From the NCBI GenBank assembly GCA_045642005.1, contig JAZUHZ010000251.1, positions 1 through 41,911 of the forward strand: DNA of 41,911 nt, read 5' to 3'. Below are positions 1 through 41,911 of this stretch, piece after piece. The stretch comes from Candidatus Avilachnospira sp. (GTDB lineage Bacteria; Bacillota; Clostridia; Lachnospirales; Lachnospiraceae). Made by a program: the position numbers and the translations under genes. The notes beneath the pieces were generated by a model. It saw only the letters and a list, made by a program, of their open reading frames with translations. It had not been told where the DNA came from and ran no database searches. Within the stretch, counting starts at the first letter, position 1. The number at the start of each line of letters is the position of its first letter.

Positions 1-143
1 CGTAGGGCCACGGTTTCGCTATTGCTTCTTCTCCCCCATGCCTCACGGCATGAAGCTTGCAAGTCGCTATCGGATTCGTCGGCAACTACGCTCCTTGGGA
101 CTTTCACCCAAGCGTCGGGACATGCCCGTCATACACACTGCCT

Positions 144-220
144 GGTGTGAAACAGCTTCGCCGTTTCACGCCAGACAGCGTTTCACGCACCTCATGTTTG
201 GCTACGCTGCATTTCACGCA
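144..220. repeat. GTTTCACGC motif cluster: an inverted pair GGTGTGAAAC (144-153) / GTTTCACGCC (163-172) with a 9-nt spacer, then two further direct copies (180-189, 211-220). It lies upstream of the 298 CDS.
   Basis: Read directly from the sequence. The same core and the same IR-N9-IR-plus-extra-copy layout recur at 11551-11620. Confidence 0.6.
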
Positions 221-297
221 GCTCATGTACAGCGGGTGTGGTTTGTGCTATACTTTTTTGTGTACTGATTTTTCTTTTTCGGAAAGGATGACATTTC

Positions 298-2220
298 ATG
301 GCTGACTACAATGTGGTGAAACTTGTTAGAAACCGTACTTATCCCACCTATCAGCTTTTTGCGCAGATGGACGACAAAAAGACCGATGTGCATGACGGTC
401 TGCGGCTTGCCGCGCTCACCTGTATTGACTGGCTGAAACACCGGCTGGGGGAAAACTGCCCCGGGGAGCTTTCTTGCGCGCCGGATCCGTCTCAATATAA
501 AACCGTCGATGACAGCTGTCTTTCTTCCCTGCATCTCAGCACCGGATTTGTGGTGGATATCGTATTTAACAAAGAAGCCGGGGAATGGAGCCTTTTGGTC
601 TCCGAACCGGATCTCGGATCAAATCCCGGGAATGCGGATCAGGCGCGGCAGCCTGTCGCCGGCAGAAATTTCCGTACCGATATCAGTTTTAAAATCGTGG
701 ATGACAGGCTTTTCTGCGGCTTCCGGACATTGGTCAATGAACCGCCGACCACAGCCGAACCGGCTCTTGTTTACCGGCTCGCCGTTATCCGGCAGCTTTC
801 AGAGCATCCGGATTTCGGTTTCCGGCAGATCATTCCTCTGGACGGGAAGAAACACGATCTGACCAAGGATCTTCTGAAGGATTTCCTGGAGATCAAAAAT
901 GACCCCGAAAACCAGCTTCCCCTGGTGGTTTTCGTCGAACCGGATGACCGCCCTATAAAACCGCAGACCCTGCCTAAGGGAAAGAGCGCGAAAAAGCCCG
1001 AACTGTCCCCACTTCTCAAAAATCCCGGAAGCGGCTTTGATCTTACCGGGAAGAAATTCACGGTCGGCGGTGCGCTTCCGCTGCCGGCCTATGACGGCCT
1101 GCATTCGCTTCCGGGTGACATGGAGGCAAAACTCCGGGAAATTTCTCTGGAAGCGCAGAAGGAAACGTTCCGGTTTGACGCCGACCGATTTGCGCAGGAC
1201 ATGATCGGGTTCTGTCTTGTCTACGATCTGGAGACGGCGCAGCTTGACCGGTTCCGCTCCCTCCTGGGCATCGACTGCCGGGAAGGTGACATCCTCCTTG
1301 TGGATCCCGTATGCGCCGGAAGCGGTATTGAAAAGCTTCACGCGGACGGGAAAGCCGGCATCGATGAAACGATGGCGAATCTAAAGGAACAGTGCTACTG
1401 CTGGCCGAGAGGGAAAGCCATCTCGTACGGCCCGGTTCCCTTCCTTTCCACTACGAGGGCAAATCTTCTGGAAAGTCTCGCGCAGGCCAAAGAAACGGCT
1501 ATGGCAGATAGCGCCCTGTCTGATGCCAGATGGCAGCAGGAAATTGACCGCATCTCCGAAAATGCCCGAGAAGAAATTGACGAAAAGGATGAGCAGATCT
1601 TCCAGCTTAGGGAACAGGTCGAGCGCCAGAAGCAGTACACCGCGCGGGTGGAAAATGAGAAAACGGAACTCCGGAAACTTCAGGCGGAGGAACTGGAACA
1701 GAAAAACAGAGAACTGGCGGAAAAGGATGCCGAGATCGATTTTCTTCGCCGGACGCTGGACCGCCCGGATTCCATGAGCGGTGTCGCCGACTGGGCGGAG
1801 AAGCACTTCAGCGATCATCTGGTGTTCGATGACAAGGTCCGGTCCCGTCTTTCCAACCCGGATCTTCGATCCTATGACCCGCAGGTGTCATGCGCGGCCC
1901 TCGATTATCTTGCTAATGAGCTCTGGGAGGTGCATTTCCGGCATCTTTCCATGGACGAGGCCAATCGCCGCTGCTCAGAGAAATTCAATATGCCCTTTGA
2001 ACTCTCGCCCGTCGATGAGATCACCTACAATGACCGGCGTTATGCCAACGAGTATCACATCAGCTATCACGGGATTTCGGTTCCGCTCGACTGGCATCTG
2101 AAACAGGGACACGGGGAGTCTATGCTCCGGATCTACTACTGTCTCGATGAGGAAAACGAGCTCATTGTCATCGGCTCCATGCCAAAACACCTGTCAACGC
2201 TGACCTTCGGGAATACATGA
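298..2220 (+). CDS. Hypothetical 640-aa protein with a central coiled coil. The C-terminal tail weakly resembles RelE/ParE-type toxins (LRIYYCLDEENELIVIGSMPKHL).
   Basis: Long ORF with a GAAAGGA RBS 9 nt upstream of the ATG. A heptad-like E/K/Q-rich segment spans about aa 410-470. I recognised no family. Confidence 0.8.
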   Translation: MADYNVVKLVRNRTYPTYQLFAQMDDKKTDVHDGLRLAALTCIDWLKHRLGENCPGELSCAPDPSQYKTVDDSCLSSLHLSTGFVVDIVFNKEAGEWSLLVSEPDLGSNPGNADQARQPVAGRNFRTDISFKIVDDRLFCGFRTLVNEPPTTAEPALVYRLAVIRQLSEHPDFGFRQIIPLDGKKHDLTKDLLKDFLEIKNDPENQLPLVVFVEPDDRPIKPQTLPKGKSAKKPELSPLLKNPGSGFDLTGKKFTVGGALPLPAYDGLHSLPGDMEAKLREISLEAQKETFRFDADRFAQDMIGFCLVYDLETAQLDRFRSLLGIDCREGDILLVDPVCAGSGIEKLHADGKAGIDETMANLKEQCYCWPRGKAISYGPVPFLSTTRANLLESLAQAKETAMADSALSDARWQQEIDRISENAREEIDEKDEQIFQLREQVERQKQYTARVENEKTELRKLQAEELEQKNRELAEKDAEIDFLRRTLDRPDSMSGVADWAEKHFSDHLVFDDKVRSRLSNPDLRSYDPQVSCAALDYLANELWEVHFRHLSMDEANRRCSEKFNMPFELSPVDEITYNDRRYANEYHISYHGISVPLDWHLKQGHGESMLRIYYCLDEENELIVIGSMPKHLSTLTFGNT

Positions 2221-2432
2221 AAACAGCGGGATACGCCTTCATTTTCTCCCCCGGTGGTACTTCCCGCAGGCGATTTGTTGCCTGATCTCACATCCTTCCC
2301 GCGAAAAAGCCCTGTCCCGAGACCGGAAGCCTCCCTGCCTCATCCCTTGTCAGCGAGCGGCCGGCAGGCCGCTATTGCCAGATGTGGGGCAAGGGGAAGA
2401 TGTGCTTCCCCTCTGCATGTACAAAATGCGCG

Positions 2433-2452
2433 AGAACCGTCCCTGTGTATCC
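2433..2452 (+). repeat. 20-nt direct repeat, copy 1 (AGAACCGTCCCTGTGTATCC)
   Basis: Matches 4465-4484 at 19 of 20 positions. The two copies bracket the MATE-fusion gene. Confidence 0.6.
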
Positions 2453-2540
2453 AACCTGAACATAAGGAAACTGACCCACAATCTGTGAACATGATTCGTT
2501 CGGGAAAGGGAAAATCTAAAAAACATCGAAGGATTTAGTG

Positions 2541-4379
2541 ATGAAACCGGTTTCAAAATCAAATAAACGGAATGCAGTTACCGATAAAATGTTTATCTCC
2601 CTGTTTCTGACAGGGTCAGTCATGGAGCTCTCTCAGGTCGGTTCCGGATTCATAGACGGGGTTGTTATCAGCCGTTTTCTGGGACATGATGCTATGGCGG
2701 CTGAAGGAATCATTCATCCCGTTTTCAGTATCCTCGGGATGATCAGCGGGCTTTTGGCTGTCGGAATGCAGGTGCGTTGCTCGCAGGAGATCGGCAGAGG
2801 CAGCAAAGAGAATTTTTCCAGATTTGTAAGTGCAGCGGTTTATGCAGGTGTAATAGCTTCGCTTCTTATTACTGTCCTTCTCTTAGCGTTTGCAAAACCA
2901 TTTGCCGTTTTGCTTGGTGCATCAGGAAATGCGGCAGCACTTACCGATACAGCGGCAAAATATCTGACGGGCATAAGTATCGGAGCCCCGCCGCTGATCA
3001 TGACAGCGGTTCTTGCGCCGGCTTTTCAGCTTGATACGGGACGAAAGATTATTGGCAGAGGAGCGATCATAGAAGCGGTATCCAATGTGATCCTGGATAT
3101 TGCCGCCATAAAGCTTGGCTGGGGAATTTTCGGAATCGGCCTTGCAACAGCTTTGGCCAGCTACATGAACCTGTTATATCTCTGCACATTCTTCCTTAGA
3201 AAGAACCGCATGCTCCATTTTGTAAAGCCGGATATTCCCGTCAGGGAATTCCTTCGTATGCTTGTATATGGCAGCGAAAAAGCAGTCCGAAGACTTGCCA
3301 ATACTCTGCGTCCGATCATCCTGAATACTGCCATCATTTCTTACGGCGGAACCGCCGCAATGTCGGCTTTTTCAGTTAGAAACAATTTCTCCAACTTTGC
3401 CGAGATTTTCGGAGCCGGAATCGCATCTGCGGTTTCTCTTCTCACGGGCGTATACTATGGTGAGATTAATGCTGAAGGCATTGAAGCGGTAGATAACTGT
3501 AAGAACCGCATGATTTTTCTCTGTACAGGTGCTGTATGTGTTCTCATGTTTTTCTTCGCAAAGCCTATAGCCTGCCTCTATATTACAGAGGACGGTGCCA
3601 TTTACGATATGGCAGTGTTTGCCCTCCGTGTACTCGCCATTCAGATTCCTTTACAGGCGCTTGTTGAAAGCCGTATCAAATACCTGCAGGCGATTCATTT
3701 ACAATTGAATATGAATCTTCTTACGATTGCCACACGCCTGATACTTGTTGTATTATCCGCATACTTTATGGGAAAACTGTTTGGAGACTATGGTATTCTC
3801 GCGTGCTGCACAGTCAGTGATGCGCTTACGCTGATTTCCATTTACATTTTTAATTGGATCCGATTACGCGGAAAGCGCCCGGAAAAACGTGATTTCCTTC
3901 ATCTTCCGGATTCTTTTTATCTGAATCCCGGAGATGAGATATCGCTTAACGTTCGAAGCGAAGAAGATGCCTGTCTTGTGTCGGAACAGATCATGCTGTT
4001 TTGCAGAGGACATAAGATCGACAGCCGGACAGGATACCTCGCGGCGCTCTCATTTGAAGAACTGGCAGTGAATATTGTCAGACACGGCTTCCCGAAAAAC
4101 AGTTCTTCAACTCCGATGATCGACATGCGCACTGTCATCACGGATGATAATCTTGTGATCAGGCTTCGCGACAACTGCCCTTATTATGATGTCACTGCCC
4201 ATTTAACTTCTCTGAGAGATGAAATCAGACCGGAACACAATATAGGAACGCGGATCGTAAGCAATATGGCGTCAGATATCACATATCTCCGTACTTTTGA
4301 ATCGAACAGTCTTATTCTTTGTTTCAAAACGAAAAAAATGCGACCGGTCCCTTTAAACTCAATGTCGCAAGTGAAATAA
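2541..4379 (+). CDS. MATE-family efflux transporter fused to a C-terminal RsbW/SpoIIAB-like (HATPase_c-type) domain
   Basis: About 450 aa of polytopic membrane sequence typical of MATE. The C-terminal ~150 aa carry an N-box-like EELAVNIVRHGF and the strand pattern of anti-sigma-factor kinases. The G1 box looks degenerate (RDNCPYYD). A GAAGGA RBS precedes the ATG at 2541, and the ORF is open from a GTG at 2538. Confidence 0.75.
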   Translation: MKPVSKSNKRNAVTDKMFISLFLTGSVMELSQVGSGFIDGVVISRFLGHDAMAAEGIIHPVFSILGMISGLLAVGMQVRCSQEIGRGSKENFSRFVSAAVYAGVIASLLITVLLLAFAKPFAVLLGASGNAAALTDTAAKYLTGISIGAPPLIMTAVLAPAFQLDTGRKIIGRGAIIEAVSNVILDIAAIKLGWGIFGIGLATALASYMNLLYLCTFFLRKNRMLHFVKPDIPVREFLRMLVYGSEKAVRRLANTLRPIILNTAIISYGGTAAMSAFSVRNNFSNFAEIFGAGIASAVSLLTGVYYGEINAEGIEAVDNCKNRMIFLCTGAVCVLMFFFAKPIACLYITEDGAIYDMAVFALRVLAIQIPLQALVESRIKYLQAIHLQLNMNLLTIATRLILVVLSAYFMGKLFGDYGILACCTVSDALTLISIYIFNWIRLRGKRPEKRDFLHLPDSFYLNPGDEISLNVRSEEDACLVSEQIMLFCRGHKIDSRTGYLAALSFEELAVNIVRHGFPKNSSSTPMIDMRTVITDDNLVIRLRDNCPYYDVTAHLTSLRDEIRPEHNIGTRIVSNMASDITYLRTFESNSLILCFKTKKMRPVPLNSMSQVK

Positions 4380-4464
4380 ATTGATGCATTGACATATACT
4401 GTTGATATCAAAAGCAGCGGAGACATTCATGATGAACTATCCCGGATACCCAAAAGAAAGCACC

Positions 4465-4484
4465 AGAACCGTCCCTGCGTATCC
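4465..4484 (+). repeat. 20-nt direct repeat, copy 2 (AGAACCGTCCCTGCGTATCC)
   Basis: Matches 2433-2452 at 19 of 20 positions. Confidence 0.6.
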
Positions 4485-4588
4485 CCGCAGGAAAGAGAAA
4501 AAAGCAACGGTTACTTGAATTTCTTTGACCCCGATTGCAAAATCGGAAGAGCAGCCATGGATTGCCAGATACTCAGTCAGACTATGAC

Positions 4589-4617
4589 TTGTCAAAGACA
4601 GCAGAATGTGGTATATT
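4589..4617 (+). promoter_or_regulatory. Sigma-A-type promoter for the T-box leader (TTGTCA, 17 nt, TGgTATATT)
   Basis: -35 at 4589-4594, a 17-nt spacer, and an extended -10 with TATATT at 4612-4617, located just upstream of the leader start. Confidence 0.5.
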
Positions 4618-4629
4618 GCAACCACTGAA

Positions 4630-4905
4630 CAAGAACACGATGAAGAGGAGTTCCTGCAGGGAAGCCGCATGAGAGAGACGCCGGTTGGTGAGAGAGCGGA
4701 GGGTGGAATCGCAGGATGCAGCCTTGGAGTGGCGCGCGGAACGTAGGGCTTTCCCCTATCAGTAAGTGGCGATGGGTGCGCCCAACACAGCGCCTGGCCG
4801 TGATGGCGGTCAACAAGGTCCTTTCCGTAAGGGATGGATGAAGTAAGGTGGTACCACGAGAGATTGTAAGCTCGTCCTTATGAGAACAAAGGACGGGCTT
4901 TTTTG
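4630..4905 (+). promoter_or_regulatory. T-box riboswitch leader (tRNA-sensing transcription attenuator)
   Basis: Stem I signatures are present (AGAGAG, GGTTGGTGAGAG distal-loop motif). The conserved T-box sequence AAGGTGGTACCACG sits at 4846-4859 and is followed by a terminator hairpin and T-run. The element lies directly upstream of the aminotransferase gene. Confidence 0.85.
4873..4904 (+). terminator. Intrinsic terminator of the T-box leader
   Basis: Stem CGTCCTT / AAGGACG with a 9-nt loop, followed by GGCTTTTTT. Confidence 0.8.
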
Positions 4906-4979
4906 CTGTAAAACTGAGCCGTCCGGAACCCGGAAGGCCCATCGAAACCAAACCCTTCCGTCATCAGAAAGGAGAAATT

Positions 4980-6191
4980 ATGATAGCATGTTCAGACAGA
5001 CTCGCGTACGTTCATTCCGATATCCGCGGCCCCTTATATCAGGAAGCCCTCCGCATGGAGTCGGAAGGAACCAGTGTCCTGAAACTCAACACGGGAAATC
5101 CCGGCCGTTTCGGATTTAAACTGCCGAATCCCGTCCGCCAGGCGATAGCGCTGCACATCGACGAAGCCGTCCCCTACTGTGATGTGCGCGGCATGAAAGA
5201 TGCCAGAAATGTCATCTGCACCTACCACATCGGCCGGGGCCTGCAGGGCATCATGCCGGATGATGTGTTCATCTGCAACGGGGTCAGCGAAGCCGCCTCC
5301 ATGATCATGGATGCGCTGATCGGAAACGGAGACGAGGTCCTTCTGCCGTCGCCCTGTTATTCCCTTTGGAGCAATAATGCCTATCTTTCCGGCGGGAAAG
5401 CCGTCTTTTACCGCTGTGATCCGCTTGACGCGTGGAATCCTGATATCACGGATATCGAAAAGAAAATCACGGATCGCACAAAAGCCATTCTGGTGATCAA
5501 TCCCAATAACCCCACCGGTGCCGTCTACAGTCATGAAACACTTGTGGCGATCGCCGATATTGCCAGAAGGCATCATCTGGTGCTCCTTGCCGATGAGATT
5601 TACGACCGGCTTGTCATGGACGGCCTTCGGCATGAGTCCCTCGGCGCTATTGCGCCGGATGTGCCCTGCGTCACCTTCAACGGACTCTCCAAGAGTCATA
5701 TCATCTGCGGATTCCGCTGCGGCTGGATGGTGTTTTCCGGCCCCAAAGGCGAACTGGATGAAGTGAAAAACGGCGTGATGAAGCTGGCTTCCATGCGCCT
5801 GTGCGGCAACGCGCTCACACAGCTTGTGATTCCGGCTGCCCTTGTCGACAGTGAAAGTACGCAGCAGATGCTCGTTCCCGGCGGCCGTCTCTTTGAACAG
5901 CGAAAGGCGACCTGTGAGGGACTTTCAAAGATTGACGGGGTTTCCTTTGTGGAAAACAAAGCCGCTTTCTATCTGTTCCCGGGCATCGACCGTACAAAGT
6001 TTGATTTCCGGAATGCAACGGATTTTGCCATGCAGTTTTTACACGAGTACCACGTGCTCGTGATCCCGGGCACGGGATTTGACTGGGATGAGGATCTCAG
6101 GTTCCGGATCGTCATGCTCCCGGAACCTTACGTTCTGACAAAAGCCATGGATGACCTCCGGCTTTTCCTTGATAAGCACAGGATCTGCTGA
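4980..6191 (+). CDS. Class I/II PLP-dependent aminotransferase, AlaA/AlaC-like
   Basis: PLP-lysine region NGLSKSHIICGFRCGWMVF. Further motifs are NPNNPTG and a typical fold-type I N-terminus (LNTGNP). RBS is GAAAGGAGA. Confidence 0.85.
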   Translation: MIACSDRLAYVHSDIRGPLYQEALRMESEGTSVLKLNTGNPGRFGFKLPNPVRQAIALHIDEAVPYCDVRGMKDARNVICTYHIGRGLQGIMPDDVFICNGVSEAASMIMDALIGNGDEVLLPSPCYSLWSNNAYLSGGKAVFYRCDPLDAWNPDITDIEKKITDRTKAILVINPNNPTGAVYSHETLVAIADIARRHHLVLLADEIYDRLVMDGLRHESLGAIAPDVPCVTFNGLSKSHIICGFRCGWMVFSGPKGELDEVKNGVMKLASMRLCGNALTQLVIPAALVDSESTQQMLVPGGRLFEQRKATCEGLSKIDGVSFVENKAAFYLFPGIDRTKFDFRNATDFAMQFLHEYHVLVIPGTGFDWDEDLRFRIVMLPEPYVLTKAMDDLRLFLDKHRIC

Positions 6192-6341
6192 CATTGTCTT
6201 GAGCATCAATTGGAACATGCGGCGGCGCATCCTCGTGCTTCAGTCGTGTGAGGAGCGGTCCTGACAGGAAAAACGGCAGTATCAATTTTCCGGGAAAGCG
6301 CGTATAATATCTGGGAATATATCATTTCCGGGGCAACCGGT

Positions 6342-6446
6342 ATGAAGAACAGAAAAGAGAAATTTTCAGAGAAACAGGCTGTGATGGAGCTTGCGGATGA
6401 CGGGGCCTTCTCCATAGAAAAAACAGCGGCCCCGGACATACAGTAA
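6342..6446 (+). pseudogene. Relic of a class-B leader peptide gene (MKNRKEKFSEKQAVMELADDG..), truncated before the GG site
   Basis: The 34-codon ORF has an N-terminus and upstream region (6265-6341, including GCGCGTATAATA) homologous to the cassettes at 14566-14660 and 17223-17300. The SD is degraded and the QVTGG motif is lost. Confidence 0.5.
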
Positions 6447-6478
6447 GGCGGTCATCAGAAGAAAGGAATATGGACAAC

Positions 6479-6985
6479 ATGAAAAAAACGCTGGCTGTCC
6501 TGCTGCCCGTACTGATTCTTTGCGGTATTCTTAACGGTTGTGAGAATCAATCCATTTCCCACAGCGAAAAACTTTCCATTGTAATAACGGTGTCCCCGGT
6601 ATATGACTGGGTGCGGAACATCCTCGGTGAAAAAGCCGCGGACACCGATCTCACACTGCTTCCTGAGAAAGGCGCGGATCTGTACGGTTTTCAGCCCACG
6701 GAAGATGACATTCTCCGGATCTCTCAATGTGATCTCCTGGTTTATGCCGGCGGGGAAGCGGATCAATGGGTGGAAGACGCGCTGAAAAAAGCGGGCAGTC
6801 CGGAGATCATCGTGATCCGTCTGCTGGATGTTCTCGAAGCCCCGGTCATGGAAGGCGGAGAAGACGAGCATGTCTGGCTTTCTCCGAAAAACGCGGAGGT
6901 GCTGATCCCGTATCTCTGCGATGCCCTGATCGAGGCGGATCCGAAAAATGCAGCGTTTTACACGGAAAACGCTGAAGGCTTATGA
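6479..6985 (+). pseudogene. Truncated ZnuA/TroA-type metal ABC substrate-binding lipoprotein (N-terminal half only)
   Basis: Signal peptide with lipobox LNGC. Cluster-9 SBP-like motifs (GADLYGFQPT, DEHVWLSP). The ORF stops at about 170 aa, whereas this family is usually about 300 aa. No permease or ATPase genes are adjacent. Confidence 0.5.
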
Positions 6986-7057
6986 TCCTGCAGGGGCTCA
7001 TGGTATAATCAGGGAAATGCTAAAAACCGACAGGAAAAGGAAGTCAGGGAAAGACAG

Positions 7058-8542
7058 ATGAAGGAAAGCGAACTGAGAAGAAATATTGCCTGGGTTCGAA
7101 AGGAAACGCCGGTCATCACCGCCGACGGGATCTTCGGCCATTCAATCACGATGAACCCTTGTGCGATCCTGGAGAAGGACACGATCTTTCTTTTTTATGC
7201 CGCGGATTCCACCGATCCGGAAAATACCTATGAGGAAGGCTCCCGCCGCCGTGAGATCCATCTGGCCACGGCACCGGCAGATGACCCGGAGAACTTTACC
7301 CATTACGGAGCAGTCCTTACCAACGACACAACACCGGGTTCATTTGACTTTGCCTGGTGCGTGCTTCCCCACGTCGTTAAGATCCGGGAAGGACTTTACT
7401 ACATGATGTATTCCGGAAACTGCGGCCACGGTTCCGGCTTAAATGCCTTCCCCGGCCTTGGGGCAGCATGGTCCGAGGACCTGTATCACTGGAAAAAGTA
7501 CGAACACAACCCGGTCCTTCCGCCCGAAGGAGAACCGTTTACCCCCATCGTGGGCATCGCCGGAGGCGGGCTCTATCAGGAAGAGACCGAAAACGGGTAT
7601 CTTCTCCATCTTTTCTATACCGGCTGCCCCACGCTGGGAGACAATGTATTTACCGACCAGCAGAAATTCTGCTGTTATGCCACTTCGTCCGACGGCATTA
7701 CCTGGGAACGGCACGGCGCCGTGCATCGCCGCTCCACGATGAGGGACTATGAGAACATCGCCTCCACCGGAGGGCCTGCCTTCCGCGATCCGGACGGTCT
7801 GTGGCGCCACTGGTATTCCGCCATCGGCTCCCGCTGGGGCGTATATTCCATCGCTTACGCGGAAAGCACTGACGGCATTCACTGGGCCCGCGGAACCCGG
7901 TACGGTGAAAACCTCGCCCTGGCGCCCAAGGTGCGCGATGTCGGAGAACTGCATTTCCTTCCCTGGAAAACCCGATGGCAGGATCAGAGCGTATCCTACC
8001 CGAGCGTGATACGTCTTAAGGATACTCTTCGGATGTATTACTGCGGCAATGACTACGGCATGGGAGGGATCGGAACCGCAATCGCCGCTCCGATGAGACT
8101 TTCCCTGACAGGAGAATCCGGCGGCAGGGCGAAGCTCTGGATTTCCGGAAAAGACGGTGCCGAAAGCATCTCCCTCTTTGCTTTTGCGGAAACAGCCGAG
8201 TACGGGATCCTTCAGGGAGGAATCCACGAGGAAGGAATCACTGCGGATGCCACCCCCTTCTTTGAAGAATTCCCCGAAGCGAACGGGACTGCTCCATTAA
8301 GTGTCCGGGCGATCTGCGTCCACCGGACCGACGGCATCCGGATCGACTGGTTTGTTGAAAATCTTACCGATCAGCCTGTCACGGCGCTCTCCCTCGCCGT
8401 CTCTGATCTGCCCGAGGGGCTTACGCTTTCCCTCGCCGATGCCGAGCTGACCACGGGCGGCCGCATTCTCCGGATTGCAGCAGGAGATCTTCCTCCCTAC
8501 GGCACTGTATGTGTCCACGGGCATCTGGGAATTCCGGCGTAA
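7058..8542 (+). CDS. Beta-propeller glycoside-hydrolase-like protein (GH43/GH32/GH130-clan-like) with a C-terminal beta-sandwich
   Basis: 494-aa ORF with repeated blade-like segments (LFYAADS.., YYMMYSGN.., GAAWSEDLYHWKKYEHNPVL, YATSSDGITWERHG, AESTDGIHWARG). I cannot resolve the family. Confidence 0.6.
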   Translation: MKESELRRNIAWVRKETPVITADGIFGHSITMNPCAILEKDTIFLFYAADSTDPENTYEEGSRRREIHLATAPADDPENFTHYGAVLTNDTTPGSFDFAWCVLPHVVKIREGLYYMMYSGNCGHGSGLNAFPGLGAAWSEDLYHWKKYEHNPVLPPEGEPFTPIVGIAGGGLYQEETENGYLLHLFYTGCPTLGDNVFTDQQKFCCYATSSDGITWERHGAVHRRSTMRDYENIASTGGPAFRDPDGLWRHWYSAIGSRWGVYSIAYAESTDGIHWARGTRYGENLALAPKVRDVGELHFLPWKTRWQDQSVSYPSVIRLKDTLRMYYCGNDYGMGGIGTAIAAPMRLSLTGESGGRAKLWISGKDGAESISLFAFAETAEYGILQGGIHEEGITADATPFFEEFPEANGTAPLSVRAICVHRTDGIRIDWFVENLTDQPVTALSLAVSDLPEGLTLSLADAELTTGGRILRIAAGDLPPYGTVCVHGHLGIPA

Positions 8543-8637
8543 CAGGAGGAAAAGATTTTCCTTCAGCCGATACTATAGTACACACAATATACCGGATTCG
8601 GGGCGGCATTCTCTCGTTTATTCAAGGATGAAAAGAA

Positions 8638-8673
8638 CACCTGGAAACCGCACGTTTTATGGGTTTCCAGGTG
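8638..8673. terminator. Hairpin between convergent genes (12-bp stem CACCTGGAAACC / GGTTTCCAGGTG)
   Basis: Perfect 12-bp stem with a 12-nt loop, lying between the ends of the 7058-8542 (+) and 8745-9098 (-) genes. The flanking T-runs are weak. Confidence 0.5.
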
Positions 8674-8744
8674 CTTAGATTAGTATTGCAACTGATCAGA
8701 TTGTTGACCTAAGCGCAGCCACATTGTAATACCGGCATACTCCG

Positions 8745-9098
8745 TCAGTATGTCATCAGGAAAGCAAGGATCCCGTGGGTGGGAACGTAGCCCTCGATAT
8801 CATAAATCTTCCGGCCGGAAGGATATTCACAGATGCCGGAGGAATCGACCTGAAGAAGGTTTCGCCCGGAAGGGTATTCCTTCAGATACCTGCCGTCATA
8901 CTGTCTGAGATGTCTCCCGGACGGGTATTCGTTGATATAGTCCCCGTCAAACTGATATATGATTCTTCCGGAGGGATAGTCTCTCACGGCTCTGCTGTCG
9001 ATATGGTACTCTGTCCGGCTGGACGGATAGTCTTTGATGGAGTCACTGTCAATTTCCATGATCCTTCTTCCGGAAGGATACTCTCTGATATATCCCAT
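8745..9098 (-). CDS. Small repeat protein: six exact 17-residue repeats centred on (E/D)YPSGR, plus a hydrophobic C-terminal tail
   Basis: The Tyr of YPS(G/S)R falls at residues 7, 24, 41, 58, 75 and 92. RBS is AGAGGTGA. Confidence 0.7.
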   Translation of the reverse strand: MGYIREYPSGRRIMEIDSDSIKDYPSSRTEYHIDSRAVRDYPSGRIIYQFDGDYINEYPSGRHLRQYDGRYLKEYPSGRNLLQVDSSGICEYPSGRKIYDIEGYVPTHGILAFLMTY

Positions 9099-9163
9099 AT
9101 TTCACCTCTTTCTAAACATTTCAGAAGTTTCATACCTTGTATATTTTACTTCAAAATAACCTT

Positions 9164-9568
9164 TTAAATCTTTACGACCCGGTTTCTCCTCGTATCGCCG
9201 GATTCTGACGATGAATCCTCAATATACTTCGCGTTTACATATTTTGTTGCTCTTGCAAATCCAAGTTTTTTTACCGTGCCGGCTTTTACCATTTTACCAA
9301 GTACGGATTCAACGGTCGTAGGGCTGATATCCGGCAGGAATCCGCAGATCTCTGATTTGGACACAGGAAGTATGCTGTTTAATACCGTCTGTTCTATTCT
9401 CTCAGTTTTGCTGAGCCTTTTCCCGTTTATCTGCATATATATTATCGGATAATGTGCAGATTTGCAATTGATATCTGCACATTTATCTTCCTGCATTGTG
9501 CAGATAAATCGCACCGGAGTCACCCCGCTTCTGTCAGGAAAAGGCGGTTGGCTCATGGGTAAAGTCAC
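9164..9568 (-). CDS. Putative winged-helix DNA-binding protein. The true start is probably internal (Met at 9436 or 9496).
   Basis: The C-terminal 90 aa resemble a wHTH (SKSEICGFLPDISPTTVESVLGKMVKAGTVKKLG). The TGCAGAT repeats and inverted repeat at about 9458-9510 look like an operator lying inside the nominal 5-prime end of the ORF. Confidence 0.5.
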   Translation of the reverse strand: MTLPMSQPPFPDRSGVTPVRFICTMQEDKCADINCKSAHYPIIYMQINGKRLSKTERIEQTVLNSILPVSKSEICGFLPDISPTTVESVLGKMVKAGTVKKLGFARATKYVNAKYIEDSSSESGDTRRNRVVKI

Positions 9569-9638
9569 GGGCCAACCTAAAGATTCTTACGCGGCATATG
9601 TCACGCTGCGGTGAATCCGCAGGTTTTCGGCCACTTCC

Positions 9639-10064
9639 TTAATCAAACGGATCCCAATACTCATTGCTGAATGTCACACGTTTCTGTTCGAAGATTTCCT
9701 CACGGACTTTAAGCATCAGCTCCTTTGCACCCGCAAGGCCGCTCCTGATCAGGTTTTCCGTTCCCCTGCTGTCATAGGTATGCTCCTCCGGGTCAAAATT
9801 CCGGATGTAGTCAAAGGCCGTGTCAAGGATCTCCAGAGCACTGTCCTGACCTGTTAAGCCGCCCCACCCGATGTCAATGCAGAAGCCGGCATGGTTTTCG
9901 GTCTGCGCCCGGTAAAGGGAATCCGCCGCCTGAGCTGCCTCCGGGACATCGGCAAGCTTTGTCCGAAGATCGAGCGGGAAGTACATCACCCGCCGGTCTG
10001 TCTGCGCGATGTCCTCCACGGAGAACTCCTTCCATATGTTTAAGTTTTTAATGTCAATTTTCAC
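9639..10064 (-). CDS. Hypothetical 141-aa protein
   Basis: ORF with a GTG start preceded by GGAGGTG. No family recognised. Confidence 0.55.
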   Translation of the reverse strand: MKIDIKNLNIWKEFSVEDIAQTDRRVMYFPLDLRTKLADVPEAAQAADSLYRAQTENHAGFCIDIGWGGLTGQDSALEILDTAFDYIRNFDPEEHTYDSRGTENLIRSGLAGAKELMLKVREEIFEQKRVTFSNEYWDPFD

Positions 10065-10091
10065 TGCTTTTCACCTCCTCCCCTATGATAG

Positions 10092-10145
10092 CAGACAGGA
10101 CGTACCATCCCTGGTACGTCCTGTCTGGGGGGACGGTACGTCCTG
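10092..10145. repeat. Perfect 15-bp inverted repeat (CAGACAGGACGTACC / GGTACGTCCTGTCTG, 6-nt loop) followed by a third partial copy GGTACGTCCTG (10135-10145)
   Basis: Read directly from the sequence. It sits immediately upstream of the RBS of the 9639-10064 gene. Confidence 0.6.
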
Positions 10146-10175
10146 GCCGGGGGTGAATGGCACTGCCCAAACGCC

Positions 10176-10212
10176 ATGCACCCTCCTGCTGCCGGGCAAC
10201 AGGAGGGTGCAT
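10176..10212 (-). terminator. Hairpin terminator after the FtsH-like gene (13-bp stem ATGCACCCTCCTG / CAGGAGGGTGCAT)
   Basis: Perfect stem 12 nt downstream of the stop codon on the minus strand. The trailing U-tract is short (GGCGTTTGGG). Confidence 0.5.
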
Positions 10213-10223
10213 GTTGGTACATA

Positions 10224-11477
10224 TCAGGCGGCGAAGATCTCCTCCAGATCTTTTCTGAGGAGGGTCTTCTTCTCCATGAGAGCCGTGGCCACACGGTCAA
10301 GGAGAGCGCGGTGCTCGCAGAGCATGCGGCGGGTCTCGTTATAGTAACGCTGCATCTCCAGGGAGATCACGGTGTCCTTGCGGTCCATGGCATGGGTTCC
10401 CATGTTGGAGCTTCTTTCAAACTCTCCGAAACCGTAGGTGCAGTAGTTGTCGGCAAAACGCTCCACAATGTTAAAGGCTCTGTTCAGATCGCTGTTGGCG
10501 CCCACGTCGGTGGTGCCGAAGGTGATCTCCGTAGCAGCTTTTCCGCCGAGAATGGAGAGGACGCGGTTTTCCATGAACTTCTTGGAACCGAAATAATTCC
10601 TGTTCTGTGTATAGGAGGTGATGCCTCCCACGTCACCGTTATAGGTGGCCACGGAAACGAGATTCACGCTTCCCGGTTCCAGGAGCTCGTTCACCACGGC
10701 ATGTCCCGCCTCGTGCCAGGCAACCGTTTTCAGAAACTCCTCATCATACCGGAAGCTTTCGGGCGCACCGAAGATCACGCGGAGGCAGGCTCTCACCATA
10801 TCGTCCATGCCGATGCTTTCCTTATTTTCATATCCCGCATAGATGCCGGCCTCATTCACCACGGTCTCCAGCTCAGCGCAGCTTCTTCCGTCAAGGATGT
10901 GCGCGATCTGATCGGCATCAATGTCCGAGACGAAATTCTTCTGTCCGAGGTAATGGCGGATGATCTCCGCGGCGTCCTCCACCTTCGGGGCGCAGATCTC
11001 CACGGTCTTGTCGAAACGGCCGGCGCGGAGAAGAGACGGCGGCAGACAGTCCTCCTCATTGGCGGTGGCGAGCACGAACACTTCGCTGTCTCTGCAGTCA
11101 TCGATGCAGGACTGGATGGTGACAAACTCTTCCGCATTTCTGTGGCGGTTGTCCTCATTGGCAAACTTGTCAATGTCATCCAGGAAAATGATGGACGGCG
11201 CCTGTTCCTTTGCTTTCTGGAAGGTCTCGCGGATCTCGTTGACAAAAGCGCCGTCGGGCTTGTCCTTGCGGCAGGTGAATGCCGGGCGGCCGCTGGCTTT
11301 TACGATGCACTTTGCCATGGTGGTCTTGCCGAGGCCGGGCTCTCCGATCAGAAGAAGTCCCTTCGGGGTGTTCACGCCGAGAGCGCGGTACTTGTCCGGG
11401 TGCTTCATGATGTCGCAGAGACGCTCAAACTCCTTTTTTTCTTCCTCATATCCGATGATAGGATCAAATTCATTCAT
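10224..11477 (-). CDS. Soluble FtsH-like protein: an AAA+ module plus an M41 zinc-peptidase domain, with no transmembrane anchor
   Basis: Walker A GEPGLGKTT. Walker B IIFLDDID (DD in place of the usual DE). SRH ATANEEDCLPPSLLRAGRFD. Zinc site WHEAGHAV. Only 417 aa, with no N-terminal TM segments. RBS is AAGGGGA. Confidence 0.8.
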   Translation of the reverse strand: MNEFDPIIGYEEEKKEFERLCDIMKHPDKYRALGVNTPKGLLLIGEPGLGKTTMAKCIVKASGRPAFTCRKDKPDGAFVNEIRETFQKAKEQAPSIIFLDDIDKFANEDNRHRNAEEFVTIQSCIDDCRDSEVFVLATANEEDCLPPSLLRAGRFDKTVEICAPKVEDAAEIIRHYLGQKNFVSDIDADQIAHILDGRSCAELETVVNEAGIYAGYENKESIGMDDMVRACLRVIFGAPESFRYDEEFLKTVAWHEAGHAVVNELLEPGSVNLVSVATYNGDVGGITSYTQNRNYFGSKKFMENRVLSILGGKAATEITFGTTDVGANSDLNRAFNIVERFADNYCTYGFGEFERSSNMGTHAMDRKDTVISLEMQRYYNETRRMLCEHRALLDRVATALMEKKTLLRKDLEEIFAA

Positions 11478-11550
11478 AATTTATATTCCCCTTTCGCTCT
11501 TGTGATGTAAGGATCATAACATATCCTATGTGACGTTTTCGGTGCGCCGG

Positions 11551-11620
11551 CATAACATGCGTGAAACATCTCCGACGTTTCACGCATGTTATGTGGGATT
11601 AACGTTTCACGCATGTTTCA
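11551..11620. repeat. Perfect 17-bp inverted repeat CATAACATGCGTGAAAC / GTTTCACGCATGTTATG (9-nt spacer) plus a third copy GTTTCACGCATGTTTCA (11604-11620)
   Basis: Read directly from the sequence. It lies between the wHTH gene stop and the start of the FtsH-like gene and shares its core with 144-220. Confidence 0.7.
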
Positions 11621-11626
11621 TTCTGT

Positions 11627-11965
11627 TCAGCAGGCTTTGCGGAAATGGCTGTCCTTTTCATACCAGGCGCCGGTGGCCTTGTCCAGACAGATATCCAGCT
11701 CATCCTCATCTTCCAGAAGGTGAAGGATTCTTCCCACTGCCTTTCTCTCCAGGGAAAGCTCATAGGGGTACTCCTCCAGTCTGTCAATGATCTCCTGCTG
11801 TCTCAGGTGCTTTCTGCTGTTGGTGTTGTCTTTGAGGATCTGGTACACATAGAGTGTTGCCAGTGTCTTTCTGCCGTTCGCTTTTCTGAGGCCTCCTTCC
11901 TCCTCATCGTCCTCATCGTAGTCCATGAAACCTGTTGCATTTACTTTGGTATTGCTCATCATCAT
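11627..11965 (-). CDS. Short wHTH protein resembling the N-terminal DNA-binding domain of WYL-type (BrxR/CapW/PafBC-like) regulators, with no WYL domain
   Basis: TLATLYVYQILKDNTNSRKHLRQQEIIDRLEEYPYELSLERKAVGRILHLL matches the typical HTH_11-like N-terminus. It has an acidic N-terminal tail. A GGAGG RBS precedes three consecutive ATG codons. Confidence 0.6.
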   Translation of the reverse strand: MMMSNTKVNATGFMDYDEDDEEEGGLRKANGRKTLATLYVYQILKDNTNSRKHLRQQEIIDRLEEYPYELSLERKAVGRILHLLEDEDELDICLDKATGAWYEKDSHFRKAC

Positions 11966-12560
11966 ATCCTCCTACAATCTGAAAACTTCGAACCTTTTCA
12001 CCCTCCGGACAGCGCAATTTAATACACAACCTCCTTTTCAAAAAGCTGTCGCAAAAATATATTACATCACTGATGTACCGCCTCTGTCACATCCTTCCTC
12101 CCGCGCCGTCCTGGCGCCTGTCTGTAAAAAAAGCGAACTTTAACAGACCCACAAAAACCGGAGTGACGAAGCTTATTCAGTTACAAAAGGGTACGTGCCG
12201 GTTGATCCCCCGGCAGGGAACTAAAACATTGAAAAACCACAACAAATTCAAAAAAATTTTTTTCTCTCTTTTCATTGCCTGCGCATTATAGCACACCTGC
12301 CCGCAATTTTTCAACTAATTTTCCGGGGACCTTTCTCTGACCGTTTTCTTACGGCTTTCTGTCGCCCTTTCGTGTGCGAATCACATCATTTTTCGCGTCA
12401 CGATAGTAGTATAGCACACTATACGTCCCGTTTTTGGCACATAAAAAAAGACCGGTAACAAACCGGATTGTACTTTTTTGTTATATTGTTGTATAAAAGA
12501 ATCGGAGAATTCCGCGTTTCCTAACGCATCGGCACCTTTCGCAAAACGAGGAGATCAATC

Positions 12561-12794
12561 ATGGAAAACTACGAAGATACTGAAAACGAGCTTACCGCAG
12601 AAGCACTTCAGAGTGTGAGCGGCAGCGCATCACCGTATGACGAAATGGCAGCGCCCGGGTCGAGGAAACTGATGACAGATTACCCGGATAATCAGATAAT
12701 CATCGGAGGGCCGCTGAAAAAGAACATCGAAAACCAGGCAAAGCTGGCTGCAACAACGGCAGATTTTATAACCAGAGTCGGGTACAGGGAATAG
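12561..12794 (+). CDS. Small ORF with a degenerate leader-like N-terminus (..ELTAEALQSVSGS..). It overlaps the 12692-13015 gene antisense.
   Basis: Good RBS (GAGGAGATCAATC ATG). The 103-nt convergent overlap with the minus-strand precursor makes it uncertain that both are coding. Confidence 0.35.
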   Translation: MENYEDTENELTAEALQSVSGSASPYDEMAAPGSRKLMTDYPDNQIIIGGPLKKNIENQAKLAATTADFITRVGYRE

Positions 12795-13015
12795 CCTCGG
12801 ATCCTTCTCACCTGCTGCTGGAGAGAATCGCCGTGATCGACAAGGATCCGACTTTTATCGGTACAAAGAGTCTTGAGGTATTTGTGAAGCCCCGTACAGC
12901 CTTGGTTGTCTCCGCCCGCGACCTGCGCAAGCTCTTCCTCGGTCAGCTCAGTGAGCTTCTCGTTCATTGCTTCATATTCGATTTTCAGTTCGTTCAGTTC
13001 TTCTTTCGTTTTCAT
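12692..13015 (-). CDS. Class-A double-glycine leader peptide precursor (leader MKTKEELNELKIEYEAMNEKLTELTEEELAQVAGG, 72-aa C-terminal region)
   Basis: The leader is near-identical in pattern to the 17497, 18077 and 18425 paralogs. The core has two Cys and a hydrophobic tail. Confidence 0.7.
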   Translation of the reverse strand: MKTKEELNELKIEYEAMNEKLTELTEEELAQVAGGDNQGCTGLHKYLKTLCTDKSRILVDHGDSLQQQVRRIRGYSLYPTLVIKSAVVAASFAWFSMFFFSGPPMII

Positions 13016-13049
13016 ACCGATACAGAAACAACGGAAGGTTTCTCTTCCG

Positions 13050-13151
13050 TCATCCTCGAGTCAGGACTCTCTTTTTTTCGGCACATGAGCACAGCAGAAA
13101 CGCTGCCACAAGTACCGTCAGAACAATCGTTATCCAATTTCTTGCTGTCAT
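13050..13151 (-). CDS. Possible 33-aa membrane or lipoprotein-signal-like peptide (MTARNWITIVLTVLVAAFLLCSCAEKKRVLTRG)
   Basis: Below the ORF-track cutoff and read by hand. An AAAGGA RBS lies 7 nt upstream. It sits directly upstream of, and on the same strand as, the 13015 precursor. Confidence 0.3.
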   Translation of the reverse strand: MTARNWITIVLTVLVAAFLLCSCAEKKRVLTRG

Positions 13152-13266
13152 GAATTATCCTTTTCGATCACCTGTCCTGCCGGGGCTTCCTGTCGCTGTT
13201 TTTCTGCCAGATTCCAGAAGTTCTCTTTCGAATGCCTTCCATCCCCTAAAACGGCGCTGTGATACA

Positions 13267-13863
13267 CTAGAAACACCCGCCTGCCAGATAGGCGTTTTTC
13301 ATAACAGGTCCGTTACTTTTCCCCTCGATATTCAGCTCATACAGCTCGAAATCTGTCCAGCCGGTATCCGGGTAAAAGAGATTCAGGGTGTAGAGTTTCT
13401 GAAATCCGAAGGACTCGTACAGCCGGTTTGCGGGAAGGTTTCCTTTTAAGACATCGAGCCTCAAGGCTTTTCCTCCGTTTTCTCCTGCCGTATCGATCGC
13501 ATACTGCACCATTTCTTTTGCAAGACCTCTCCGTCCGTATGACGGGAGCACGGCGAGCATGTGGATCACAAAGACTTCTTCTTTTTCCGCCCTCGTCGGC
13601 CAGTCAAACCGGCTGTATCCCTCGTTGCATTCGTGATTTAAGGCCATGACTGAAACGATCCTTCCGTCAAGCTTTCCTGTAACCAGTTCTCCCCTTTCCA
13701 GAAGCTCCCTTAGTTCCCGGGGATCCGGATACACGTCTTTCTCCCAGCGGGGATGGTAGTCTCTCCCGGCAAAGCCGTCGATCACCTCGTAATAGAAGGA
13801 CCTGATCTGTTCGTATTCTTCTTTTTCCGCTCTTTTGATCATCATGTGTCTTGATCTTCCCAT
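13267..13863 (-). CDS. GNAT-family N-acetyltransferase
   Basis: Acetyl-CoA binding motif (LAVLPSYGRRGLAKEMV) and the overall GNAT pattern. The start may be the Met at 13845. Confidence 0.8.
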   Translation of the reverse strand: MGRSRHMMIKRAEKEEYEQIRSFYYEVIDGFAGRDYHPRWEKDVYPDPRELRELLERGELVTGKLDGRIVSVMALNHECNEGYSRFDWPTRAEKEEVFVIHMLAVLPSYGRRGLAKEMVQYAIDTAGENGGKALRLDVLKGNLPANRLYESFGFQKLYTLNLFYPDTGWTDFELYELNIEGKSNGPVMKNAYLAGGCF

Positions 13864-14098
13864 CCATCCTCAGGCCATCAAACCCTTCATCAAAAATGGC
13901 GCAGGATACTCCGCCCTCTACAGGGCGGGGAGGAATGCGCCCCTCCTTTCGGTAATAATCGTCCTTTGGGGCTCGAGAAATCTCAGCTTCTTATGCCTCG
14001 TCCTCCTCTGTATTTTTCTTCTGCGGTCAATTTTCAAAAAGCCATACAAACCCGGGTTCACAGTCAGGCCCATTAATTAAGGGCCAGTCCTGTTTTCC

Positions 14099-14368
14099 TT
14101 AGCTGAACTTCTTTGCCAGCGTATTCACTTTTGTCATCAGCTCCTTTGAAAACAGGCCCTGATTCTTCTCCACAACGGCGGAATACTTTTTTGCGTTCGG
14201 GATCTGTGCCATCAGCGTTGCCACATTGGCATTTTTGATAATGCCTGCCAGCTCCTTCATGTCATCCGGAAGCTTTCCGCTCTTCTCAAGCCCGTCAAAT
14301 TCCTTCTTTGCCATGTCAAGCACACTTCCGAGCTCATTTCCTGCACTCAGTTTGTCCAATAATCCCAT
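14099..14368 (-). CDS. Hypothetical 89-aa helical protein
   Basis: ORF with an AAAGGA RBS. No family recognised. Confidence 0.55.
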   Translation of the reverse strand: MGLLDKLSAGNELGSVLDMAKKEFDGLEKSGKLPDDMKELAGIIKNANVATLMAQIPNAKKYSAVVEKNQGLFSKELMTKVNTLAKKFS

Positions 14369-14491
14369 AATTTCTGTCCTTTCATCGAATATTTTCTGTT
14401 CTGCACCGCCCTGTCATATGATGGGCGGTCAAACATATTATACATACCTTCCCCGAAAAAGGATACCGTACTTTTCCATGAATGCCATTCC

Positions 14492-14608
14492 CCTCATTTG
14501 CCAAATTAAATACAGCCCTTACCCTCCATTTAATTTGGCAAATGAGGGTGGTGTGATGATGTGGCCCGTGAAAAAGCAGTATCCTTTTCCGGCAGCCGGG
14601 CGTATAAT
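14492..14608 (+). promoter_or_regulatory. Peptide-gene promoter cassette, copy 1: palindrome with 20-nt arms (14492-14511 / 14528-14547, 16-nt centre), a conserved block, and -10 TATAAT (14603-14608)
   Basis: The arm CCTCATTTGCCAAATTAAAT is perfectly complementary to ATTTAATTTGGCAAATGAGG. The downstream block GTGAAAAAGCAGTATCCTTTTCCG..GCCGGGCGTATAATA is shared with copy 2 and, in degraded form, with 6265-6312. The -35 is poor (TATCCT). Confidence 0.65.
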
Positions 14609-14643
14609 ACCTAAGGAATCGATAATTCTGGAGGAAAACCGGT

Positions 14644-14994
14644 ATGAAAAACAGAAAAGAGAAATTCGCAGGCGAACAGGCCATGATGGAGCTTTCTGAT
14701 GACGATCTGGGTCAGGTAACGGGAGGCACTGATATCACACTTGAAAAGGCAGGCGTCAGGCTGGGTGAAACCGGAGTCGTGCTCTGCCCAACAGATACAC
14801 GCAGCTTTACACCCACAATTTCGCCCACAATTGAACCTACAATTGAACCTGACGCTACGGAAAACCCGGGAATTTCAGGCGGAACACTCAATTCTTTACC
14901 ATATACTGAACCTACGAGCCAATCCAATCGCTATTTTGTGTATTATGAACCAGACCCGATAGAAAAGTTCTCTACTAATGTCTCTAAACAGTAA
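14644..14994 (+). CDS. Class-B double-glycine leader peptide precursor (leader MKNRKEKFAGEQAMMELSDDDLGQVTGG, 88-aa Pro/Thr-rich core)
   Basis: A GGAGGAA RBS and the conserved cassette lie upstream. The core contains TPTISPTIEPTIEP repeats and one Cys. Confidence 0.75.
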   Translation: MKNRKEKFAGEQAMMELSDDDLGQVTGGTDITLEKAGVRLGETGVVLCPTDTRSFTPTISPTIEPTIEPDATENPGISGGTLNSLPYTEPTSQSNRYFVYYEPDPIEKFSTNVSKQ

Positions 14995-15107
14995 GAACAA
15001 ATAATGATCCTGATCAGGTAACGGGAGGCATTGGGCCTTGCCTCACCGGTGAGAGAAACTATGAACTGATCAGTCCCGGCGCCAACGTGATATCCGATCC
15101 CGGGTGA
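14988..15107 (+). pseudogene. Startless leader remnant (..NNDPDQVTGG IGPCLTGERNYELISPGANVISDPG)
   Basis: The frame opens after the TAA at 14985-14987 and has no ATG, GTG or TTG before the DPDQVTGG motif. The DNA GATCAGGTAACGGGAGGC is identical to the cleavage-site DNA of the preceding gene. Confidence 0.4.
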
Positions 15108-15182
15108 AATGGAATCGGCAGCAGCTATGATGAGGGATGGGCACATAGACAGAGGCGCGTGAACGCACAGCAGGGAGTAACT

Positions 15183-17063
15183 ATGGAAATCGTAAAAACT
15201 TCTAATGAAAATAATGATCTGATTTTCAGATTATCAGGACAGATTGATGCTGTGACCAGTGAGGACCTTGAAAACAGTATCCGTCAAACGGATTTTACGG
15301 GAAAGAACATTATCTTCGACTTTGAAAATGTACCCTACATTTCATCGTCCGGTCTGAGGCAGCTGCTGATTGCAAAAAAGAAAGCCGGGGAAGCGTCTTT
15401 TAAGCTTATCAATACCAATGAAACGGTTGAAGATGTTCTGAAAATGACCGGCATGGATTTGGTTTTTGATATCGAATCCGCACAAAAACCGGACCGTTCC
15501 TTCACCGGCAAAACCATAAAAGATCTGCTGGAGATCAAGTTCAGAGAGTGTCCTGAAAAGACATTTCTGCTCAGTGAAAATGCCGCCTACACATGGAGAG
15601 AGATTTACTATGCCGTTCAGATCATTGCTTTTGATCTGTATCGGACCGGTGTGCGCAAGGGTACACATGTAGGAATCTGCTCCACCAACTCGATCAACTG
15701 GGTTCTGGCTTTTTTTGCGGTTCAGAAGCTGGGAGGTATTGCCTGCCTTCTGAATTTCGGTTATACGGCATCGGAGCTTCGCAGAGTGCTTAACAGCGGA
15801 GATATCACGTATTTTATTTACGGTGATATTCCTTCCATTGCCGCAGAGGAAGAAAGCTTTCTGGAAGATCTTCCGGCCGGCACGCAGGTAAAGCATGTCT
15901 ACTCTGTCAAATCCTCTGTGAATTTTAAGAGCCGCCTGCAGGAGTATCCGTATATCGAAGGACTGTTTTCGGAAAAATCGGATGCTGATGATGCCTCTGT
16001 GATGATTTTCACGTCCGGTTCCTCCGGGACACCCAAGGGCGTCATCTTGTCGTCGTTCAATATTTTCAACAGCGCCGAGGCGATGAATCAGGTTGAAAAA
16101 CTGACGGACAAGGACCGCCTTTGTCTGATCACGCCTCTCTTCCATATTATGGGGCTCGCTCTGAGTTTATTCGAATGTGCGCTCTGCAATTGTACGGTAT
16201 TCTTCCCGCATGACATCCGCACCAATACGCTCCTGTCTGATATTGATGCCTACAAATGCACCGCCATCAAAAGTGTACCCACAATGATGATCGCCATTAC
16301 CAACAATCCCACGTTTCGTATAGACAGGGTCGCCACCATCAGGACATGCGTGCTGGGAGGCGCACCGGCTACGGAAGCGCAGCTTCTGCGTATGCAGAAG
16401 GCGTTCCCAAACACAAAATTTTTCAATGCGTATGGTCTGAGCGAAATGGCACCGGTCTGTGTCACCGGTACGGATACGCCCATTGAACAACTGGCACATA
16501 CCTGCGGCAAACCGATTGATCATATTACGGTACAGATCCGGAACATTCTCACCGGAGAAATCTGTCCTCCCGGAGAAGACGGCGAATTGATCGTCAAAGG
16601 ATCCAACATGATGGCATGTTACTATAAACTGGATCTTGATGATCAGATCATTGACAGTGAGGGATATATCCATACGGGAGATATCGGAAATATTGATTCT
16701 GAAGGTCAGATTCACATTACAGGACGTCTGAAAGAACTGATCATCCGGGGCGGTGAGAATATCGCTCCCAAAGAAATTGCCGAACCGATTACAAATTTTG
16801 AAGGGGTTCAGGACGTAAAGGTGGTTGGCGTACCGCACGATTTCTTTGGTGAAGTTCCCTGTGCCTGTATTGTTATGAAACCCGGGGTTTGTTTTGACGA
16901 GGCGAAAATGAGAGAATACCTCGCCAGGGTTCTGACAAAGCAAAAGCTGCCGGAATACTTCTACCTCTTTAAGGAATTCCCCATGCTTGCCTCAGGAAAA
17001 ACAGATTCCGTACGGATCAAAAAACTCGCGGTGGAAAAGTTTGGCGCGAATCTTTGCGGATAG
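15183..17063 (+). CDS. Fusion protein: an N-terminal STAS (SpoIIAA-like anti-sigma-antagonist) domain and an adenylate-forming ANL enzyme (acyl-CoA synthetase / fatty-acyl-AMP ligase-like)
   Basis: STAS region: DFENVPYISSSGLRQLLIAKKKAGE...LKMTGMDLVFDI, with the conserved Ser retained. ANL motifs: IFTSGSSGTPKGV (A3), YGLSE (A5), TGD (A7), GRLKELIIRGGENIAPKEI (A8), and a C-terminal Lys in SGKTD (A10). An AGGGAG RBS precedes the ATG at 15183, and the ORF is open from a GTG at 15159. Confidence 0.85.
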   Translation: MEIVKTSNENNDLIFRLSGQIDAVTSEDLENSIRQTDFTGKNIIFDFENVPYISSSGLRQLLIAKKKAGEASFKLINTNETVEDVLKMTGMDLVFDIESAQKPDRSFTGKTIKDLLEIKFRECPEKTFLLSENAAYTWREIYYAVQIIAFDLYRTGVRKGTHVGICSTNSINWVLAFFAVQKLGGIACLLNFGYTASELRRVLNSGDITYFIYGDIPSIAAEEESFLEDLPAGTQVKHVYSVKSSVNFKSRLQEYPYIEGLFSEKSDADDASVMIFTSGSSGTPKGVILSSFNIFNSAEAMNQVEKLTDKDRLCLITPLFHIMGLALSLFECALCNCTVFFPHDIRTNTLLSDIDAYKCTAIKSVPTMMIAITNNPTFRIDRVATIRTCVLGGAPATEAQLLRMQKAFPNTKFFNAYGLSEMAPVCVTGTDTPIEQLAHTCGKPIDHITVQIRNILTGEICPPGEDGELIVKGSNMMACYYKLDLDDQIIDSEGYIHTGDIGNIDSEGQIHITGRLKELIIRGGENIAPKEIAEPITNFEGVQDVKVVGVPHDFFGEVPCACIVMKPGVCFDEAKMREYLARVLTKQKLPEYFYLFKEFPMLASGKTDSVRIKKLAVEKFGANLCG

Positions 17064-17123
17064 AACGGAGGTGCTTTCACAACGCGTAAGGATATCACAG
17101 GCTGAAGGTAACAGATCCGGCTT

Positions 17124-17263
17124 GCCAGAGTAAATGCAGGTTGGCTCTTGGGATGATTTTGCCAGATTAAATGCAGGGTAAGGGCTGCATTTACTTTGGC
17201 AAATGAGGATGATGATACAGCCGTGAAAAAGCAGTATCCTTTTCCGACTGCCGGGCGTATAAT
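17124..17263 (+). promoter_or_regulatory. Peptide-gene promoter cassette, copy 2: an extra half-site (17124-17142), a palindrome (17158-17203) whose centre is inverted relative to copy 1, a conserved block, and -10 TATAAT (17258-17263)
   Basis: TTTGCCAGATTAAATGCAG GGTAAGGG CTGCATTTACTTTGGCAAA. The reverse complement of copy 1 matches this copy at 44 of 50 positions, against about 36 of 50 in direct orientation. The downstream flank is co-oriented with copy 1. Confidence 0.65.
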
Positions 17264-17296
17264 ATTTATGAGTCGATAATTCTGGAGGAACGGAGT

Positions 17297-17464
17297 ATGA
17301 AGCTCAACAAAAAGGAACTAATCACTGAGAACCAGGCTATGATGGAGCTTTCAGATGATGATCTGGATCAGGTAACGGGTGGATGTGAGCCCGCCAGTTC
17401 TCGCGTCAAGCCCGAATTTGATTCTCCGGACGGATTTGTGCCGATCGAGTCGCAGCCCTCTTAA
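17297..17464 (+). CDS. Class-B double-glycine leader peptide precursor (MKLNKKELITENQAMMELSDDDLDQVTGG, 26-aa core CEPASSRVKPEFDSPDGFVPIESQPS)
   Basis: 55 codons, below the ORF-track cutoff and read by hand. A GGAGGAA RBS and the conserved cassette lie upstream. Confidence 0.7.
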   Translation: MKLNKKELITENQAMMELSDDDLDQVTGGCEPASSRVKPEFDSPDGFVPIESQPS

Positions 17465-17484
17465 GGGAGAGCCCGGTTTACTCG

Positions 17485-17760
17485 ATGGAATTCTCTATGA
17501 AAACGAAAGAAGAACTGATCGAAATGAAAATGGAATATGAAACAATGAACGAAAAACTTGCCGAGTTGTCAGATGATGAGTTAGAACAGGTAACCGGTGG
17601 TCAGTACGTTAATCACGATTATCCATCGTTAAAGGCGTTGGATAATCTTAACAGACAGGCAAAATCAAAAAGCAGACTTATAGAACAAATATCCACTGGC
17701 ACAATCATCAATTACGAGAAGGATACTCCGATTTCCATTGATCCAAAATCTGTCAAGTAA
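17485..17760 (+). CDS. Class-A double-glycine leader peptide precursor (..MKTKEELIEMKMEYETMNEKLAELSDDELEQVTGG, 52-aa core)
   Basis: The leader is conserved with its paralogs. The start is either the ATG at 17485 or the MKTKEEL Met at 17497. Confidence 0.75.
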   Translation: MEFSMKTKEELIEMKMEYETMNEKLAELSDDELEQVTGGQYVNHDYPSLKALDNLNRQAKSKSRLIEQISTGTIINYEKDTPISIDPKSVK

Positions 17761-17814
17761 ACACTAAGCAGCGATATTTTTCCGAAAATCACTAAGCTTA
17801 TTGAAGGGCAGGTT

Positions 17815-18051
17815 GTGAAAAAGCTTGCGAATGACGAACTGGAGCAGGTTTCCGGCGGTATGAAATACGAGGGACTCATTGCTGAGCATATCAGGGAAGC
17901 AGGGAATTTTATTGTTGATGGTGTTTCTATTAAGAGGCTCCGTGAACCTGCAACAGAATCGACTGCGCATGCAGGGTTCATCGATAACAGATCTACAAAG
18001 AAACCGGAACCAGAGGTCTATGTATTCGCATCTGTCACCACAGACGGCTGA
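17815..18051 (+). CDS. Short-leader double-glycine peptide precursor (MKKLANDELEQVSGG, 63-aa core)
   Basis: GTG start. The ELEQVSGG motif is present. The core is unrelated to its neighbours. Confidence 0.55.
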   Translation: MKKLANDELEQVSGGMKYEGLIAEHIREAGNFIVDGVSIKRLREPATESTAHAGFIDNRSTKKPEPEVYVFASVTTDG

Positions 18052-18076
18052 TTGAACGGAAAGGAATAATTCTGCC

Positions 18077-18394
18077 ATGAAAACAAAGGAAGAACTGAAC
18101 AGACTGAAAACCGAATATGCGGCAATGAACGAAAAGCTTGCTGAACTGTCAGATAATGAGCTGGAACAGGTAACCGGAGGTACCGCCCGTCCGTTGTTTC
18201 AGGCGTTGAACCAGTTACTCCAGCGACCAATCGAAATACCGAACTCCATATTGCAAAATACGACTTCACAAAACACTGCGAATTCTGGCACCGAAGGATA
18301 TTCACGGCAGCAAGTTAATTCACTTCCCGTACAGTATTACCAAAAAGAAAACTCTGCGCCTGACATTTCGGACATCATCGCTACAGAGGAGTAA
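18077..18394 (+). CDS. Class-A double-glycine leader peptide precursor (MKTKEELNRLKTEYAAMNEKLAELSDNELEQVTGG, 70-aa Gln/Asn/Ser-rich core)
   Basis: GGAAAGGAA RBS. The leader is conserved with its paralogs. Confidence 0.75.
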   Translation: MKTKEELNRLKTEYAAMNEKLAELSDNELEQVTGGTARPLFQALNQLLQRPIEIPNSILQNTTSQNTANSGTEGYSRQQVNSLPVQYYQKENSAPDISDIIATEE

Positions 18395-18424
18395 GTACCA
18401 CAGCCTGATAAGGTGTTATTATCG

Positions 18425-18577
18425 ATGAAGACCAAAGAAGAGCTTAACGAACTGAAAATCGAATATGAATCTCTGAGCAGAAAGTTTGCTGAATTAACGG
18501 AGGGGGAGCTCGAGCTGAGGTCCGCCGTTATTCCGGCGAGCCTCCTGTTCTGTTTCAAAAAGCCCACCTTCCGATGA
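18425..18577 (+). pseudogene. Degenerate class-A leader gene (MKTKEELNELKIEYESLSRKFAELTEGELELRS..) that has lost the QVTGG site
   Basis: 50 codons read by hand. The first 30 aa align with class-A leaders, after which the sequence diverges with no GG. Confidence 0.45.
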
Positions 18578-18694
18578 GCTTTCATGTTGTCAGGGATCTT
18601 TCCTGTCCTGTTTTCTGCACTTTTCGAGCATTTCCTTCTGCAGTACTCTTCAGAGCTTCGGTGATCGCAAGGAAGTATGGATATGAAGGACCGG

Positions 18695-19207
18695 TCAGAG
18701 CCATTTCCCGGCATCCTCCGTATCCATCCCGCGGATCTTTGTTCCGCTGATCGGCACATGAACTCTCGGGACATCGACGAGGATGTGCCTGGCAAAGGGA
18801 TAGGCTCTCTTAAAATAGGCATCATAGCCGGGCTCACTCGAATAGACCGCCTGAAAATCTCCCACCGCATTCATAACATACCCTGTTTCCGCATCCCAAA
18901 GATCCGTTCCGTCCTGCAGGGCCTTTTCGTGCATCACCTTGCAGTCGAGTGTCACAAACCGCACGTTCGGATACCTCCGGCACTCCTCTTCGATTCTACG
19001 GATCCTCTCTTTTTCCAAAAGGAGAGCCCGGTCACAGACGATCTCCTTCTCTAAAGCCGCTGCCTCATCCTCGCTGTGCATGAAAAAGATCACAACAAAT
19101 TCCTCACACTCCGCGGCACCCCGCTCGATGCAGTATTTGTGTCCCTTATGGAAGGGAAGGAACTTCCCGCCGTAAAAACCTCTCTGATATTCAGCCATTT
19201 TCCGCAT
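18695..19207 (-). CDS. Nucleotidyltransferase of the NMN/NaMN adenylyltransferase (NadR-NMNAT-like) type
   Basis: (H/T)xGH motif in GGKFLPFHKGHKYCI and an ISGTKIR motif. It overlaps the end of pnuC. Confidence 0.7.
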   Translation of the reverse strand: MRKMAEYQRGFYGGKFLPFHKGHKYCIERGAAECEEFVVIFFMHSEDEAAALEKEIVCDRALLLEKERIRRIEEECRRYPNVRFVTLDCKVMHEKALQDGTDLWDAETGYVMNAVGDFQAVYSSEPGYDAYFKRAYPFARHILVDVPRVHVPISGTKIRGMDTEDAGKWL

Positions 19208-19886
19208 TCCTCTCTTTCTGAAGCCGCATCCAGCGGACGAGCCCTATCACTGCCATGATGAGGTAGATGCTCTTTTTTGTGATCATAATGGTATCTTTGA
19301 GGAGGATCCACTGCACTACGGCAATCACATCTGTTACGATCCAGAGCCAGTACTGATCGGCATACCGCTTGATTTCGTAGAAGGTCGCGATGACGCCGAT
19401 CGCCACGGTCATGGCATCGAGCCAGGCGGTGGCGCCGCCTGCAAGCACGAGGATCTCGTGATAGCAGAGTGTGCTCAGGAGCACGATCCCCGTCATCAGG
19501 ATCCGGCCCTTCGTGCTCATCACCCGGGTGAGACACCGCTCCTCCGAGCTACGGTCCGGGTGCTTTCTCCAGGCGATGATCCCGAGAATGTTGGTGGGCA
19601 TATAGTAAAGAAGCTCCAGTGCCATGGTGCCGTAGACTTTATTATAGAGAAGCACAACGATATAAAGCGCCGTATTCACGATAGCAAAGATCCAGGTGGG
19701 CCAGCTGGCATGGGCGCAGAGAAAGATGCAGCAGATCCCGGCGATGGAGCTTATATAGTTGACGATCAGGTACCACAGGGGATGGGTGGTATCCGTCACA
19801 GTATAGTATCCGCCGATCAGGATCATGGTGAAAAACATGATCCACTCATAGATTTTCAGGTTTTGAAACGCTTCTTTCAGTTTCAT
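19191..19886 (-). CDS. pnuC: Nicotinamide riboside transporter PnuC
   Basis: About 7 TM segments with PnuC-like signatures (YNKVYGTMALELLYYMPTNILGIIAW; WLDAMTVAIGVIATFYEIKRYADQYWLWIVTDVIAVVQW). Confidence 0.8.
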   Translation of the reverse strand: MKLKEAFQNLKIYEWIMFFTMILIGGYYTVTDTTHPLWYLIVNYISSIAGICCIFLCAHASWPTWIFAIVNTALYIVVLLYNKVYGTMALELLYYMPTNILGIIAWRKHPDRSSEERCLTRVMSTKGRILMTGIVLLSTLCYHEILVLAGGATAWLDAMTVAIGVIATFYEIKRYADQYWLWIVTDVIAVVQWILLKDTIMITKKSIYLIMAVIGLVRWMRLQKERNAENG

Positions 19887-19964
19887 ATCGGTCTCCTTTC
19901 CTCCCGCGGTGCGGGGCCCGTGATTTCCATCTCTCTGTTACACCTAAAGGATACCATTTCCGAA

Positions 19965-19992
19965 GAGAAAAAACGTCGCCTGAAAAGCGACA
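19965..19992 (-). terminator. Weak intrinsic terminator after the macro-domain gene
   Basis: On the minus strand: GTCGC-TTTTCAG-GCGAC followed by GTTTTTT. The stem is short. Confidence 0.4.
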
Positions 19993-20012
19993 TTTATGTA
20001 TCCGGTCTGTTT

Positions 20013-20969
20013 TTACATTTCTTTCGGAACGAGCTGAGGAAGGTTTTCCGCCGCCAGCGCAGCGTTCAGTTCCCAGATATTGGTTTCCCCGGAGGCGATG
20101 AAGTTCTTTGCGATCCGGTCGAAGGGAATGGCCGGGGAGAAGGCATATCCTGCCCGCTGCATGAGGTCCTCTGCGTCCATGATGTCGAGCTCCAGCGCGA
20201 TACAGAGCGCGATCACGGTCGTCTTTTTCGGGATATAGGACGGATCGCAGTTGATCTTTGAGAAATGCTGGCGGTTCATGTTGGCCTTTTTGTATACAGT
20301 GGAGTACTTGAGTCCCCTCTCGTTCATGATCTTAAAGAGTCGGTCGGAAAAGGTATCCTCGGCTTTCTTTTCGTTCTCTTTTTCCTCCGGACTTCCGGAC
20401 GAAAGAAGCGTCCCTTCGTACTCATACCGGGCATGGACATTCACGTAGCTGTCCCGGACAATCTCCTGCACATCCTCAAAGACCCTGCCGCTCACCACAA
20501 AGGATTCCGTATCAAAGACCACAAGGCTTACCTTCATCTCGCATTCCATGAGGAAGGCACTGATCGCCTGCAGAGCGATACTCGGGGCCTTATCCTTCGG
20601 AAAGCCGTAGACGCCAGTGGAGATGAGGGGAAAGGCGATGCTTTTGCACTTTAATTTCCTTGCAAGCCGGAGGGACTCCGTATAACAGGAAGAAAGCGTT
20701 TCAAACTCCCCTTCGTTCCCGCCGAACCACATGGGGCCAACCGTATGAATGATATAATTTGCCGGAAGGCGGAAAGCCTGCGTCGCCGCAGCTTGCCCCG
20801 GTTCAATGATACCAATCTTCTGGCGCTCCGTCAAAAGGTCTTCCGCGCCTGCTGCCTGATAGATCGCGCGATCCGTTCCTGAGGCAAATATCGGGCGCGG
20901 ATTTGCGGAGTTTACAATGGCATCGGCTTTTACTTTGGTGATATCATTTCGGACAATCGTTAACGGCAT
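20013..20969 (-). CDS. Macro-domain (ADP-ribose/O-acetyl-ADP-ribose hydrolase-like) protein with a C-terminal HTH-like domain
   Basis: The N-terminus (TIVRNDITKVKADAIVNSANP..GTDRAIYQAAG..IIHTVGPMW..ISTGVYGFP) is a classic macro domain. The C-terminal 100 aa resemble an XRE-type HTH (LKYSTVYKKANMNRQHFSKI). Confidence 0.8.
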   Translation of the reverse strand: MPLTIVRNDITKVKADAIVNSANPRPIFASGTDRAIYQAAGAEDLLTERQKIGIIEPGQAAATQAFRLPANYIIHTVGPMWFGGNEGEFETLSSCYTESLRLARKLKCKSIAFPLISTGVYGFPKDKAPSIALQAISAFLMECEMKVSLVVFDTESFVVSGRVFEDVQEIVRDSYVNVHARYEYEGTLLSSGSPEEKENEKKAEDTFSDRLFKIMNERGLKYSTVYKKANMNRQHFSKINCDPSYIPKKTTVIALCIALELDIMDAEDLMQRAGYAFSPAIPFDRIAKNFIASGETNIWELNAALAAENLPQLVPKEM

Positions 20970-21251
20970 ATGGTTCCTTTCTGGGTGGGAGTCATGATTC
21001 TCTCCTGCTCTTTTCAGAATATGTAATCCTTACAGCATCGGGGGTGCGGATTTCAGATACCGGATTTCTGAAAGCGGGACGGTCTTTCGGAGATATTTAT
21101 GTACCCAAGTATCCTTACATTAATTATCAGGTATCATCAGCAGCAAGAATGACGCTTTCCATGGAAATTATGAAACCATAGTTCGCTACATAGTTGTCAT
21201 AGTCTAGTACATATTAAATATCTTCTGTTAATTAATCTCAGAAAGCAATAT

Positions 21252-22406
21252 TTATGTTCTTCGCCTGTTCAGGCCGTGGCGTTCATAATAGGATTTTTTA
21301 TCCGCATACATATCTTTTTCCGCCATAGAGATTAACCCAAGGACGTTGGAACCGCTGCCGTAGGCAGAACCGACGGAAGCAATATCCTGCTCGCCAGCGC
21401 TGGCATCTCTCAGAGCGTTTACACCGGTATGAAACTCATTCTCATTGGCATTCTGCTGCAGGACGACGAATTCATCTCCGCTGATCCGGAATATGTCCGA
21501 AGGTGAAAAGTGTTTCTTTAAGAGCTCGGAAAACCGCTGCAGAAGCGCATCTCCGGCAGCGTGGCCAAGAGTGTCGTTTGCTGTCTTCAGTCCGTTTACA
21601 TCACAGAAAATCACGCCGATGTTCGAAATATCCGAGGCCCCGGACAATGCATTTTCATACGCACGACGGTTACCAAGCTTTGTGAGAGCATCCGTATTGG
21701 ACATCTCAAACATAATGCGTTCCCGCATCTGCCCCTGCTCGATCTCACCGCTTTGCAGGCTGATATAAACAAGAAGAAGTGCCAGAACAACAGACGGGTA
21801 TGCGTAGGAGAATTCCGGGTCGATCGTGTTGATAGCTGCAGCGATACACGGAAAAATGATATACGGAAGTGTAGCGATGATGTCACGTCGCGATAGAGAC
21901 CTGCGGTATGTAATAAACACGACCAGACTGAGCAGCATCGCAATGATGTTTATGATGACGTATGCTGTGTACCAGGGGCCATCGGCATAGACGCCGTTTT
22001 CAAAGGTATACAGCTTTCCGTTTACACTGGTCACAATGATAAAAACGATAGAAGCCAAAGTAAACACCATATAGATATATTCAAAAAGATGGGATATTTC
22101 CTGCCGTTCACGAATGTATGCGGTAAGATATATGATGAATTCGCAGATGAGGACAAACGTCATCAGCATGGACAGTGTAGTGCATATATAGAGCACCGGC
22201 AGAAGCCGGATGCTGCCGTCCAGGATCCACGACAACGCATCGGCTCCGAGCGCTGCGATGCACGAGGAAAGCAGCAGAACGAAAAGTCTGTCCCGCCGCG
22301 TTTTCTCTTTTTCTCTTTTCTCAAAAATACAATAACAGAGGAGGATCACGCACACAAAGATCGACATGATCTCCACAGCGGTAATTCCGTAAATGTATTT
22401 ACTCAT
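21252..22406 (-). CDS. Membrane-anchored diguanylate cyclase (GGDEF domain, active-site variant SGDEF)
   Basis: About 6 N-terminal TM segments. GGDEF-domain motifs are DALTKLGNRRA, DVNGLKTANDTLGHAAGD and RISGDEFVV. Confidence 0.85.
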   Translation of the reverse strand: MSKYIYGITAVEIMSIFVCVILLCYCIFEKREKEKTRRDRLFVLLLSSCIAALGADALSWILDGSIRLLPVLYICTTLSMLMTFVLICEFIIYLTAYIRERQEISHLFEYIYMVFTLASIVFIIVTSVNGKLYTFENGVYADGPWYTAYVIINIIAMLLSLVVFITYRRSLSRRDIIATLPYIIFPCIAAAINTIDPEFSYAYPSVVLALLLVYISLQSGEIEQGQMRERIMFEMSNTDALTKLGNRRAYENALSGASDISNIGVIFCDVNGLKTANDTLGHAAGDALLQRFSELLKKHFSPSDIFRISGDEFVVLQQNANENEFHTGVNALRDASAGEQDIASVGSAYGSGSNVLGLISMAEKDMYADKKSYYERHGLNRRRT

Positions 22407-23080
22407 TTAATGCTCCTTCTTTCGCGATTTTGCAGACCATGATATTTTTCAATCAAATCTTCCATCGAGCATCCCAAAACCTTCGAAATACGGTATATGG
22501 TGTCTGCACTTGCCTTATTTATATCTTTATTTCGCTGCTCGTACATCTGAATGGATCTGAGACTGACATCCGACTTATTTGCAAGGTCCGCCTGTGTACA
22601 CCCGTATGCTGTACGGATTCGTTTCAGGTTTGTTTCGGGATAGAATTCTTTCATACGTTCATCGGCAATATCTGCAAATTTTGAAACGTCTGCCTCGTGG
22701 AGCGTATAATACATCTTTTGTAATTCATCAAAAGTGAACGCCTTAAATATGGTGCTGTATTTTCTGTCTGACCACCACTGATAATAGGCAACAGCCCAGC
22801 CAATCCAATACTCAGCGGAACGATCAAGCCGGTCTTTCGGCACTTCCGTGAGTTCTTTTCCGGCAGTCTCTGAAACGACATCCGACACAACTTCTATTCC
22901 ACTTTTTCCCGCAAGATATGTCGGCTCACCATTCTCCATTTTCCGGCTTACTGAGCTTACGATAAACAGCTTGATAAATGTGTCACCCGATATATTGCAG
23001 GTATTGATTGCATAGTCAAATGCTTCGCCAAGTACCGACTGTACCTTACTCAGATATATTTCGTGGTATGCGTGGATCAT
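22403..23080 (-). CDS. Two-domain protein: an uncharacterised N-terminal domain and a C-terminal XRE-family HTH
   Basis: HTH: LKRIRTAYGCTQADLANKSDVSLRSIQMYEQRNKDINKASADTIYRISKVLGCSMEDL. There is a 4-nt ATGA overlap with the GGDEF gene and a 35-nt overlap with the upstream DUF3990-like gene. Confidence 0.75.
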   Translation of the reverse strand: MIHAYHEIYLSKVQSVLGEAFDYAINTCNISGDTFIKLFIVSSVSRKMENGEPTYLAGKSGIEVVSDVVSETAGKELTEVPKDRLDRSAEYWIGWAVAYYQWWSDRKYSTIFKAFTFDELQKMYYTLHEADVSKFADIADERMKEFYPETNLKRIRTAYGCTQADLANKSDVSLRSIQMYEQRNKDINKASADTIYRISKVLGCSMEDLIEKYHGLQNRERRSIK

Positions 23081-23729
23081 CGTTTTTGATACCGCCTCTC
23101 ATAATATCCTGGATATATAATCCATCGTCTTCCTTTTCAGGCATTTCCAAATACATACGATTTGCTTCATCGTCGCGTGATTTGCGAAGAACATAGAATG
23201 TATCCTTCTCTGCCACATCAAAGCCTTCGTATTTCAATGTTGAAAATGCAAACTTCGACTTGATAACGATTTGTTCTCCGAGCTTTCCGAGTCGCATGGC
23301 ACGCGACAATTGTTCAACCGAAATACCGTTGTTCAGGAAGGATTCCGCATAATCAAAATACGAATCGTCTGCACAATATCCGGTTATCAGCTCAAGTGCA
23401 TTCACATTGACTCCGAAGTTGTCGAGCAAATATCGTTTGGCCCTTTTTGCGACCGGCGTTTTTATCGAAAACAATCTGTATTCGACCAAAACCGCGATCC
23501 AGTTAAGTATTGTGTAGTCAGGGCTGTTCAGATTTAATACTTTTAGATATTCTGTGTCCAAAGTATATCTGTTTGAAAAGCCGTTTCGAAGAGATGATAC
23601 AGCCCATTCCTTTGCCAGAGCCTCGTTCTCGGTGCAGTAAAAGCCAGGTCCGAAATCGTTATTCTTTTTTCCTTTTCCGAATTCAGGCACTTCTACGATT
23701 TTCTCGGAGCCATGATATATTGTAATCAA
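23046..23729 (-). CDS. DUF3990-like protein
   Basis: The N-terminus IYHGSEKIVEVPEFGKGKKNNDFGPGFYCTENEALAKEWA matches my recollection of the DUF3990 family. It has a TTG start with no clear SD. Confidence 0.6.
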   Translation of the reverse strand: MITIYHGSEKIVEVPEFGKGKKNNDFGPGFYCTENEALAKEWAVSSLRNGFSNRYTLDTEYLKVLNLNSPDYTILNWIAVLVEYRLFSIKTPVAKRAKRYLLDNFGVNVNALELITGYCADDSYFDYAESFLNNGISVEQLSRAMRLGKLGEQIVIKSKFAFSTLKYEGFDVAEKDTFYVLRKSRDDEANRMYLEMPEKEDDGLYIQDIMRGGIKNDDPRIPRNISE

Positions 23730-23867
23730 CTTACCCGTGGTATTGCCCTCCGTTCCATTGTTACCGAGATTATATCACTATGGTGATAGTTTTACAAGAG
23801 GAATGGTCTCCGTTATGATACTCATTCCGCAGGCACCTGTCCGCTTGCCAAAAAGCGGTAATATCGT

Positions 23868-24560
23868 TCAAATTTCCTTTTTCCCGGGTCCCTGCCCGAA
23901 TGTTTTCCGATAGATCCGGTAAAAAGTGGAATAATCCGTGAAGCCGCATTTTTCTGCGGCTTCATTTGCATTCATCCCGTCCTGTATCAGCAGAAAGGCA
24001 CGGTTGATGCGTTTTTCGCAGATGTATCTGTGCGGCGTGAAGCCTGTGATATCCCGGAAGCGCCGGGTAAGGCTGGAGCGTGAAATAAAAAACCGGCGGC
24101 ATAACATGTCAACGGAAAGAGTCTCTGCCAGATTGTCCTGAATATATTCGATCACGCGTGTTACAACAGGATCAACATCATCAAATTCACGGCTTCCTCC
24201 GATAAGCCCCGGCTTTTCAAAATATTTTCCGGCTCCAATGGTTTCGGCCGCTTCCGTGGAGATCCACAGGACATACCGCTTATACGGGATCTTTTCCGAG
24301 ATCAGCGGCTGATGGATCTCAAAAGCCGGGATGATCAGCACATCCCCCGGGCGCATCCGGTAACTTTTTCCTTCGATGACATACCGGAGATCTCCGCTCA
24401 GAAACACGATCACTTTGTGAAAATCATGGTAATGCGGGGCAATCTTTTCTTTCTCCAGACTGTCCAGAAAAAAGGCCCGGAATCCCTCCTTCAGATATCC
24501 CCGCTTTACGACATCGTCAGGATTGATCGCGCTTTGATTCAGAGTCGTATTGTTTTCCAT
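23868..24560 (-). CDS. AraC-family transcriptional regulator with an N-terminal cupin domain
   Basis: Cupin region (HYHDFHKVIVFLSGDLRYVIEGKSYRMRPGDVLIIP) plus a C-terminal AraC HTH (FTPHRYICEKRINRAFLLIQ..FTDYSTFYRIYRKTFG). Confidence 0.85.
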   Translation of the reverse strand: MENNTTLNQSAINPDDVVKRGYLKEGFRAFFLDSLEKEKIAPHYHDFHKVIVFLSGDLRYVIEGKSYRMRPGDVLIIPAFEIHQPLISEKIPYKRYVLWISTEAAETIGAGKYFEKPGLIGGSREFDDVDPVVTRVIEYIQDNLAETLSVDMLCRRFFISRSSLTRRFRDITGFTPHRYICEKRINRAFLLIQDGMNANEAAEKCGFTDYSTFYRIYRKTFGQGPGKKEI

Positions 24561-24724
24561 TCCGCGTCTTTCTCCCTTCTTCCTTCCTCTCCTTTTCCCT
24601 CTTCTCTATGATTATACGCTACAAAACGCAAAGATTAAAGCATAAACTGCAATAAAACATTTCATTATGTACTGATATAATCAAGAGCAAAGGTACTTAT
24701 ATTCTTTCTATAGGGAGGTAGGAT

Positions 24725-25972
24725 ATGGAAAAACAATCGATCAGGAAGAACTACCGGTTTCTTGGCATCATGACAGGCGCCATGGTGCTTGGATGCGTGA
24801 CCGGCGCCGCGGCACCCGGCTTTGCTTCTGCCATTTCTCCGCTTGGAACCGTGTTCATCAACATGATGTTCTGTATCGTGGTTCCGCTGGTATTTTCATC
24901 GATCGCAGGTTCCATCGCAAGCATGAAAAGCCGCAAACGGGCCGGAAAGATCCTCGGAACCACCCTGGTCATATTTGTGGCCACCGGTGCTATTGCGGCT
25001 GCCATCATGTTCGTGCTCATGAAGATCTTTCCGCCGGTACTGAGTGCCTGGGAAACCGTGGAAGCAGAGGAAATCGGCGATTACGCCACCATGAGCGAAC
25101 TGATCGTCAATTTCTTTACGGCCGGTGATTTTGTGGGACTTCTTTCCAGAAAGGCCATGCTGCCGCTGATCGTTTTCTCAGTGCTCTTCGGGTTTTCCGT
25201 TAACTTAAACGGCGGTCCGGACACCCCGGTTGCGAAGTTCCTTTCCGATCTGACGAATGTGATGCTGAAATTTGTAAAAATCATCACGTATTATGCGCCG
25301 GTGGCTTTCTTTGCCATCTTCGCCGGCCTGGTGGCGGATTACGGCCCACAGCTGGTCGCCGGTTCCTACGGAAGAGCCCTTATGGTATATTATCCGCTTT
25401 GCTTTATCTATGTCTTTACTGCTTTCCCTCTCTTTGCCGCGTTTGGCGGCGGAAAGGGCGCGGCAAAGGTGATGTTCTCCCATCTCACCCGTCCCGTGGT
25501 CGTATCTCTTGGAACCTGTTCTTCTGTGGCGACCATTCCCACAAATCTGCAGGAAGCCGCGGAGACCGGCATCTCGAAAGATGTCGCAGATATGGTCATC
25601 CCGCTTGGGGCTACCATGCATATGGACGGGTCCTGCTTCTCCTGCGTATTAAAGATCGCCTTTGTTTTCGGCGTGTTCGGTCAGCAGCTTTCCTTCTCTC
25701 AGTTCCTTCCGGTCATCCTGACAGCTGTACTTTCCTCTGTGGGAATGTCCGGCGTTCCGGGCGGCGGCTATATCGGTGAATACATTATCTGCTCCATTTT
25801 CTTTGCCGATCATATGGAGATCGCCTTCCCTATCCTGGTGGCCATAGGCAACCTTATTGACCCGCCGGCAACCATGATCAACGCTTCGGGCGACTATGTG
25901 GTTTCCTATATCGTATCCCGATATGCGGACGGAAAAGACTGGCTCCAGAAACAGCTTCATAAGAAGGTGTGA
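24725..25972 (+). CDS. Dicarboxylate/amino acid:cation symporter (DAACS family)
   Basis: Polytopic protein with DAACS signatures (SSVATIPTNLQEAAE..IPLGATMHMDGS; GVPGGG; DPPATMINASGD). It is divergent from the AraC gene. Confidence 0.8.
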   Translation: MEKQSIRKNYRFLGIMTGAMVLGCVTGAAAPGFASAISPLGTVFINMMFCIVVPLVFSSIAGSIASMKSRKRAGKILGTTLVIFVATGAIAAAIMFVLMKIFPPVLSAWETVEAEEIGDYATMSELIVNFFTAGDFVGLLSRKAMLPLIVFSVLFGFSVNLNGGPDTPVAKFLSDLTNVMLKFVKIITYYAPVAFFAIFAGLVADYGPQLVAGSYGRALMVYYPLCFIYVFTAFPLFAAFGGGKGAAKVMFSHLTRPVVVSLGTCSSVATIPTNLQEAAETGISKDVADMVIPLGATMHMDGSCFSCVLKIAFVFGVFGQQLSFSQFLPVILTAVLSSVGMSGVPGGGYIGEYIICSIFFADHMEIAFPILVAIGNLIDPPATMINASGDYVVSYIVSRYADGKDWLQKQLHKKV

Positions 25973-26007
25973 TTCCTGTACTTATCCGGAACCAACTGCA
26001 AAAAAAT

Positions 26008-26032
26008 CTCCCGCATCGTTTCCGCTGCGGGA
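26008..26032. terminator. Hairpin after the symporter gene (TCCCGCA / TGCGGGA)
   Basis: 7-bp stem. An A-run lies upstream and there is no T-run downstream on the plus strand, so its function and orientation are uncertain. Confidence 0.3.
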
Positions 26033-26110
26033 AACAGAATCTCTCATCCCTATAAGCTGAATGATCATGACCATGATGCAGACGCCAGGGTTCCGCGGGA
26101 AAGACTCCGG

Positions 26111-26139
26111 TTGCAAAATCGGAAGGCGCGTGCTATATT
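26111..26139 (+). promoter_or_regulatory. Sigma-A-type promoter (TTGCAA, 17 nt, TATATT)
   Basis: Hexamers at 26111-26116 and 26134-26139, about 35 nt upstream of the hydrolase start. Confidence 0.5.
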
Positions 26140-26173
26140 AGTGGAACTTTCTACCAATTTATCAGGAGGGCAG

Positions 26174-26956
26174 ATGAGTAAAGAGAAATCAGCAAAGAGA
26201 AAAGCCGTTCGCAGAACGGTTCTGATCATCGTTGCCGCCATGGTCCTGCTATCTGCTGTGATCGTCGGAATGTGCCTCTTTAATGAACGACCCGCAGTGC
26301 ATACGATCACAGAATATCAGAGTACCTATTGTGATACGGCCATAAACATTGCAGGTGACAGCGGTGTGGAGATTCTCCCGCGGAACGAAGTTGCGGATAC
26401 CGGTCTTATCTTCTATGTCGGCGCGCAGATCACACCGGACGCCTATATCCCGCTTCTTGCGCGGATCGCGGAGCAGGGATACACCTGTTTCATTCCGAAC
26501 CTCTCCTTCAATATGGCGGCGCTTGAACCAAAAGCTGCTGATGAGATTATCTCAGCGCACCCGGAGATCAGGTCATGGATTCTTGCCGGGCATTCGATGG
26601 GCGGGCTGACCGCCGCCGGCTATGCCGACGATCACCGGGATACGGTTGACGGTCTGATCATTCTGGCCGCCTACACAGGCCGTGATATGAGCGACGCTGT
26701 ATTGCCGGTACTTTCTGTATTCGGTGACGCCGACGGCGTGATAAACATGAGCCATTATGAAGAGCGGAAAGCATGGCTCCCCGCCGGTTTCGAGGAGCAC
26801 ATCCTCCCGGGCGCCAATCACGCGCAGTACGGGGATTACGGGAAGCAGCCCCGCGACTATGATGCCGGAATTTCCGCTGAGGAACAAAAGACGCAGACGG
26901 CAGCCATCATTCTCGACTGGCTTGAGAGACATTTCCCGGAGGGTGACAGCCAATGA
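26174..26956 (+). CDS. Membrane-anchored alpha/beta hydrolase
   Basis: N-terminal TM helix and the nucleophile elbow GHSMGG. An AGGAGGG RBS precedes the ATG at 26174, and the ORF is open from 26111. Confidence 0.75.
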   Translation: MSKEKSAKRKAVRRTVLIIVAAMVLLSAVIVGMCLFNERPAVHTITEYQSTYCDTAINIAGDSGVEILPRNEVADTGLIFYVGAQITPDAYIPLLARIAEQGYTCFIPNLSFNMAALEPKAADEIISAHPEIRSWILAGHSMGGLTAAGYADDHRDTVDGLIILAAYTGRDMSDAVLPVLSVFGDADGVINMSHYEERKAWLPAGFEEHILPGANHAQYGDYGKQPRDYDAGISAEEQKTQTAAIILDWLERHFPEGDSQ

Positions 26957-27102
26957 GCAGTAAACCGAAAATGACAAAAGATAAGTGTACAGGAATTACT
27001 CCGGGTAAAGAAGATCCGCATGCGGATCTGTCTCCCGAGGAACTGTCCAGAATGCTCACTCCGGCACAGAAAAAACAGGTTGCTGCAGGCAGACTCACCT
27101 GA
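26953..27102 (+). CDS. Possible 49-aa hydrophilic protein translationally coupled to the hydrolase gene
   Basis: Read by hand. There is an ATGA start/stop overlap with the upstream gene. No family recognised. Confidence 0.3.
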   Translation: MSSKPKMTKDKCTGITPGKEDPHADLSPEELSRMLTPAQKKQVAAGRLT

Positions 27103-27598
27103 AAAGCAGTCTCTTTTTTGCTTCCTGTATCTTACTGAGCTTTCCGGTGACGTACAAAACGCCCATTACCATTGCAGCTAATGCAAATCCGGCAGTTGCA
27201 CCTATGCCAAAGCCACTCCAGAATGTCTCCGGGAGCTCCAAAAAATTAAGTGCCTGATTTGCTATAAGAGCTATGATCCCTGCAATAAAATAAATCAGTG
27301 TCACATTTGCCATTTTTGTTTTTTCCGCATTGCTGTATTCAGCCGCTTTGATCACAGTATCTTCTAATTCCCTGTCCATTCTCTCACTTTTCCTTTCTCC
27401 GTCAAACAGTTCTCTCAGATCCACGTCAAAGTAATCGGCCATTTCCACAAGAATATCAAGATCCGGCATATTGGCTCCGGTCTCCCACCGGGATACCGTT
27501 CGTCTTGCCACGTTGAAATGTTCAGCCAGTTCCTCCTGTGTCAGATTTTTTTCTTTGCGCAGATCTTTTATGAAGCTTCCAATTTTACTCTGATCCAT
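27095..27598 (-). CDS. XRE-family HTH protein with C-terminal transmembrane segments
   Basis: HTH: IKDLRKEKNLTQEELAEHFNVARRTVSRWETG. Two C-terminal hydrophobic helices. An AAAGGAG RBS precedes the Met at 27598, and the ORF is open to 27694. Confidence 0.8.
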   Translation of the reverse strand: MDQSKIGSFIKDLRKEKNLTQEELAEHFNVARRTVSRWETGANMPDLDILVEMADYFDVDLRELFDGERKSERMDRELEDTVIKAAEYSNAEKTKMANVTLIYFIAGIIALIANQALNFLELPETFWSGFGIGATAGFALAAMVMGVLYVTGKLSKIQEAKKRLLFR

Positions 27599-27802
27599 TT
27601 GATCTCCTTTCGAGCAGAGGATACCTGAATCTGTTAATGAAATACAGGACATAAAGTGAGCAAATGCCTGTTTTTTCCAAATGAGACAAGACATGTCTCT
27701 TTAAGATCCTTTATACAGACGATAGAATTTATGTCTTATGATTGACTGTTTTTATCTTGAGCAAGCGGAATCATACGACGTTCATTCTGCCGTTATTCTC
27801 CA

Positions 27803-28291
27803 TTACCGTGATCTCAGCACCGCCCGGTAGAGATGGTATTCCTGTGTCACGATACAGGCTGACTGCACCTCAAATACCGCTTTGGCCCGGTACATGGTCT
27901 CATAGGTGGAAAAGCCGGCATGATCCATAAAGATATTTTTGGAAGGAACTCCTTCCTTTATTGCGTAATCCTTCATGGCGTTGACCTCGTCATAGGTAAT
28001 TCTTCCGTGGTCACCGCTCATGAGAAGTTTTTTGCTGACGCCTTCTTTGTAAAGTCTGATCGCACAGTCAAGGCGTGCTTTCAGCATCTGTTTCGGTTCT
28101 CCGTCATCCGTAAGCCCGCATCCAAGGACAAGGAGGCAGTCATACTGTCCTTCCGGCAGCCTGTCCCGGGTTATTTTCTTCCCGGAAGAAACTTTTACGA
28201 AGGTATTTCCGCAGAGCGCAAGAACCAGAAGGAAAAGGAGGCAACCGGCTGCCGCTTTTATGATTCGGGATGCTTTCTTTTTCCCTGTCAT
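27803..28291 (-). CDS. SanA/YdcF (DUF218) family protein
   Basis: N-terminal TM helix and DUF218-like motifs (LLVLGCGL...LLMSGDHG..YDEVNAMK). Confidence 0.75.
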   Translation of the reverse strand: MTGKKKASRIIKAAAGCLLFLLVLALCGNTFVKVSSGKKITRDRLPEGQYDCLLVLGCGLTDDGEPKQMLKARLDCAIRLYKEGVSKKLLMSGDHGRITYDEVNAMKDYAIKEGVPSKNIFMDHAGFSTYETMYRAKAVFEVQSACIVTQEYHLYRAVLRSR

Positions 28292-28360
28292 TTGGAAAGA
28301 ACTTCCTTCATTTCATATTTGATGTCTGCCATTTGTATCTCCCTGAAGTTTTATTCCCTG

Positions 28361-28957
28361 CTATATCGTTATGTCTGTCAATATGGCCCTGCATGGAGCA
28401 CCTTCACATCCGTTCAGAAGAATCGGTGCGCAGTTAAGATGATATACTCCCTCCGGAACTGCTGCAAGGCGGATCCCCTCAAGCAGTACGGCTTCCGCTC
28501 TCAGGAGGATCAGGTGTACTTCCATAGGAGCCTCCACAGGGCCTACAGACTGAGACTCATTGCCGAGAAGAAAGACGCCGGCCGCAGCAAACACCTCTGC
28601 AGCCTCTTTGGAAATCACTGCCTTTCCCTTGATCAGGATACGCCGGACGGCATCCCTTGATGCTCTTTCTGCTTTATTCAGTATCTCTTTCGCGTCTTTT
28701 CCGGAAAGCAATCCTTCGTGCTCTGCTACAAAGGCAGGGCCGATGAAACGTATCAGGTCAATCTCCTCAATACATTTTCCATCCTTCAGAAAATGGGATG
28801 GGGCGTCCACATGCGTCCCGTTATGGGTACACATCGAAAAATCCGTGAGATTATAAAGATCTCCGCTTTCGATACTGCAGATCTGCTTTTTTTGAGGAAT
28901 GCTGTCTCCGGGATAGATTTCACATCCGAAAACAGGCTGGGAAATGTCATAGATCAT
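28361..28957 (-). CDS. Cyclase-family protein (kynurenine formamidase-like)
   Basis: Metal-binding motif CTHNGTHVDAPSHF. The probable start is MIYDISQP at 28957, preceded by a GGGGGA RBS. The ORF is open to 29179, but that extension is Arg-rich and not protein-like. Confidence 0.75.
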   Translation of the reverse strand: MIYDISQPVFGCEIYPGDSIPQKKQICSIESGDLYNLTDFSMCTHNGTHVDAPSHFLKDGKCIEEIDLIRFIGPAFVAEHEGLLSGKDAKEILNKAERASRDAVRRILIKGKAVISKEAAEVFAAAGVFLLGNESQSVGPVEAPMEVHLILLRAEAVLLEGIRLAAVPEGVYHLNCAPILLNGCEGAPCRAILTDITI

Positions 28958-29185
28958 CCGGGTTCCCCCTATGTATGTGAATCTCGTTAGTTCTTTTCCG
29001 GCTTTCATCAGGGCTTCGTTCCACATGGAAGCGGGACGCACCCGGATCTGCCTCTCTCCGTAAAGGGCTTTTTCGCAGCCGCATGGTCGGAAGGCTCTTT
29101 CCCTGCGGTTCGTTTGACGGTGGTGTAGTGTTCGGGCTTCCCCGGTCAACTCCGGGTTACCAAATCCCTTCTCCATCACCTAAAA
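28958..29185 (-). other. Long (about 220 nt) GC-rich 5-prime leader with several local hairpins, a candidate cis-regulatory RNA of unknown class
   Basis: A possible promoter (TTCAAA, 18 nt, TATCAT) sits at about 29189-29218 on the minus strand. Hairpins include CCCGG-N7-CCGGG and TTCCA-TG-TGGAA. I could match no known riboswitch consensus. Confidence 0.3.
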
Positions 29186-29222
29186 TGATAGTCTTAATAT
29201 GCTGATTATTTGAATAATAGCT

Positions 29223-29708
29223 CTACTGCAATTCCTGCAAAAAAGTCTGCATGCGCACGGTTGCTAATTCATCCTTTTTCATGGAGACCAGTTCATCGCG
29301 GCTTATCCATTGATACGCTACGGTTTCACCTTCCTGCAGCGTAATACTGTCTTTCTTACAGTCTGTAATGCATAGAAATTCGCAATAAATGGTATCGTGA
29401 CTTCTTACTCTCCCTACTTCAACCAGGTTTCCAGCTGTGATTCCTGTCTCCTCGTGCAGTTCTCTTATGGCACATTCCAGGGGGGATTCGTTCTGTAACG
29501 CAGAACCGCCGGCTGTAGCTTCCCACATACCGCCATACTGCTTATTCCAATCCCGCTGCATCAGCAGATAACTTCCGTCTGTGTGTCTGACAATAATATC
29601 GCTGACTAAATGAAAAACTCCGTCAGGGATTTTCTCACCGCGAATCAGCGACATATTCTGTATTTTTTTGAAATCCTTATCATAAGCGTCCCACAGTTCC
29701 ATATTCAT
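29223..29708 (-). CDS. NUDIX hydrolase
   Basis: Nudix box GGSALQNESPLECAIRELHEETGI. The start is the ATG at 29708 or 29702. Confidence 0.85.
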   Translation of the reverse strand: MNMELWDAYDKDFKKIQNMSLIRGEKIPDGVFHLVSDIIVRHTDGSYLLMQRDWNKQYGGMWEATAGGSALQNESPLECAIRELHEETGITAGNLVEVGRVRSHDTIYCEFLCITDCKKDSITLQEGETVAYQWISRDELVSMKKDELATVRMQTFLQELQ

Positions 29709-29952
29709 ACACCCCTGTTTGTTCTTCCGAAAGCAAGCGACAGTTTAACTCATATAGTGCAGTCCTATTTGAGTCCCGGGTAAGTCTTAATTTTGCTTCC
29801 TCATAGTTCAGCCATTTATAATCAACGTGCTCGCTCGACAAATGGATAGAAGTATCACATTCAAAGCCAAACGCATACTCAGGAATAACAATCCGACTGC
29901 TCTTATCGAAGCAGTTCTTCCGGAGAGAGAAGGGGCATTCCCAGATCGGCAA
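29680..29952 (-). pseudogene. C-terminal fragment of a second NUDIX-family gene, with no Nudix box
   Basis: IPEYAFGFECDTSIHLSSEHVDYKWLNYEEAKLRL..ALYELNCRL resembles the C-terminal part of NudB-like proteins. The ORF start overlaps the 3-prime end of the PIN gene. Confidence 0.4.
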
Positions 29953-30298
29953 AATCCTTTTTGTTTCTGGTCACAATGGCATTGCATCCATTGGATGCGG
30001 CGCAGGTCGCGAGAAGACAGTCTTCAAAATCCGGCGCATGTTTCGTATAGGCATTGAGCACATCCTCATTGGTAACAGTAAGCACTTTGACGATGTTCAG
30101 AATGCTTCCAAGCGCACTGTAGGCAAGTTCGGTGTTCTGAAGAGCTTTCCGGATGATATAAAAAATATCTGTGACACTGGATGCAGAAAGAAAGCCCTGA
30201 ACCTTTCCGTCTTCACAGAGCCTTAAAACGGATTTTGAAGCTTCAAAAAACGGCTCTCTCCGAAGGAGAACATCCAGAAGGATATTTGTATCAATCAT
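29903..30298 (-). CDS. PIN-domain toxin (VapC-like)
   Basis: MIDTNILLDVLL start with the conserved acidic residues. There is an 8-nt overlap (ATGATTGA) with the upstream antitoxin gene. Confidence 0.8.
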   Translation of the reverse strand: MIDTNILLDVLLRREPFFEASKSVLRLCEDGKVQGFLSASSVTDIFYIIRKALQNTELAYSALGSILNIVKVLTVTNEDVLNAYTKHAPDFEDCLLATCAASNGCNAIVTRNKKDFADLGMPLLSPEELLR

Positions 30299-30521
30299 TA
30301 AGCTCGTATTTTTCAAACTGTTCCTCCCTGAGTGATTTTCGGTCAAGATCTTCGGGTACCTTTCCTGCGAGTATGCCGGAGATGGAGTCGACGGCTGAAA
30401 CCTGCGGGTTTACCACTTTTGCAACCGTCTTCCCGTTTCTGGTGATGAAGAGGTCCTCTGTGAGAATCATATCCAGATATTTTCCGAAATTTGTTTTAAA
30501 TTCTGTTGCGGTAACTACCAT
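30291..30521 (-). CDS. Phd/YefM-type antitoxin
   Basis: VTATEFKTNFGKYLDMILTEDLFITRNGKTVAKVV is the typical Phd/YefM N-terminus. RBS is AGGAGG. Confidence 0.8.
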   Translation of the reverse strand: MVVTATEFKTNFGKYLDMILTEDLFITRNGKTVAKVVNPQVSAVDSISGILAGKVPEDLDRKSLREEQFEKYELND

Positions 30522-30814
30522 GAGATGCCTCCTGATTCAGAGTTCAGAACTTTCTATCTGACGTAATTATAAACGATAAGGATGTAAAACACAAGGTAAA
30601 TCGAACGATACAATTCGATTATTTATAATATATCGAGCGATATGTTCTGTTCGATAACAAGATAATGTCCTTTTATCCTTAAGCCTTCCTAATAATATCT
30701 GACAATTCTATCAGCTTGCATTATTCAAAATCATCATAAAACATCGGCAGGTATCTCAGCTCATATTCCTGCATTCAATTTCCCTCTGAGCCCTGAAAAA
30801 ACCTCATCGTGCGT

Positions 30815-30911
30815 AAGACACCTTGTGTCTTCGGGCTTTTCGGAGATTTGCGGAAATCTCCCCGGTAAAGTGCGCTTCCGATAAAGGACGGAGCCCCGCT
30901 TTTTGCGGGGC
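30815..30911. repeat. Three consecutive perfect hairpins (30815-30831, 30842-30861, 30893-30911)
   Basis: AAGACAC-CTT-GTGTCTT; GGAGATTT-GCGG-AAATCTCC; GCCCCGC-TTTTT-GCGGGGC. The last may terminate the 30996-31613 gene. Confidence 0.5.
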
Positions 30912-30995
30912 CCCATGAAAATGCAGTATTCCTTTCCTGTCTGCAGATGCGGTTTTACTATTTTACATTCTGACTCTTAGTTTGTTTCCTGTTTT

Positions 30996-31613
30996 TTACA
31001 GCGATGCTTTTGCTTTGTCGTACTTCTCTTTTTCCATGCCGAGGATCCGACAGGCTTCTTCCAGTGTCACACTCAAATTCCGGGAACAGTTTTCAACAAC
31101 ATTTACAGTCTCCCGGGCATTTTCCTTCTCGGCTTCGTCAGCACGGGTCTCGGCTTTATCGGCACGGAGTGTCTCCTCTTTGGCGTACTCTTCGGCGTAC
31201 TCTTTTGCGTAATCCTTGGCGTAATCTTCTACCAGTTCACACATAACCTCTGTTCCTCCTTCTCCTTTCTTGTAACGGGCTTTCGTTTGGGATGTCTTTG
31301 GAAACTGCTCATAGTCATAGCTCTCCAGATCCGTAAAGATCTCCATGAGCTTTGCAATCCTGCTCCCGTCATCCACCGCAGCATTCACATAGATCTCTGT
31401 GAATCCGTTTTCCGCCACGCTCCCCGTCTCCCGGATCACCCGGTCGATATGATATGTTGTCTTTCCCTGCCCGAATACATCGAACCGGCTGATAAAGATG
31501 ATCACTTCCTCGCAGAACTCCAGATCCTCGGCCATTTTCCGGAACAGAGCGTCATCAATGACGTTGAGGGCTTCCACGATCTCCCGTATGGTTTTTTTGT
31601 TGTTTTCTTCCAT
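30996..31613 (-). CDS. Rpn/YhgA-like (PD-(D/E)XK putative transposase/nuclease family) protein that appears to lack the central nuclease core. It has a C-terminal DYAKDYAKEYAEEYAKEE repeat.
   Basis: The segment IFISRFDVFGQGKTTYHIDRV...EIYVNAA and the C-terminal ..GGTEVMCELVEDY resemble this family as I recall it. The conserved catalytic region expected between the N-terminus and IFIS is absent. Confidence 0.4.
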   Translation of the reverse strand: MEENNKKTIREIVEALNVIDDALFRKMAEDLEFCEEVIIFISRFDVFGQGKTTYHIDRVIRETGSVAENGFTEIYVNAAVDDGSRIAKLMEIFTDLESYDYEQFPKTSQTKARYKKGEGGTEVMCELVEDYAKDYAKEYAEEYAKEETLRADKAETRADEAEKENARETVNVVENCSRNLSVTLEEACRILGMEKEKYDKAKASL

Positions 31614-31995
31614 TTTCACCTCTTTGCGCTTTCTGCAGAGAGGCTCCGGGCTGTCTGCCCTTTGACTGCATCTTCGATCCTTTCAGAACCACCATTCGTG
31701 TGTGAGAACCACCTTTCGTGTGTATTCTGAAAAAGCACCGGTGATCCCGGTGCAGGAGATTCTTCTCCCGATAGAAAAGCCGGATGCTTTTCAGATTCGA
31801 AAATTTACAATTTGATTATAGCATAGTTTTGAAACACTCGCATAGTTTTTTTTGACTGTACGCCTCCTGAATTATTTAAGATTTCAGATCATGAAGGAGT
31901 CTTGCCCAAAAGGACTGTGCAAGGAAATACTTGCGCTCTGCCTGTTTAGTAAAGGAAAGGTGCCCATGATATGGCACCTTCCGTGATAAAGTACC

Positions 31996-32230
31996 TTATT
32001 CCGCATACCGGATCCGGAGATTAACCCGCCGGGCAATCTCCCAGGAGTCGCCGTCCGGCTCCGCTTCCAGAGCATCGATCAGTTCCCGGATCTCTTCTTC
32101 TCCGACAAGGCACCGGGGATGCGGCAGGTCTCCCTCCGTGTCCCATGCCACGGCGATCGAGGTATACTGTCTCCACGTGCTTCGTGGCAATGAGATTGAT
32201 GTCATCGGTATAAGGAAACATATCTACCAA
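31996..32230 (-). pseudogene. Small gene split between two frames (a frameshift, or possibly recoding)
   Basis: An AAGGAG RBS and a TTG/ATG start give MVDMFPYTDDINLIATKHVETVY in one frame (32021-32230). The protein-like C-terminus AVAWDTEGDLPHPRCLVGEEEIRELIDALEAEPDGDSWEIARRVNLRIRYAE is in the overlapping frame (31996-32205). Confidence 0.35.
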
Positions 32231-32296
32231 TTTTTGCTCCTTTCTCTGTTTGCGGAAACATATCCACGAATTGTCTGTTTATAGGAACATATCCAC
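32214..32296. repeat. Three direct copies of GGAA(A)CATATC(C/T)AC (32214-32227, 32254-32267, 32284-32296)
   Basis: Read directly from the sequence. The spacing is 40 and 30 bp, and the first copy covers the start codon region of the split small gene. Confidence 0.55.
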
Positions 32297-32320
32297 CTTC
32301 ATAAGTTGGTCCACATTACT

Positions 32321-32905
32321 TCATTTCATTTCTTCTACTATCTCTTTCATCGTACATAGCTCTGGAGTGTTACAGTCAATCAGACGTTTTACGGTATCGT
32401 CAAAAACAGAAAAGAATCTTTCTATCGAAGCATGGTCATAGCAATCTGCAGAATACTCGATCGTGCATTTATACTGATCCTCCCCGTCATTATCGATGAT
32501 TTCAAATTCGATGATGCTGTCAACTGCCGGATTTTTGACCTCAAGCAGAACAAGGTCGCTGATAAGATCCAATCTGTCGATGTTAAACATGTTTCTCTGA
32601 TAAAGGAACATGAGTGCATCTTCCAGATCCATTCCCACAGCATCGTAAATCAGAACATTGCTGGTACACTTGCCAAAATCCGTCTGTTTTACAATGCCTT
32701 CGCAGTATTCCCGTAATGTTTCCTCATTTTCCGGGCTTGAAAACAACGGAAGCGATTTATACAGCATTCCCGCAGAATTCAATTCATCCGCTGTGTTTCT
32801 TCCGTGGAAGGCCCACTGGAGAAAAGAATTTTTCTGATGATTGTACCGTGCAATTGCCAGCACACAAGCCGTCATGAAGAAATTGTTTCCTCCCATCCCC
32901 GACAT
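32321..32905 (-). pseudogene. Orphan C-terminal half of an NRPS-type condensation domain
   Basis: NNFFMTACVLAIARYN..LQWAFHGRNT..AGMLYKSLPL resembles the region downstream of the HHxxxDG motif (C4-C5). No N-terminal half and no A or T domains are adjacent. Confidence 0.45.
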
Positions 32906-32950
32906 AAACGGATTGGAATAATATTCTTTACCTCAGTCAGATCAAAGAAT

Positions 32951-33523
32951 ATGCCCTCCATGCGGATCTTTGGCATGCAGGACAATCTGCTCGAGAGCAT
33001 TGACGTATCCGAAATGCCCTCCTGCCAGGGAATCGATGCCGGGATGAACCGGCTGAAAACCATCGATGTTTCACACAATCCCGAGCTGGTTGAGCTGTAC
33101 ATCAATGACAACGCATTTACGGAGATCGATCTTTCGCACAACCCGAAACTCAAATATTTCTATTGCCATAACAATCAGATGGGCGAGCTTGATACCCGTT
33201 CCAATCCGCTCCTCAGGCACCTGAATGCCACGGGTAACCCGATGACGTCGATCCGTTCCCTCGCTCCGCAGCATGATGAAGAACTGCCGCTGGAACTGTA
33301 TGCAGATGACGGCGGGTGTGTCGGTCTCAGATTCAATCCGATTTATAATGCCCAGTGGAAAGAGACCGGTGAATGGCAGCAGAGCTATTATGCCTATCCT
33401 GACGAGGGATTTTCCTTTGCTGGATGGTATGAAAACGGAGTCAAAATATCCGAAGATGAAACATGGATCGATGAATACGGCACGAGCCGGATCCTGCAGG
33501 CAGGGTTCAGAAAGAAGATCTGA
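32951..33523 (+). pseudogene. Fragment of a leucine-rich-repeat surface protein with a C-terminal Listeria/Bacteroides-type repeat
   Basis: Five or six LRRs (IDVSHNPELVELYINDNAFTEIDLSHNPKLKYFYCHNNQMGELD..) followed by GFSFAGWYENG. There is no signal peptide or anchor. The nominal ORF 5-prime end (32804-) is antisense to the condensation-domain fragment. Confidence 0.5.
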
Positions 33524-33595
33524 TCAGTGAATGAAAAAGCTGCAAACGAAAATAGAAAATGAACAGTAAAGAAGCTGTTCCGTACCAGGTGATGA

Positions 33596-33952
33596 TCATC
33601 TTCGGTACTCTTTCTCAATCCAGGTCATGAGCAGGTTCACGATCCTCTCCCGCTCGTTCTCCGTCAGCTCTCTTCCCTTCGGAACATGGTACCACTTCTC
33701 GAGGCACCCTCTGCAGCAGCAGGCACAGGCATGCTGCGCCTTAAAGACGGGATGGCCGCGCATGGGAGTCTGTTTTCCGTCGTTTTGGATCTCGGCCGGG
33801 GAAAGACGCTTCCGGATGAAATCCTCCGCATGGCTCCGGATTACCCCAAGCCCTTTTTCATCAATATATCTTCTGTCCTCTTCCGTTAGATGAAACTTCA
33901 TCCGGAAAGGAGACGTCGAAAGCCGGGCAAATGTGGATGCGATCGTACTCAT
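33596..33952 (-). CDS. DUF4186-like protein
   Basis: HPVFKAQHACACCCRGCLEKWYHVPKGRELT matches my recollection of the conserved DUF4186 core. Confidence 0.6.
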   Translation of the reverse strand: MSTIASTFARLSTSPFRMKFHLTEEDRRYIDEKGLGVIRSHAEDFIRKRLSPAEIQNDGKQTPMRGHPVFKAQHACACCCRGCLEKWYHVPKGRELTENERERIVNLLMTWIEKEYRR

Positions 33953-33961
33953 GAGCGCTCT

Positions 33962-34414
33962 TCAGACCAGACTCAGCATTTTCTCCGCGTCCTCTGCGGC
34001 CTTTACCTTATCATTCGCGTAAACGATCATTCCCTGTTCATCGATCAGATAAGTCGTGCGGAGCACGCCCATGGATACCTTTCCGCAGTTTTTCTTTTCT
34101 TTCCAGACATCATAGTCTTTGATCATGGAAAGCTCCGGGTCGGCAAGCAGCGTGATCGTAAGTCCGTACTTTTCTTCGAATTTCTTATGGGATTGCTCGG
34201 TATCCTTGCTGATGCCGAGGACCGTCACACCTTTTTCAAGGAACGCTTCTTTCCGTTCTGAGTATCCGATGGCCTGTTTTGTGCAGCCCGAGGCATTGTC
34301 CTTTGAATAGAAATAAATCAAAAGCTTTTTTCCTCTGAATTCTTCCAGTGTCCGTATCTCCCCGTTCTGATCCAGAAGACGGAAAGCGGGTGCCTTTGTT
34401 CCTGTTTCTAACAT
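33962..34414 (-). CDS. bcp: Thiol peroxidase/peroxiredoxin Bcp
   Basis: KLLIYFYSKDNASGCTKQA peroxidatic-Cys motif, about 150 aa. RBS is GGGAGGG. Confidence 0.85.
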   Translation of the reverse strand: MLETGTKAPAFRLLDQNGEIRTLEEFRGKKLLIYFYSKDNASGCTKQAIGYSERKEAFLEKGVTVLGISKDTEQSHKKFEEKYGLTITLLADPELSMIKDYDVWKEKKNCGKVSMGVLRTTYLIDEQGMIVYANDKVKAAEDAEKMLSLV

Positions 34415-34590
34415 GTTCCCTCCCTGTAGTTCTCTTTTTTTGTCATAACAACAGTACGCTTCCTACTGATATTTATATCACATATAGGGGCCAATTTCCA
34501 TTTGAAAAGGTACATAGAATAGAACTACTGCATATCGGCATTGAATCCAGTGTATTATGTACGCTTTTGATGACAAGCATCGATTCTGCC

Positions 34591-34668
34591 TTGACATCAC
34601 GTTATCCCATAGTATAATTAATTTCGAAAATATCGTTATTCTGATATTTTCGATGTCGAAAATATCGA
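34591..34668 (+). promoter_or_regulatory. Near-consensus promoter (TTGACA, 16 nt, TATAAT) followed by three alternating copies of TCGAAAATATCGA, a likely operator
   Basis: -35 at 34591-34596 and -10 at 34613-34618. Repeats lie at 34624-34635 (+), 34643-34653 (inverted) and 34656-34668 (+), just before the RBS of the AAA/DUF4143 gene. Confidence 0.6.
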
Positions 34669-34681
34669 TTAGTGAGGAATT

Positions 34682-35989
34682 ATGCTGAAAAGAAAAATAG
34701 AGGCACGCCTTCTGGCGTGGAAGAACAGCGAAAAAAAGAAGGTTCTGGTTGTAAGGGGAGCACGTCAGGTCGGAAAGACCTTTGCCATCGAAAAGTTCGG
34801 CCGGGCTTATTATGAAGACTGTCTTTCGATCAATTTCAAAGAGACCGCCAGTGCAAAAGATGTCTTCTCCGGTGATCTCAATGTGGATTCCATGATTATG
34901 GGCCTCCGGTTCCGTTATCCGGATCATATCATCGAACCCGGAAGGACGCTCATCTTCCTGGACGAGATCCAGGAATGCGAGGAAGCCATCACTTCCCTCA
35001 AATTCTGGAAGACCGACGGGCGCTATGATGTAATCGCATCCGGATCCATGCTCGGGATCGATTACAAGCGGGCCAGTTCCTACCCTGTCGGTAGTGTTGA
35101 CTATGAGGACATGTTCGGGCTTGACTTTGAGGAGTTCCTTTGGTCCCAGGGAATCCGTGAGGATATGATCGAAAACCTGAAAAGCATGTTTCTTTCCGTA
35201 TCCAGAGTCCCCGAGGCGGTCCACACGCAGATGATGAAACTCTGGAGGACCTACATAGCCATCGGCGGAATGCCGGAAGTCGTCCAGGAATATGTCGACA
35301 GTCAGGACTTCCGGAACGTGCACCGGGTACAGACTTCCATCCTTACCGGATATCTTTATGACATCGCCCATTACGCACCGGCGGCGGAAAAGATCAAGGC
35401 CGAGAAGTGCTTCCTTTCTCTCGGAAAACAGCTTCTCGATAAAGAAAACCACAAGTTCCAGTATAAGGAAGTCGAAGCAAAGGGAAATGCGGAAAAGTTC
35501 TTTTCAAGCATTGAATGGCTCATGCGCGCCAATATCGCCGCAGAAAGCAGGAACGTCTCTTCGGTCAGTTATGACCTTTCGGATTACGAAGTGGACGGAA
35601 ATTTCAGGATCTATCCGACGGATCTATCACTGCTTCTTGCCATGCGCGACATACACCTGAAGCAGGAGATCATTGAGAATGCGCTTTCAGGAAATACAAA
35701 AGGCGGGATCTTTGAATGCGCGGCCGCGGATGTGCTGATCAAAAAGAAGTACGCGATCCACTTTTATAAAAACGAGACAATAAAAAGAGAACTTGATTTC
35801 CTGATCCAGAAGGACGGGAAGGTCATCCCCCTGGAAGTAAAAAGCGGGAACGGAAAAGCAACTTCACTGAACCAGCTGATGAAGAATAACGAAGCGATTC
35901 CCTACGCATATAAATTTGCGGACGGAAATATGGGAGAAGGAGAAAACCGGATCATCACGGCTCCTCTCTATATGATGATGTTTCTGTAA
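34682..35989 (+). CDS. AAA-family ATPase with a DUF4143-type C-terminal domain
   Basis: Walker A GARQVGKT and Walker B LIFLDEIQ. The overall layout matches the widespread ATPase (AAA_14 + DUF4143) family. Confidence 0.8.
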   Translation: MLKRKIEARLLAWKNSEKKKVLVVRGARQVGKTFAIEKFGRAYYEDCLSINFKETASAKDVFSGDLNVDSMIMGLRFRYPDHIIEPGRTLIFLDEIQECEEAITSLKFWKTDGRYDVIASGSMLGIDYKRASSYPVGSVDYEDMFGLDFEEFLWSQGIREDMIENLKSMFLSVSRVPEAVHTQMMKLWRTYIAIGGMPEVVQEYVDSQDFRNVHRVQTSILTGYLYDIAHYAPAAEKIKAEKCFLSLGKQLLDKENHKFQYKEVEAKGNAEKFFSSIEWLMRANIAAESRNVSSVSYDLSDYEVDGNFRIYPTDLSLLLAMRDIHLKQEIIENALSGNTKGGIFECAAADVLIKKKYAIHFYKNETIKRELDFLIQKDGKVIPLEVKSGNGKATSLNQLMKNNEAIPYAYKFADGNMGEGENRIITAPLYMMMFL

Positions 35990-36255
35990 CTCGTCCTGGA
36001 ATCAGGCCGTTTCCGCGCGGCAGATTGTATTTTTGAGGAGATTAACCATGGAGAAGACTGTCTTTTATACACATGCAGAAAACTGCGAACTCTACTGTGA
36101 GAAAAGGCCGTACTGTTCCATAAAGTTCTGCACGGCTTTCCCAAGCCGGCTCTCTTTGTCGATTTCTTTGTTATGTGCCTCCTTTCGTCACGAAACTGCA
36201 CACCTGGGTTTATGATTTCTTTCTCCATCAAATATGCCGTTTCACTGCCGGTTCG

Positions 36256-36474
36256 TCATCTGCGGCCGTGCTCATGAGCATACTCGTAAATCATGGCAGT
36301 ACAAAGATCGCCGGACCCGTAAATCCTTGAATGGATATAGTCGATGGTTGTGTCCGTATTCGGGTTATATTCCCCAAGATATCTGTGATCAAATCCGTAA
36401 ACGGTCTTATGGCCCATATTCTCAGAGATCTCGCCCATGAAAAGCCCGATACTGTTTCTTACATCCTTAGTCAT
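36256..36474 (-). CDS. Hypothetical 72-aa protein
   Basis: A GGAGG RBS lies 8 nt upstream of the Met at 36474. No family recognised. Confidence 0.45.
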   Translation of the reverse strand: MTKDVRNSIGLFMGEISENMGHKTVYGFDHRYLGEYNPNTDTTIDYIHSRIYGSGDLCTAMIYEYAHEHGRR

Positions 36475-36522
36475 TCTGTATACCTCCAAAATAGAAACGT
36501 AAACTACAGGTACAGTCAGCGA

Positions 36523-36768
36523 TCAGAGGACCGCTTCATTAGCAGGATTATATAGTATCGATTGTACCGAATTCGGGGCATATGGCCGGAAATAGTTGTT
36601 TCTGGTTCCCTGATCCGGCTTTTTCCGGATAACCTGTGACTTGTAGCTGCTGCTTTTAAGTTCAAGCAGGTGCTCAATGGTGTATTCTGTTTTTTTGTTA
36701 CGGAGGTATTCTATCACACCATTTTCGGAAACCTGATTAACTTGCGGCTCATGTGATGTTGAAGTCAA
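36523..36768 (-). CDS. Hypothetical 81-aa protein overlapping the polC stop by 20 nt
   Basis: ORF only. No clear RBS or family. Confidence 0.3.
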   Translation of the reverse strand: MTSTSHEPQVNQVSENGVIEYLRNKKTEYTIEHLLELKSSSYKSQVIRKKPDQGTRNNYFRPYAPNSVQSILYNPANEAVL

Positions 36769-39700
36769 ACAGGCTCATCTGCTCTGTCTCCTGCATTGTA
36801 CCCAGTATGCCGTATTTTTTAAGGAGCGCGACGGTGCTGTCACCGATCTGCGCGAGGTCTTTCAGATGCTCCACGGAGGTGAAACGGCCGTCTGCCTCTC
36901 TGACAGAGGCTGCTGCCTCTTCGATACTCTGCGCGGCTTTCTCCCCGAGCCCCGGGATGCTTGCAAAGGAAGGCATGATCTTTCCGTCCGTGATCAGGAA
37001 CCTTTTTGCCTTCGCCCGGTAGAGATCAATGGGCATGAACGCAAATCCCCTCGCATACATCTCCTGCACGGAGCGCATATCCTTCAGGGTGCCTTTTTCC
37101 TTATCCGTCCGTTTTTCCTTACTGACGAGCTCCCGCATCTTTTTCTCAAGCGTCTCTCTGCCCTGACACATGGTCTCATAGGAGAAGGCATCCGCGCGGA
37201 TGCTGTAATAAGCGGCATAGTACTCCAGCGGGTAATACAGTTTGCAGTACGCGATCCTCCATGCCATCATCACATAGGCGGCCGCATGGGCCTTCGGGAA
37301 CATATACCGGATCTTTTCACAGGATCCGACGTACCATTCCGGAACTCCGTGGGAGAGCATCTCTTCTTTCCACTGCTCCCATTTGTCACATTTTCCCCCG
37401 GCCACCTTTCCTTTCCGCACCGCCTCCATGATCTTGAATGCGGTCTCCGGGGCAAGTCCCTTCTGGATCAGATAGACCATGATGTCGTCACGGCAGCAGA
37501 TGGCATCGGAAATGGTGCAGATGCCGTTCCGGATGAGATCCTGGGCGTTGTCGAGCCATACCGCCGTCCCGTGGCCGAGTCCCGCGATCCGGATCAGGTC
37601 GGAGAATTTCTTCGGGGCTGCCTCGATGAGCATCCCCACCACAAAGTCCGTTCCGAATTCCGGGATCCCGAGGGAGCCGACCCTCCATCCGAACAGATCC
37701 GAAGGCTCGAGCCCCAGAGCTTTTGTCGAGGTAAAGAGCGACATGACCTTTTCATCATGGAGCGGGATCTTTGTCATATCCAGACCCGTCAGGTCTCCGA
37801 GTTCCCGGATCATGGTCGGATCATCATGCCCGAGTTCATCGAGCTTCAGAAGGTTGTGGTCGATGGAGTGGTATTCAAAGTGGGTCGTAACGATCGGCGA
37901 ATTCATATCGTTGGCCGGATGCTGGATGGGCGTGAAGGTATTGATGTCCTCTCCTTTCGGCAGGACCACGATGCCGCCGGGATGCTGTCCGGTGCCTTTC
38001 CGCACGCCGATGCAGCCGGCCATGATCCGCTCGATCTCGCATCTTCGTTTATGAATGCCGCGGTCTTCGAAATAGCCTTTGACCATGCCGTAGGCAGTAT
38101 TTTCATTGACGCCGCTCATCACCCCGGCTTTGAAGGTCTGTCCTTTGCCGAAGATCTCCTCCGTATACTGGTGCGCCCGAAGCTGATATTCCCCGGAAAA
38201 GTTGAGGTCGATATCCGGCTCCTTGCCGCCGCCGAAGCCGAGGAAGGTCTCAAACGGGATGTCAAATCCGTCCCTCACAAGGTCCGCACCGCAGACAGGG
38301 CATTTCCTTTCCGGCATGTCGCAGCCGGATCCGCCTGCATAGGCTTTTACTTCTTCGGAATCAAAGTCCGAATACCGGCAGGAGGGGCAGCGGTAATGCG
38401 GCGCGAGGGAGTTCACCTCCGTGATCCCGGCAAGAAACGCAACAAAGGAGGAACCGACGGACCCTCTGGATCCGACAAGGTACCCGTCTTCTCTTGACTT
38501 CCACACCAGCTTCTGCGCGATAATGTAAAGTACGGCATACCCGTGGCCGATGATGGCATCGAGCTCCACATTCATGCGGTCTTCGACGATCTTCGGGAGC
38601 GTCTCCCCGTACAGTTCATGCGCCCGTTTCTCACAGATCTCCCGGAGGGTCACATCACTGTTTTCAATGACCGGCGGACAGTTGTCGGGACGCACGGGAG
38701 AAATGGCTTCGATCATTCCTGCGATGCGGTTCGGATTCGTGATCACGACCTCCTCCGCCTTTTCTCTGCCAAGGTAGGAAAACTCCTTAAGCATTTCCTC
38801 TGTGGTGCGGAGGAAGAGCGGTGCCTGTTCATCGGCGTCCTCGAAGCCTTTGGAGGACATGATGACGCGGCGGTAGATCTCATCCTCCGGGTTCAGGAAA
38901 TGGACGTCACAGGTGGCGACGACCGGCTTTCCGAGTTCCTCTCCGAGGCGGATCACTTCCCTGTTCAGGTTTTCAAGGTCTGTTTCCGTCTGAATATCCG
39001 GATAGTTTTCCTCATCCCTGATCATGAACCGGTTGTTGCCCACGGGCTGGATTTCGAGATAATCATACATTCCGGCAAGGTTCCGTATTTCCTCCCAGGG
39101 ATCCTTCCGCACGATGGCGCGGAAGATCTCGCCGGCCTCGCAGGCGCTTCCGATGATGATCCCTTCCCGGTATTTTAAGAGCTCCGATTTCGGGATGCGG
39201 GGCCTCCGGGCATAATACTCCAGGTGGGACTTCGAGATCAGACGGTAGAGATTCACCCTTCCCGTCTCGTTCTGAGCCAGAAGGATGATATGATACGTCT
39301 TTTTCTTCTGGATCGCAAGATCCGGCTCACGGTCTTCGATATCATTGACGAGATAGCCTTCTATCCCGTAGATCACTTTGAAGAAATCCTCATACTTTCC
39401 CGGATCCTTTCCGTCTGCCCCGCATTTCTTTTTCCAGGAATTCCAGAGATCCTCCCGCGCATGATTGGCCGCAGGCAGCGCATAGGCCACCCCGTGGTCG
39501 GTGATCGCCACCGCCGGCATGCCCCATTCATACGCGGTCCGCACGATCTCCGCTGCCCCGCTCACGCCGTCCATCTCGCTGGCTTTCGTATGGCAGTGAA
39601 GCTCGACCCGTTTTTTTCCGGACGTATCCTTCCGCTTTTCCCTGAAATCGGGGATCGATGCGATCCCGGATACGCTGGTCACTGCGCGCTCGTTTGCATA

Positions 39701-40339
39701 GGTGTCATAGGTGACCGCGCCCTTAAGCTTTATGAAATTCCCCTCCGCGAGATGCGGGGCCAGGACCTTGGCCTGGTCCTTACTGAGGAAAAGTTTGGCC
39801 GTGACGGTATCCGTAAAGTCGGTCAGAGATACCGAAACGATGAGGCGGTCCTCGCGCTTTAACGCCGTTTCCCCGTAACTGAGGATCTGCCCGCGGATCA
39901 CGACCTCTCCGTCGATCTCCTCGAGCTCTCTTATGGGAATGATCTCTCCGTCAGTGTTCCTTCCGTAGAAAAGGGACGGATCTTTCGGCTTTCTGATATA
40001 GCCGCTGTCCCGGCCGGAAGCAGCCGGAGAAACTGCCCGGTTTTCCGGTTTCCCGCCTCTTTCAGGGTCTGCCCGGTCCGGACCCGCCGGTTCCTGCTGC
40101 CGGGCCCTGCAGAAAATGCTGACCTTCACGGTTTTCGGGGCAAAAAGCTCCCTGGAGAGCTTTTCTTCGAGCTCTCCGATCACTTCCCCGGGAACCGGAT
40201 CCGGTGCCGTCACCGTAATCTTCAGCCGCTGATCCTCCCGGTTGAATACGACTCTTTCCACCGCAAGGTGTGTGGCCGTCTCTTCGAGCGGGCCGGTGAA
40301 ATCCGCGGCAGAAAATACTTCCTTAAAACTGTTTGCCAT
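36749..40339 (-). CDS. polC: PolC-type DNA polymerase III alpha subunit lacking the 3-prime-5-prime exonuclease insertion (1196 aa)
   Basis: OB-fold region, a PHP domain (VELHCHTKASEMDG..AITDHG), a PolC-specific Zn module (HYRCPSCRY..CPVCG), and palm/fingers motifs (GYLVGSRGSVGSSFVA, PDIDLNFSGEYQ, GQHPGGIVV, LGHDDPT). At residues about 331-349 the sequence runs straight from IEGYLVND.. to ..YHIILLAQNETG, the point where canonical PolC carries its ~200-aa DEDD exonuclease domain. Confidence 0.9.
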   Translation of the reverse strand: MANSFKEVFSAADFTGPLEETATHLAVERVVFNREDQRLKITVTAPDPVPGEVIGELEEKLSRELFAPKTVKVSIFCRARQQEPAGPDRADPERGGKPENRAVSPAASGRDSGYIRKPKDPSLFYGRNTDGEIIPIRELEEIDGEVVIRGQILSYGETALKREDRLIVSVSLTDFTDTVTAKLFLSKDQAKVLAPHLAEGNFIKLKGAVTYDTYANERAVTSVSGIASIPDFREKRKDTSGKKRVELHCHTKASEMDGVSGAAEIVRTAYEWGMPAVAITDHGVAYALPAANHAREDLWNSWKKKCGADGKDPGKYEDFFKVIYGIEGYLVNDIEDREPDLAIQKKKTYHIILLAQNETGRVNLYRLISKSHLEYYARRPRIPKSELLKYREGIIIGSACEAGEIFRAIVRKDPWEEIRNLAGMYDYLEIQPVGNNRFMIRDEENYPDIQTETDLENLNREVIRLGEELGKPVVATCDVHFLNPEDEIYRRVIMSSKGFEDADEQAPLFLRTTEEMLKEFSYLGREKAEEVVITNPNRIAGMIEAISPVRPDNCPPVIENSDVTLREICEKRAHELYGETLPKIVEDRMNVELDAIIGHGYAVLYIIAQKLVWKSREDGYLVGSRGSVGSSFVAFLAGITEVNSLAPHYRCPSCRYSDFDSEEVKAYAGGSGCDMPERKCPVCGADLVRDGFDIPFETFLGFGGGKEPDIDLNFSGEYQLRAHQYTEEIFGKGQTFKAGVMSGVNENTAYGMVKGYFEDRGIHKRRCEIERIMAGCIGVRKGTGQHPGGIVVLPKGEDINTFTPIQHPANDMNSPIVTTHFEYHSIDHNLLKLDELGHDDPTMIRELGDLTGLDMTKIPLHDEKVMSLFTSTKALGLEPSDLFGWRVGSLGIPEFGTDFVVGMLIEAAPKKFSDLIRIAGLGHGTAVWLDNAQDLIRNGICTISDAICCRDDIMVYLIQKGLAPETAFKIMEAVRKGKVAGGKCDKWEQWKEEMLSHGVPEWYVGSCEKIRYMFPKAHAAAYVMMAWRIAYCKLYYPLEYYAAYYSIRADAFSYETMCQGRETLEKKMRELVSKEKRTDKEKGTLKDMRSVQEMYARGFAFMPIDLYRAKAKRFLITDGKIMPSFASIPGLGEKAAQSIEEAAASVREADGRFTSVEHLKDLAQIGDSTVALLKKYGILGTMQETEQMSLFDFNIT

Positions 40340-40378
40340 GCCTTTATCTTCCTTTCCTGTCCTTATGAGGACAGAATA

Positions 40379-41332
40379 TCAGATCGTATGTTCCTTTTTT
40401 GTCACATCTGCCACCAGGATCCGGAAAGCGGTTTTTCCGGTTTCCCGGCTTTCCTTGACAACCGCCTCCATGCTGCCTGCGGAAGGGATCAGGAGCCAGC
40501 GGTCAAAGAAGCCGCCCTGGGCATAGAACTCTTCGATCTCCACGGAAAGGACCGGGATCCCTGCTTCTGAAAATGCTTTTTCCCTTTCTGTAAGAGCCTT
40601 ACTTTTTTCACCGCGGTACATAAGAACAGCCGCCTTTTTTCTCAGCTTTATGTACCGGATCTCACTGTCAGTAAAAATGATCCCGTTATCGAACACGGCA
40701 TTGTCATACGGTTCATAAACACCGTCTTCGTAGTTTTCTCCGTGATGCGCTGCGAGAGCGATCTCCGGATCATCCGTCAGAAGGATCCAGTCCCTTTTTG
40801 TCAGCCGGATATCGTTCCACTGCGCTCCCCGGTAATTGCACTGCCAGTCCGGACGTATGGTAAGAATGTACTTCAGGAGTTCTCTCCGGGCGCGGCTTCC
40901 GCAGTTGCGGATCGTAAAGAAGGTCTCCGGGTTAAGTGCCAGAAGATCTCCGACGGTCTCGACCCCGGCGCGCCGCACTGCATTCCAGGTCCGGACCGTA
41001 AGGTCCTCTTGCGTAAGTTTCCGGTCCGGATCCTGTCCGTCTTTCAGGTACATTTTTCCTTTCTCCTTTTCTGATGAAACTGGCCCCGGCGGTTCACAGT
41101 TTCGATGTCCATGTCTTCGGGCGCCCGATGGGGTTTGATTCCGGATTGGCATCCGTTTTTTCCCAGAACTCCCTGATCTGCTTATGTCACGGATGACTCG
41201 TCTGTCGAGTGAATCTCTGTCGAAATGATATTTTTCCAGGATGCTTTGGATCAGGAAATCATCCTCCTCCCCTCTGCTTAAATACATTTTTGTTCCCGCT
41301 TCCTCAAAAAAGAGTTTTCCGGTTTCACACAT
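40379..41332 (-). CDS. Hypothetical protein with an RpoA-alpha-CTD-like helix-hairpin-helix segment. The likely true start is the Met at 41053.
   Basis: LTVRTWNAVRRAGVETVGDLLALNPETFFTIRNCGSRARRELL resembles alpha-CTD. A strong RBS (AAAGGAGAAAGG) precedes the internal Met at 41053. The upstream 93 codons are partly low-complexity. Confidence 0.55.
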   Translation of the reverse strand: MCETGKLFFEEAGTKMYLSRGEEDDFLIQSILEKYHFDRDSLDRRVIRDISRSGSSGKKRMPIRNQTPSGARRHGHRNCEPPGPVSSEKEKGKMYLKDGQDPDRKLTQEDLTVRTWNAVRRAGVETVGDLLALNPETFFTIRNCGSRARRELLKYILTIRPDWQCNYRGAQWNDIRLTKRDWILLTDDPEIALAAHHGENYEDGVYEPYDNAVFDNGIIFTDSEIRYIKLRKKAAVLMYRGEKSKALTEREKAFSEAGIPVLSVEIEEFYAQGGFFDRWLLIPSAGSMEAVVKESRETGKTAFRILVADVTKKEHTI

Positions 41333-41411
41333 AGTCCAATCTCTCCTTTCCCTGCACCGGATATTCTACCGTGCGGCTGTACCGGATCCGGGACATGTCC
41401 CTCTTCATCGT

Positions 41412-41810
41412 TTATCCGGCCTCAAAGGTTTTTTTCAGCATTTCAAGTTTTCCGGGGCACTTCTTGGATATCTTCTGAATCAGAAGCCCAAAGGTAGTAA
41501 GCAGGTCCTCAAGATCCGCTTCGTCCATGTCCTCTGCCAGTTCCCGGAAGTCCTTCCCGAAAGGTTTGTAAAGGCCTTTCTTTCCGTAAACCTCCGCGCT
41601 GCGGTCATCAAAGGTCACTTCCTGAAGGACCGGACGCCAGAGCTTCTCCTCCGCTTCATTCTCATACCATTTATAGATCTGCCGGGAGACCGCCTCTGTC
41701 ACCCCTTCGATGTGAAAGAAACAGAAGCCCTCCTTTATCGCCTGTTCAAAGCGGACAAAGGAACCGTAAAAATACTCGTCGATGGCCTTCGCATGGGAAG
41801 AACCCAGCAT
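41412..41810 (-). CDS. Hypothetical 132-aa protein with a LigA-C-terminal-like HhH segment
   Basis: FHIEGVTEAVSRQIYKWYENEAEEKLW resembles the HhH region of NAD-dependent ligases. The resemblance is weak and there is no clear RBS. Confidence 0.4.
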   Translation of the reverse strand: MLGSSHAKAIDEYFYGSFVRFEQAIKEGFCFFHIEGVTEAVSRQIYKWYENEAEEKLWRPVLQEVTFDDRSAEVYGKKGLYKPFGKDFRELAEDMDEADLEDLLTTFGLLIQKISKKCPGKLEMLKKTFEAG

Positions 41811-41911
41811 CGGGATAACACATCTCTTTTACTGTCTGAGAGGATTATACAGAAGGGCATGTACCGTTTTCGGGGCACAAAAAGAGCCCGGCGAAAAATC
41901 GCTCGGGCTTT

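What the first reader, a model, noticed from the sequence alone, without database searches (positions are those of the whole stretch)
12561..18577. Multi-paralog double-glycine-leader peptide locus with long, unrelated cores and no canonical maturation or export genes
At least eight small ORFs share a leader that ends in (E/D)L(E/D/G/A)QV(T/S/A)GG.
- Class A leader, MKTKEELNxLKxEYxxMNEKLxELxDxELEQVTGG: 12692-13015 (minus strand), 17485-17760, 18077-18394, and a degenerate copy at 18425-18577.
- Class B leader, MKNRKEKFxxEQAMMELSDDDLxQVTGG: 14644-14994, 17297-17464, and a relic at 6342-6446.
- Minimal leader, MKKLANDELEQVSGG: 17815-18051.
- Startless ..DPDQVTGG remnant: 14988-15107.

The DNA around the cleavage site (GAnCAGGTAACnGGnGG) is conserved even between leader classes. 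The regions after GG are 26-88 aa long, mutually unrelated, mostly hydrophilic and Cys-poor. They do not look like class II bacteriocins or lanthipeptide cores.

Double-glycine leaders are established signals for C39-peptidase ABC exporters. The window contains no such exporter, no immunity gene, and no LanM, radical-SAM or YcaO enzyme. The only enzymes embedded in the locus are a STAS-ANL fusion (15183-17063) and a GNAT (13267-13863).

I infer one of two things. The locus may be a new acylated or otherwise modified RiPP-like system, since GNAT- and acyl-AMP-ligase-dependent lipidation of ribosomal peptides has precedent. Alternatively it may be a diversifying family of secreted signalling or effector peptides.
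Basis: partly seen in the sequence, partly recalled or inferred. Interest (0 to 1): 0.85.

Follow-up and report, generated by a model that had tools for sequence, protein, structure and literature searches.

The report
Hypervariable double-glycine-leader peptide gene family
This locus holds a cluster of small genes that share an old, well-conserved export-type leader but carry unrelated tails, some built from pieces of ordinary proteins such as flagellin; it belongs to a very large, undescribed family in gut Firmicutes, and the neighbouring enzymes are bystanders.

Summary
The window has six intact and three decayed small ORFs with leaders ending in Q-V-(T/S/A)-G-G, and no exporter or RiPP enzyme.

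The acylated-RiPP reading does not hold.
- The STAS-ANL protein belongs to a large conserved family whose usual neighbours are partner-switching, MatE and ABC genes.
- The closest copies of this peptide array (95-96% nt identity) lie in two other genomic contexts, without the ANL.
- GNAT and ANL genes are near almost none of 77 related loci.

The class-A leader (MKTKEELNALKEEVETLNKKLAELSEEELEQVTGG) defines a very large family in gut Bacillota. It forms arrays of up to 13 genes, with at least 21 copies in one MAG and 171 unrelated core clusters. The leader is under protein-level purifying selection (pN/pS 0.28) and carries the V-4, L-7 and L-12 residues that C39 peptidases recognise. Cores are kept open, are mostly acidic and hydrophilic, and turn over by leader-leader recombination and module transposition.

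A subset of cores are fragments of known proteins. These include flagellin residues 3-41 and a FlgK N-terminus (both in this window), and elsewhere LysM, cold-shock, GGGtGRT and SusC/RagA plug pieces.

Most likely these are unmodified cargoes of an unlinked PCAT exporter, with unknown extracellular roles. I rate it a new variant of a known kind.

The parts
6266..6446 (+). Relic of a class-B unit. The promoter-like box and a leader ORF (MKNRKEKFSEKQAVMELADDG...) remain, but the GG motif and the palindrome are lost. It sits just upstream of a truncated ZnuA gene.
   Evidence: Repeat families D2 and D6; three-way alignment; ORF list; ZnuA covers 135 of 263 profile positions.
12561..12794 (+). Possible extra peptide gene (77 aa) with ...ELTAEALQSVSGS. 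It has a good GAGGAG ribosome-binding site and converges on and overlaps the tail of the next gene. Unverified.
   Evidence: no Pfam hit.
12692..13015 (-). Class-A precursor gene (leader MKTKEELNELKIEYEAMNEKLTELTEEELAQVAGG). The 72-aa core has no recognisable relative, and its hydrophobic tail may be read-through.
   Evidence: inverted repeats I1-I3; the weak glutaredoxin hit was not reproduced.
13267..13863 (-). GNAT acetyltransferase, judged a bystander.
   Evidence: Pfam Acetyltransf_1, E=1.5e-15. Close relatives lie near leaders in only one of 77 other loci.
14491..14643 (+). Regulatory unit 1: a perfect 21-nt palindrome, a TATAAT box and a GGAGGAA ribosome-binding site.
   Evidence: Repeats I5, D6, D9 and D10. 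The motif is found 3 times against 0.01 expected.
14644..14994 (+). Class-B precursor gene (116 aa) with a Pro/Thr-rich acidic core.
14988..15107 (+). Startless remnant of a leader 3' end (..NNDPDQVTGG) with a 25-aa tail. It is a rearrangement scar.
   Evidence: Repeat family D4; sequence.
15159..17063 (+). STAS-acyl-AMP ligase fusion (the ATG at 15183 is the likely start). It is a conserved enzyme unrelated to the peptides.
   Evidence: Pfam STAS, AMP-binding and AMP-binding_C; family size and contexts; absent next to the orthologous array in L094.
17122..17296 (+). Regulatory unit 2: palindrome, TATAAT box and ribosome-binding site. It heads the five-gene array. The mobile module's left edge lies at about 17183-17217.
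17297..17464 (+). Class-B precursor gene (55 aa). The same core occurs elsewhere behind a class-A leader (P0019), which shows leader swapping.
17497..17760 (+). Class-A precursor gene. Its 52-aa core mimics flagellin residues 3-41, the N-terminal D0 and start of D1.
   Evidence: Pfam Flagellin_N positions 1-42, E=4.7e-4. 14 of the 15 best PDB hits are flagellins in N-terminal register. Ungapped alignment to Hag 3-41 with z about 6.5.
17815..18051 (+). Minimal-leader precursor gene (VKKLANDELEQVSGG). The 63-aa core starts with Met and is an orphan.
   Evidence: No true homologue among 1.84 billion cluster representatives. Identical core in L094.
18077..18394 (+). Class-A precursor gene. Its 70-aa core carries a FlgK/rod-type N-terminal motif (NTANSGTEGYSRQQVN).
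   Evidence: TIGR02492 flgK_ends positions 18-46, E=4.6e-5. A relative that differs widely outside the shared motifs (P0012) hits the same model at 1.5e-5 and also FlgB.
18425..18577 (+). Truncated class-A leader. The breakpoint is near 18522, and an intact 70-aa orthologue exists in L094.
18591..18605 (+). Terminator-like hairpin at the end of the array.
   Evidence: consensus match only.

Best explanation
The locus is one chromosomal site of a very large, fast-turning-over family of double-glycine-leader (GG) peptide genes found in gut Bacillota.

In the window, two promoter units with a shared palindromic operator drive (a) one class-B gene and (b) a five-gene array. A further class-A gene lies on the opposite strand.

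Each gene is translated into a 55-116-aa precursor. The helical leader presents V-4, L-7, L-12 and the GG motif to the C39 peptidase domain of a PCAT-type ABC exporter encoded elsewhere in the genome. That exporter cuts after GG and exports the cargo.

The cargoes are mostly acidic, hydrophilic and probably unmodified. They are kept as open reading frames but change quickly, through unequal recombination between leaders, transposition of promoter-leader modules, and truncation or fusion at the core. Some cargoes are pieces of ordinary proteins; here these are a flagellin N-terminus and a FlgK N-terminus.

Their role is extracellular: competition, interference or signalling between bacteria. 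It is not the pore-forming action of classic class II bacteriocins.

The STAS-ANL and GNAT genes take no part.

Shown: the gene anatomy, the family, selection on the leader, kept-open cores, the rearrangements, and non-conservation of the neighbours. Inferred: cleavage, export by an unlinked PCAT, lack of modification, and function.
For: Leader and recognition motif:
- Invariant or near-invariant residues are G-1, G-2, V-4, L-7, L-12 and L-15. These are the residues shown to dock in LahT150 (PMC6363468).
- TIGR01847 passes its cutoff for three peptides.

Family size:
- 99 protein clusters.
- At least 107 confirmed stretches (79 distinct loci kept) in GTDB genomes of Oscillospiraceae, Lachnospiraceae, Acutalibacteraceae, Anaerovoracaceae and Erysipelotrichaceae.
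- 200 leader ORFs in 77 loci, with arrays of up to 13 genes and at least 21 copies in one MAG.

Evidence that the genes are real:
- A Shine-Dalgarno-like motif lies upstream of 87% of genes, against 11% at random positions.
- Leader pN/pS is 0.28 with pS about 0.6.
- The in-frame core stays open for a median of 35.5 codons, against 17.5 and 6 in the other two frames (p about 1e-11 and 1e-27).

Core diversity:
- 230 unique cores fall into 171 clusters.
- 54% lack Cys, 69% are net negative, median GRAVY is -0.52, and 2% have a TM-like stretch.

Turnover:
- L094 (95% nt identity) has an extra gene, and the window copy shows a leader-leader deletion.
- L093 carries the promoter and two genes at another site, next to an IS91/Y2 transposase and an integrase, with a new C-terminus created at the junction.
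- Core pN/pS between the window and L094 is about 1.2, from 20 nonsynonymous and 5 synonymous changes.

No linked enzymes or exporters were found in 877 kb of flanks.

Precedents:
- One promiscuous PCAT protease processes nine diverse LahA peptides (PMC6363468).
- N-terminal leader motifs set PCAT selectivity in the pneumococcal rtg locus (PMC7018657).
Against: - No PCAT or C39 gene was seen in the window or in any fetched flank, so export and cleavage are inferred only.
- 34 of 77 arrays lie within 500 nt of a contig end and only 12 have at least 5 kb on both sides. Linked genes could therefore be hidden by assembly breaks, and conversely the genomes may lack a PCAT altogether.
- The N-terminal 20 residues of the leader are more conserved than C39 docking alone requires. 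This could point to another partner, such as a remote modifying enzyme.
- 19% of core clusters have at least 4 Cys and could be modified.
- A core pN/pS near 1 rests on only 25 substitutions and is also compatible with little constraint.
Confidence: 0.6

Rival explanations
1. A prochlorosin-like RiPP family. The conserved 35-aa leader, including its N-terminal helix, recruits one promiscuous modifying enzyme encoded elsewhere (for example a radical-SAM/SPASM enzyme, an epimerase or a LanM). That enzyme tailors many dispersed, hypervariable cores before PCAT export.
For: - The leader is conserved well beyond the C39 docking region and is under purifying selection.
- The precursors are dispersed and multi-copy, with no linked enzymes, as for prochlorosins (PMC10783134).
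- 19% of core clusters have at least 4 Cys.
- L088, a relative, has a separate Nif11-type precursor next to rSAM-SPASM genes.
Against: - 54% of core clusters, and three of the six window cores, have no Cys.
- No residue or motif is shared across cores (mean column identity 5%).
- Many cores are recognisable folded mini-domains (LysM, zinc ribbons, C2H2) or protein fragments rather than typical RiPP cores.
- No modifying enzyme was found in 877 kb of flanks.
Confidence: 0.15
2. The STAS-ANL, alone or with the GNAT, activates a fatty or other acid and acylates the peptides, giving a new lipidated RiPP class.
For: - The ANL sits between two peptide units and could be co-transcribed with the 14644 gene.
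- In L088 a 71%-identical ANL also has a GG-type peptide gene 68 nt upstream, though with an unrelated leader.
- The window's ANL gave BLAST hits (22% identity) to NRPS-type adenylation proteins beside a 10-gene array in L030 and its near-identical counterpart in L029.
Against: - STAS-ANL is a big conserved family (592 hits at E<=1e-30) with partner-switching, MatE, ABC or NRPS neighbours and no peptide genes in L089-L092.
- The orthologous array in L094 and the module in L093 are not beside it.
- None of 77 leader loci has a STAS-ANL, and one has close GNAT relatives.
- No acceptor residue is shared among the cores.
Confidence: 0.05
3. The cores are mostly disposable. The selected unit is the promoter-leader module itself, either as a mobile or selfish sequence or because the leader is the active product. 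The tails are whatever DNA the module lands next to.
For: - The module moves between sites and next to an IS91-type transposase, and the junction creates a new tail.
- Core pN/pS is about 1.2.
- The window holds truncated copies and relics.
- One window core has no relative anywhere.
- Fragments of unrelated proteins serve as cores.
Against: - Cores stay open far longer than the other frames do.
- Several core families are kept across distant genomes with conserved motifs: the LysM...MSGDEFMKWW..., SusC-like NDPLFIVDG, and FlgK-like EGYSRQQVN families.
- The leader has the full C39 cleavage signature, which makes sense only if something downstream is released.
- The leader is absent from phage, plasmid and viral collections.
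Confidence: 0.1

Closest known systems
GG (double-glycine) peptides exported by peptidase-containing ABC transporters (PCATs). Examples are LahA1-9/LahT of Lachnospiraceae C6A11, the pneumococcal rtg GG peptides/RtgAB, and CtA/PCAT1.
   Same: - The leader ends in GG and has hydrophobic residues at -4, -7 and -12.
- Several co-regulated precursors carry diverse cargoes.
- Cargoes of 50-90 aa have no known function (CtA, rtg peptides).
- In rtg, the N-terminal part of the leader can confer transporter selectivity.
   Different: - No transporter is linked here or in any related locus fetched.
- The leader is a distinct 35-aa family, not Nif11-type or ComC/Blp-like.
- Copy number and core diversity are far higher.
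- Cargoes include fragments of housekeeping and foreign proteins.
Prochlorosins (Nif11-leader lanthipeptide precursors of marine picocyanobacteria, served by one ProcM)
   Same: - There are tens of precursor genes per genome, dispersed away from any enzyme.
- The leader is conserved and the core is hypervariable.
- The biological function is unknown.
   Different: - The leader family and the phylum differ.
- Most cores here lack the Cys and Ser/Thr pattern needed for lanthionine rings.
- No LanM is in evidence.
Class II (unmodified) bacteriocins of Gram-positive bacteria
   Same: - They have a GG-type leader (TIGR01847 passes its cutoff for three peptides).
- The genes are small and arranged in tandem.
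- NCBI names one family member simply 'bacteriocin'.
   Different: - The cores are acidic and hydrophilic, with almost no membrane-active character.
- No adjacent immunity, PCAT or accessory genes were found.
- Pfam Bacteriocin_IIc scores below threshold.
Polymorphic toxin / cassette systems, in which a conserved N-terminal trafficking part is joined to swappable C-terminal modules
   Same: A conserved N-terminal targeting module recombines with many alternative C-terminal parts, and truncated or orphan copies accumulate nearby.
   Different: These are peptides of tens of residues, not large toxins. No toxin domains or immunity genes are present.

Membership tests
Double-glycine-leader PCAT substrates (GG peptides) | N-terminal leader of about 15-35 aa ending in GG (or GA/GS) | tested here: met
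   Six intact window ORFs end their leader in Q-V-(T/S/A)-G-G. 167 family members have a canonical 35-aa leader.
Double-glycine-leader PCAT substrates (GG peptides) | Hydrophobic residues at -4, -7 and -12 (and -15) that dock in the C39 domain | tested here: met
   V32, L24 and L21 are invariant and L29 is nearly invariant in alignment A1; these are positions -4, -12, -15 and -7. The requirement is shown for LahT150 in PMC6363468.
Double-glycine-leader PCAT substrates (GG peptides) | Match to the curated leader model TIGR01847 above its cutoff | tested here: inconclusive
   Three of seven peptides pass (16.1-17.8 bits against a cutoff of 15.7). The others score 14.8 or nothing.
Double-glycine-leader PCAT substrates (GG peptides) | A cognate C39-peptidase ABC transporter | tested here: not met
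   None in the 41.9-kb window or in 877 kb around 77 related loci. The rest of the genomes could not be searched, so absence from the genome is untested.
Double-glycine-leader PCAT substrates (GG peptides) | Cleavage after GG coupled to export | not testable with these tools
   Needs peptidomics or an in-vitro C39 assay.
Class II unmodified bacteriocins | Small cationic, amphiphilic or hydrophobic mature peptide | tested here: not met
   Four of the six window cores are net negative and five have negative GRAVY. Family-wide, 69% are net negative, median GRAVY is -0.52 and 2% have a TM-like stretch.
Class II unmodified bacteriocins | Adjacent immunity gene and transporter/accessory genes | tested here: not met
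   No conserved neighbour family. The only candidate is an unverified 33-aa hydrophobic ORF at 13050-13151(-).
Class II unmodified bacteriocins | Match to a known precursor family (for example Pfam Bacteriocin_IIc) | tested here: not met
   Best score is 18.4 bits against a cutoff of 27.1. NCBIfam bacteriocin and lantibiotic models are all below cutoff. The precomputed PF28158 'CTB' hit is only weak.
RiPPs tailored by a cluster-encoded enzyme (lanthipeptide, sacti-/ranthipeptide, YcaO, or GNAT/ANL lipidation) | A modifying enzyme that co-occurs with the precursors | tested here: not met
   No LanM, rSAM or YcaO gene in the window. ANL and GNAT adjacency is not conserved.
RiPPs tailored by a cluster-encoded enzyme (lanthipeptide, sacti-/ranthipeptide, YcaO, or GNAT/ANL lipidation) | Cores share the residues that the chemistry needs (for example Cys with Ser/Thr) | tested here: not met
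   Three of the six window cores and 54% of core clusters have no Cys, and there is no shared motif.
Prochlorosin-type architecture | Many dispersed precursors with a conserved leader and a hypervariable core | tested here: met
Prochlorosin-type architecture | A Nif11-type leader and a single promiscuous LanM in the genome | tested here: not met
   The leader has no Nif11 or NHLP match. Whether a LanM exists elsewhere in the genome could not be tested.

The most novel reading that the evidence does not exclude
The family works as a natural library of secreted interfering peptides. An export leader is fused to short, conserved interface segments copied from other proteins, including proteins of competitors. 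Examples are the D0 termini of flagellin and the FlgK N-terminus (both in this window's operon), the plug motif of Bacteroidota SusC/RagA transporters encoded in monoderm Bacillota, and LysM and NlpC/P60 motifs. Once released, these fragments would act as dominant-negative mimics. They might poison flagellar filament or hook-junction assembly, jam SusC-type importers, or bind cell wall. New specificities would arise by capturing further gene fragments.
Probability: 0.13. Interest if true: 0.88.

Novelty: new variant of a known kind. Interest (0 to 1): 0.62.

Why it matters
Gut Clostridia would hold a very large pool of exported peptides, with dozens of genes per genome and hundreds of unrelated cargoes. 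Present bacteriocin and RiPP miners rely on linked transporter or enzyme genes and would largely miss it (PMC12648112).

The family is also a clean natural example of how a conserved targeting module acquires new cargo by recombination and by capture of gene fragments.

If the fragment cargoes act by mimicry, for example against flagella or against SusC-type transporters of Bacteroidota, that would be a new mode of interbacterial interference. It could be tested directly with synthetic peptides.

Tried and rejected
- Concatenated cores. I joined all window cores with X linkers into one homology query, and it returned nothing, not even the window's own peptides. I take this as a technical failure, and it wasted one search.
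- STAS-ANL in metagenomes. The scan gave only distant hits.
- Leader in mobile-element collections. The leader was absent from plasmids, phages and IMG/VR, so there is no evidence that the family is phage- or plasmid-borne.
- Core of 17815-18051. The exhaustive search gave one spurious, repeat-inflated hit, so this core is an orphan.
- Glutaredoxin and the 12692-13015 core. The weak similarity was not reproduced and I dropped it.
- PF28158. I first guessed that this domain on the FlgK-like peptides was a flagellar domain. It is the 'CTB' bacteriocin family and matches only weakly.
- Two L007 cores as consecutive flagellin pieces. I thought two adjacent cores might encode neighbouring segments of a flagellin. 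The second core shows no similarity, so I rejected this.
- DNA-level recombination site at the cleavage point. Codons there vary freely across the family, so I rejected it.
- MatE-HATPase_c_2 as a linked exporter. Homologues occur near leaders in 3 of 77 loci. That is too weak to claim and mechanistically unlikely.
- ABC proteins near arrays. Those in L032, L020 and L038 are, respectively, a DUF1854-type heterodimeric exporter with no C39 domain detected, an ABC-F protein and UvrA. None is a PCAT.

Full report
**1. What is in the window**

Three intact genes carry the class-A leader MKTKEELNxLKxEYxxMNEKLxELxDxELEQVTGG:
- 12692-13015 on the minus strand.
- 17485-17760, where the ATG at 17497 is the likely start.
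- 18077-18394.

A fourth class-A copy, 18425-18577, stops matching its intact orthologue at about 18522, inside the leader.

Two intact genes carry the class-B leader (14644-14994 and 17297-17464). One has a 15-residue minimal leader (17815-18051). There is a startless leader remnant at 14988-15107 and a relic without GG at 6342-6446.

The leader DNA forms clear repeat families. TIGR01847, the curated double-glycine leader model, passes its cutoff for three peptides.

The class-B genes also share about 150 nt upstream. This unit holds a perfect palindrome, a TATAAT box and a GGAGGAA ribosome-binding site, and it occurs at 14491-14643 and 17122-17296. A promoter-only relic lies at 6266. The region therefore reads as two regulated units plus one opposite-strand gene.

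Pfam scans of the window's likely genes found no ABC/C39 exporter, LanM, radical-SAM or YcaO gene.

**2. The family**

The class-A leader is not a local oddity.
- A protein search gave 99 clusters whose leaders are about 70-90% identical while the parts after GG are unrelated.
- A scan of one genome per species gave at least 107 confirmed stretches, of which 79 distinct loci were kept. Nearly all are in gut MAGs of Oscillospiraceae, Lachnospiraceae, Acutalibacteraceae, Anaerovoracaceae, Erysipelotrichaceae and relatives.
- In the 77 non-redundant loci I found 200 leader ORFs. 48 loci have two or more and 18 have four or more. The largest array has 13 genes in tandem (L010), and one MAG has at least 21 copies on six contigs.
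- No paper in the searchable library contains the leader sequence. One source calls a member simply 'bacteriocin'.

**3. Are these real genes, and what is selected?**

- A Shine-Dalgarno-like motif lies upstream of 87% of the leader genes, against 11% of random positions.
- Across 167 canonical leaders, synonymous sites are close to saturation (median pS 0.59-0.66) while pN is 0.15-0.18, a ratio of 0.28. The codons for V-4 and the two Gly vary freely.

So the leader is old and is conserved as a peptide, not as DNA.

The invariant or near-invariant residues are G-1, G-2, V-4, L-7, L-12 and L-15. V-4, L-7 and L-12 are the residues that sit in the hydrophobic groove of the C39 protease LahT150 and are needed for cleavage (PMC6363468).

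After GG the reading frame stays open for a median of 35.5 codons, against 17.5 and 6 codons in the other two frames from the same point (p about 1e-11 and 1e-27). The cores are therefore maintained coding sequence, not random read-through.

**4. The cores**

The 230 unique cores fall into 171 unrelated clusters. They are unlike pore-forming bacteriocins and unlike thioether RiPP cores: 54% have no Cys, 69% are net negative, median GRAVY is -0.52, and 2% have a membrane-like stretch. The six window cores fit this picture.

A subset are recognisable pieces of ordinary protein families:

| Family | Best E-value | Note |
|---|---|---|
| LysM | 1.5e-17 | |
| Cold-shock domain | 5.8e-14 | |
| GGGtGRT | 8.9e-25 | internal fragment, profile positions 217-282 of 327 |
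| C2H2 zinc finger | 1.3e-5 | various zinc ribbons also hit, all weaker (E 1e-3 to 7e-3) |
| TonB-receptor Plug | 4.6e-5 | |
| SusC/RagA (same cores as Plug) | 2.4e-12 and 6.3e-10 | specific to the SusC/RagA model |
| Flagellin C-terminus | 1.4e-4 | also z about 10 against Hag residues 263-294 |

The SusC/RagA-like cores occur in monoderm Bacillota, for example an Erysipelotrichaceae MAG. From my own knowledge, monoderm bacteria lack an outer membrane and so have no TonB-dependent receptors of their own.

In the window itself, two cores resemble flagellar proteins.
- The core of 17497-17760 aligns without gaps to flagellin residues 3-41. Pfam Flagellin_N positions 1-42 match at E=4.7e-4. 14 of the 15 best PDB hits are flagellins in the same N-terminal register.
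- The core of 18077-18394, and a relative that differs widely outside the shared motifs (P0012), both hit the FlgK N-terminal model (4.6e-5 and 1.5e-5).

The core of 17815-18051 has no true relative among 1.84 billion cluster representatives. So some cores are orphans.

**5. How the cores change**

Two metagenomic contigs carry near-identical copies of the window's array.
- L094 (95% nt identity) has the same gene order but one extra gene between the 78-aa and 105-aa genes, and an intact version of the window's truncated last copy. The window's arrangement is what an unequal crossover between two leaders would give.
- L093 has flanking genes 98% identical to window 23866-26032. There, the promoter, the class-B gene and most of the flagellin-like gene (window 17217-17705, 96% identity) sit at a different site, next to an IS91/Y2 transposase and a tyrosine recombinase. 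The junction lies inside the core and creates a new C-terminus.
- The same short core occurs behind a class-B leader in the window and a class-A leader elsewhere (P0019).
- Between the window and L094 the cores differ by 20 nonsynonymous and 5 synonymous changes, a ratio of about 1.2. These are small numbers. For the leaders the ratio is about 0.5.

**6. The neighbouring enzymes**

The STAS-ANL protein has 592 relatives at E<=1e-30 among the 8,000 candidates scored, and nearly all of the 120 listed have the same two-part architecture. The contexts I inspected contain partner-switching proteins (SpoIIE, HATPase_c_2, STAS), MatE, ABC exporters, an NRPS or an amylase, and in four of five cases no small GG-type gene. 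One 71%-identical relative (L088) does have an unrelated GG-type peptide gene just upstream.

The decisive point is that homology between L094 and the window starts at 17183, downstream of the ANL. So the same array is not next to the ANL in its closest relative.

Among 77 leader loci, none has a STAS-ANL. L029 and L030, which share the same genes here, have an NRPS-type adenylation-thiolation protein. One locus (L026) has close GNAT relatives, and L020 has only a weak GNAT hit. No neighbour family recurs in more than seven loci, and the recurrent ones are generic: ABC ATPases, histidine kinases and LRR proteins.

**7. Export**

No PCAT was found in the window or in 877 kb of flanks. The few large ABC proteins near arrays are not PCATs.

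This absence needs a caveat. 34 of 77 arrays lie within 500 nt of a contig end and only 12 have at least 5 kb on both sides, probably because the repeated leader breaks assemblies.

Remote processing has precedent. A single PCAT protease handles nine diverse LahA peptides. Prochlorosin precursors are processed by a solitary promiscuous ProcM enzyme (PMC10783134). In the pneumococcal rtg locus an N-terminal leader motif selects the transporter. The last point could also explain why the N-terminal helix is so conserved here.

**8. Verdict**

The best reading (confidence about 0.6) is a set of unmodified GG peptides that are cleaved and exported by an unlinked PCAT. They belong to a very large, rapidly diversifying family, and the ANL and GNAT genes are bystanders.

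The rivals are:
- a remote promiscuous tailoring enzyme (0.15);
- largely disposable cores attached to a selected or mobile leader module (0.10);

The most novel reading still open, at about 0.13, is that fragment-type cores act as secreted mimics of conserved interfaces in other bacteria. What makes it worth testing:
- two flagellar N-termini lie in one operon here;
- flagellin fragments recur in other genomes;
- a conserved SusC-plug-like core family, with NDPL(F/Y)I(V/I)DG kept and even duplicated in P0050, occurs in bacteria that have no outer membrane.

Against it, detection is biased towards highly conserved motifs.

I rate the finding a new variant of a known kind, with interest 0.62.

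Noticed in passing
window 2538-4379 (+) and 15159-17063 (+); L088, L089, L092: A MatE exporter fused to an RsbW/SpoIIAB-like kinase domain (HATPase_c_2) lies in the same window as the STAS-ANL, and the two also share contig L089. In L088 the ANL is followed by an HD/tyrosine-phosphatase-like protein and a MatE. In L092 it sits among SpoIIE-HATPase_c_2 and STAS genes. This suggests an acyl-AMP ligase controlled by partner switching and tied to a MATE exporter. I am not aware that such a system has been described.
   Followed up: partly
L074 5881-6604, L046 4849-5178 (-), P0057, P0050: GG-leader peptides in monoderm Bacillota have cores that match the SusC/RagA plug region of Bacteroidota (TIGR04056, E down to 2.4e-12). 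The NDPL(F/Y)I(V/I)DG motif is conserved and occurs twice in P0050.
   Followed up: partly
L093 3462-5470: An IS91/Y2-type transposase and a tyrosine recombinase lie directly beside the translocated promoter-plus-peptide module. They may be the vehicle that moves it.
   Followed up: partly
window 13050-13151 (-): A 33-aa hydrophobic ORF (MTARNWITIVLTVLVAAFLLCSC...) lies between the GNAT gene and the minus-strand class-A gene. It could be a small membrane or lipoprotein-signal peptide, or an immunity-like gene.
   Followed up: no
window 8745-9098 (-): A 117-aa ORF is built of about seven EYPSGR-containing repeats with a 51-nt period (repeat families D3 and D5). It has no family match.
   Followed up: no
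window 10224-11477 (-), with 9164-10064 (-) and 11627-11965 (-): An FtsH-like AAA plus M41 peptidase protein whose AAA domain starts at residue 41 (no room for the usual FtsH N-terminal membrane region; TM segments not checked) is flanked by small ORFs with no family match. It may be a conflict or defence module.
   Followed up: no
window 6470-6985 (+) and 32321-32905 (-): Two truncated genes: a ZnuA fragment (135 of 263 profile positions) immediately downstream of the relic leader, and a lone NRPS condensation-domain fragment. The region carries several gene remnants.
   Followed up: no
L088 15859-18708: A 99-aa precursor with a long Nif11-like leader ending in ISGG and a GCCCTCQKQCPQKMCKK core sits next to two radical-SAM/SPASM genes. 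This is a separate, conventional-looking RiPP cluster in a relative.
   Followed up: no
L016, L082: Two contigs that carry the leader family are binned as Sphaerochaetaceae (spirochaetes). This is either mis-binning or transfer outside Bacillota.
   Followed up: no
L001-L004: A PAP2-family membrane phosphatase lies within about 0.1-1.1 kb of the peptide genes in two unrelated loci. Other arrays are flanked by membrane proteins (Acyl_transf_3, TraX, YhhN). None of these recurs often enough to claim a link.
   Followed up: partly

What the first reader, a model, noticed from the sequence alone, without database searches (positions are those of the whole stretch)
15183..17063. STAS (anti-sigma antagonist) domain fused to an adenylate-forming enzyme in the middle of the peptide cluster
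The first ~105 aa form a SpoIIAA/RsbV-like STAS domain and retain the serine of the phospho-acceptor motif (ISSSGLRQL). The remaining ~520 aa carry all core ANL motifs (SGSSGTPKG, YGLSE, TGD, RGGENI, terminal SGKTD).

STAS domains are known as partner-switching modules controlled by RsbW/SpoIIAB kinases. In the transporter YchM/DauA, a STAS domain is a docking surface for acyl carrier protein.

A STAS-ANL fusion therefore suggests two possibilities. Acyl activation could be regulated by phosphorylation or partner switching, or the STAS domain could recruit a carrier protein or peptide. The gene sits between precursor genes that share one promoter cassette, which argues that it belongs to the peptide system.
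Basis: partly seen in the sequence, partly recalled or inferred. Interest (0 to 1): 0.7.

Follow-up and report, generated by a model that had tools for sequence, protein, structure and literature searches.

The report
STAS-regulated acyl-activating enzyme, peptide link weak
The gene really does fuse a phospho-switch (STAS) domain to an acyl-activating enzyme, and it belongs to a large uncharacterised family from gut and rumen bacteria whose usual neighbours are acyltransferases and STAS kinases and phosphatases, not the secreted-peptide genes that flank it here.

Summary
ORF 15183-17063 (+) encodes a 626-aa protein with a STAS domain (aa 2-99), a flexible linker and a complete ANL (acyl/aryl-CoA-synthetase-type) enzyme. 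All catalytic motifs are intact. The serine equivalent to the SpoIIAA phospho-acceptor (S55) is retained.

This is not a one-off fusion. Hundreds of 43-74 % identical STAS-ANL proteins occur in gut and rumen Bacillota and Coriobacteriia.

In 84 related loci the recurrent neighbours are:
- membrane AT3 acyltransferases (34 loci, mostly translationally coupled);
- a new ~410-aa HxxxD family with a BAHD/PapA5/condensation fold (21 loci);
- SpoIIE-type PP2C phosphatases (19), HATPase_c_2 kinase-like proteins (14) and stand-alone STAS proteins (11);
- MATE and ABC exporters, GT2 glycosyltransferases and STAS-APH fusions.

Double-glycine (GG) leader peptide genes lie next to the fusion only in this window and two or three close relatives.

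The only family-typical partner in the window is a MATE transporter fused to an anti-sigma-kinase-like domain (2538-4379).

Best reading: an acyl-CoA/AMP ligase whose activity or location is set by a partner-switching-type STAS module, and which feeds acyltransferases that decorate exported or surface products. The phospho-regulation idea is supported. Membership of the peptide system is not. The fusion is a new variant of a known kind; the closest precedent is the Anabaena STAS-glycosyltransferase All4160.

The parts
15183..17063 (+). STAS-ANL fusion gene (626 aa): intact and predicted to be catalytically competent
   Evidence: Pfam gives STAS + AMP-binding + AMP-binding_C. AF2 pLDDT is 91.7. 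All ANL core residues are invariant across 86 fusions.
15183..15482 (+). STAS domain (aa 1-100), RsbV/SpoIIAA type
   Evidence: Pfam E 1.2e-14. It is 35-45 % identical to ~100-aa stand-alone STAS proteins. The AF2 secondary structure is beta-alpha-beta.
15345..15347 (+). Codon of Ser55, the position equivalent to the SpoIIAA Ser58 phospho-acceptor (motif SS*SGLR)
   Evidence: Invariant in alignment A1. It is Ser in 75 of 86 fusions and Leu/Ile in the rest. It sits at the N-cap of helix alpha2 in the model. The equivalence to SpoIIAA S58 and TM1442 S59 rests on sequences recalled from memory.
15483..15515 (+). Flexible inter-domain linker (aa 101-111)
   Evidence: This is the only low-confidence segment of the AF2 model, with block pLDDT 66 and <50 at aa 102-104.
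15516..17060 (+). ANL (acyl-CoA-synthetase-like) catalytic module: N-terminal domain plus C-terminal lid with the catalytic Lys606
   Evidence: Pfam. The closest PDB sequences are fatty-acyl/feruloyl-CoA synthetase, MenE, FadD and oxalate-CoA ligase, E about 1e-50. Foldseek confirms the ANL fold. All NCBIfam hits fall below the family cut-offs.
2538..4379 (+). MATE transporter fused to a C-terminal HATPase_c_2 (RsbW/SpoIIAB-like) domain. It is the only family-typical partner of the STAS-ANL in this window and the candidate STAS receptor.
   Evidence: Pfam gives MatE plus HATPase_c_2 at aa 502-594. Full-length homologues lie 2.4-5 kb from STAS-ANL in L083, L084, L088 and L121. The family has at least 138 clusters. 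The N-box is kept, but the G1 box and ATP lid are degenerate.
14644..14994 (+). GG-leader peptide gene immediately upstream (116 aa); a neighbour, not a shown part of the system
   Evidence: Leader MMELSDDDLGQVTGG. The only NCBIfam hits are to bacteriocin and lantibiotic models and match its leader segment, all below their cut-offs.
17297..18577 (+). Array of five GG-leader peptide ORFs downstream (17297-17464, 17485-17760, 17815-18051, 18077-18394, and the degenerate 18413-18577)
14491..14640 (+). Promoter/operator cassette copy 1: 21-bp perfect inverted repeat, TATAAT, GGAGG
17158..17290 (+). Promoter/operator cassette copy 2: same cassette, with the palindromic element inverted relative to copy 1
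14998..15037 (+). Relic of a GG-leader coding sequence in the 188-bp spacer between the upstream peptide gene and the STAS-ANL start
   Evidence: Direct-repeat family D2; sequence.

Best explanation
The gene encodes an acyl-activating enzyme (acid + ATP -> acyl-AMP -> most probably acyl-CoA). A flexibly tethered N-terminal STAS domain of the anti-sigma-antagonist type controls it after translation.

**Role in the family.** The enzyme is the acyl-donor supplier for adjacent acyltransferases. These are membrane AT3 enzymes or soluble HxxxD enzymes of the BAHD/PapA5/condensation fold. They acylate exported or cell-surface products. GT2 glycosyltransferases and MATE/ABC exporters are frequent co-neighbours.

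**Role of the STAS domain.** It is the receiver of a partner-switching-type module. A HATPase_c_2 protein binds the conserved Ser55, and where its kinase site is intact phosphorylates it. A SpoIIE-type PP2C phosphatase reverses this. There is no sigma factor; the output is the enzyme itself.

**In this window.** The only cognate component is the MATE-HATPase_c_2 fusion at 2538-4379. Its kinase-like domain has a degenerate ATP site. It therefore more probably acts as a membrane docking site for the unphosphorylated STAS domain, coupling acyl activation to the exporter.

**Shown:** domain architecture, intact motifs, family-wide gene neighbourhoods, and the fold of the neighbouring acyltransferase family.

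**Inferred:** phosphorylation of S55, binding to the MATE C-terminal domain, CoA as the acceptor, and the identity of the acid and of the final acylated product.
For: **Architecture and fold.**

**Active site.** The catalytic residues are invariant in 86 fusions: P-loop K285, E421, T498-G-D, R515 and K606.

**STAS type.** The STAS domain is closest to stand-alone RsbV/SpoIIAA-type proteins.

**Neighbourhoods of 84 STAS-ANL loci.**
- AT3 acyltransferases occur in 34 loci. In 28 they lie within 200 bp, and 27 of those are on the same strand, often with 1-16-nt overlaps.
- None of 65 control loci around non-fusion ANL genes has an AT3 gene.
- The ~410-aa HxxxD family occurs in 21 loci, often 10-55 bp away and in 2-7 tandem copies.
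- Its AF2 model (pLDDT 92.6) matches BAHD COSY, PapA5, the SrfA-C condensation domain and TRI101 at Foldseek E 1e-17 to 1e-14.

**Partner-switching genes.**
- SpoIIE occurs in 19 loci, HATPase_c_2 in 14 and stand-alone STAS in 11. The 83 non-fusion loci give 4, 0 and 4.
- The clearest example is L085: HAMP-SpoIIE-HATPase_c_2 / STAS-ANL / HAMP-SpoIIE / STAS / STAS-ANL / three HxxxD acyltransferases / ABC exporters.
- Every SpoIIE or HATPase_c_2 neighbour lies beside a Ser55-type fusion. None lies beside the 11 Leu/Ile variants.

**Other STAS-tagged enzymes.** Other enzymes in the same clusters also carry N-terminal STAS domains, for example the STAS-APH fusions.

**The MATE partner.** The window, L083 (74 % identical) and L084 (60 %) share only STAS-ANL and MATE-HATPase_c_2. 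L001 and L170 (71-72 %) have the operon STAS-ANL / HD-PTP phosphatase / MATE.

**Precedent.** Anabaena All4160 is a STAS-glycosyltransferase controlled by the PP2C phosphatase HenR and the kinase Alr3423 (PMC13555669).
Against: **Missing partners in the window.**
- No acyltransferase of the AT3 or HxxxD type, no PP2C phosphatase and no stand-alone STAS protein is present.
- The local pathway is therefore incomplete or encoded elsewhere.

**The MATE-HATPase_c_2 gene is a weak local partner.**
- It lies 10.8 kb away, across unrelated genes and gene fragments.
- Homologues of it also occur without any STAS-ANL within 10 kb (L167, L168).
- Its kinase-like domain lacks the DxGxG box and about 11 residues of the ATP lid, so phosphorylation by it is doubtful.

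**Other gaps.**
- 11 of 86 fusions have Leu/Ile at position 55.
- Many related contigs are short, so the counts are minimum estimates and are not corrected for phylogeny.
- No biochemical datum exists for any family member.
- The substrate cannot be inferred. The nearest solved structures span fatty, aryl, dicarboxylic and succinylbenzoate substrates.
Confidence: 0.55

Rival explanations
1. This is the first reader's view: a RiPP or bacteriocin tailoring enzyme. The STAS-ANL would activate an acid, or the peptide C-terminus, to acylate or ligate the flanking GG-leader peptides. The STAS domain would recruit the peptide or a carrier, and the MATE protein would export the product.
For: **Local layout.**
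- The gene sits between two copies of one promoter cassette, each driving a GG-leader ORF.
- No terminator-like site was found between the upstream peptide gene (end 14994) and the ATG at 15183.

**Close relatives.**
- L001 (71 %) has a GG-type leader ORF directly upstream of the fusion. A radical-SAM/SPASM cluster with a Cys-rich GG peptide lies after the MATE gene.
- L170 (72 %) has two GG/AG-leader ORFs right after STAS-ANL / HD-PTP / MATE.

**MATE exporters and peptide clusters.**
- L169 has a MATE-HATPase_c_2 gene next to three radical-SAM genes and a full STAS/kinase/PP2C set.
- The window's MATE protein hits the tryglysin-associated MATE model WgkD, although below its cut-off.
Against: - Only about 4-5 of 85 or so STAS-ANL loci have any GG-leader ORF within 10 kb.
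- L083 (74 %) and L084 (60 %) have none.
- The window contains no C39/PCAT transporter, leader peptidase, RiPP maturase or peptide-directed acyltransferase. The only GNAT gene (13267-13863, minus strand) is not conserved in relatives.
- The family-wide neighbours are acyltransferases of glycan or small-molecule type.
- GG-leader genes here show signs of local duplication and decay, with relics at 6342-6446 and 14998-15037 and a degenerate ORF at 18413-18577. This suggests a dynamic array into which the gene is simply embedded.
Confidence: 0.13
2. The STAS domain is a constitutive docking or scaffolding module without phospho-control. It would tether the ligase to the MATE C-terminal pseudokinase domain, or to a carrier protein as in YchM/DauA-ACP. 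Activated acyl groups would then be made at the membrane next to the transporter.
For: - The HATPase_c_2 domain of the MATE fusions has lost the DxGxG box and part of the ATP lid across 118 family members, yet keeps the N-box helix.
- 13 % of fusions have Leu/Ile in place of Ser55.
- No PP2C phosphatase is present in the window.
- MATE genes accompany all five closest relatives whose flanks were sampled.
Against: - PP2C phosphatases and small, apparently complete HATPase_c_2 proteins are adjacent to many homologues, and only to Ser55-type ones.
- No carrier-protein gene is a conserved neighbour. PP-binding domains were seen only inside NRPS-like genes in L011 and L097.
- For this particular window the docking model cannot be separated from the phospho-switch model. 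It is partly contained in the best explanation.
Confidence: 0.2
3. This is an ordinary housekeeping fatty-acid or aromatic-acid CoA ligase for catabolism or lipid recycling. The STAS domain would be a functionless or merely stabilising appendage.
For: The best NCBIfam and PDB matches are fatty-acyl-CoA ligases, MenE and similar enzymes. In some loci (L002) the neighbours are housekeeping genes.
Against: - All NCBIfam scores are far below the family cut-offs (for example 341 against 832 bits).
- The STAS domain is conserved over a 43-74 % identity range, with invariant G57 and R59 and near-invariant S55.
- The conserved neighbourhoods are biosynthetic and regulatory. No beta-oxidation or menaquinone genes were seen in the neighbourhoods that were annotated.
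Confidence: 0.05

Closest known systems
All4160 / HenR / Alr3423 of Anabaena PCC 7120: a STAS-domain glycosyltransferase under a partner-switching-like phospho-switch (Harada et al., Mol Microbiol 2026, PMC13555669). All2285 and XssP are related examples.
   Same: - An N-terminal anti-sigma-antagonist-type STAS domain is fused directly to a biosynthetic enzyme.
- SpoIIE-type PP2C phosphatases and HATPase_c_2-type kinases are encoded nearby in many loci.
- There is no sigma-factor output.
- The context is envelope or exopolymer biosynthesis.
   Different: - The catalytic partner is an ANL adenylate-forming ligase, not a sugar transferase.
- The lineage is anaerobic gut/rumen Bacillota and Coriobacteriia, not cyanobacteria. 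The authors state that STAS-sugar-transferase fusions are rare outside cyanobacteria.
- The candidate receptor here is fused to a MATE transporter and has a degenerate ATP site.
- Nothing has been tested experimentally.
Canonical partner-switching modules: SpoIIAA/SpoIIAB/SpoIIE and RsbV/RsbW/RsbU (Bacillus); SypA/SypE (Vibrio fischeri)
   Same: The STAS sequence type and fold match. A conserved Ser sits at the N-cap of helix alpha2 in the SxGL motif. The family co-occurs with HATPase_c_2 and SpoIIE-family genes.
   Different: The STAS domain is not a stand-alone protein. No sigma factor or anti-sigma target is present. The window contains no PP2C phosphatase and no stand-alone kinase.
Acyl-CoA synthetases of the ANL superfamily (FadD, MenE, 4CL, feruloyl-CoA and oxalate-CoA ligases)
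   Same: All core motifs (A3, A5, A7, A8, A10) and the two-domain fold are present. Sequence E-values to solved structures are about 1e-50.
   Different: - No NCBIfam equivalog or subfamily cut-off is reached.
- There is an extra N-terminal regulatory domain.
- The neighbours are acyltransferases, not beta-oxidation, menaquinone or phenylpropanoid genes.
- The substrate is unknown.
YchM/DauA (SLC26/SulP) STAS domain that binds acyl carrier protein
   Same: A STAS domain is physically linked to acyl or fatty-acid metabolism and to a membrane transporter.
   Different: - In DauA the STAS domain is the C-terminal domain of the transporter and is of the SulP type.
- Here the STAS domain is of the RsbV type and sits on the enzyme, while the transporter carries the kinase-like domain.
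- No ACP gene is conserved nearby.
Ligase-plus-acyltransferase pairs for envelope acylation. The closest example is DltA (an ANL enzyme) working with the membrane acyltransferase DltB and the carrier DltC. AT3 O-acyltransferases such as OafA and WecH use acyl-CoA donors.
   Same: In 28 related loci an ANL enzyme is translationally coupled to, or lies within 200 bp of, a membrane acyltransferase. This implies a dedicated supply of acyl donor.
   Different: - The partner is AT3 (PF01757) or a soluble HxxxD enzyme, not an MBOAT.
- No carrier protein is conserved nearby.
- The STAS regulation is additional.
- The comparison rests on general knowledge, not on a test made here.

Membership tests
STAS domain (PF01740), anti-sigma-antagonist type | Profile match above the curated threshold | tested here: met
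   54.4 bits against a cut-off of 22.6, aa 10-98. Best library matches are ~100-aa stand-alone STAS proteins at 35-45 % identity.
STAS domain (PF01740), anti-sigma-antagonist type | Four/five-stranded beta-sheet with alpha-helices (beta-beta-alpha-beta-alpha-beta-alpha-beta) | tested here: met
   AF2 elements E2-7, E12-18, H26-34, E42-49, H55-68, E73-78, H80-89 and E96-99, with block pLDDT 87-94.
STAS domain (PF01740), anti-sigma-antagonist type | Conserved phosphorylatable Ser/Thr at the N-terminus of helix alpha2 (D/S-S-x-G-L) | tested here: met
   S55 lies in SS*SGLR. It is Ser in 75 of 86 fusions, and G57 and R59 are invariant. Actual phosphorylation cannot be tested with these tools.
ANL superfamily, acyl-CoA-synthetase class | Core motifs: A3 P-loop (T/S)SG(S/T)TGxPKG, A5 YGxxE, A7 TGD, A8 Rxx(D/E)xIxxGGxNI, A10 catalytic Lys | tested here: met
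   All are present in the window protein and invariant or nearly invariant in 86-109 homologues.
ANL superfamily, acyl-CoA-synthetase class | Two-domain fold (large N-terminal domain plus a ~110-aa C-terminal lid) | tested here: met
   Foldseek E about 1e-44 and TM-score (target-normalised) up to 0.88 to MatB, MenE, 4CL, McbA and AasS.
ANL superfamily, acyl-CoA-synthetase class | Thioesterification with CoA, as opposed to a carrier protein, an amine, or adenylate only | not testable with these tools
   The nearest relatives are CoA ligases, but amide synthetases and acyl-ACP synthetases score similarly in the fold search.
Named acyl-CoA ligase families (FadD, MenE, FadD3 and others; NCBIfam) | Score at or above the curated family cut-off | tested here: not met
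   The best hit is PRK12583 at 340.8 bits against a cut-off of 832. MenE TIGR01923 scores 246.6 against 330.
Canonical partner-switching system (RsbV/RsbW/RsbU type) | Cognate HATPase_c_2 serine kinase/anti-sigma factor encoded with the STAS protein | tested here: inconclusive
   - In the window the only HATPase_c_2 domain is fused to MATE, lies 10.8 kb away and has a degenerate G1 box.
- Across the family, HATPase_c_2 genes occur in 14 of 84 loci against 0 of 83 controls.
Canonical partner-switching system (RsbV/RsbW/RsbU type) | PP2C (SpoIIE/RsbU) phosphatase | tested here: not met
   None is present in the window. PP2C genes occur in 19 of 84 related loci, often adjacent.
Canonical partner-switching system (RsbV/RsbW/RsbU type) | Sigma factor (or other transcription factor) as the sequestered output | tested here: not met
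   No sigma-factor gene was found next to the fusion in the window. None appears among the recurrent neighbour clusters.
RiPP / class II bacteriocin gene cluster (tailoring enzyme of GG-leader peptides) | Conserved co-location of the enzyme family with precursor peptide genes | tested here: not met
   GG-leader ORFs lie near the fusion only in the window, L001, L170, L124 and L004 (8 kb away), out of about 85 loci.
RiPP / class II bacteriocin gene cluster (tailoring enzyme of GG-leader peptides) | Leader-cleaving C39 peptidase/ABC transporter or another maturase in the locus | tested here: not met
   No Peptidase_C39, ABC_membrane, LanM/LanB/LanC or radical-SAM hit was found among the window ORFs scanned.
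CoA-dependent acyltransferase superfamily (BAHD / PapA5 / NRPS condensation), tested for the ~410-aa neighbour family rather than for the window gene | Two-lobed CAT-like fold with a catalytic HxxxD motif | tested here: met
   H115 and D119 are invariant in 29 and 28 sequences. AF2 pLDDT is 92.6 and Foldseek E is 1e-17 to 1e-14 to COSY, PapA5, the SrfA-C condensation domain and TRI101. There is no Pfam hit. No member is present in the window.

The most novel reading that the evidence does not exclude
Gut and rumen anaerobes may possess a class of biosynthetic gene clusters in which the enzymes themselves carry N-terminal STAS domains. Examples are the acyl-activating ANL ligase and APH-type kinases.

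These enzymes would be switched or docked directly by membrane-anchored partner-switching components: HAMP-SpoIIE phosphatases and a MATE exporter carrying an anti-sigma-kinase-like pseudokinase domain. This would be an enzyme-level partner switch without a sigma factor. It would couple acyl activation to acyl transfer and export.

In this window the STAS-ANL would dock on the MATE C-terminal domain.

A still more radical sub-reading, with a probability of 0.1 or less, is that in the window's own clade the acyl group ends up on the flanking GG-leader peptides. That would be a ribosomal lipopeptide route exported by MATE.
Probability: 0.35. Interest if true: 0.7.

Novelty: new variant of a known kind. 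Interest (0 to 1): 0.55.

Why it matters
**Partner switching beyond sigma factors.** Partner switching is textbook sigma-factor control. Direct control of an enzyme by a fused STAS domain has only just been shown, for one cyanobacterial glycosyltransferase in 2026, and was described as lineage-specific.

**What this family adds.** The family seen here would extend that principle to adenylate-forming enzymes, and apparently to APH-type kinases. It would also extend it to abundant gut and rumen Firmicutes and Coriobacteriia.

**An annotation gain.** The analysis also identifies a Pfam-less ~410-aa acyltransferase family and a MATE-pseudokinase fusion as likely partners of the STAS-ANL enzyme.

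**A route to experiments.** These points make testable how commensal anaerobes regulate acylation of surface or secreted products, which is relevant to host interaction and phage resistance.

**A caution for genome mining.** Sitting between precursor-peptide genes was not enough to assign this enzyme to a RiPP pathway.

Tried and rejected
- **Origin of the window.** Exact-sequence look-up of the window protein, from both the ATG and the GTG start, found nothing on record. The source organism is therefore unknown. The PolC gene and the nearest homologues point to Clostridia/'Eubacteriales'.
- **Sequence-only test of the ~410-aa family.** Pfam gave no hit. A PDB profile search gave only sub-threshold hits (E 0.03-3), although 8 of the 10 were CoA-dependent acyltransferases. 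Structure prediction and Foldseek settled the question.
- **Acyltransferase remnants in the window.** A search with AT3 and HxxxD HMMs and with tblastn found none. The Pfam Condensation fragment at 32321-32905 (minus strand) is about 15 kb away. It clusters with NRPS-type condensation domains, not with the ~410-aa family.
- **RNA families.** Rfam scans of the whole window, and a permissive scan of 14350-17320, found no known RNA family in the shared cassette.
- **Substrate inference.** The nearest PDB and Foldseek matches are too heterogeneous to infer a substrate.
- **Does the STAS domain occlude the active site?** The tool returns no coordinates or PAE, so the inter-domain geometry could not be assessed. 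Only the low-confidence linker is known.
- **Promoters and terminators.** The consensus scan was not above shuffled expectation (8 against 7.1 promoter-like sites, 6 against 5.1 terminator-like sites). It was used only to note that no terminator-like site lies in 14994-15183.
- **Literature.** Three full-text searches found no paper that combines STAS with ANL, acyl-CoA-synthetase or AMP-binding terms.
- **Reciprocal test.** Two of three MATE-HATPase_c_2 homologues sampled have no STAS gene within 10 kb. That pairing is therefore not obligatory.

Full report
**1. The observation**

The region holds one long ORF, 15159..17063 (+). The ATG at 15183 is preceded by AGGGAG at the right distance for a ribosome-binding site, so I take 15183-17063 (626 aa) as the gene.

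Pfam gives three hits:
- STAS, aa 10-98, E 1.2e-14, 54.4 bits against a cut-off of 22.6.
- AMP-binding, aa 120-481, E 2.7e-75.
- AMP-binding_C, aa 535-606, E 6.4e-10.

In alignments of 16, 109 and 86 homologues the ANL catalytic residues are invariant or nearly so. These include the P-loop S278-G-S-x-G-x-P-K285-G, Y417-G-x-S-E421, T498-G-D500, R515, R522-G-G-E-N526 and G605-K606.

An AlphaFold2 model built on 109 sequences has pLDDT 91.7 and pTM 0.82. It shows three parts:
- a classical STAS beta-alpha fold at aa 2-99, with Ser55 at the N-cap of helix 55-68;
- a low-confidence linker at aa 100-111;
- a complete two-domain ANL fold.

Foldseek against the PDB returns only ANL enzymes, including MatB, MenE, 4CL, McbA, AasS and EntE, at E about 1e-44.

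**2. The surroundings in the window**

The gene is flanked by GG-leader ORFs:
- 14644-14994 upstream;
- 17297-17464, 17485-17760, 17815-18051, 18077-18394 and the degenerate 18413-18577 downstream;
- 12692-13015 on the minus strand.

The 'shared promoter cassette' is real. Regions 14491-14640 and 17158-17290 are about 90 % identical. Each has a 21-bp perfect inverted repeat, a TATAAT box and a GGAGG site.

Leader relics lie at 14998-15037, inside the 188-bp spacer before the STAS-ANL start, and at 6342-6446. This indicates a duplicating and decaying peptide-gene array.

The window contains none of the machinery that defines a GG-leader or RiPP system. There is no C39 peptidase/ABC transporter, no lanthipeptide enzyme and no radical-SAM maturase.

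It does contain, at 2538-4379, a 613-aa MATE transporter. Its C-terminal ~110 residues match HATPase_c_2, the RsbW/SpoIIAB anti-sigma kinase family (E 5e-6, just below the gathering score).

**3. The fusion is a family**

A protein search returned 944 hits. Nearly all of the top 120 have the same STAS + AMP-binding + AMP-binding_C architecture at 43-74 % identity.

They come from MAGs of Lachnospiraceae, Eubacterium, Ruminococcaceae, Bacilli and Eggerthellaceae. They are annotated only as 'AMP-binding protein', 'fatty-acyl-CoA synthase' or 'anti-sigma factor antagonist'.

Scans of the genome and metagenome collections added loci from rumen and gut samples. I assembled 84 loci that carry a STAS-ANL ORF.

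The STAS part alone is most similar (35-45 %) to stand-alone ~100-aa STAS proteins. It is therefore of the RsbV/SpoIIAA type, not the SulP type.

Three full-text literature searches found no paper that links STAS with ANL or acyl-CoA-synthetase terms.

**4. What travels with it**

I clustered all neighbouring ORFs de novo and annotated representatives. The counts below come from HMM searches of all ORFs or, where noted, from the clusters themselves.

| Neighbour | Fusion loci (of 84) | Notes |
|---|---|---|
| AT3 membrane acyltransferase (PF01757) | 34 | 28 within 200 bp, 27 of those co-directional, many overlapping the fusion gene by 1-16 nt |
| ~410-aa HxxxD family, no Pfam hit | 21 | often 10-55 bp away, in 2-7 tandem paralogues |
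| SpoIIE-type PP2C phosphatase | 19 | many with HAMP or transmembrane N-termini |
| HATPase_c_2 protein | 14 | |
| Stand-alone STAS protein | 11 | |
| ABC exporter | 17 | de novo cluster |
| MATE-HATPase_c_2 fusion | 9 | de novo cluster, includes the window |
| GT2 glycosyltransferase | 8 | de novo cluster |
| CBM48-amylase | 7 | de novo cluster |

STAS-APH (phosphotransferase) fusions also occur in L135 (two copies), L004, L131 and L136.

The ~410-aa family has invariant His and Asp in an HxxxD motif. Its AF2 model (pLDDT 92.6, pTM 0.91) matches BAHD COSY, PapA5, the SrfA-C condensation domain and TRI101 at E 1e-17 to 1e-14.

Controls were as follows:
- None of the 65 loci around non-fusion ANL genes has an AT3 or HxxxD neighbour.
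- Among all 83 non-fusion loci, HATPase_c_2 occurs in 0 and SpoIIE in 4.
- The few 'control' loci that do carry AT3 or HxxxD genes hold ANL homologues of the same family in which no STAS domain was detected. In some the contig end cuts the gene; others appear to lack the domain.

The clearest single locus is L085/L086 (Eubacterium sp., 49 % identity). Its gene order is HAMP-SpoIIE-HATPase_c_2 / STAS-ANL / HAMP-SpoIIE / STAS / STAS-ANL / three or four HxxxD acyltransferases / ABC exporters.

**5. The phospho-acceptor**

Ser55 aligns with the phosphorylated Ser of SpoIIAA (S58) and TM1442 (S59). Both sequences were recalled from memory, so this equivalence is a lead rather than a computed result.

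Ser55 is Ser in 75 of 86 fusions and Leu/Ile in 11. G57 and R59 are invariant.

All 20 fusions in loci with a SpoIIE neighbour, and all 15 in loci with a HATPase_c_2 neighbour, are Ser-type. The trend agrees with phospho-regulation. It is not corrected for phylogeny.

**6. The closest relatives and the MATE link**

- The window shares with L083 (74 %), L001 (71 %) and L084 (60 %) only the fusion gene and the MATE gene.
- L083 and L084 carry full-length MATE-HATPase_c_2 homologues 2.4-5 kb from the fusion, together with two or three HxxxD acyltransferases.
- L001 and L170 (71-72 %) carry the operon STAS-ANL / HD + Y_phosphatase3 / MATE, with overlapping or abutting stop and start codons.
- In the window the MATE-HATPase_c_2 gene lies 10.8 kb away. 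The intervening stretch holds an aminotransferase gene, a ZnuA fragment, a GH32-like gene, a soluble FtsH-like gene, a GNAT gene and peptide genes.
- The MATE-HATPase_c_2 architecture is itself a family of at least 138 clusters.
- Its kinase-like domain keeps the N-box (FEELAxNIxxxGFP). The DxGxG box is replaced by 'RDnC-P'. The domain also lacks about 11 residues of the ATP lid relative to SpoIIAB, whose sequence was again recalled from memory. It may therefore be a binding module rather than an active kinase.
- The reciprocal test was mixed. Two homologues (L167, L168) have no STAS gene nearby. One (L169) sits beside STAS / HATPase_c_2 / SpoIIE and three radical-SAM genes.

**7. The peptide link**

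A leader HMM and regular-expression searches over all small ORFs of all loci found GG-leader ORFs near the fusion only in these places:
- the window;
- L001, with one directly upstream and others 6-7 kb away beside a radical-SAM cluster;
- L170, with two directly after the MATE gene;
- L124;
- L004, 8 kb away.

L083 and L084 have none. At family level the association fails.

Within the window's own clade (>=70 % identity) it recurs: the window and two of the three relatives with usable flanks have such ORFs. A clade-specific functional link therefore cannot be excluded. I rate it at about 0.13.

**8. Mechanism proposed**

Shown:
- a STAS-ligase fusion with an intact active site;
- family-wide coupling to acyltransferases of two kinds;
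- family-wide enrichment of partner-switching genes;
- a flexible tether between the two domains.

Inferred:
- The ligase makes an acyl-adenylate, and probably an acyl-CoA, for the adjacent acyltransferases. These decorate exported or surface molecules.
- The STAS domain receives the signal, either through Ser55 phosphorylation and dephosphorylation or through binding to a HATPase_c_2 domain. The output is enzyme activity or localisation, not transcription.
- In this window the STAS domain most probably docks on the C-terminal domain of the MATE protein.

The acyltransferase partner and any phosphatase must be encoded outside the window, or the local system is a remnant.

**9. Comparison with what is known**

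The nearest precedent is Anabaena All4160. This STAS-glycosyltransferase is inhibited by phosphorylation by Alr3423 and activated by the PP2C HenR (PMC13555669). Its authors regard such enzyme-level control as lineage-specific to cyanobacteria.

The present family would be a second, independent instance, with a different enzyme class and in different phyla.

It is not a member of any named CoA-ligase family, since all NCBIfam scores fall below the cut-offs. It is not a canonical sigma-factor partner switch. It also does not meet the defining features of a RiPP tailoring enzyme.

**10. Verdict**

The finding is a real, intact, uncharacterised STAS-ANL fusion. The 'belongs to the peptide system' half is not supported.

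The fusion is a new variant of a known kind. Interest is moderate (0.55). It would be higher if the enzyme-level partner switch with a MATE-tethered pseudokinase were shown experimentally.

Noticed in passing
window 2538-4379 (+); HATPase_c_2 part about 4041-4319: A MATE transporter is fused to a C-terminal anti-sigma-kinase-like (HATPase_c_2) domain. The architecture forms a family of at least 138 clusters of ~600 aa in 'Eubacteriales' MAGs. Across 118 members the DxGxG box is replaced by 'RDnC-P' and about 11 residues of the ATP lid are missing, which suggests a pseudokinase or docking domain.
   Followed up: partly
window 14491-14548 and 17158-17208: The ~51-58-bp palindromic element of the duplicated promoter cassette is inverted between the two copies. 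It is 47/51 identical in reverse complement, loop included, and worse in the forward orientation. The downstream -10/RBS part is co-linear. This could be an operator palindrome or a small invertible segment. There is no Rfam match.
   Followed up: partly
window 14998-15037, 6342-6446 and 18413-18577: These are relics and degenerate copies of GG-leader coding sequence: 'NNDPDQVTGG' in the spacer before the STAS-ANL gene, 'MKNRKEKFSEKQAVMELADD' cut short after 34 codons, and a leader that has lost its GG. Together they indicate a duplicating and decaying peptide-gene array.
   Followed up: partly
L135 3852-5120 and 5144-6424; L004 1832-3115; L131 1253-2419 (-); L136 874-2046: STAS domains are also fused to APH-family phosphotransferases (390-427 aa) in the same clusters that hold STAS-ANL. 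Several enzymes of one locus therefore carry the same regulatory tag. L106 has an HD_4 + APH protein.
   Followed up: partly
L001 11537-13024; L170 2494-3981: A 495-aa HD + Y_phosphatase3 (PTP-like) protein is translationally coupled to the STAS-ANL gene in the 71-72 % relatives and is followed by a MATE gene. It may be an alternative phosphatase for the STAS domain. It is absent from the window.
   Followed up: no
L169 3233-11797: Three radical-SAM genes with small upstream ORFs are followed by STAS / HATPase_c_2 / SpoIIE and a MATE-HATPase_c_2 gene. A partner-switching module thus appears attached to a RiPP-like cluster and a MATE exporter.
   Followed up: no
L158, L159, L160, L166 (also L016, L156, L161): These loci hold ANL homologues (37-47 % identity over the ANL part) in which no STAS domain was detected. 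Their matches start at query residue 74-113 in most and at 284 in L166. They lie beside AT3 acyltransferases. In L016 and L161 the contig end cuts the gene. In L158 the contig does not. The ligase-AT3 pairing may therefore predate the acquisition of the STAS domain.
   Followed up: partly
window 10224-11477 (-): A 417-aa FtsH-like protein has an AAA domain and a Peptidase_M41 domain with an HEAGH site. At 417 aa it is much shorter than typical FtsH and appears to lack the transmembrane N-terminus, which was not checked directly. It may be a soluble FtsH paralogue.
   Followed up: no
window 32321-32905 (-) and 30996-31619 (-): An isolated 194-aa fragment matches the middle of the NRPS Condensation domain (Pfam E 3e-9). 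A 207-aa ORF with no Pfam hit lies downstream. This is probably the remnant of an NRPS-type gene.
   Followed up: no
window 8745-9098 (-): A 117-aa ORF is built of repeated 'EYPSGR'-containing units (…REYPSGRRI…KDYPSSRTE…RDYPSGRII…NEYPSGRHL…KEYPSGRNL…CEYPSGRKI…). It has no family assignment.
   Followed up: no
window 6470-6985 (+): A 171-aa ORF matches only the first half of the ZnuA periplasmic-binding model (positions 1-135 of 263). It is a truncated gene, consistent with a rearranged region between the MATE gene and the STAS-ANL gene.
   Followed up: no
window 298-2220 (+): A 640-aa protein has a central coiled-coil-like stretch and no Pfam family. It lies directly upstream of the MATE-HATPase_c_2 gene. 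It is not homologous to the 417-aa HxxxD protein that occupies this position in L083.
   Followed up: partly
L011 1934-9720 (-): NRPS-like A-PCP-C proteins (965 and 968 aa) and a further stand-alone ANL gene lie next to a STAS-ANL gene. L097 has an A-PCP protein beside one. Some family members therefore sit in NRPS-type contexts.
   Followed up: no
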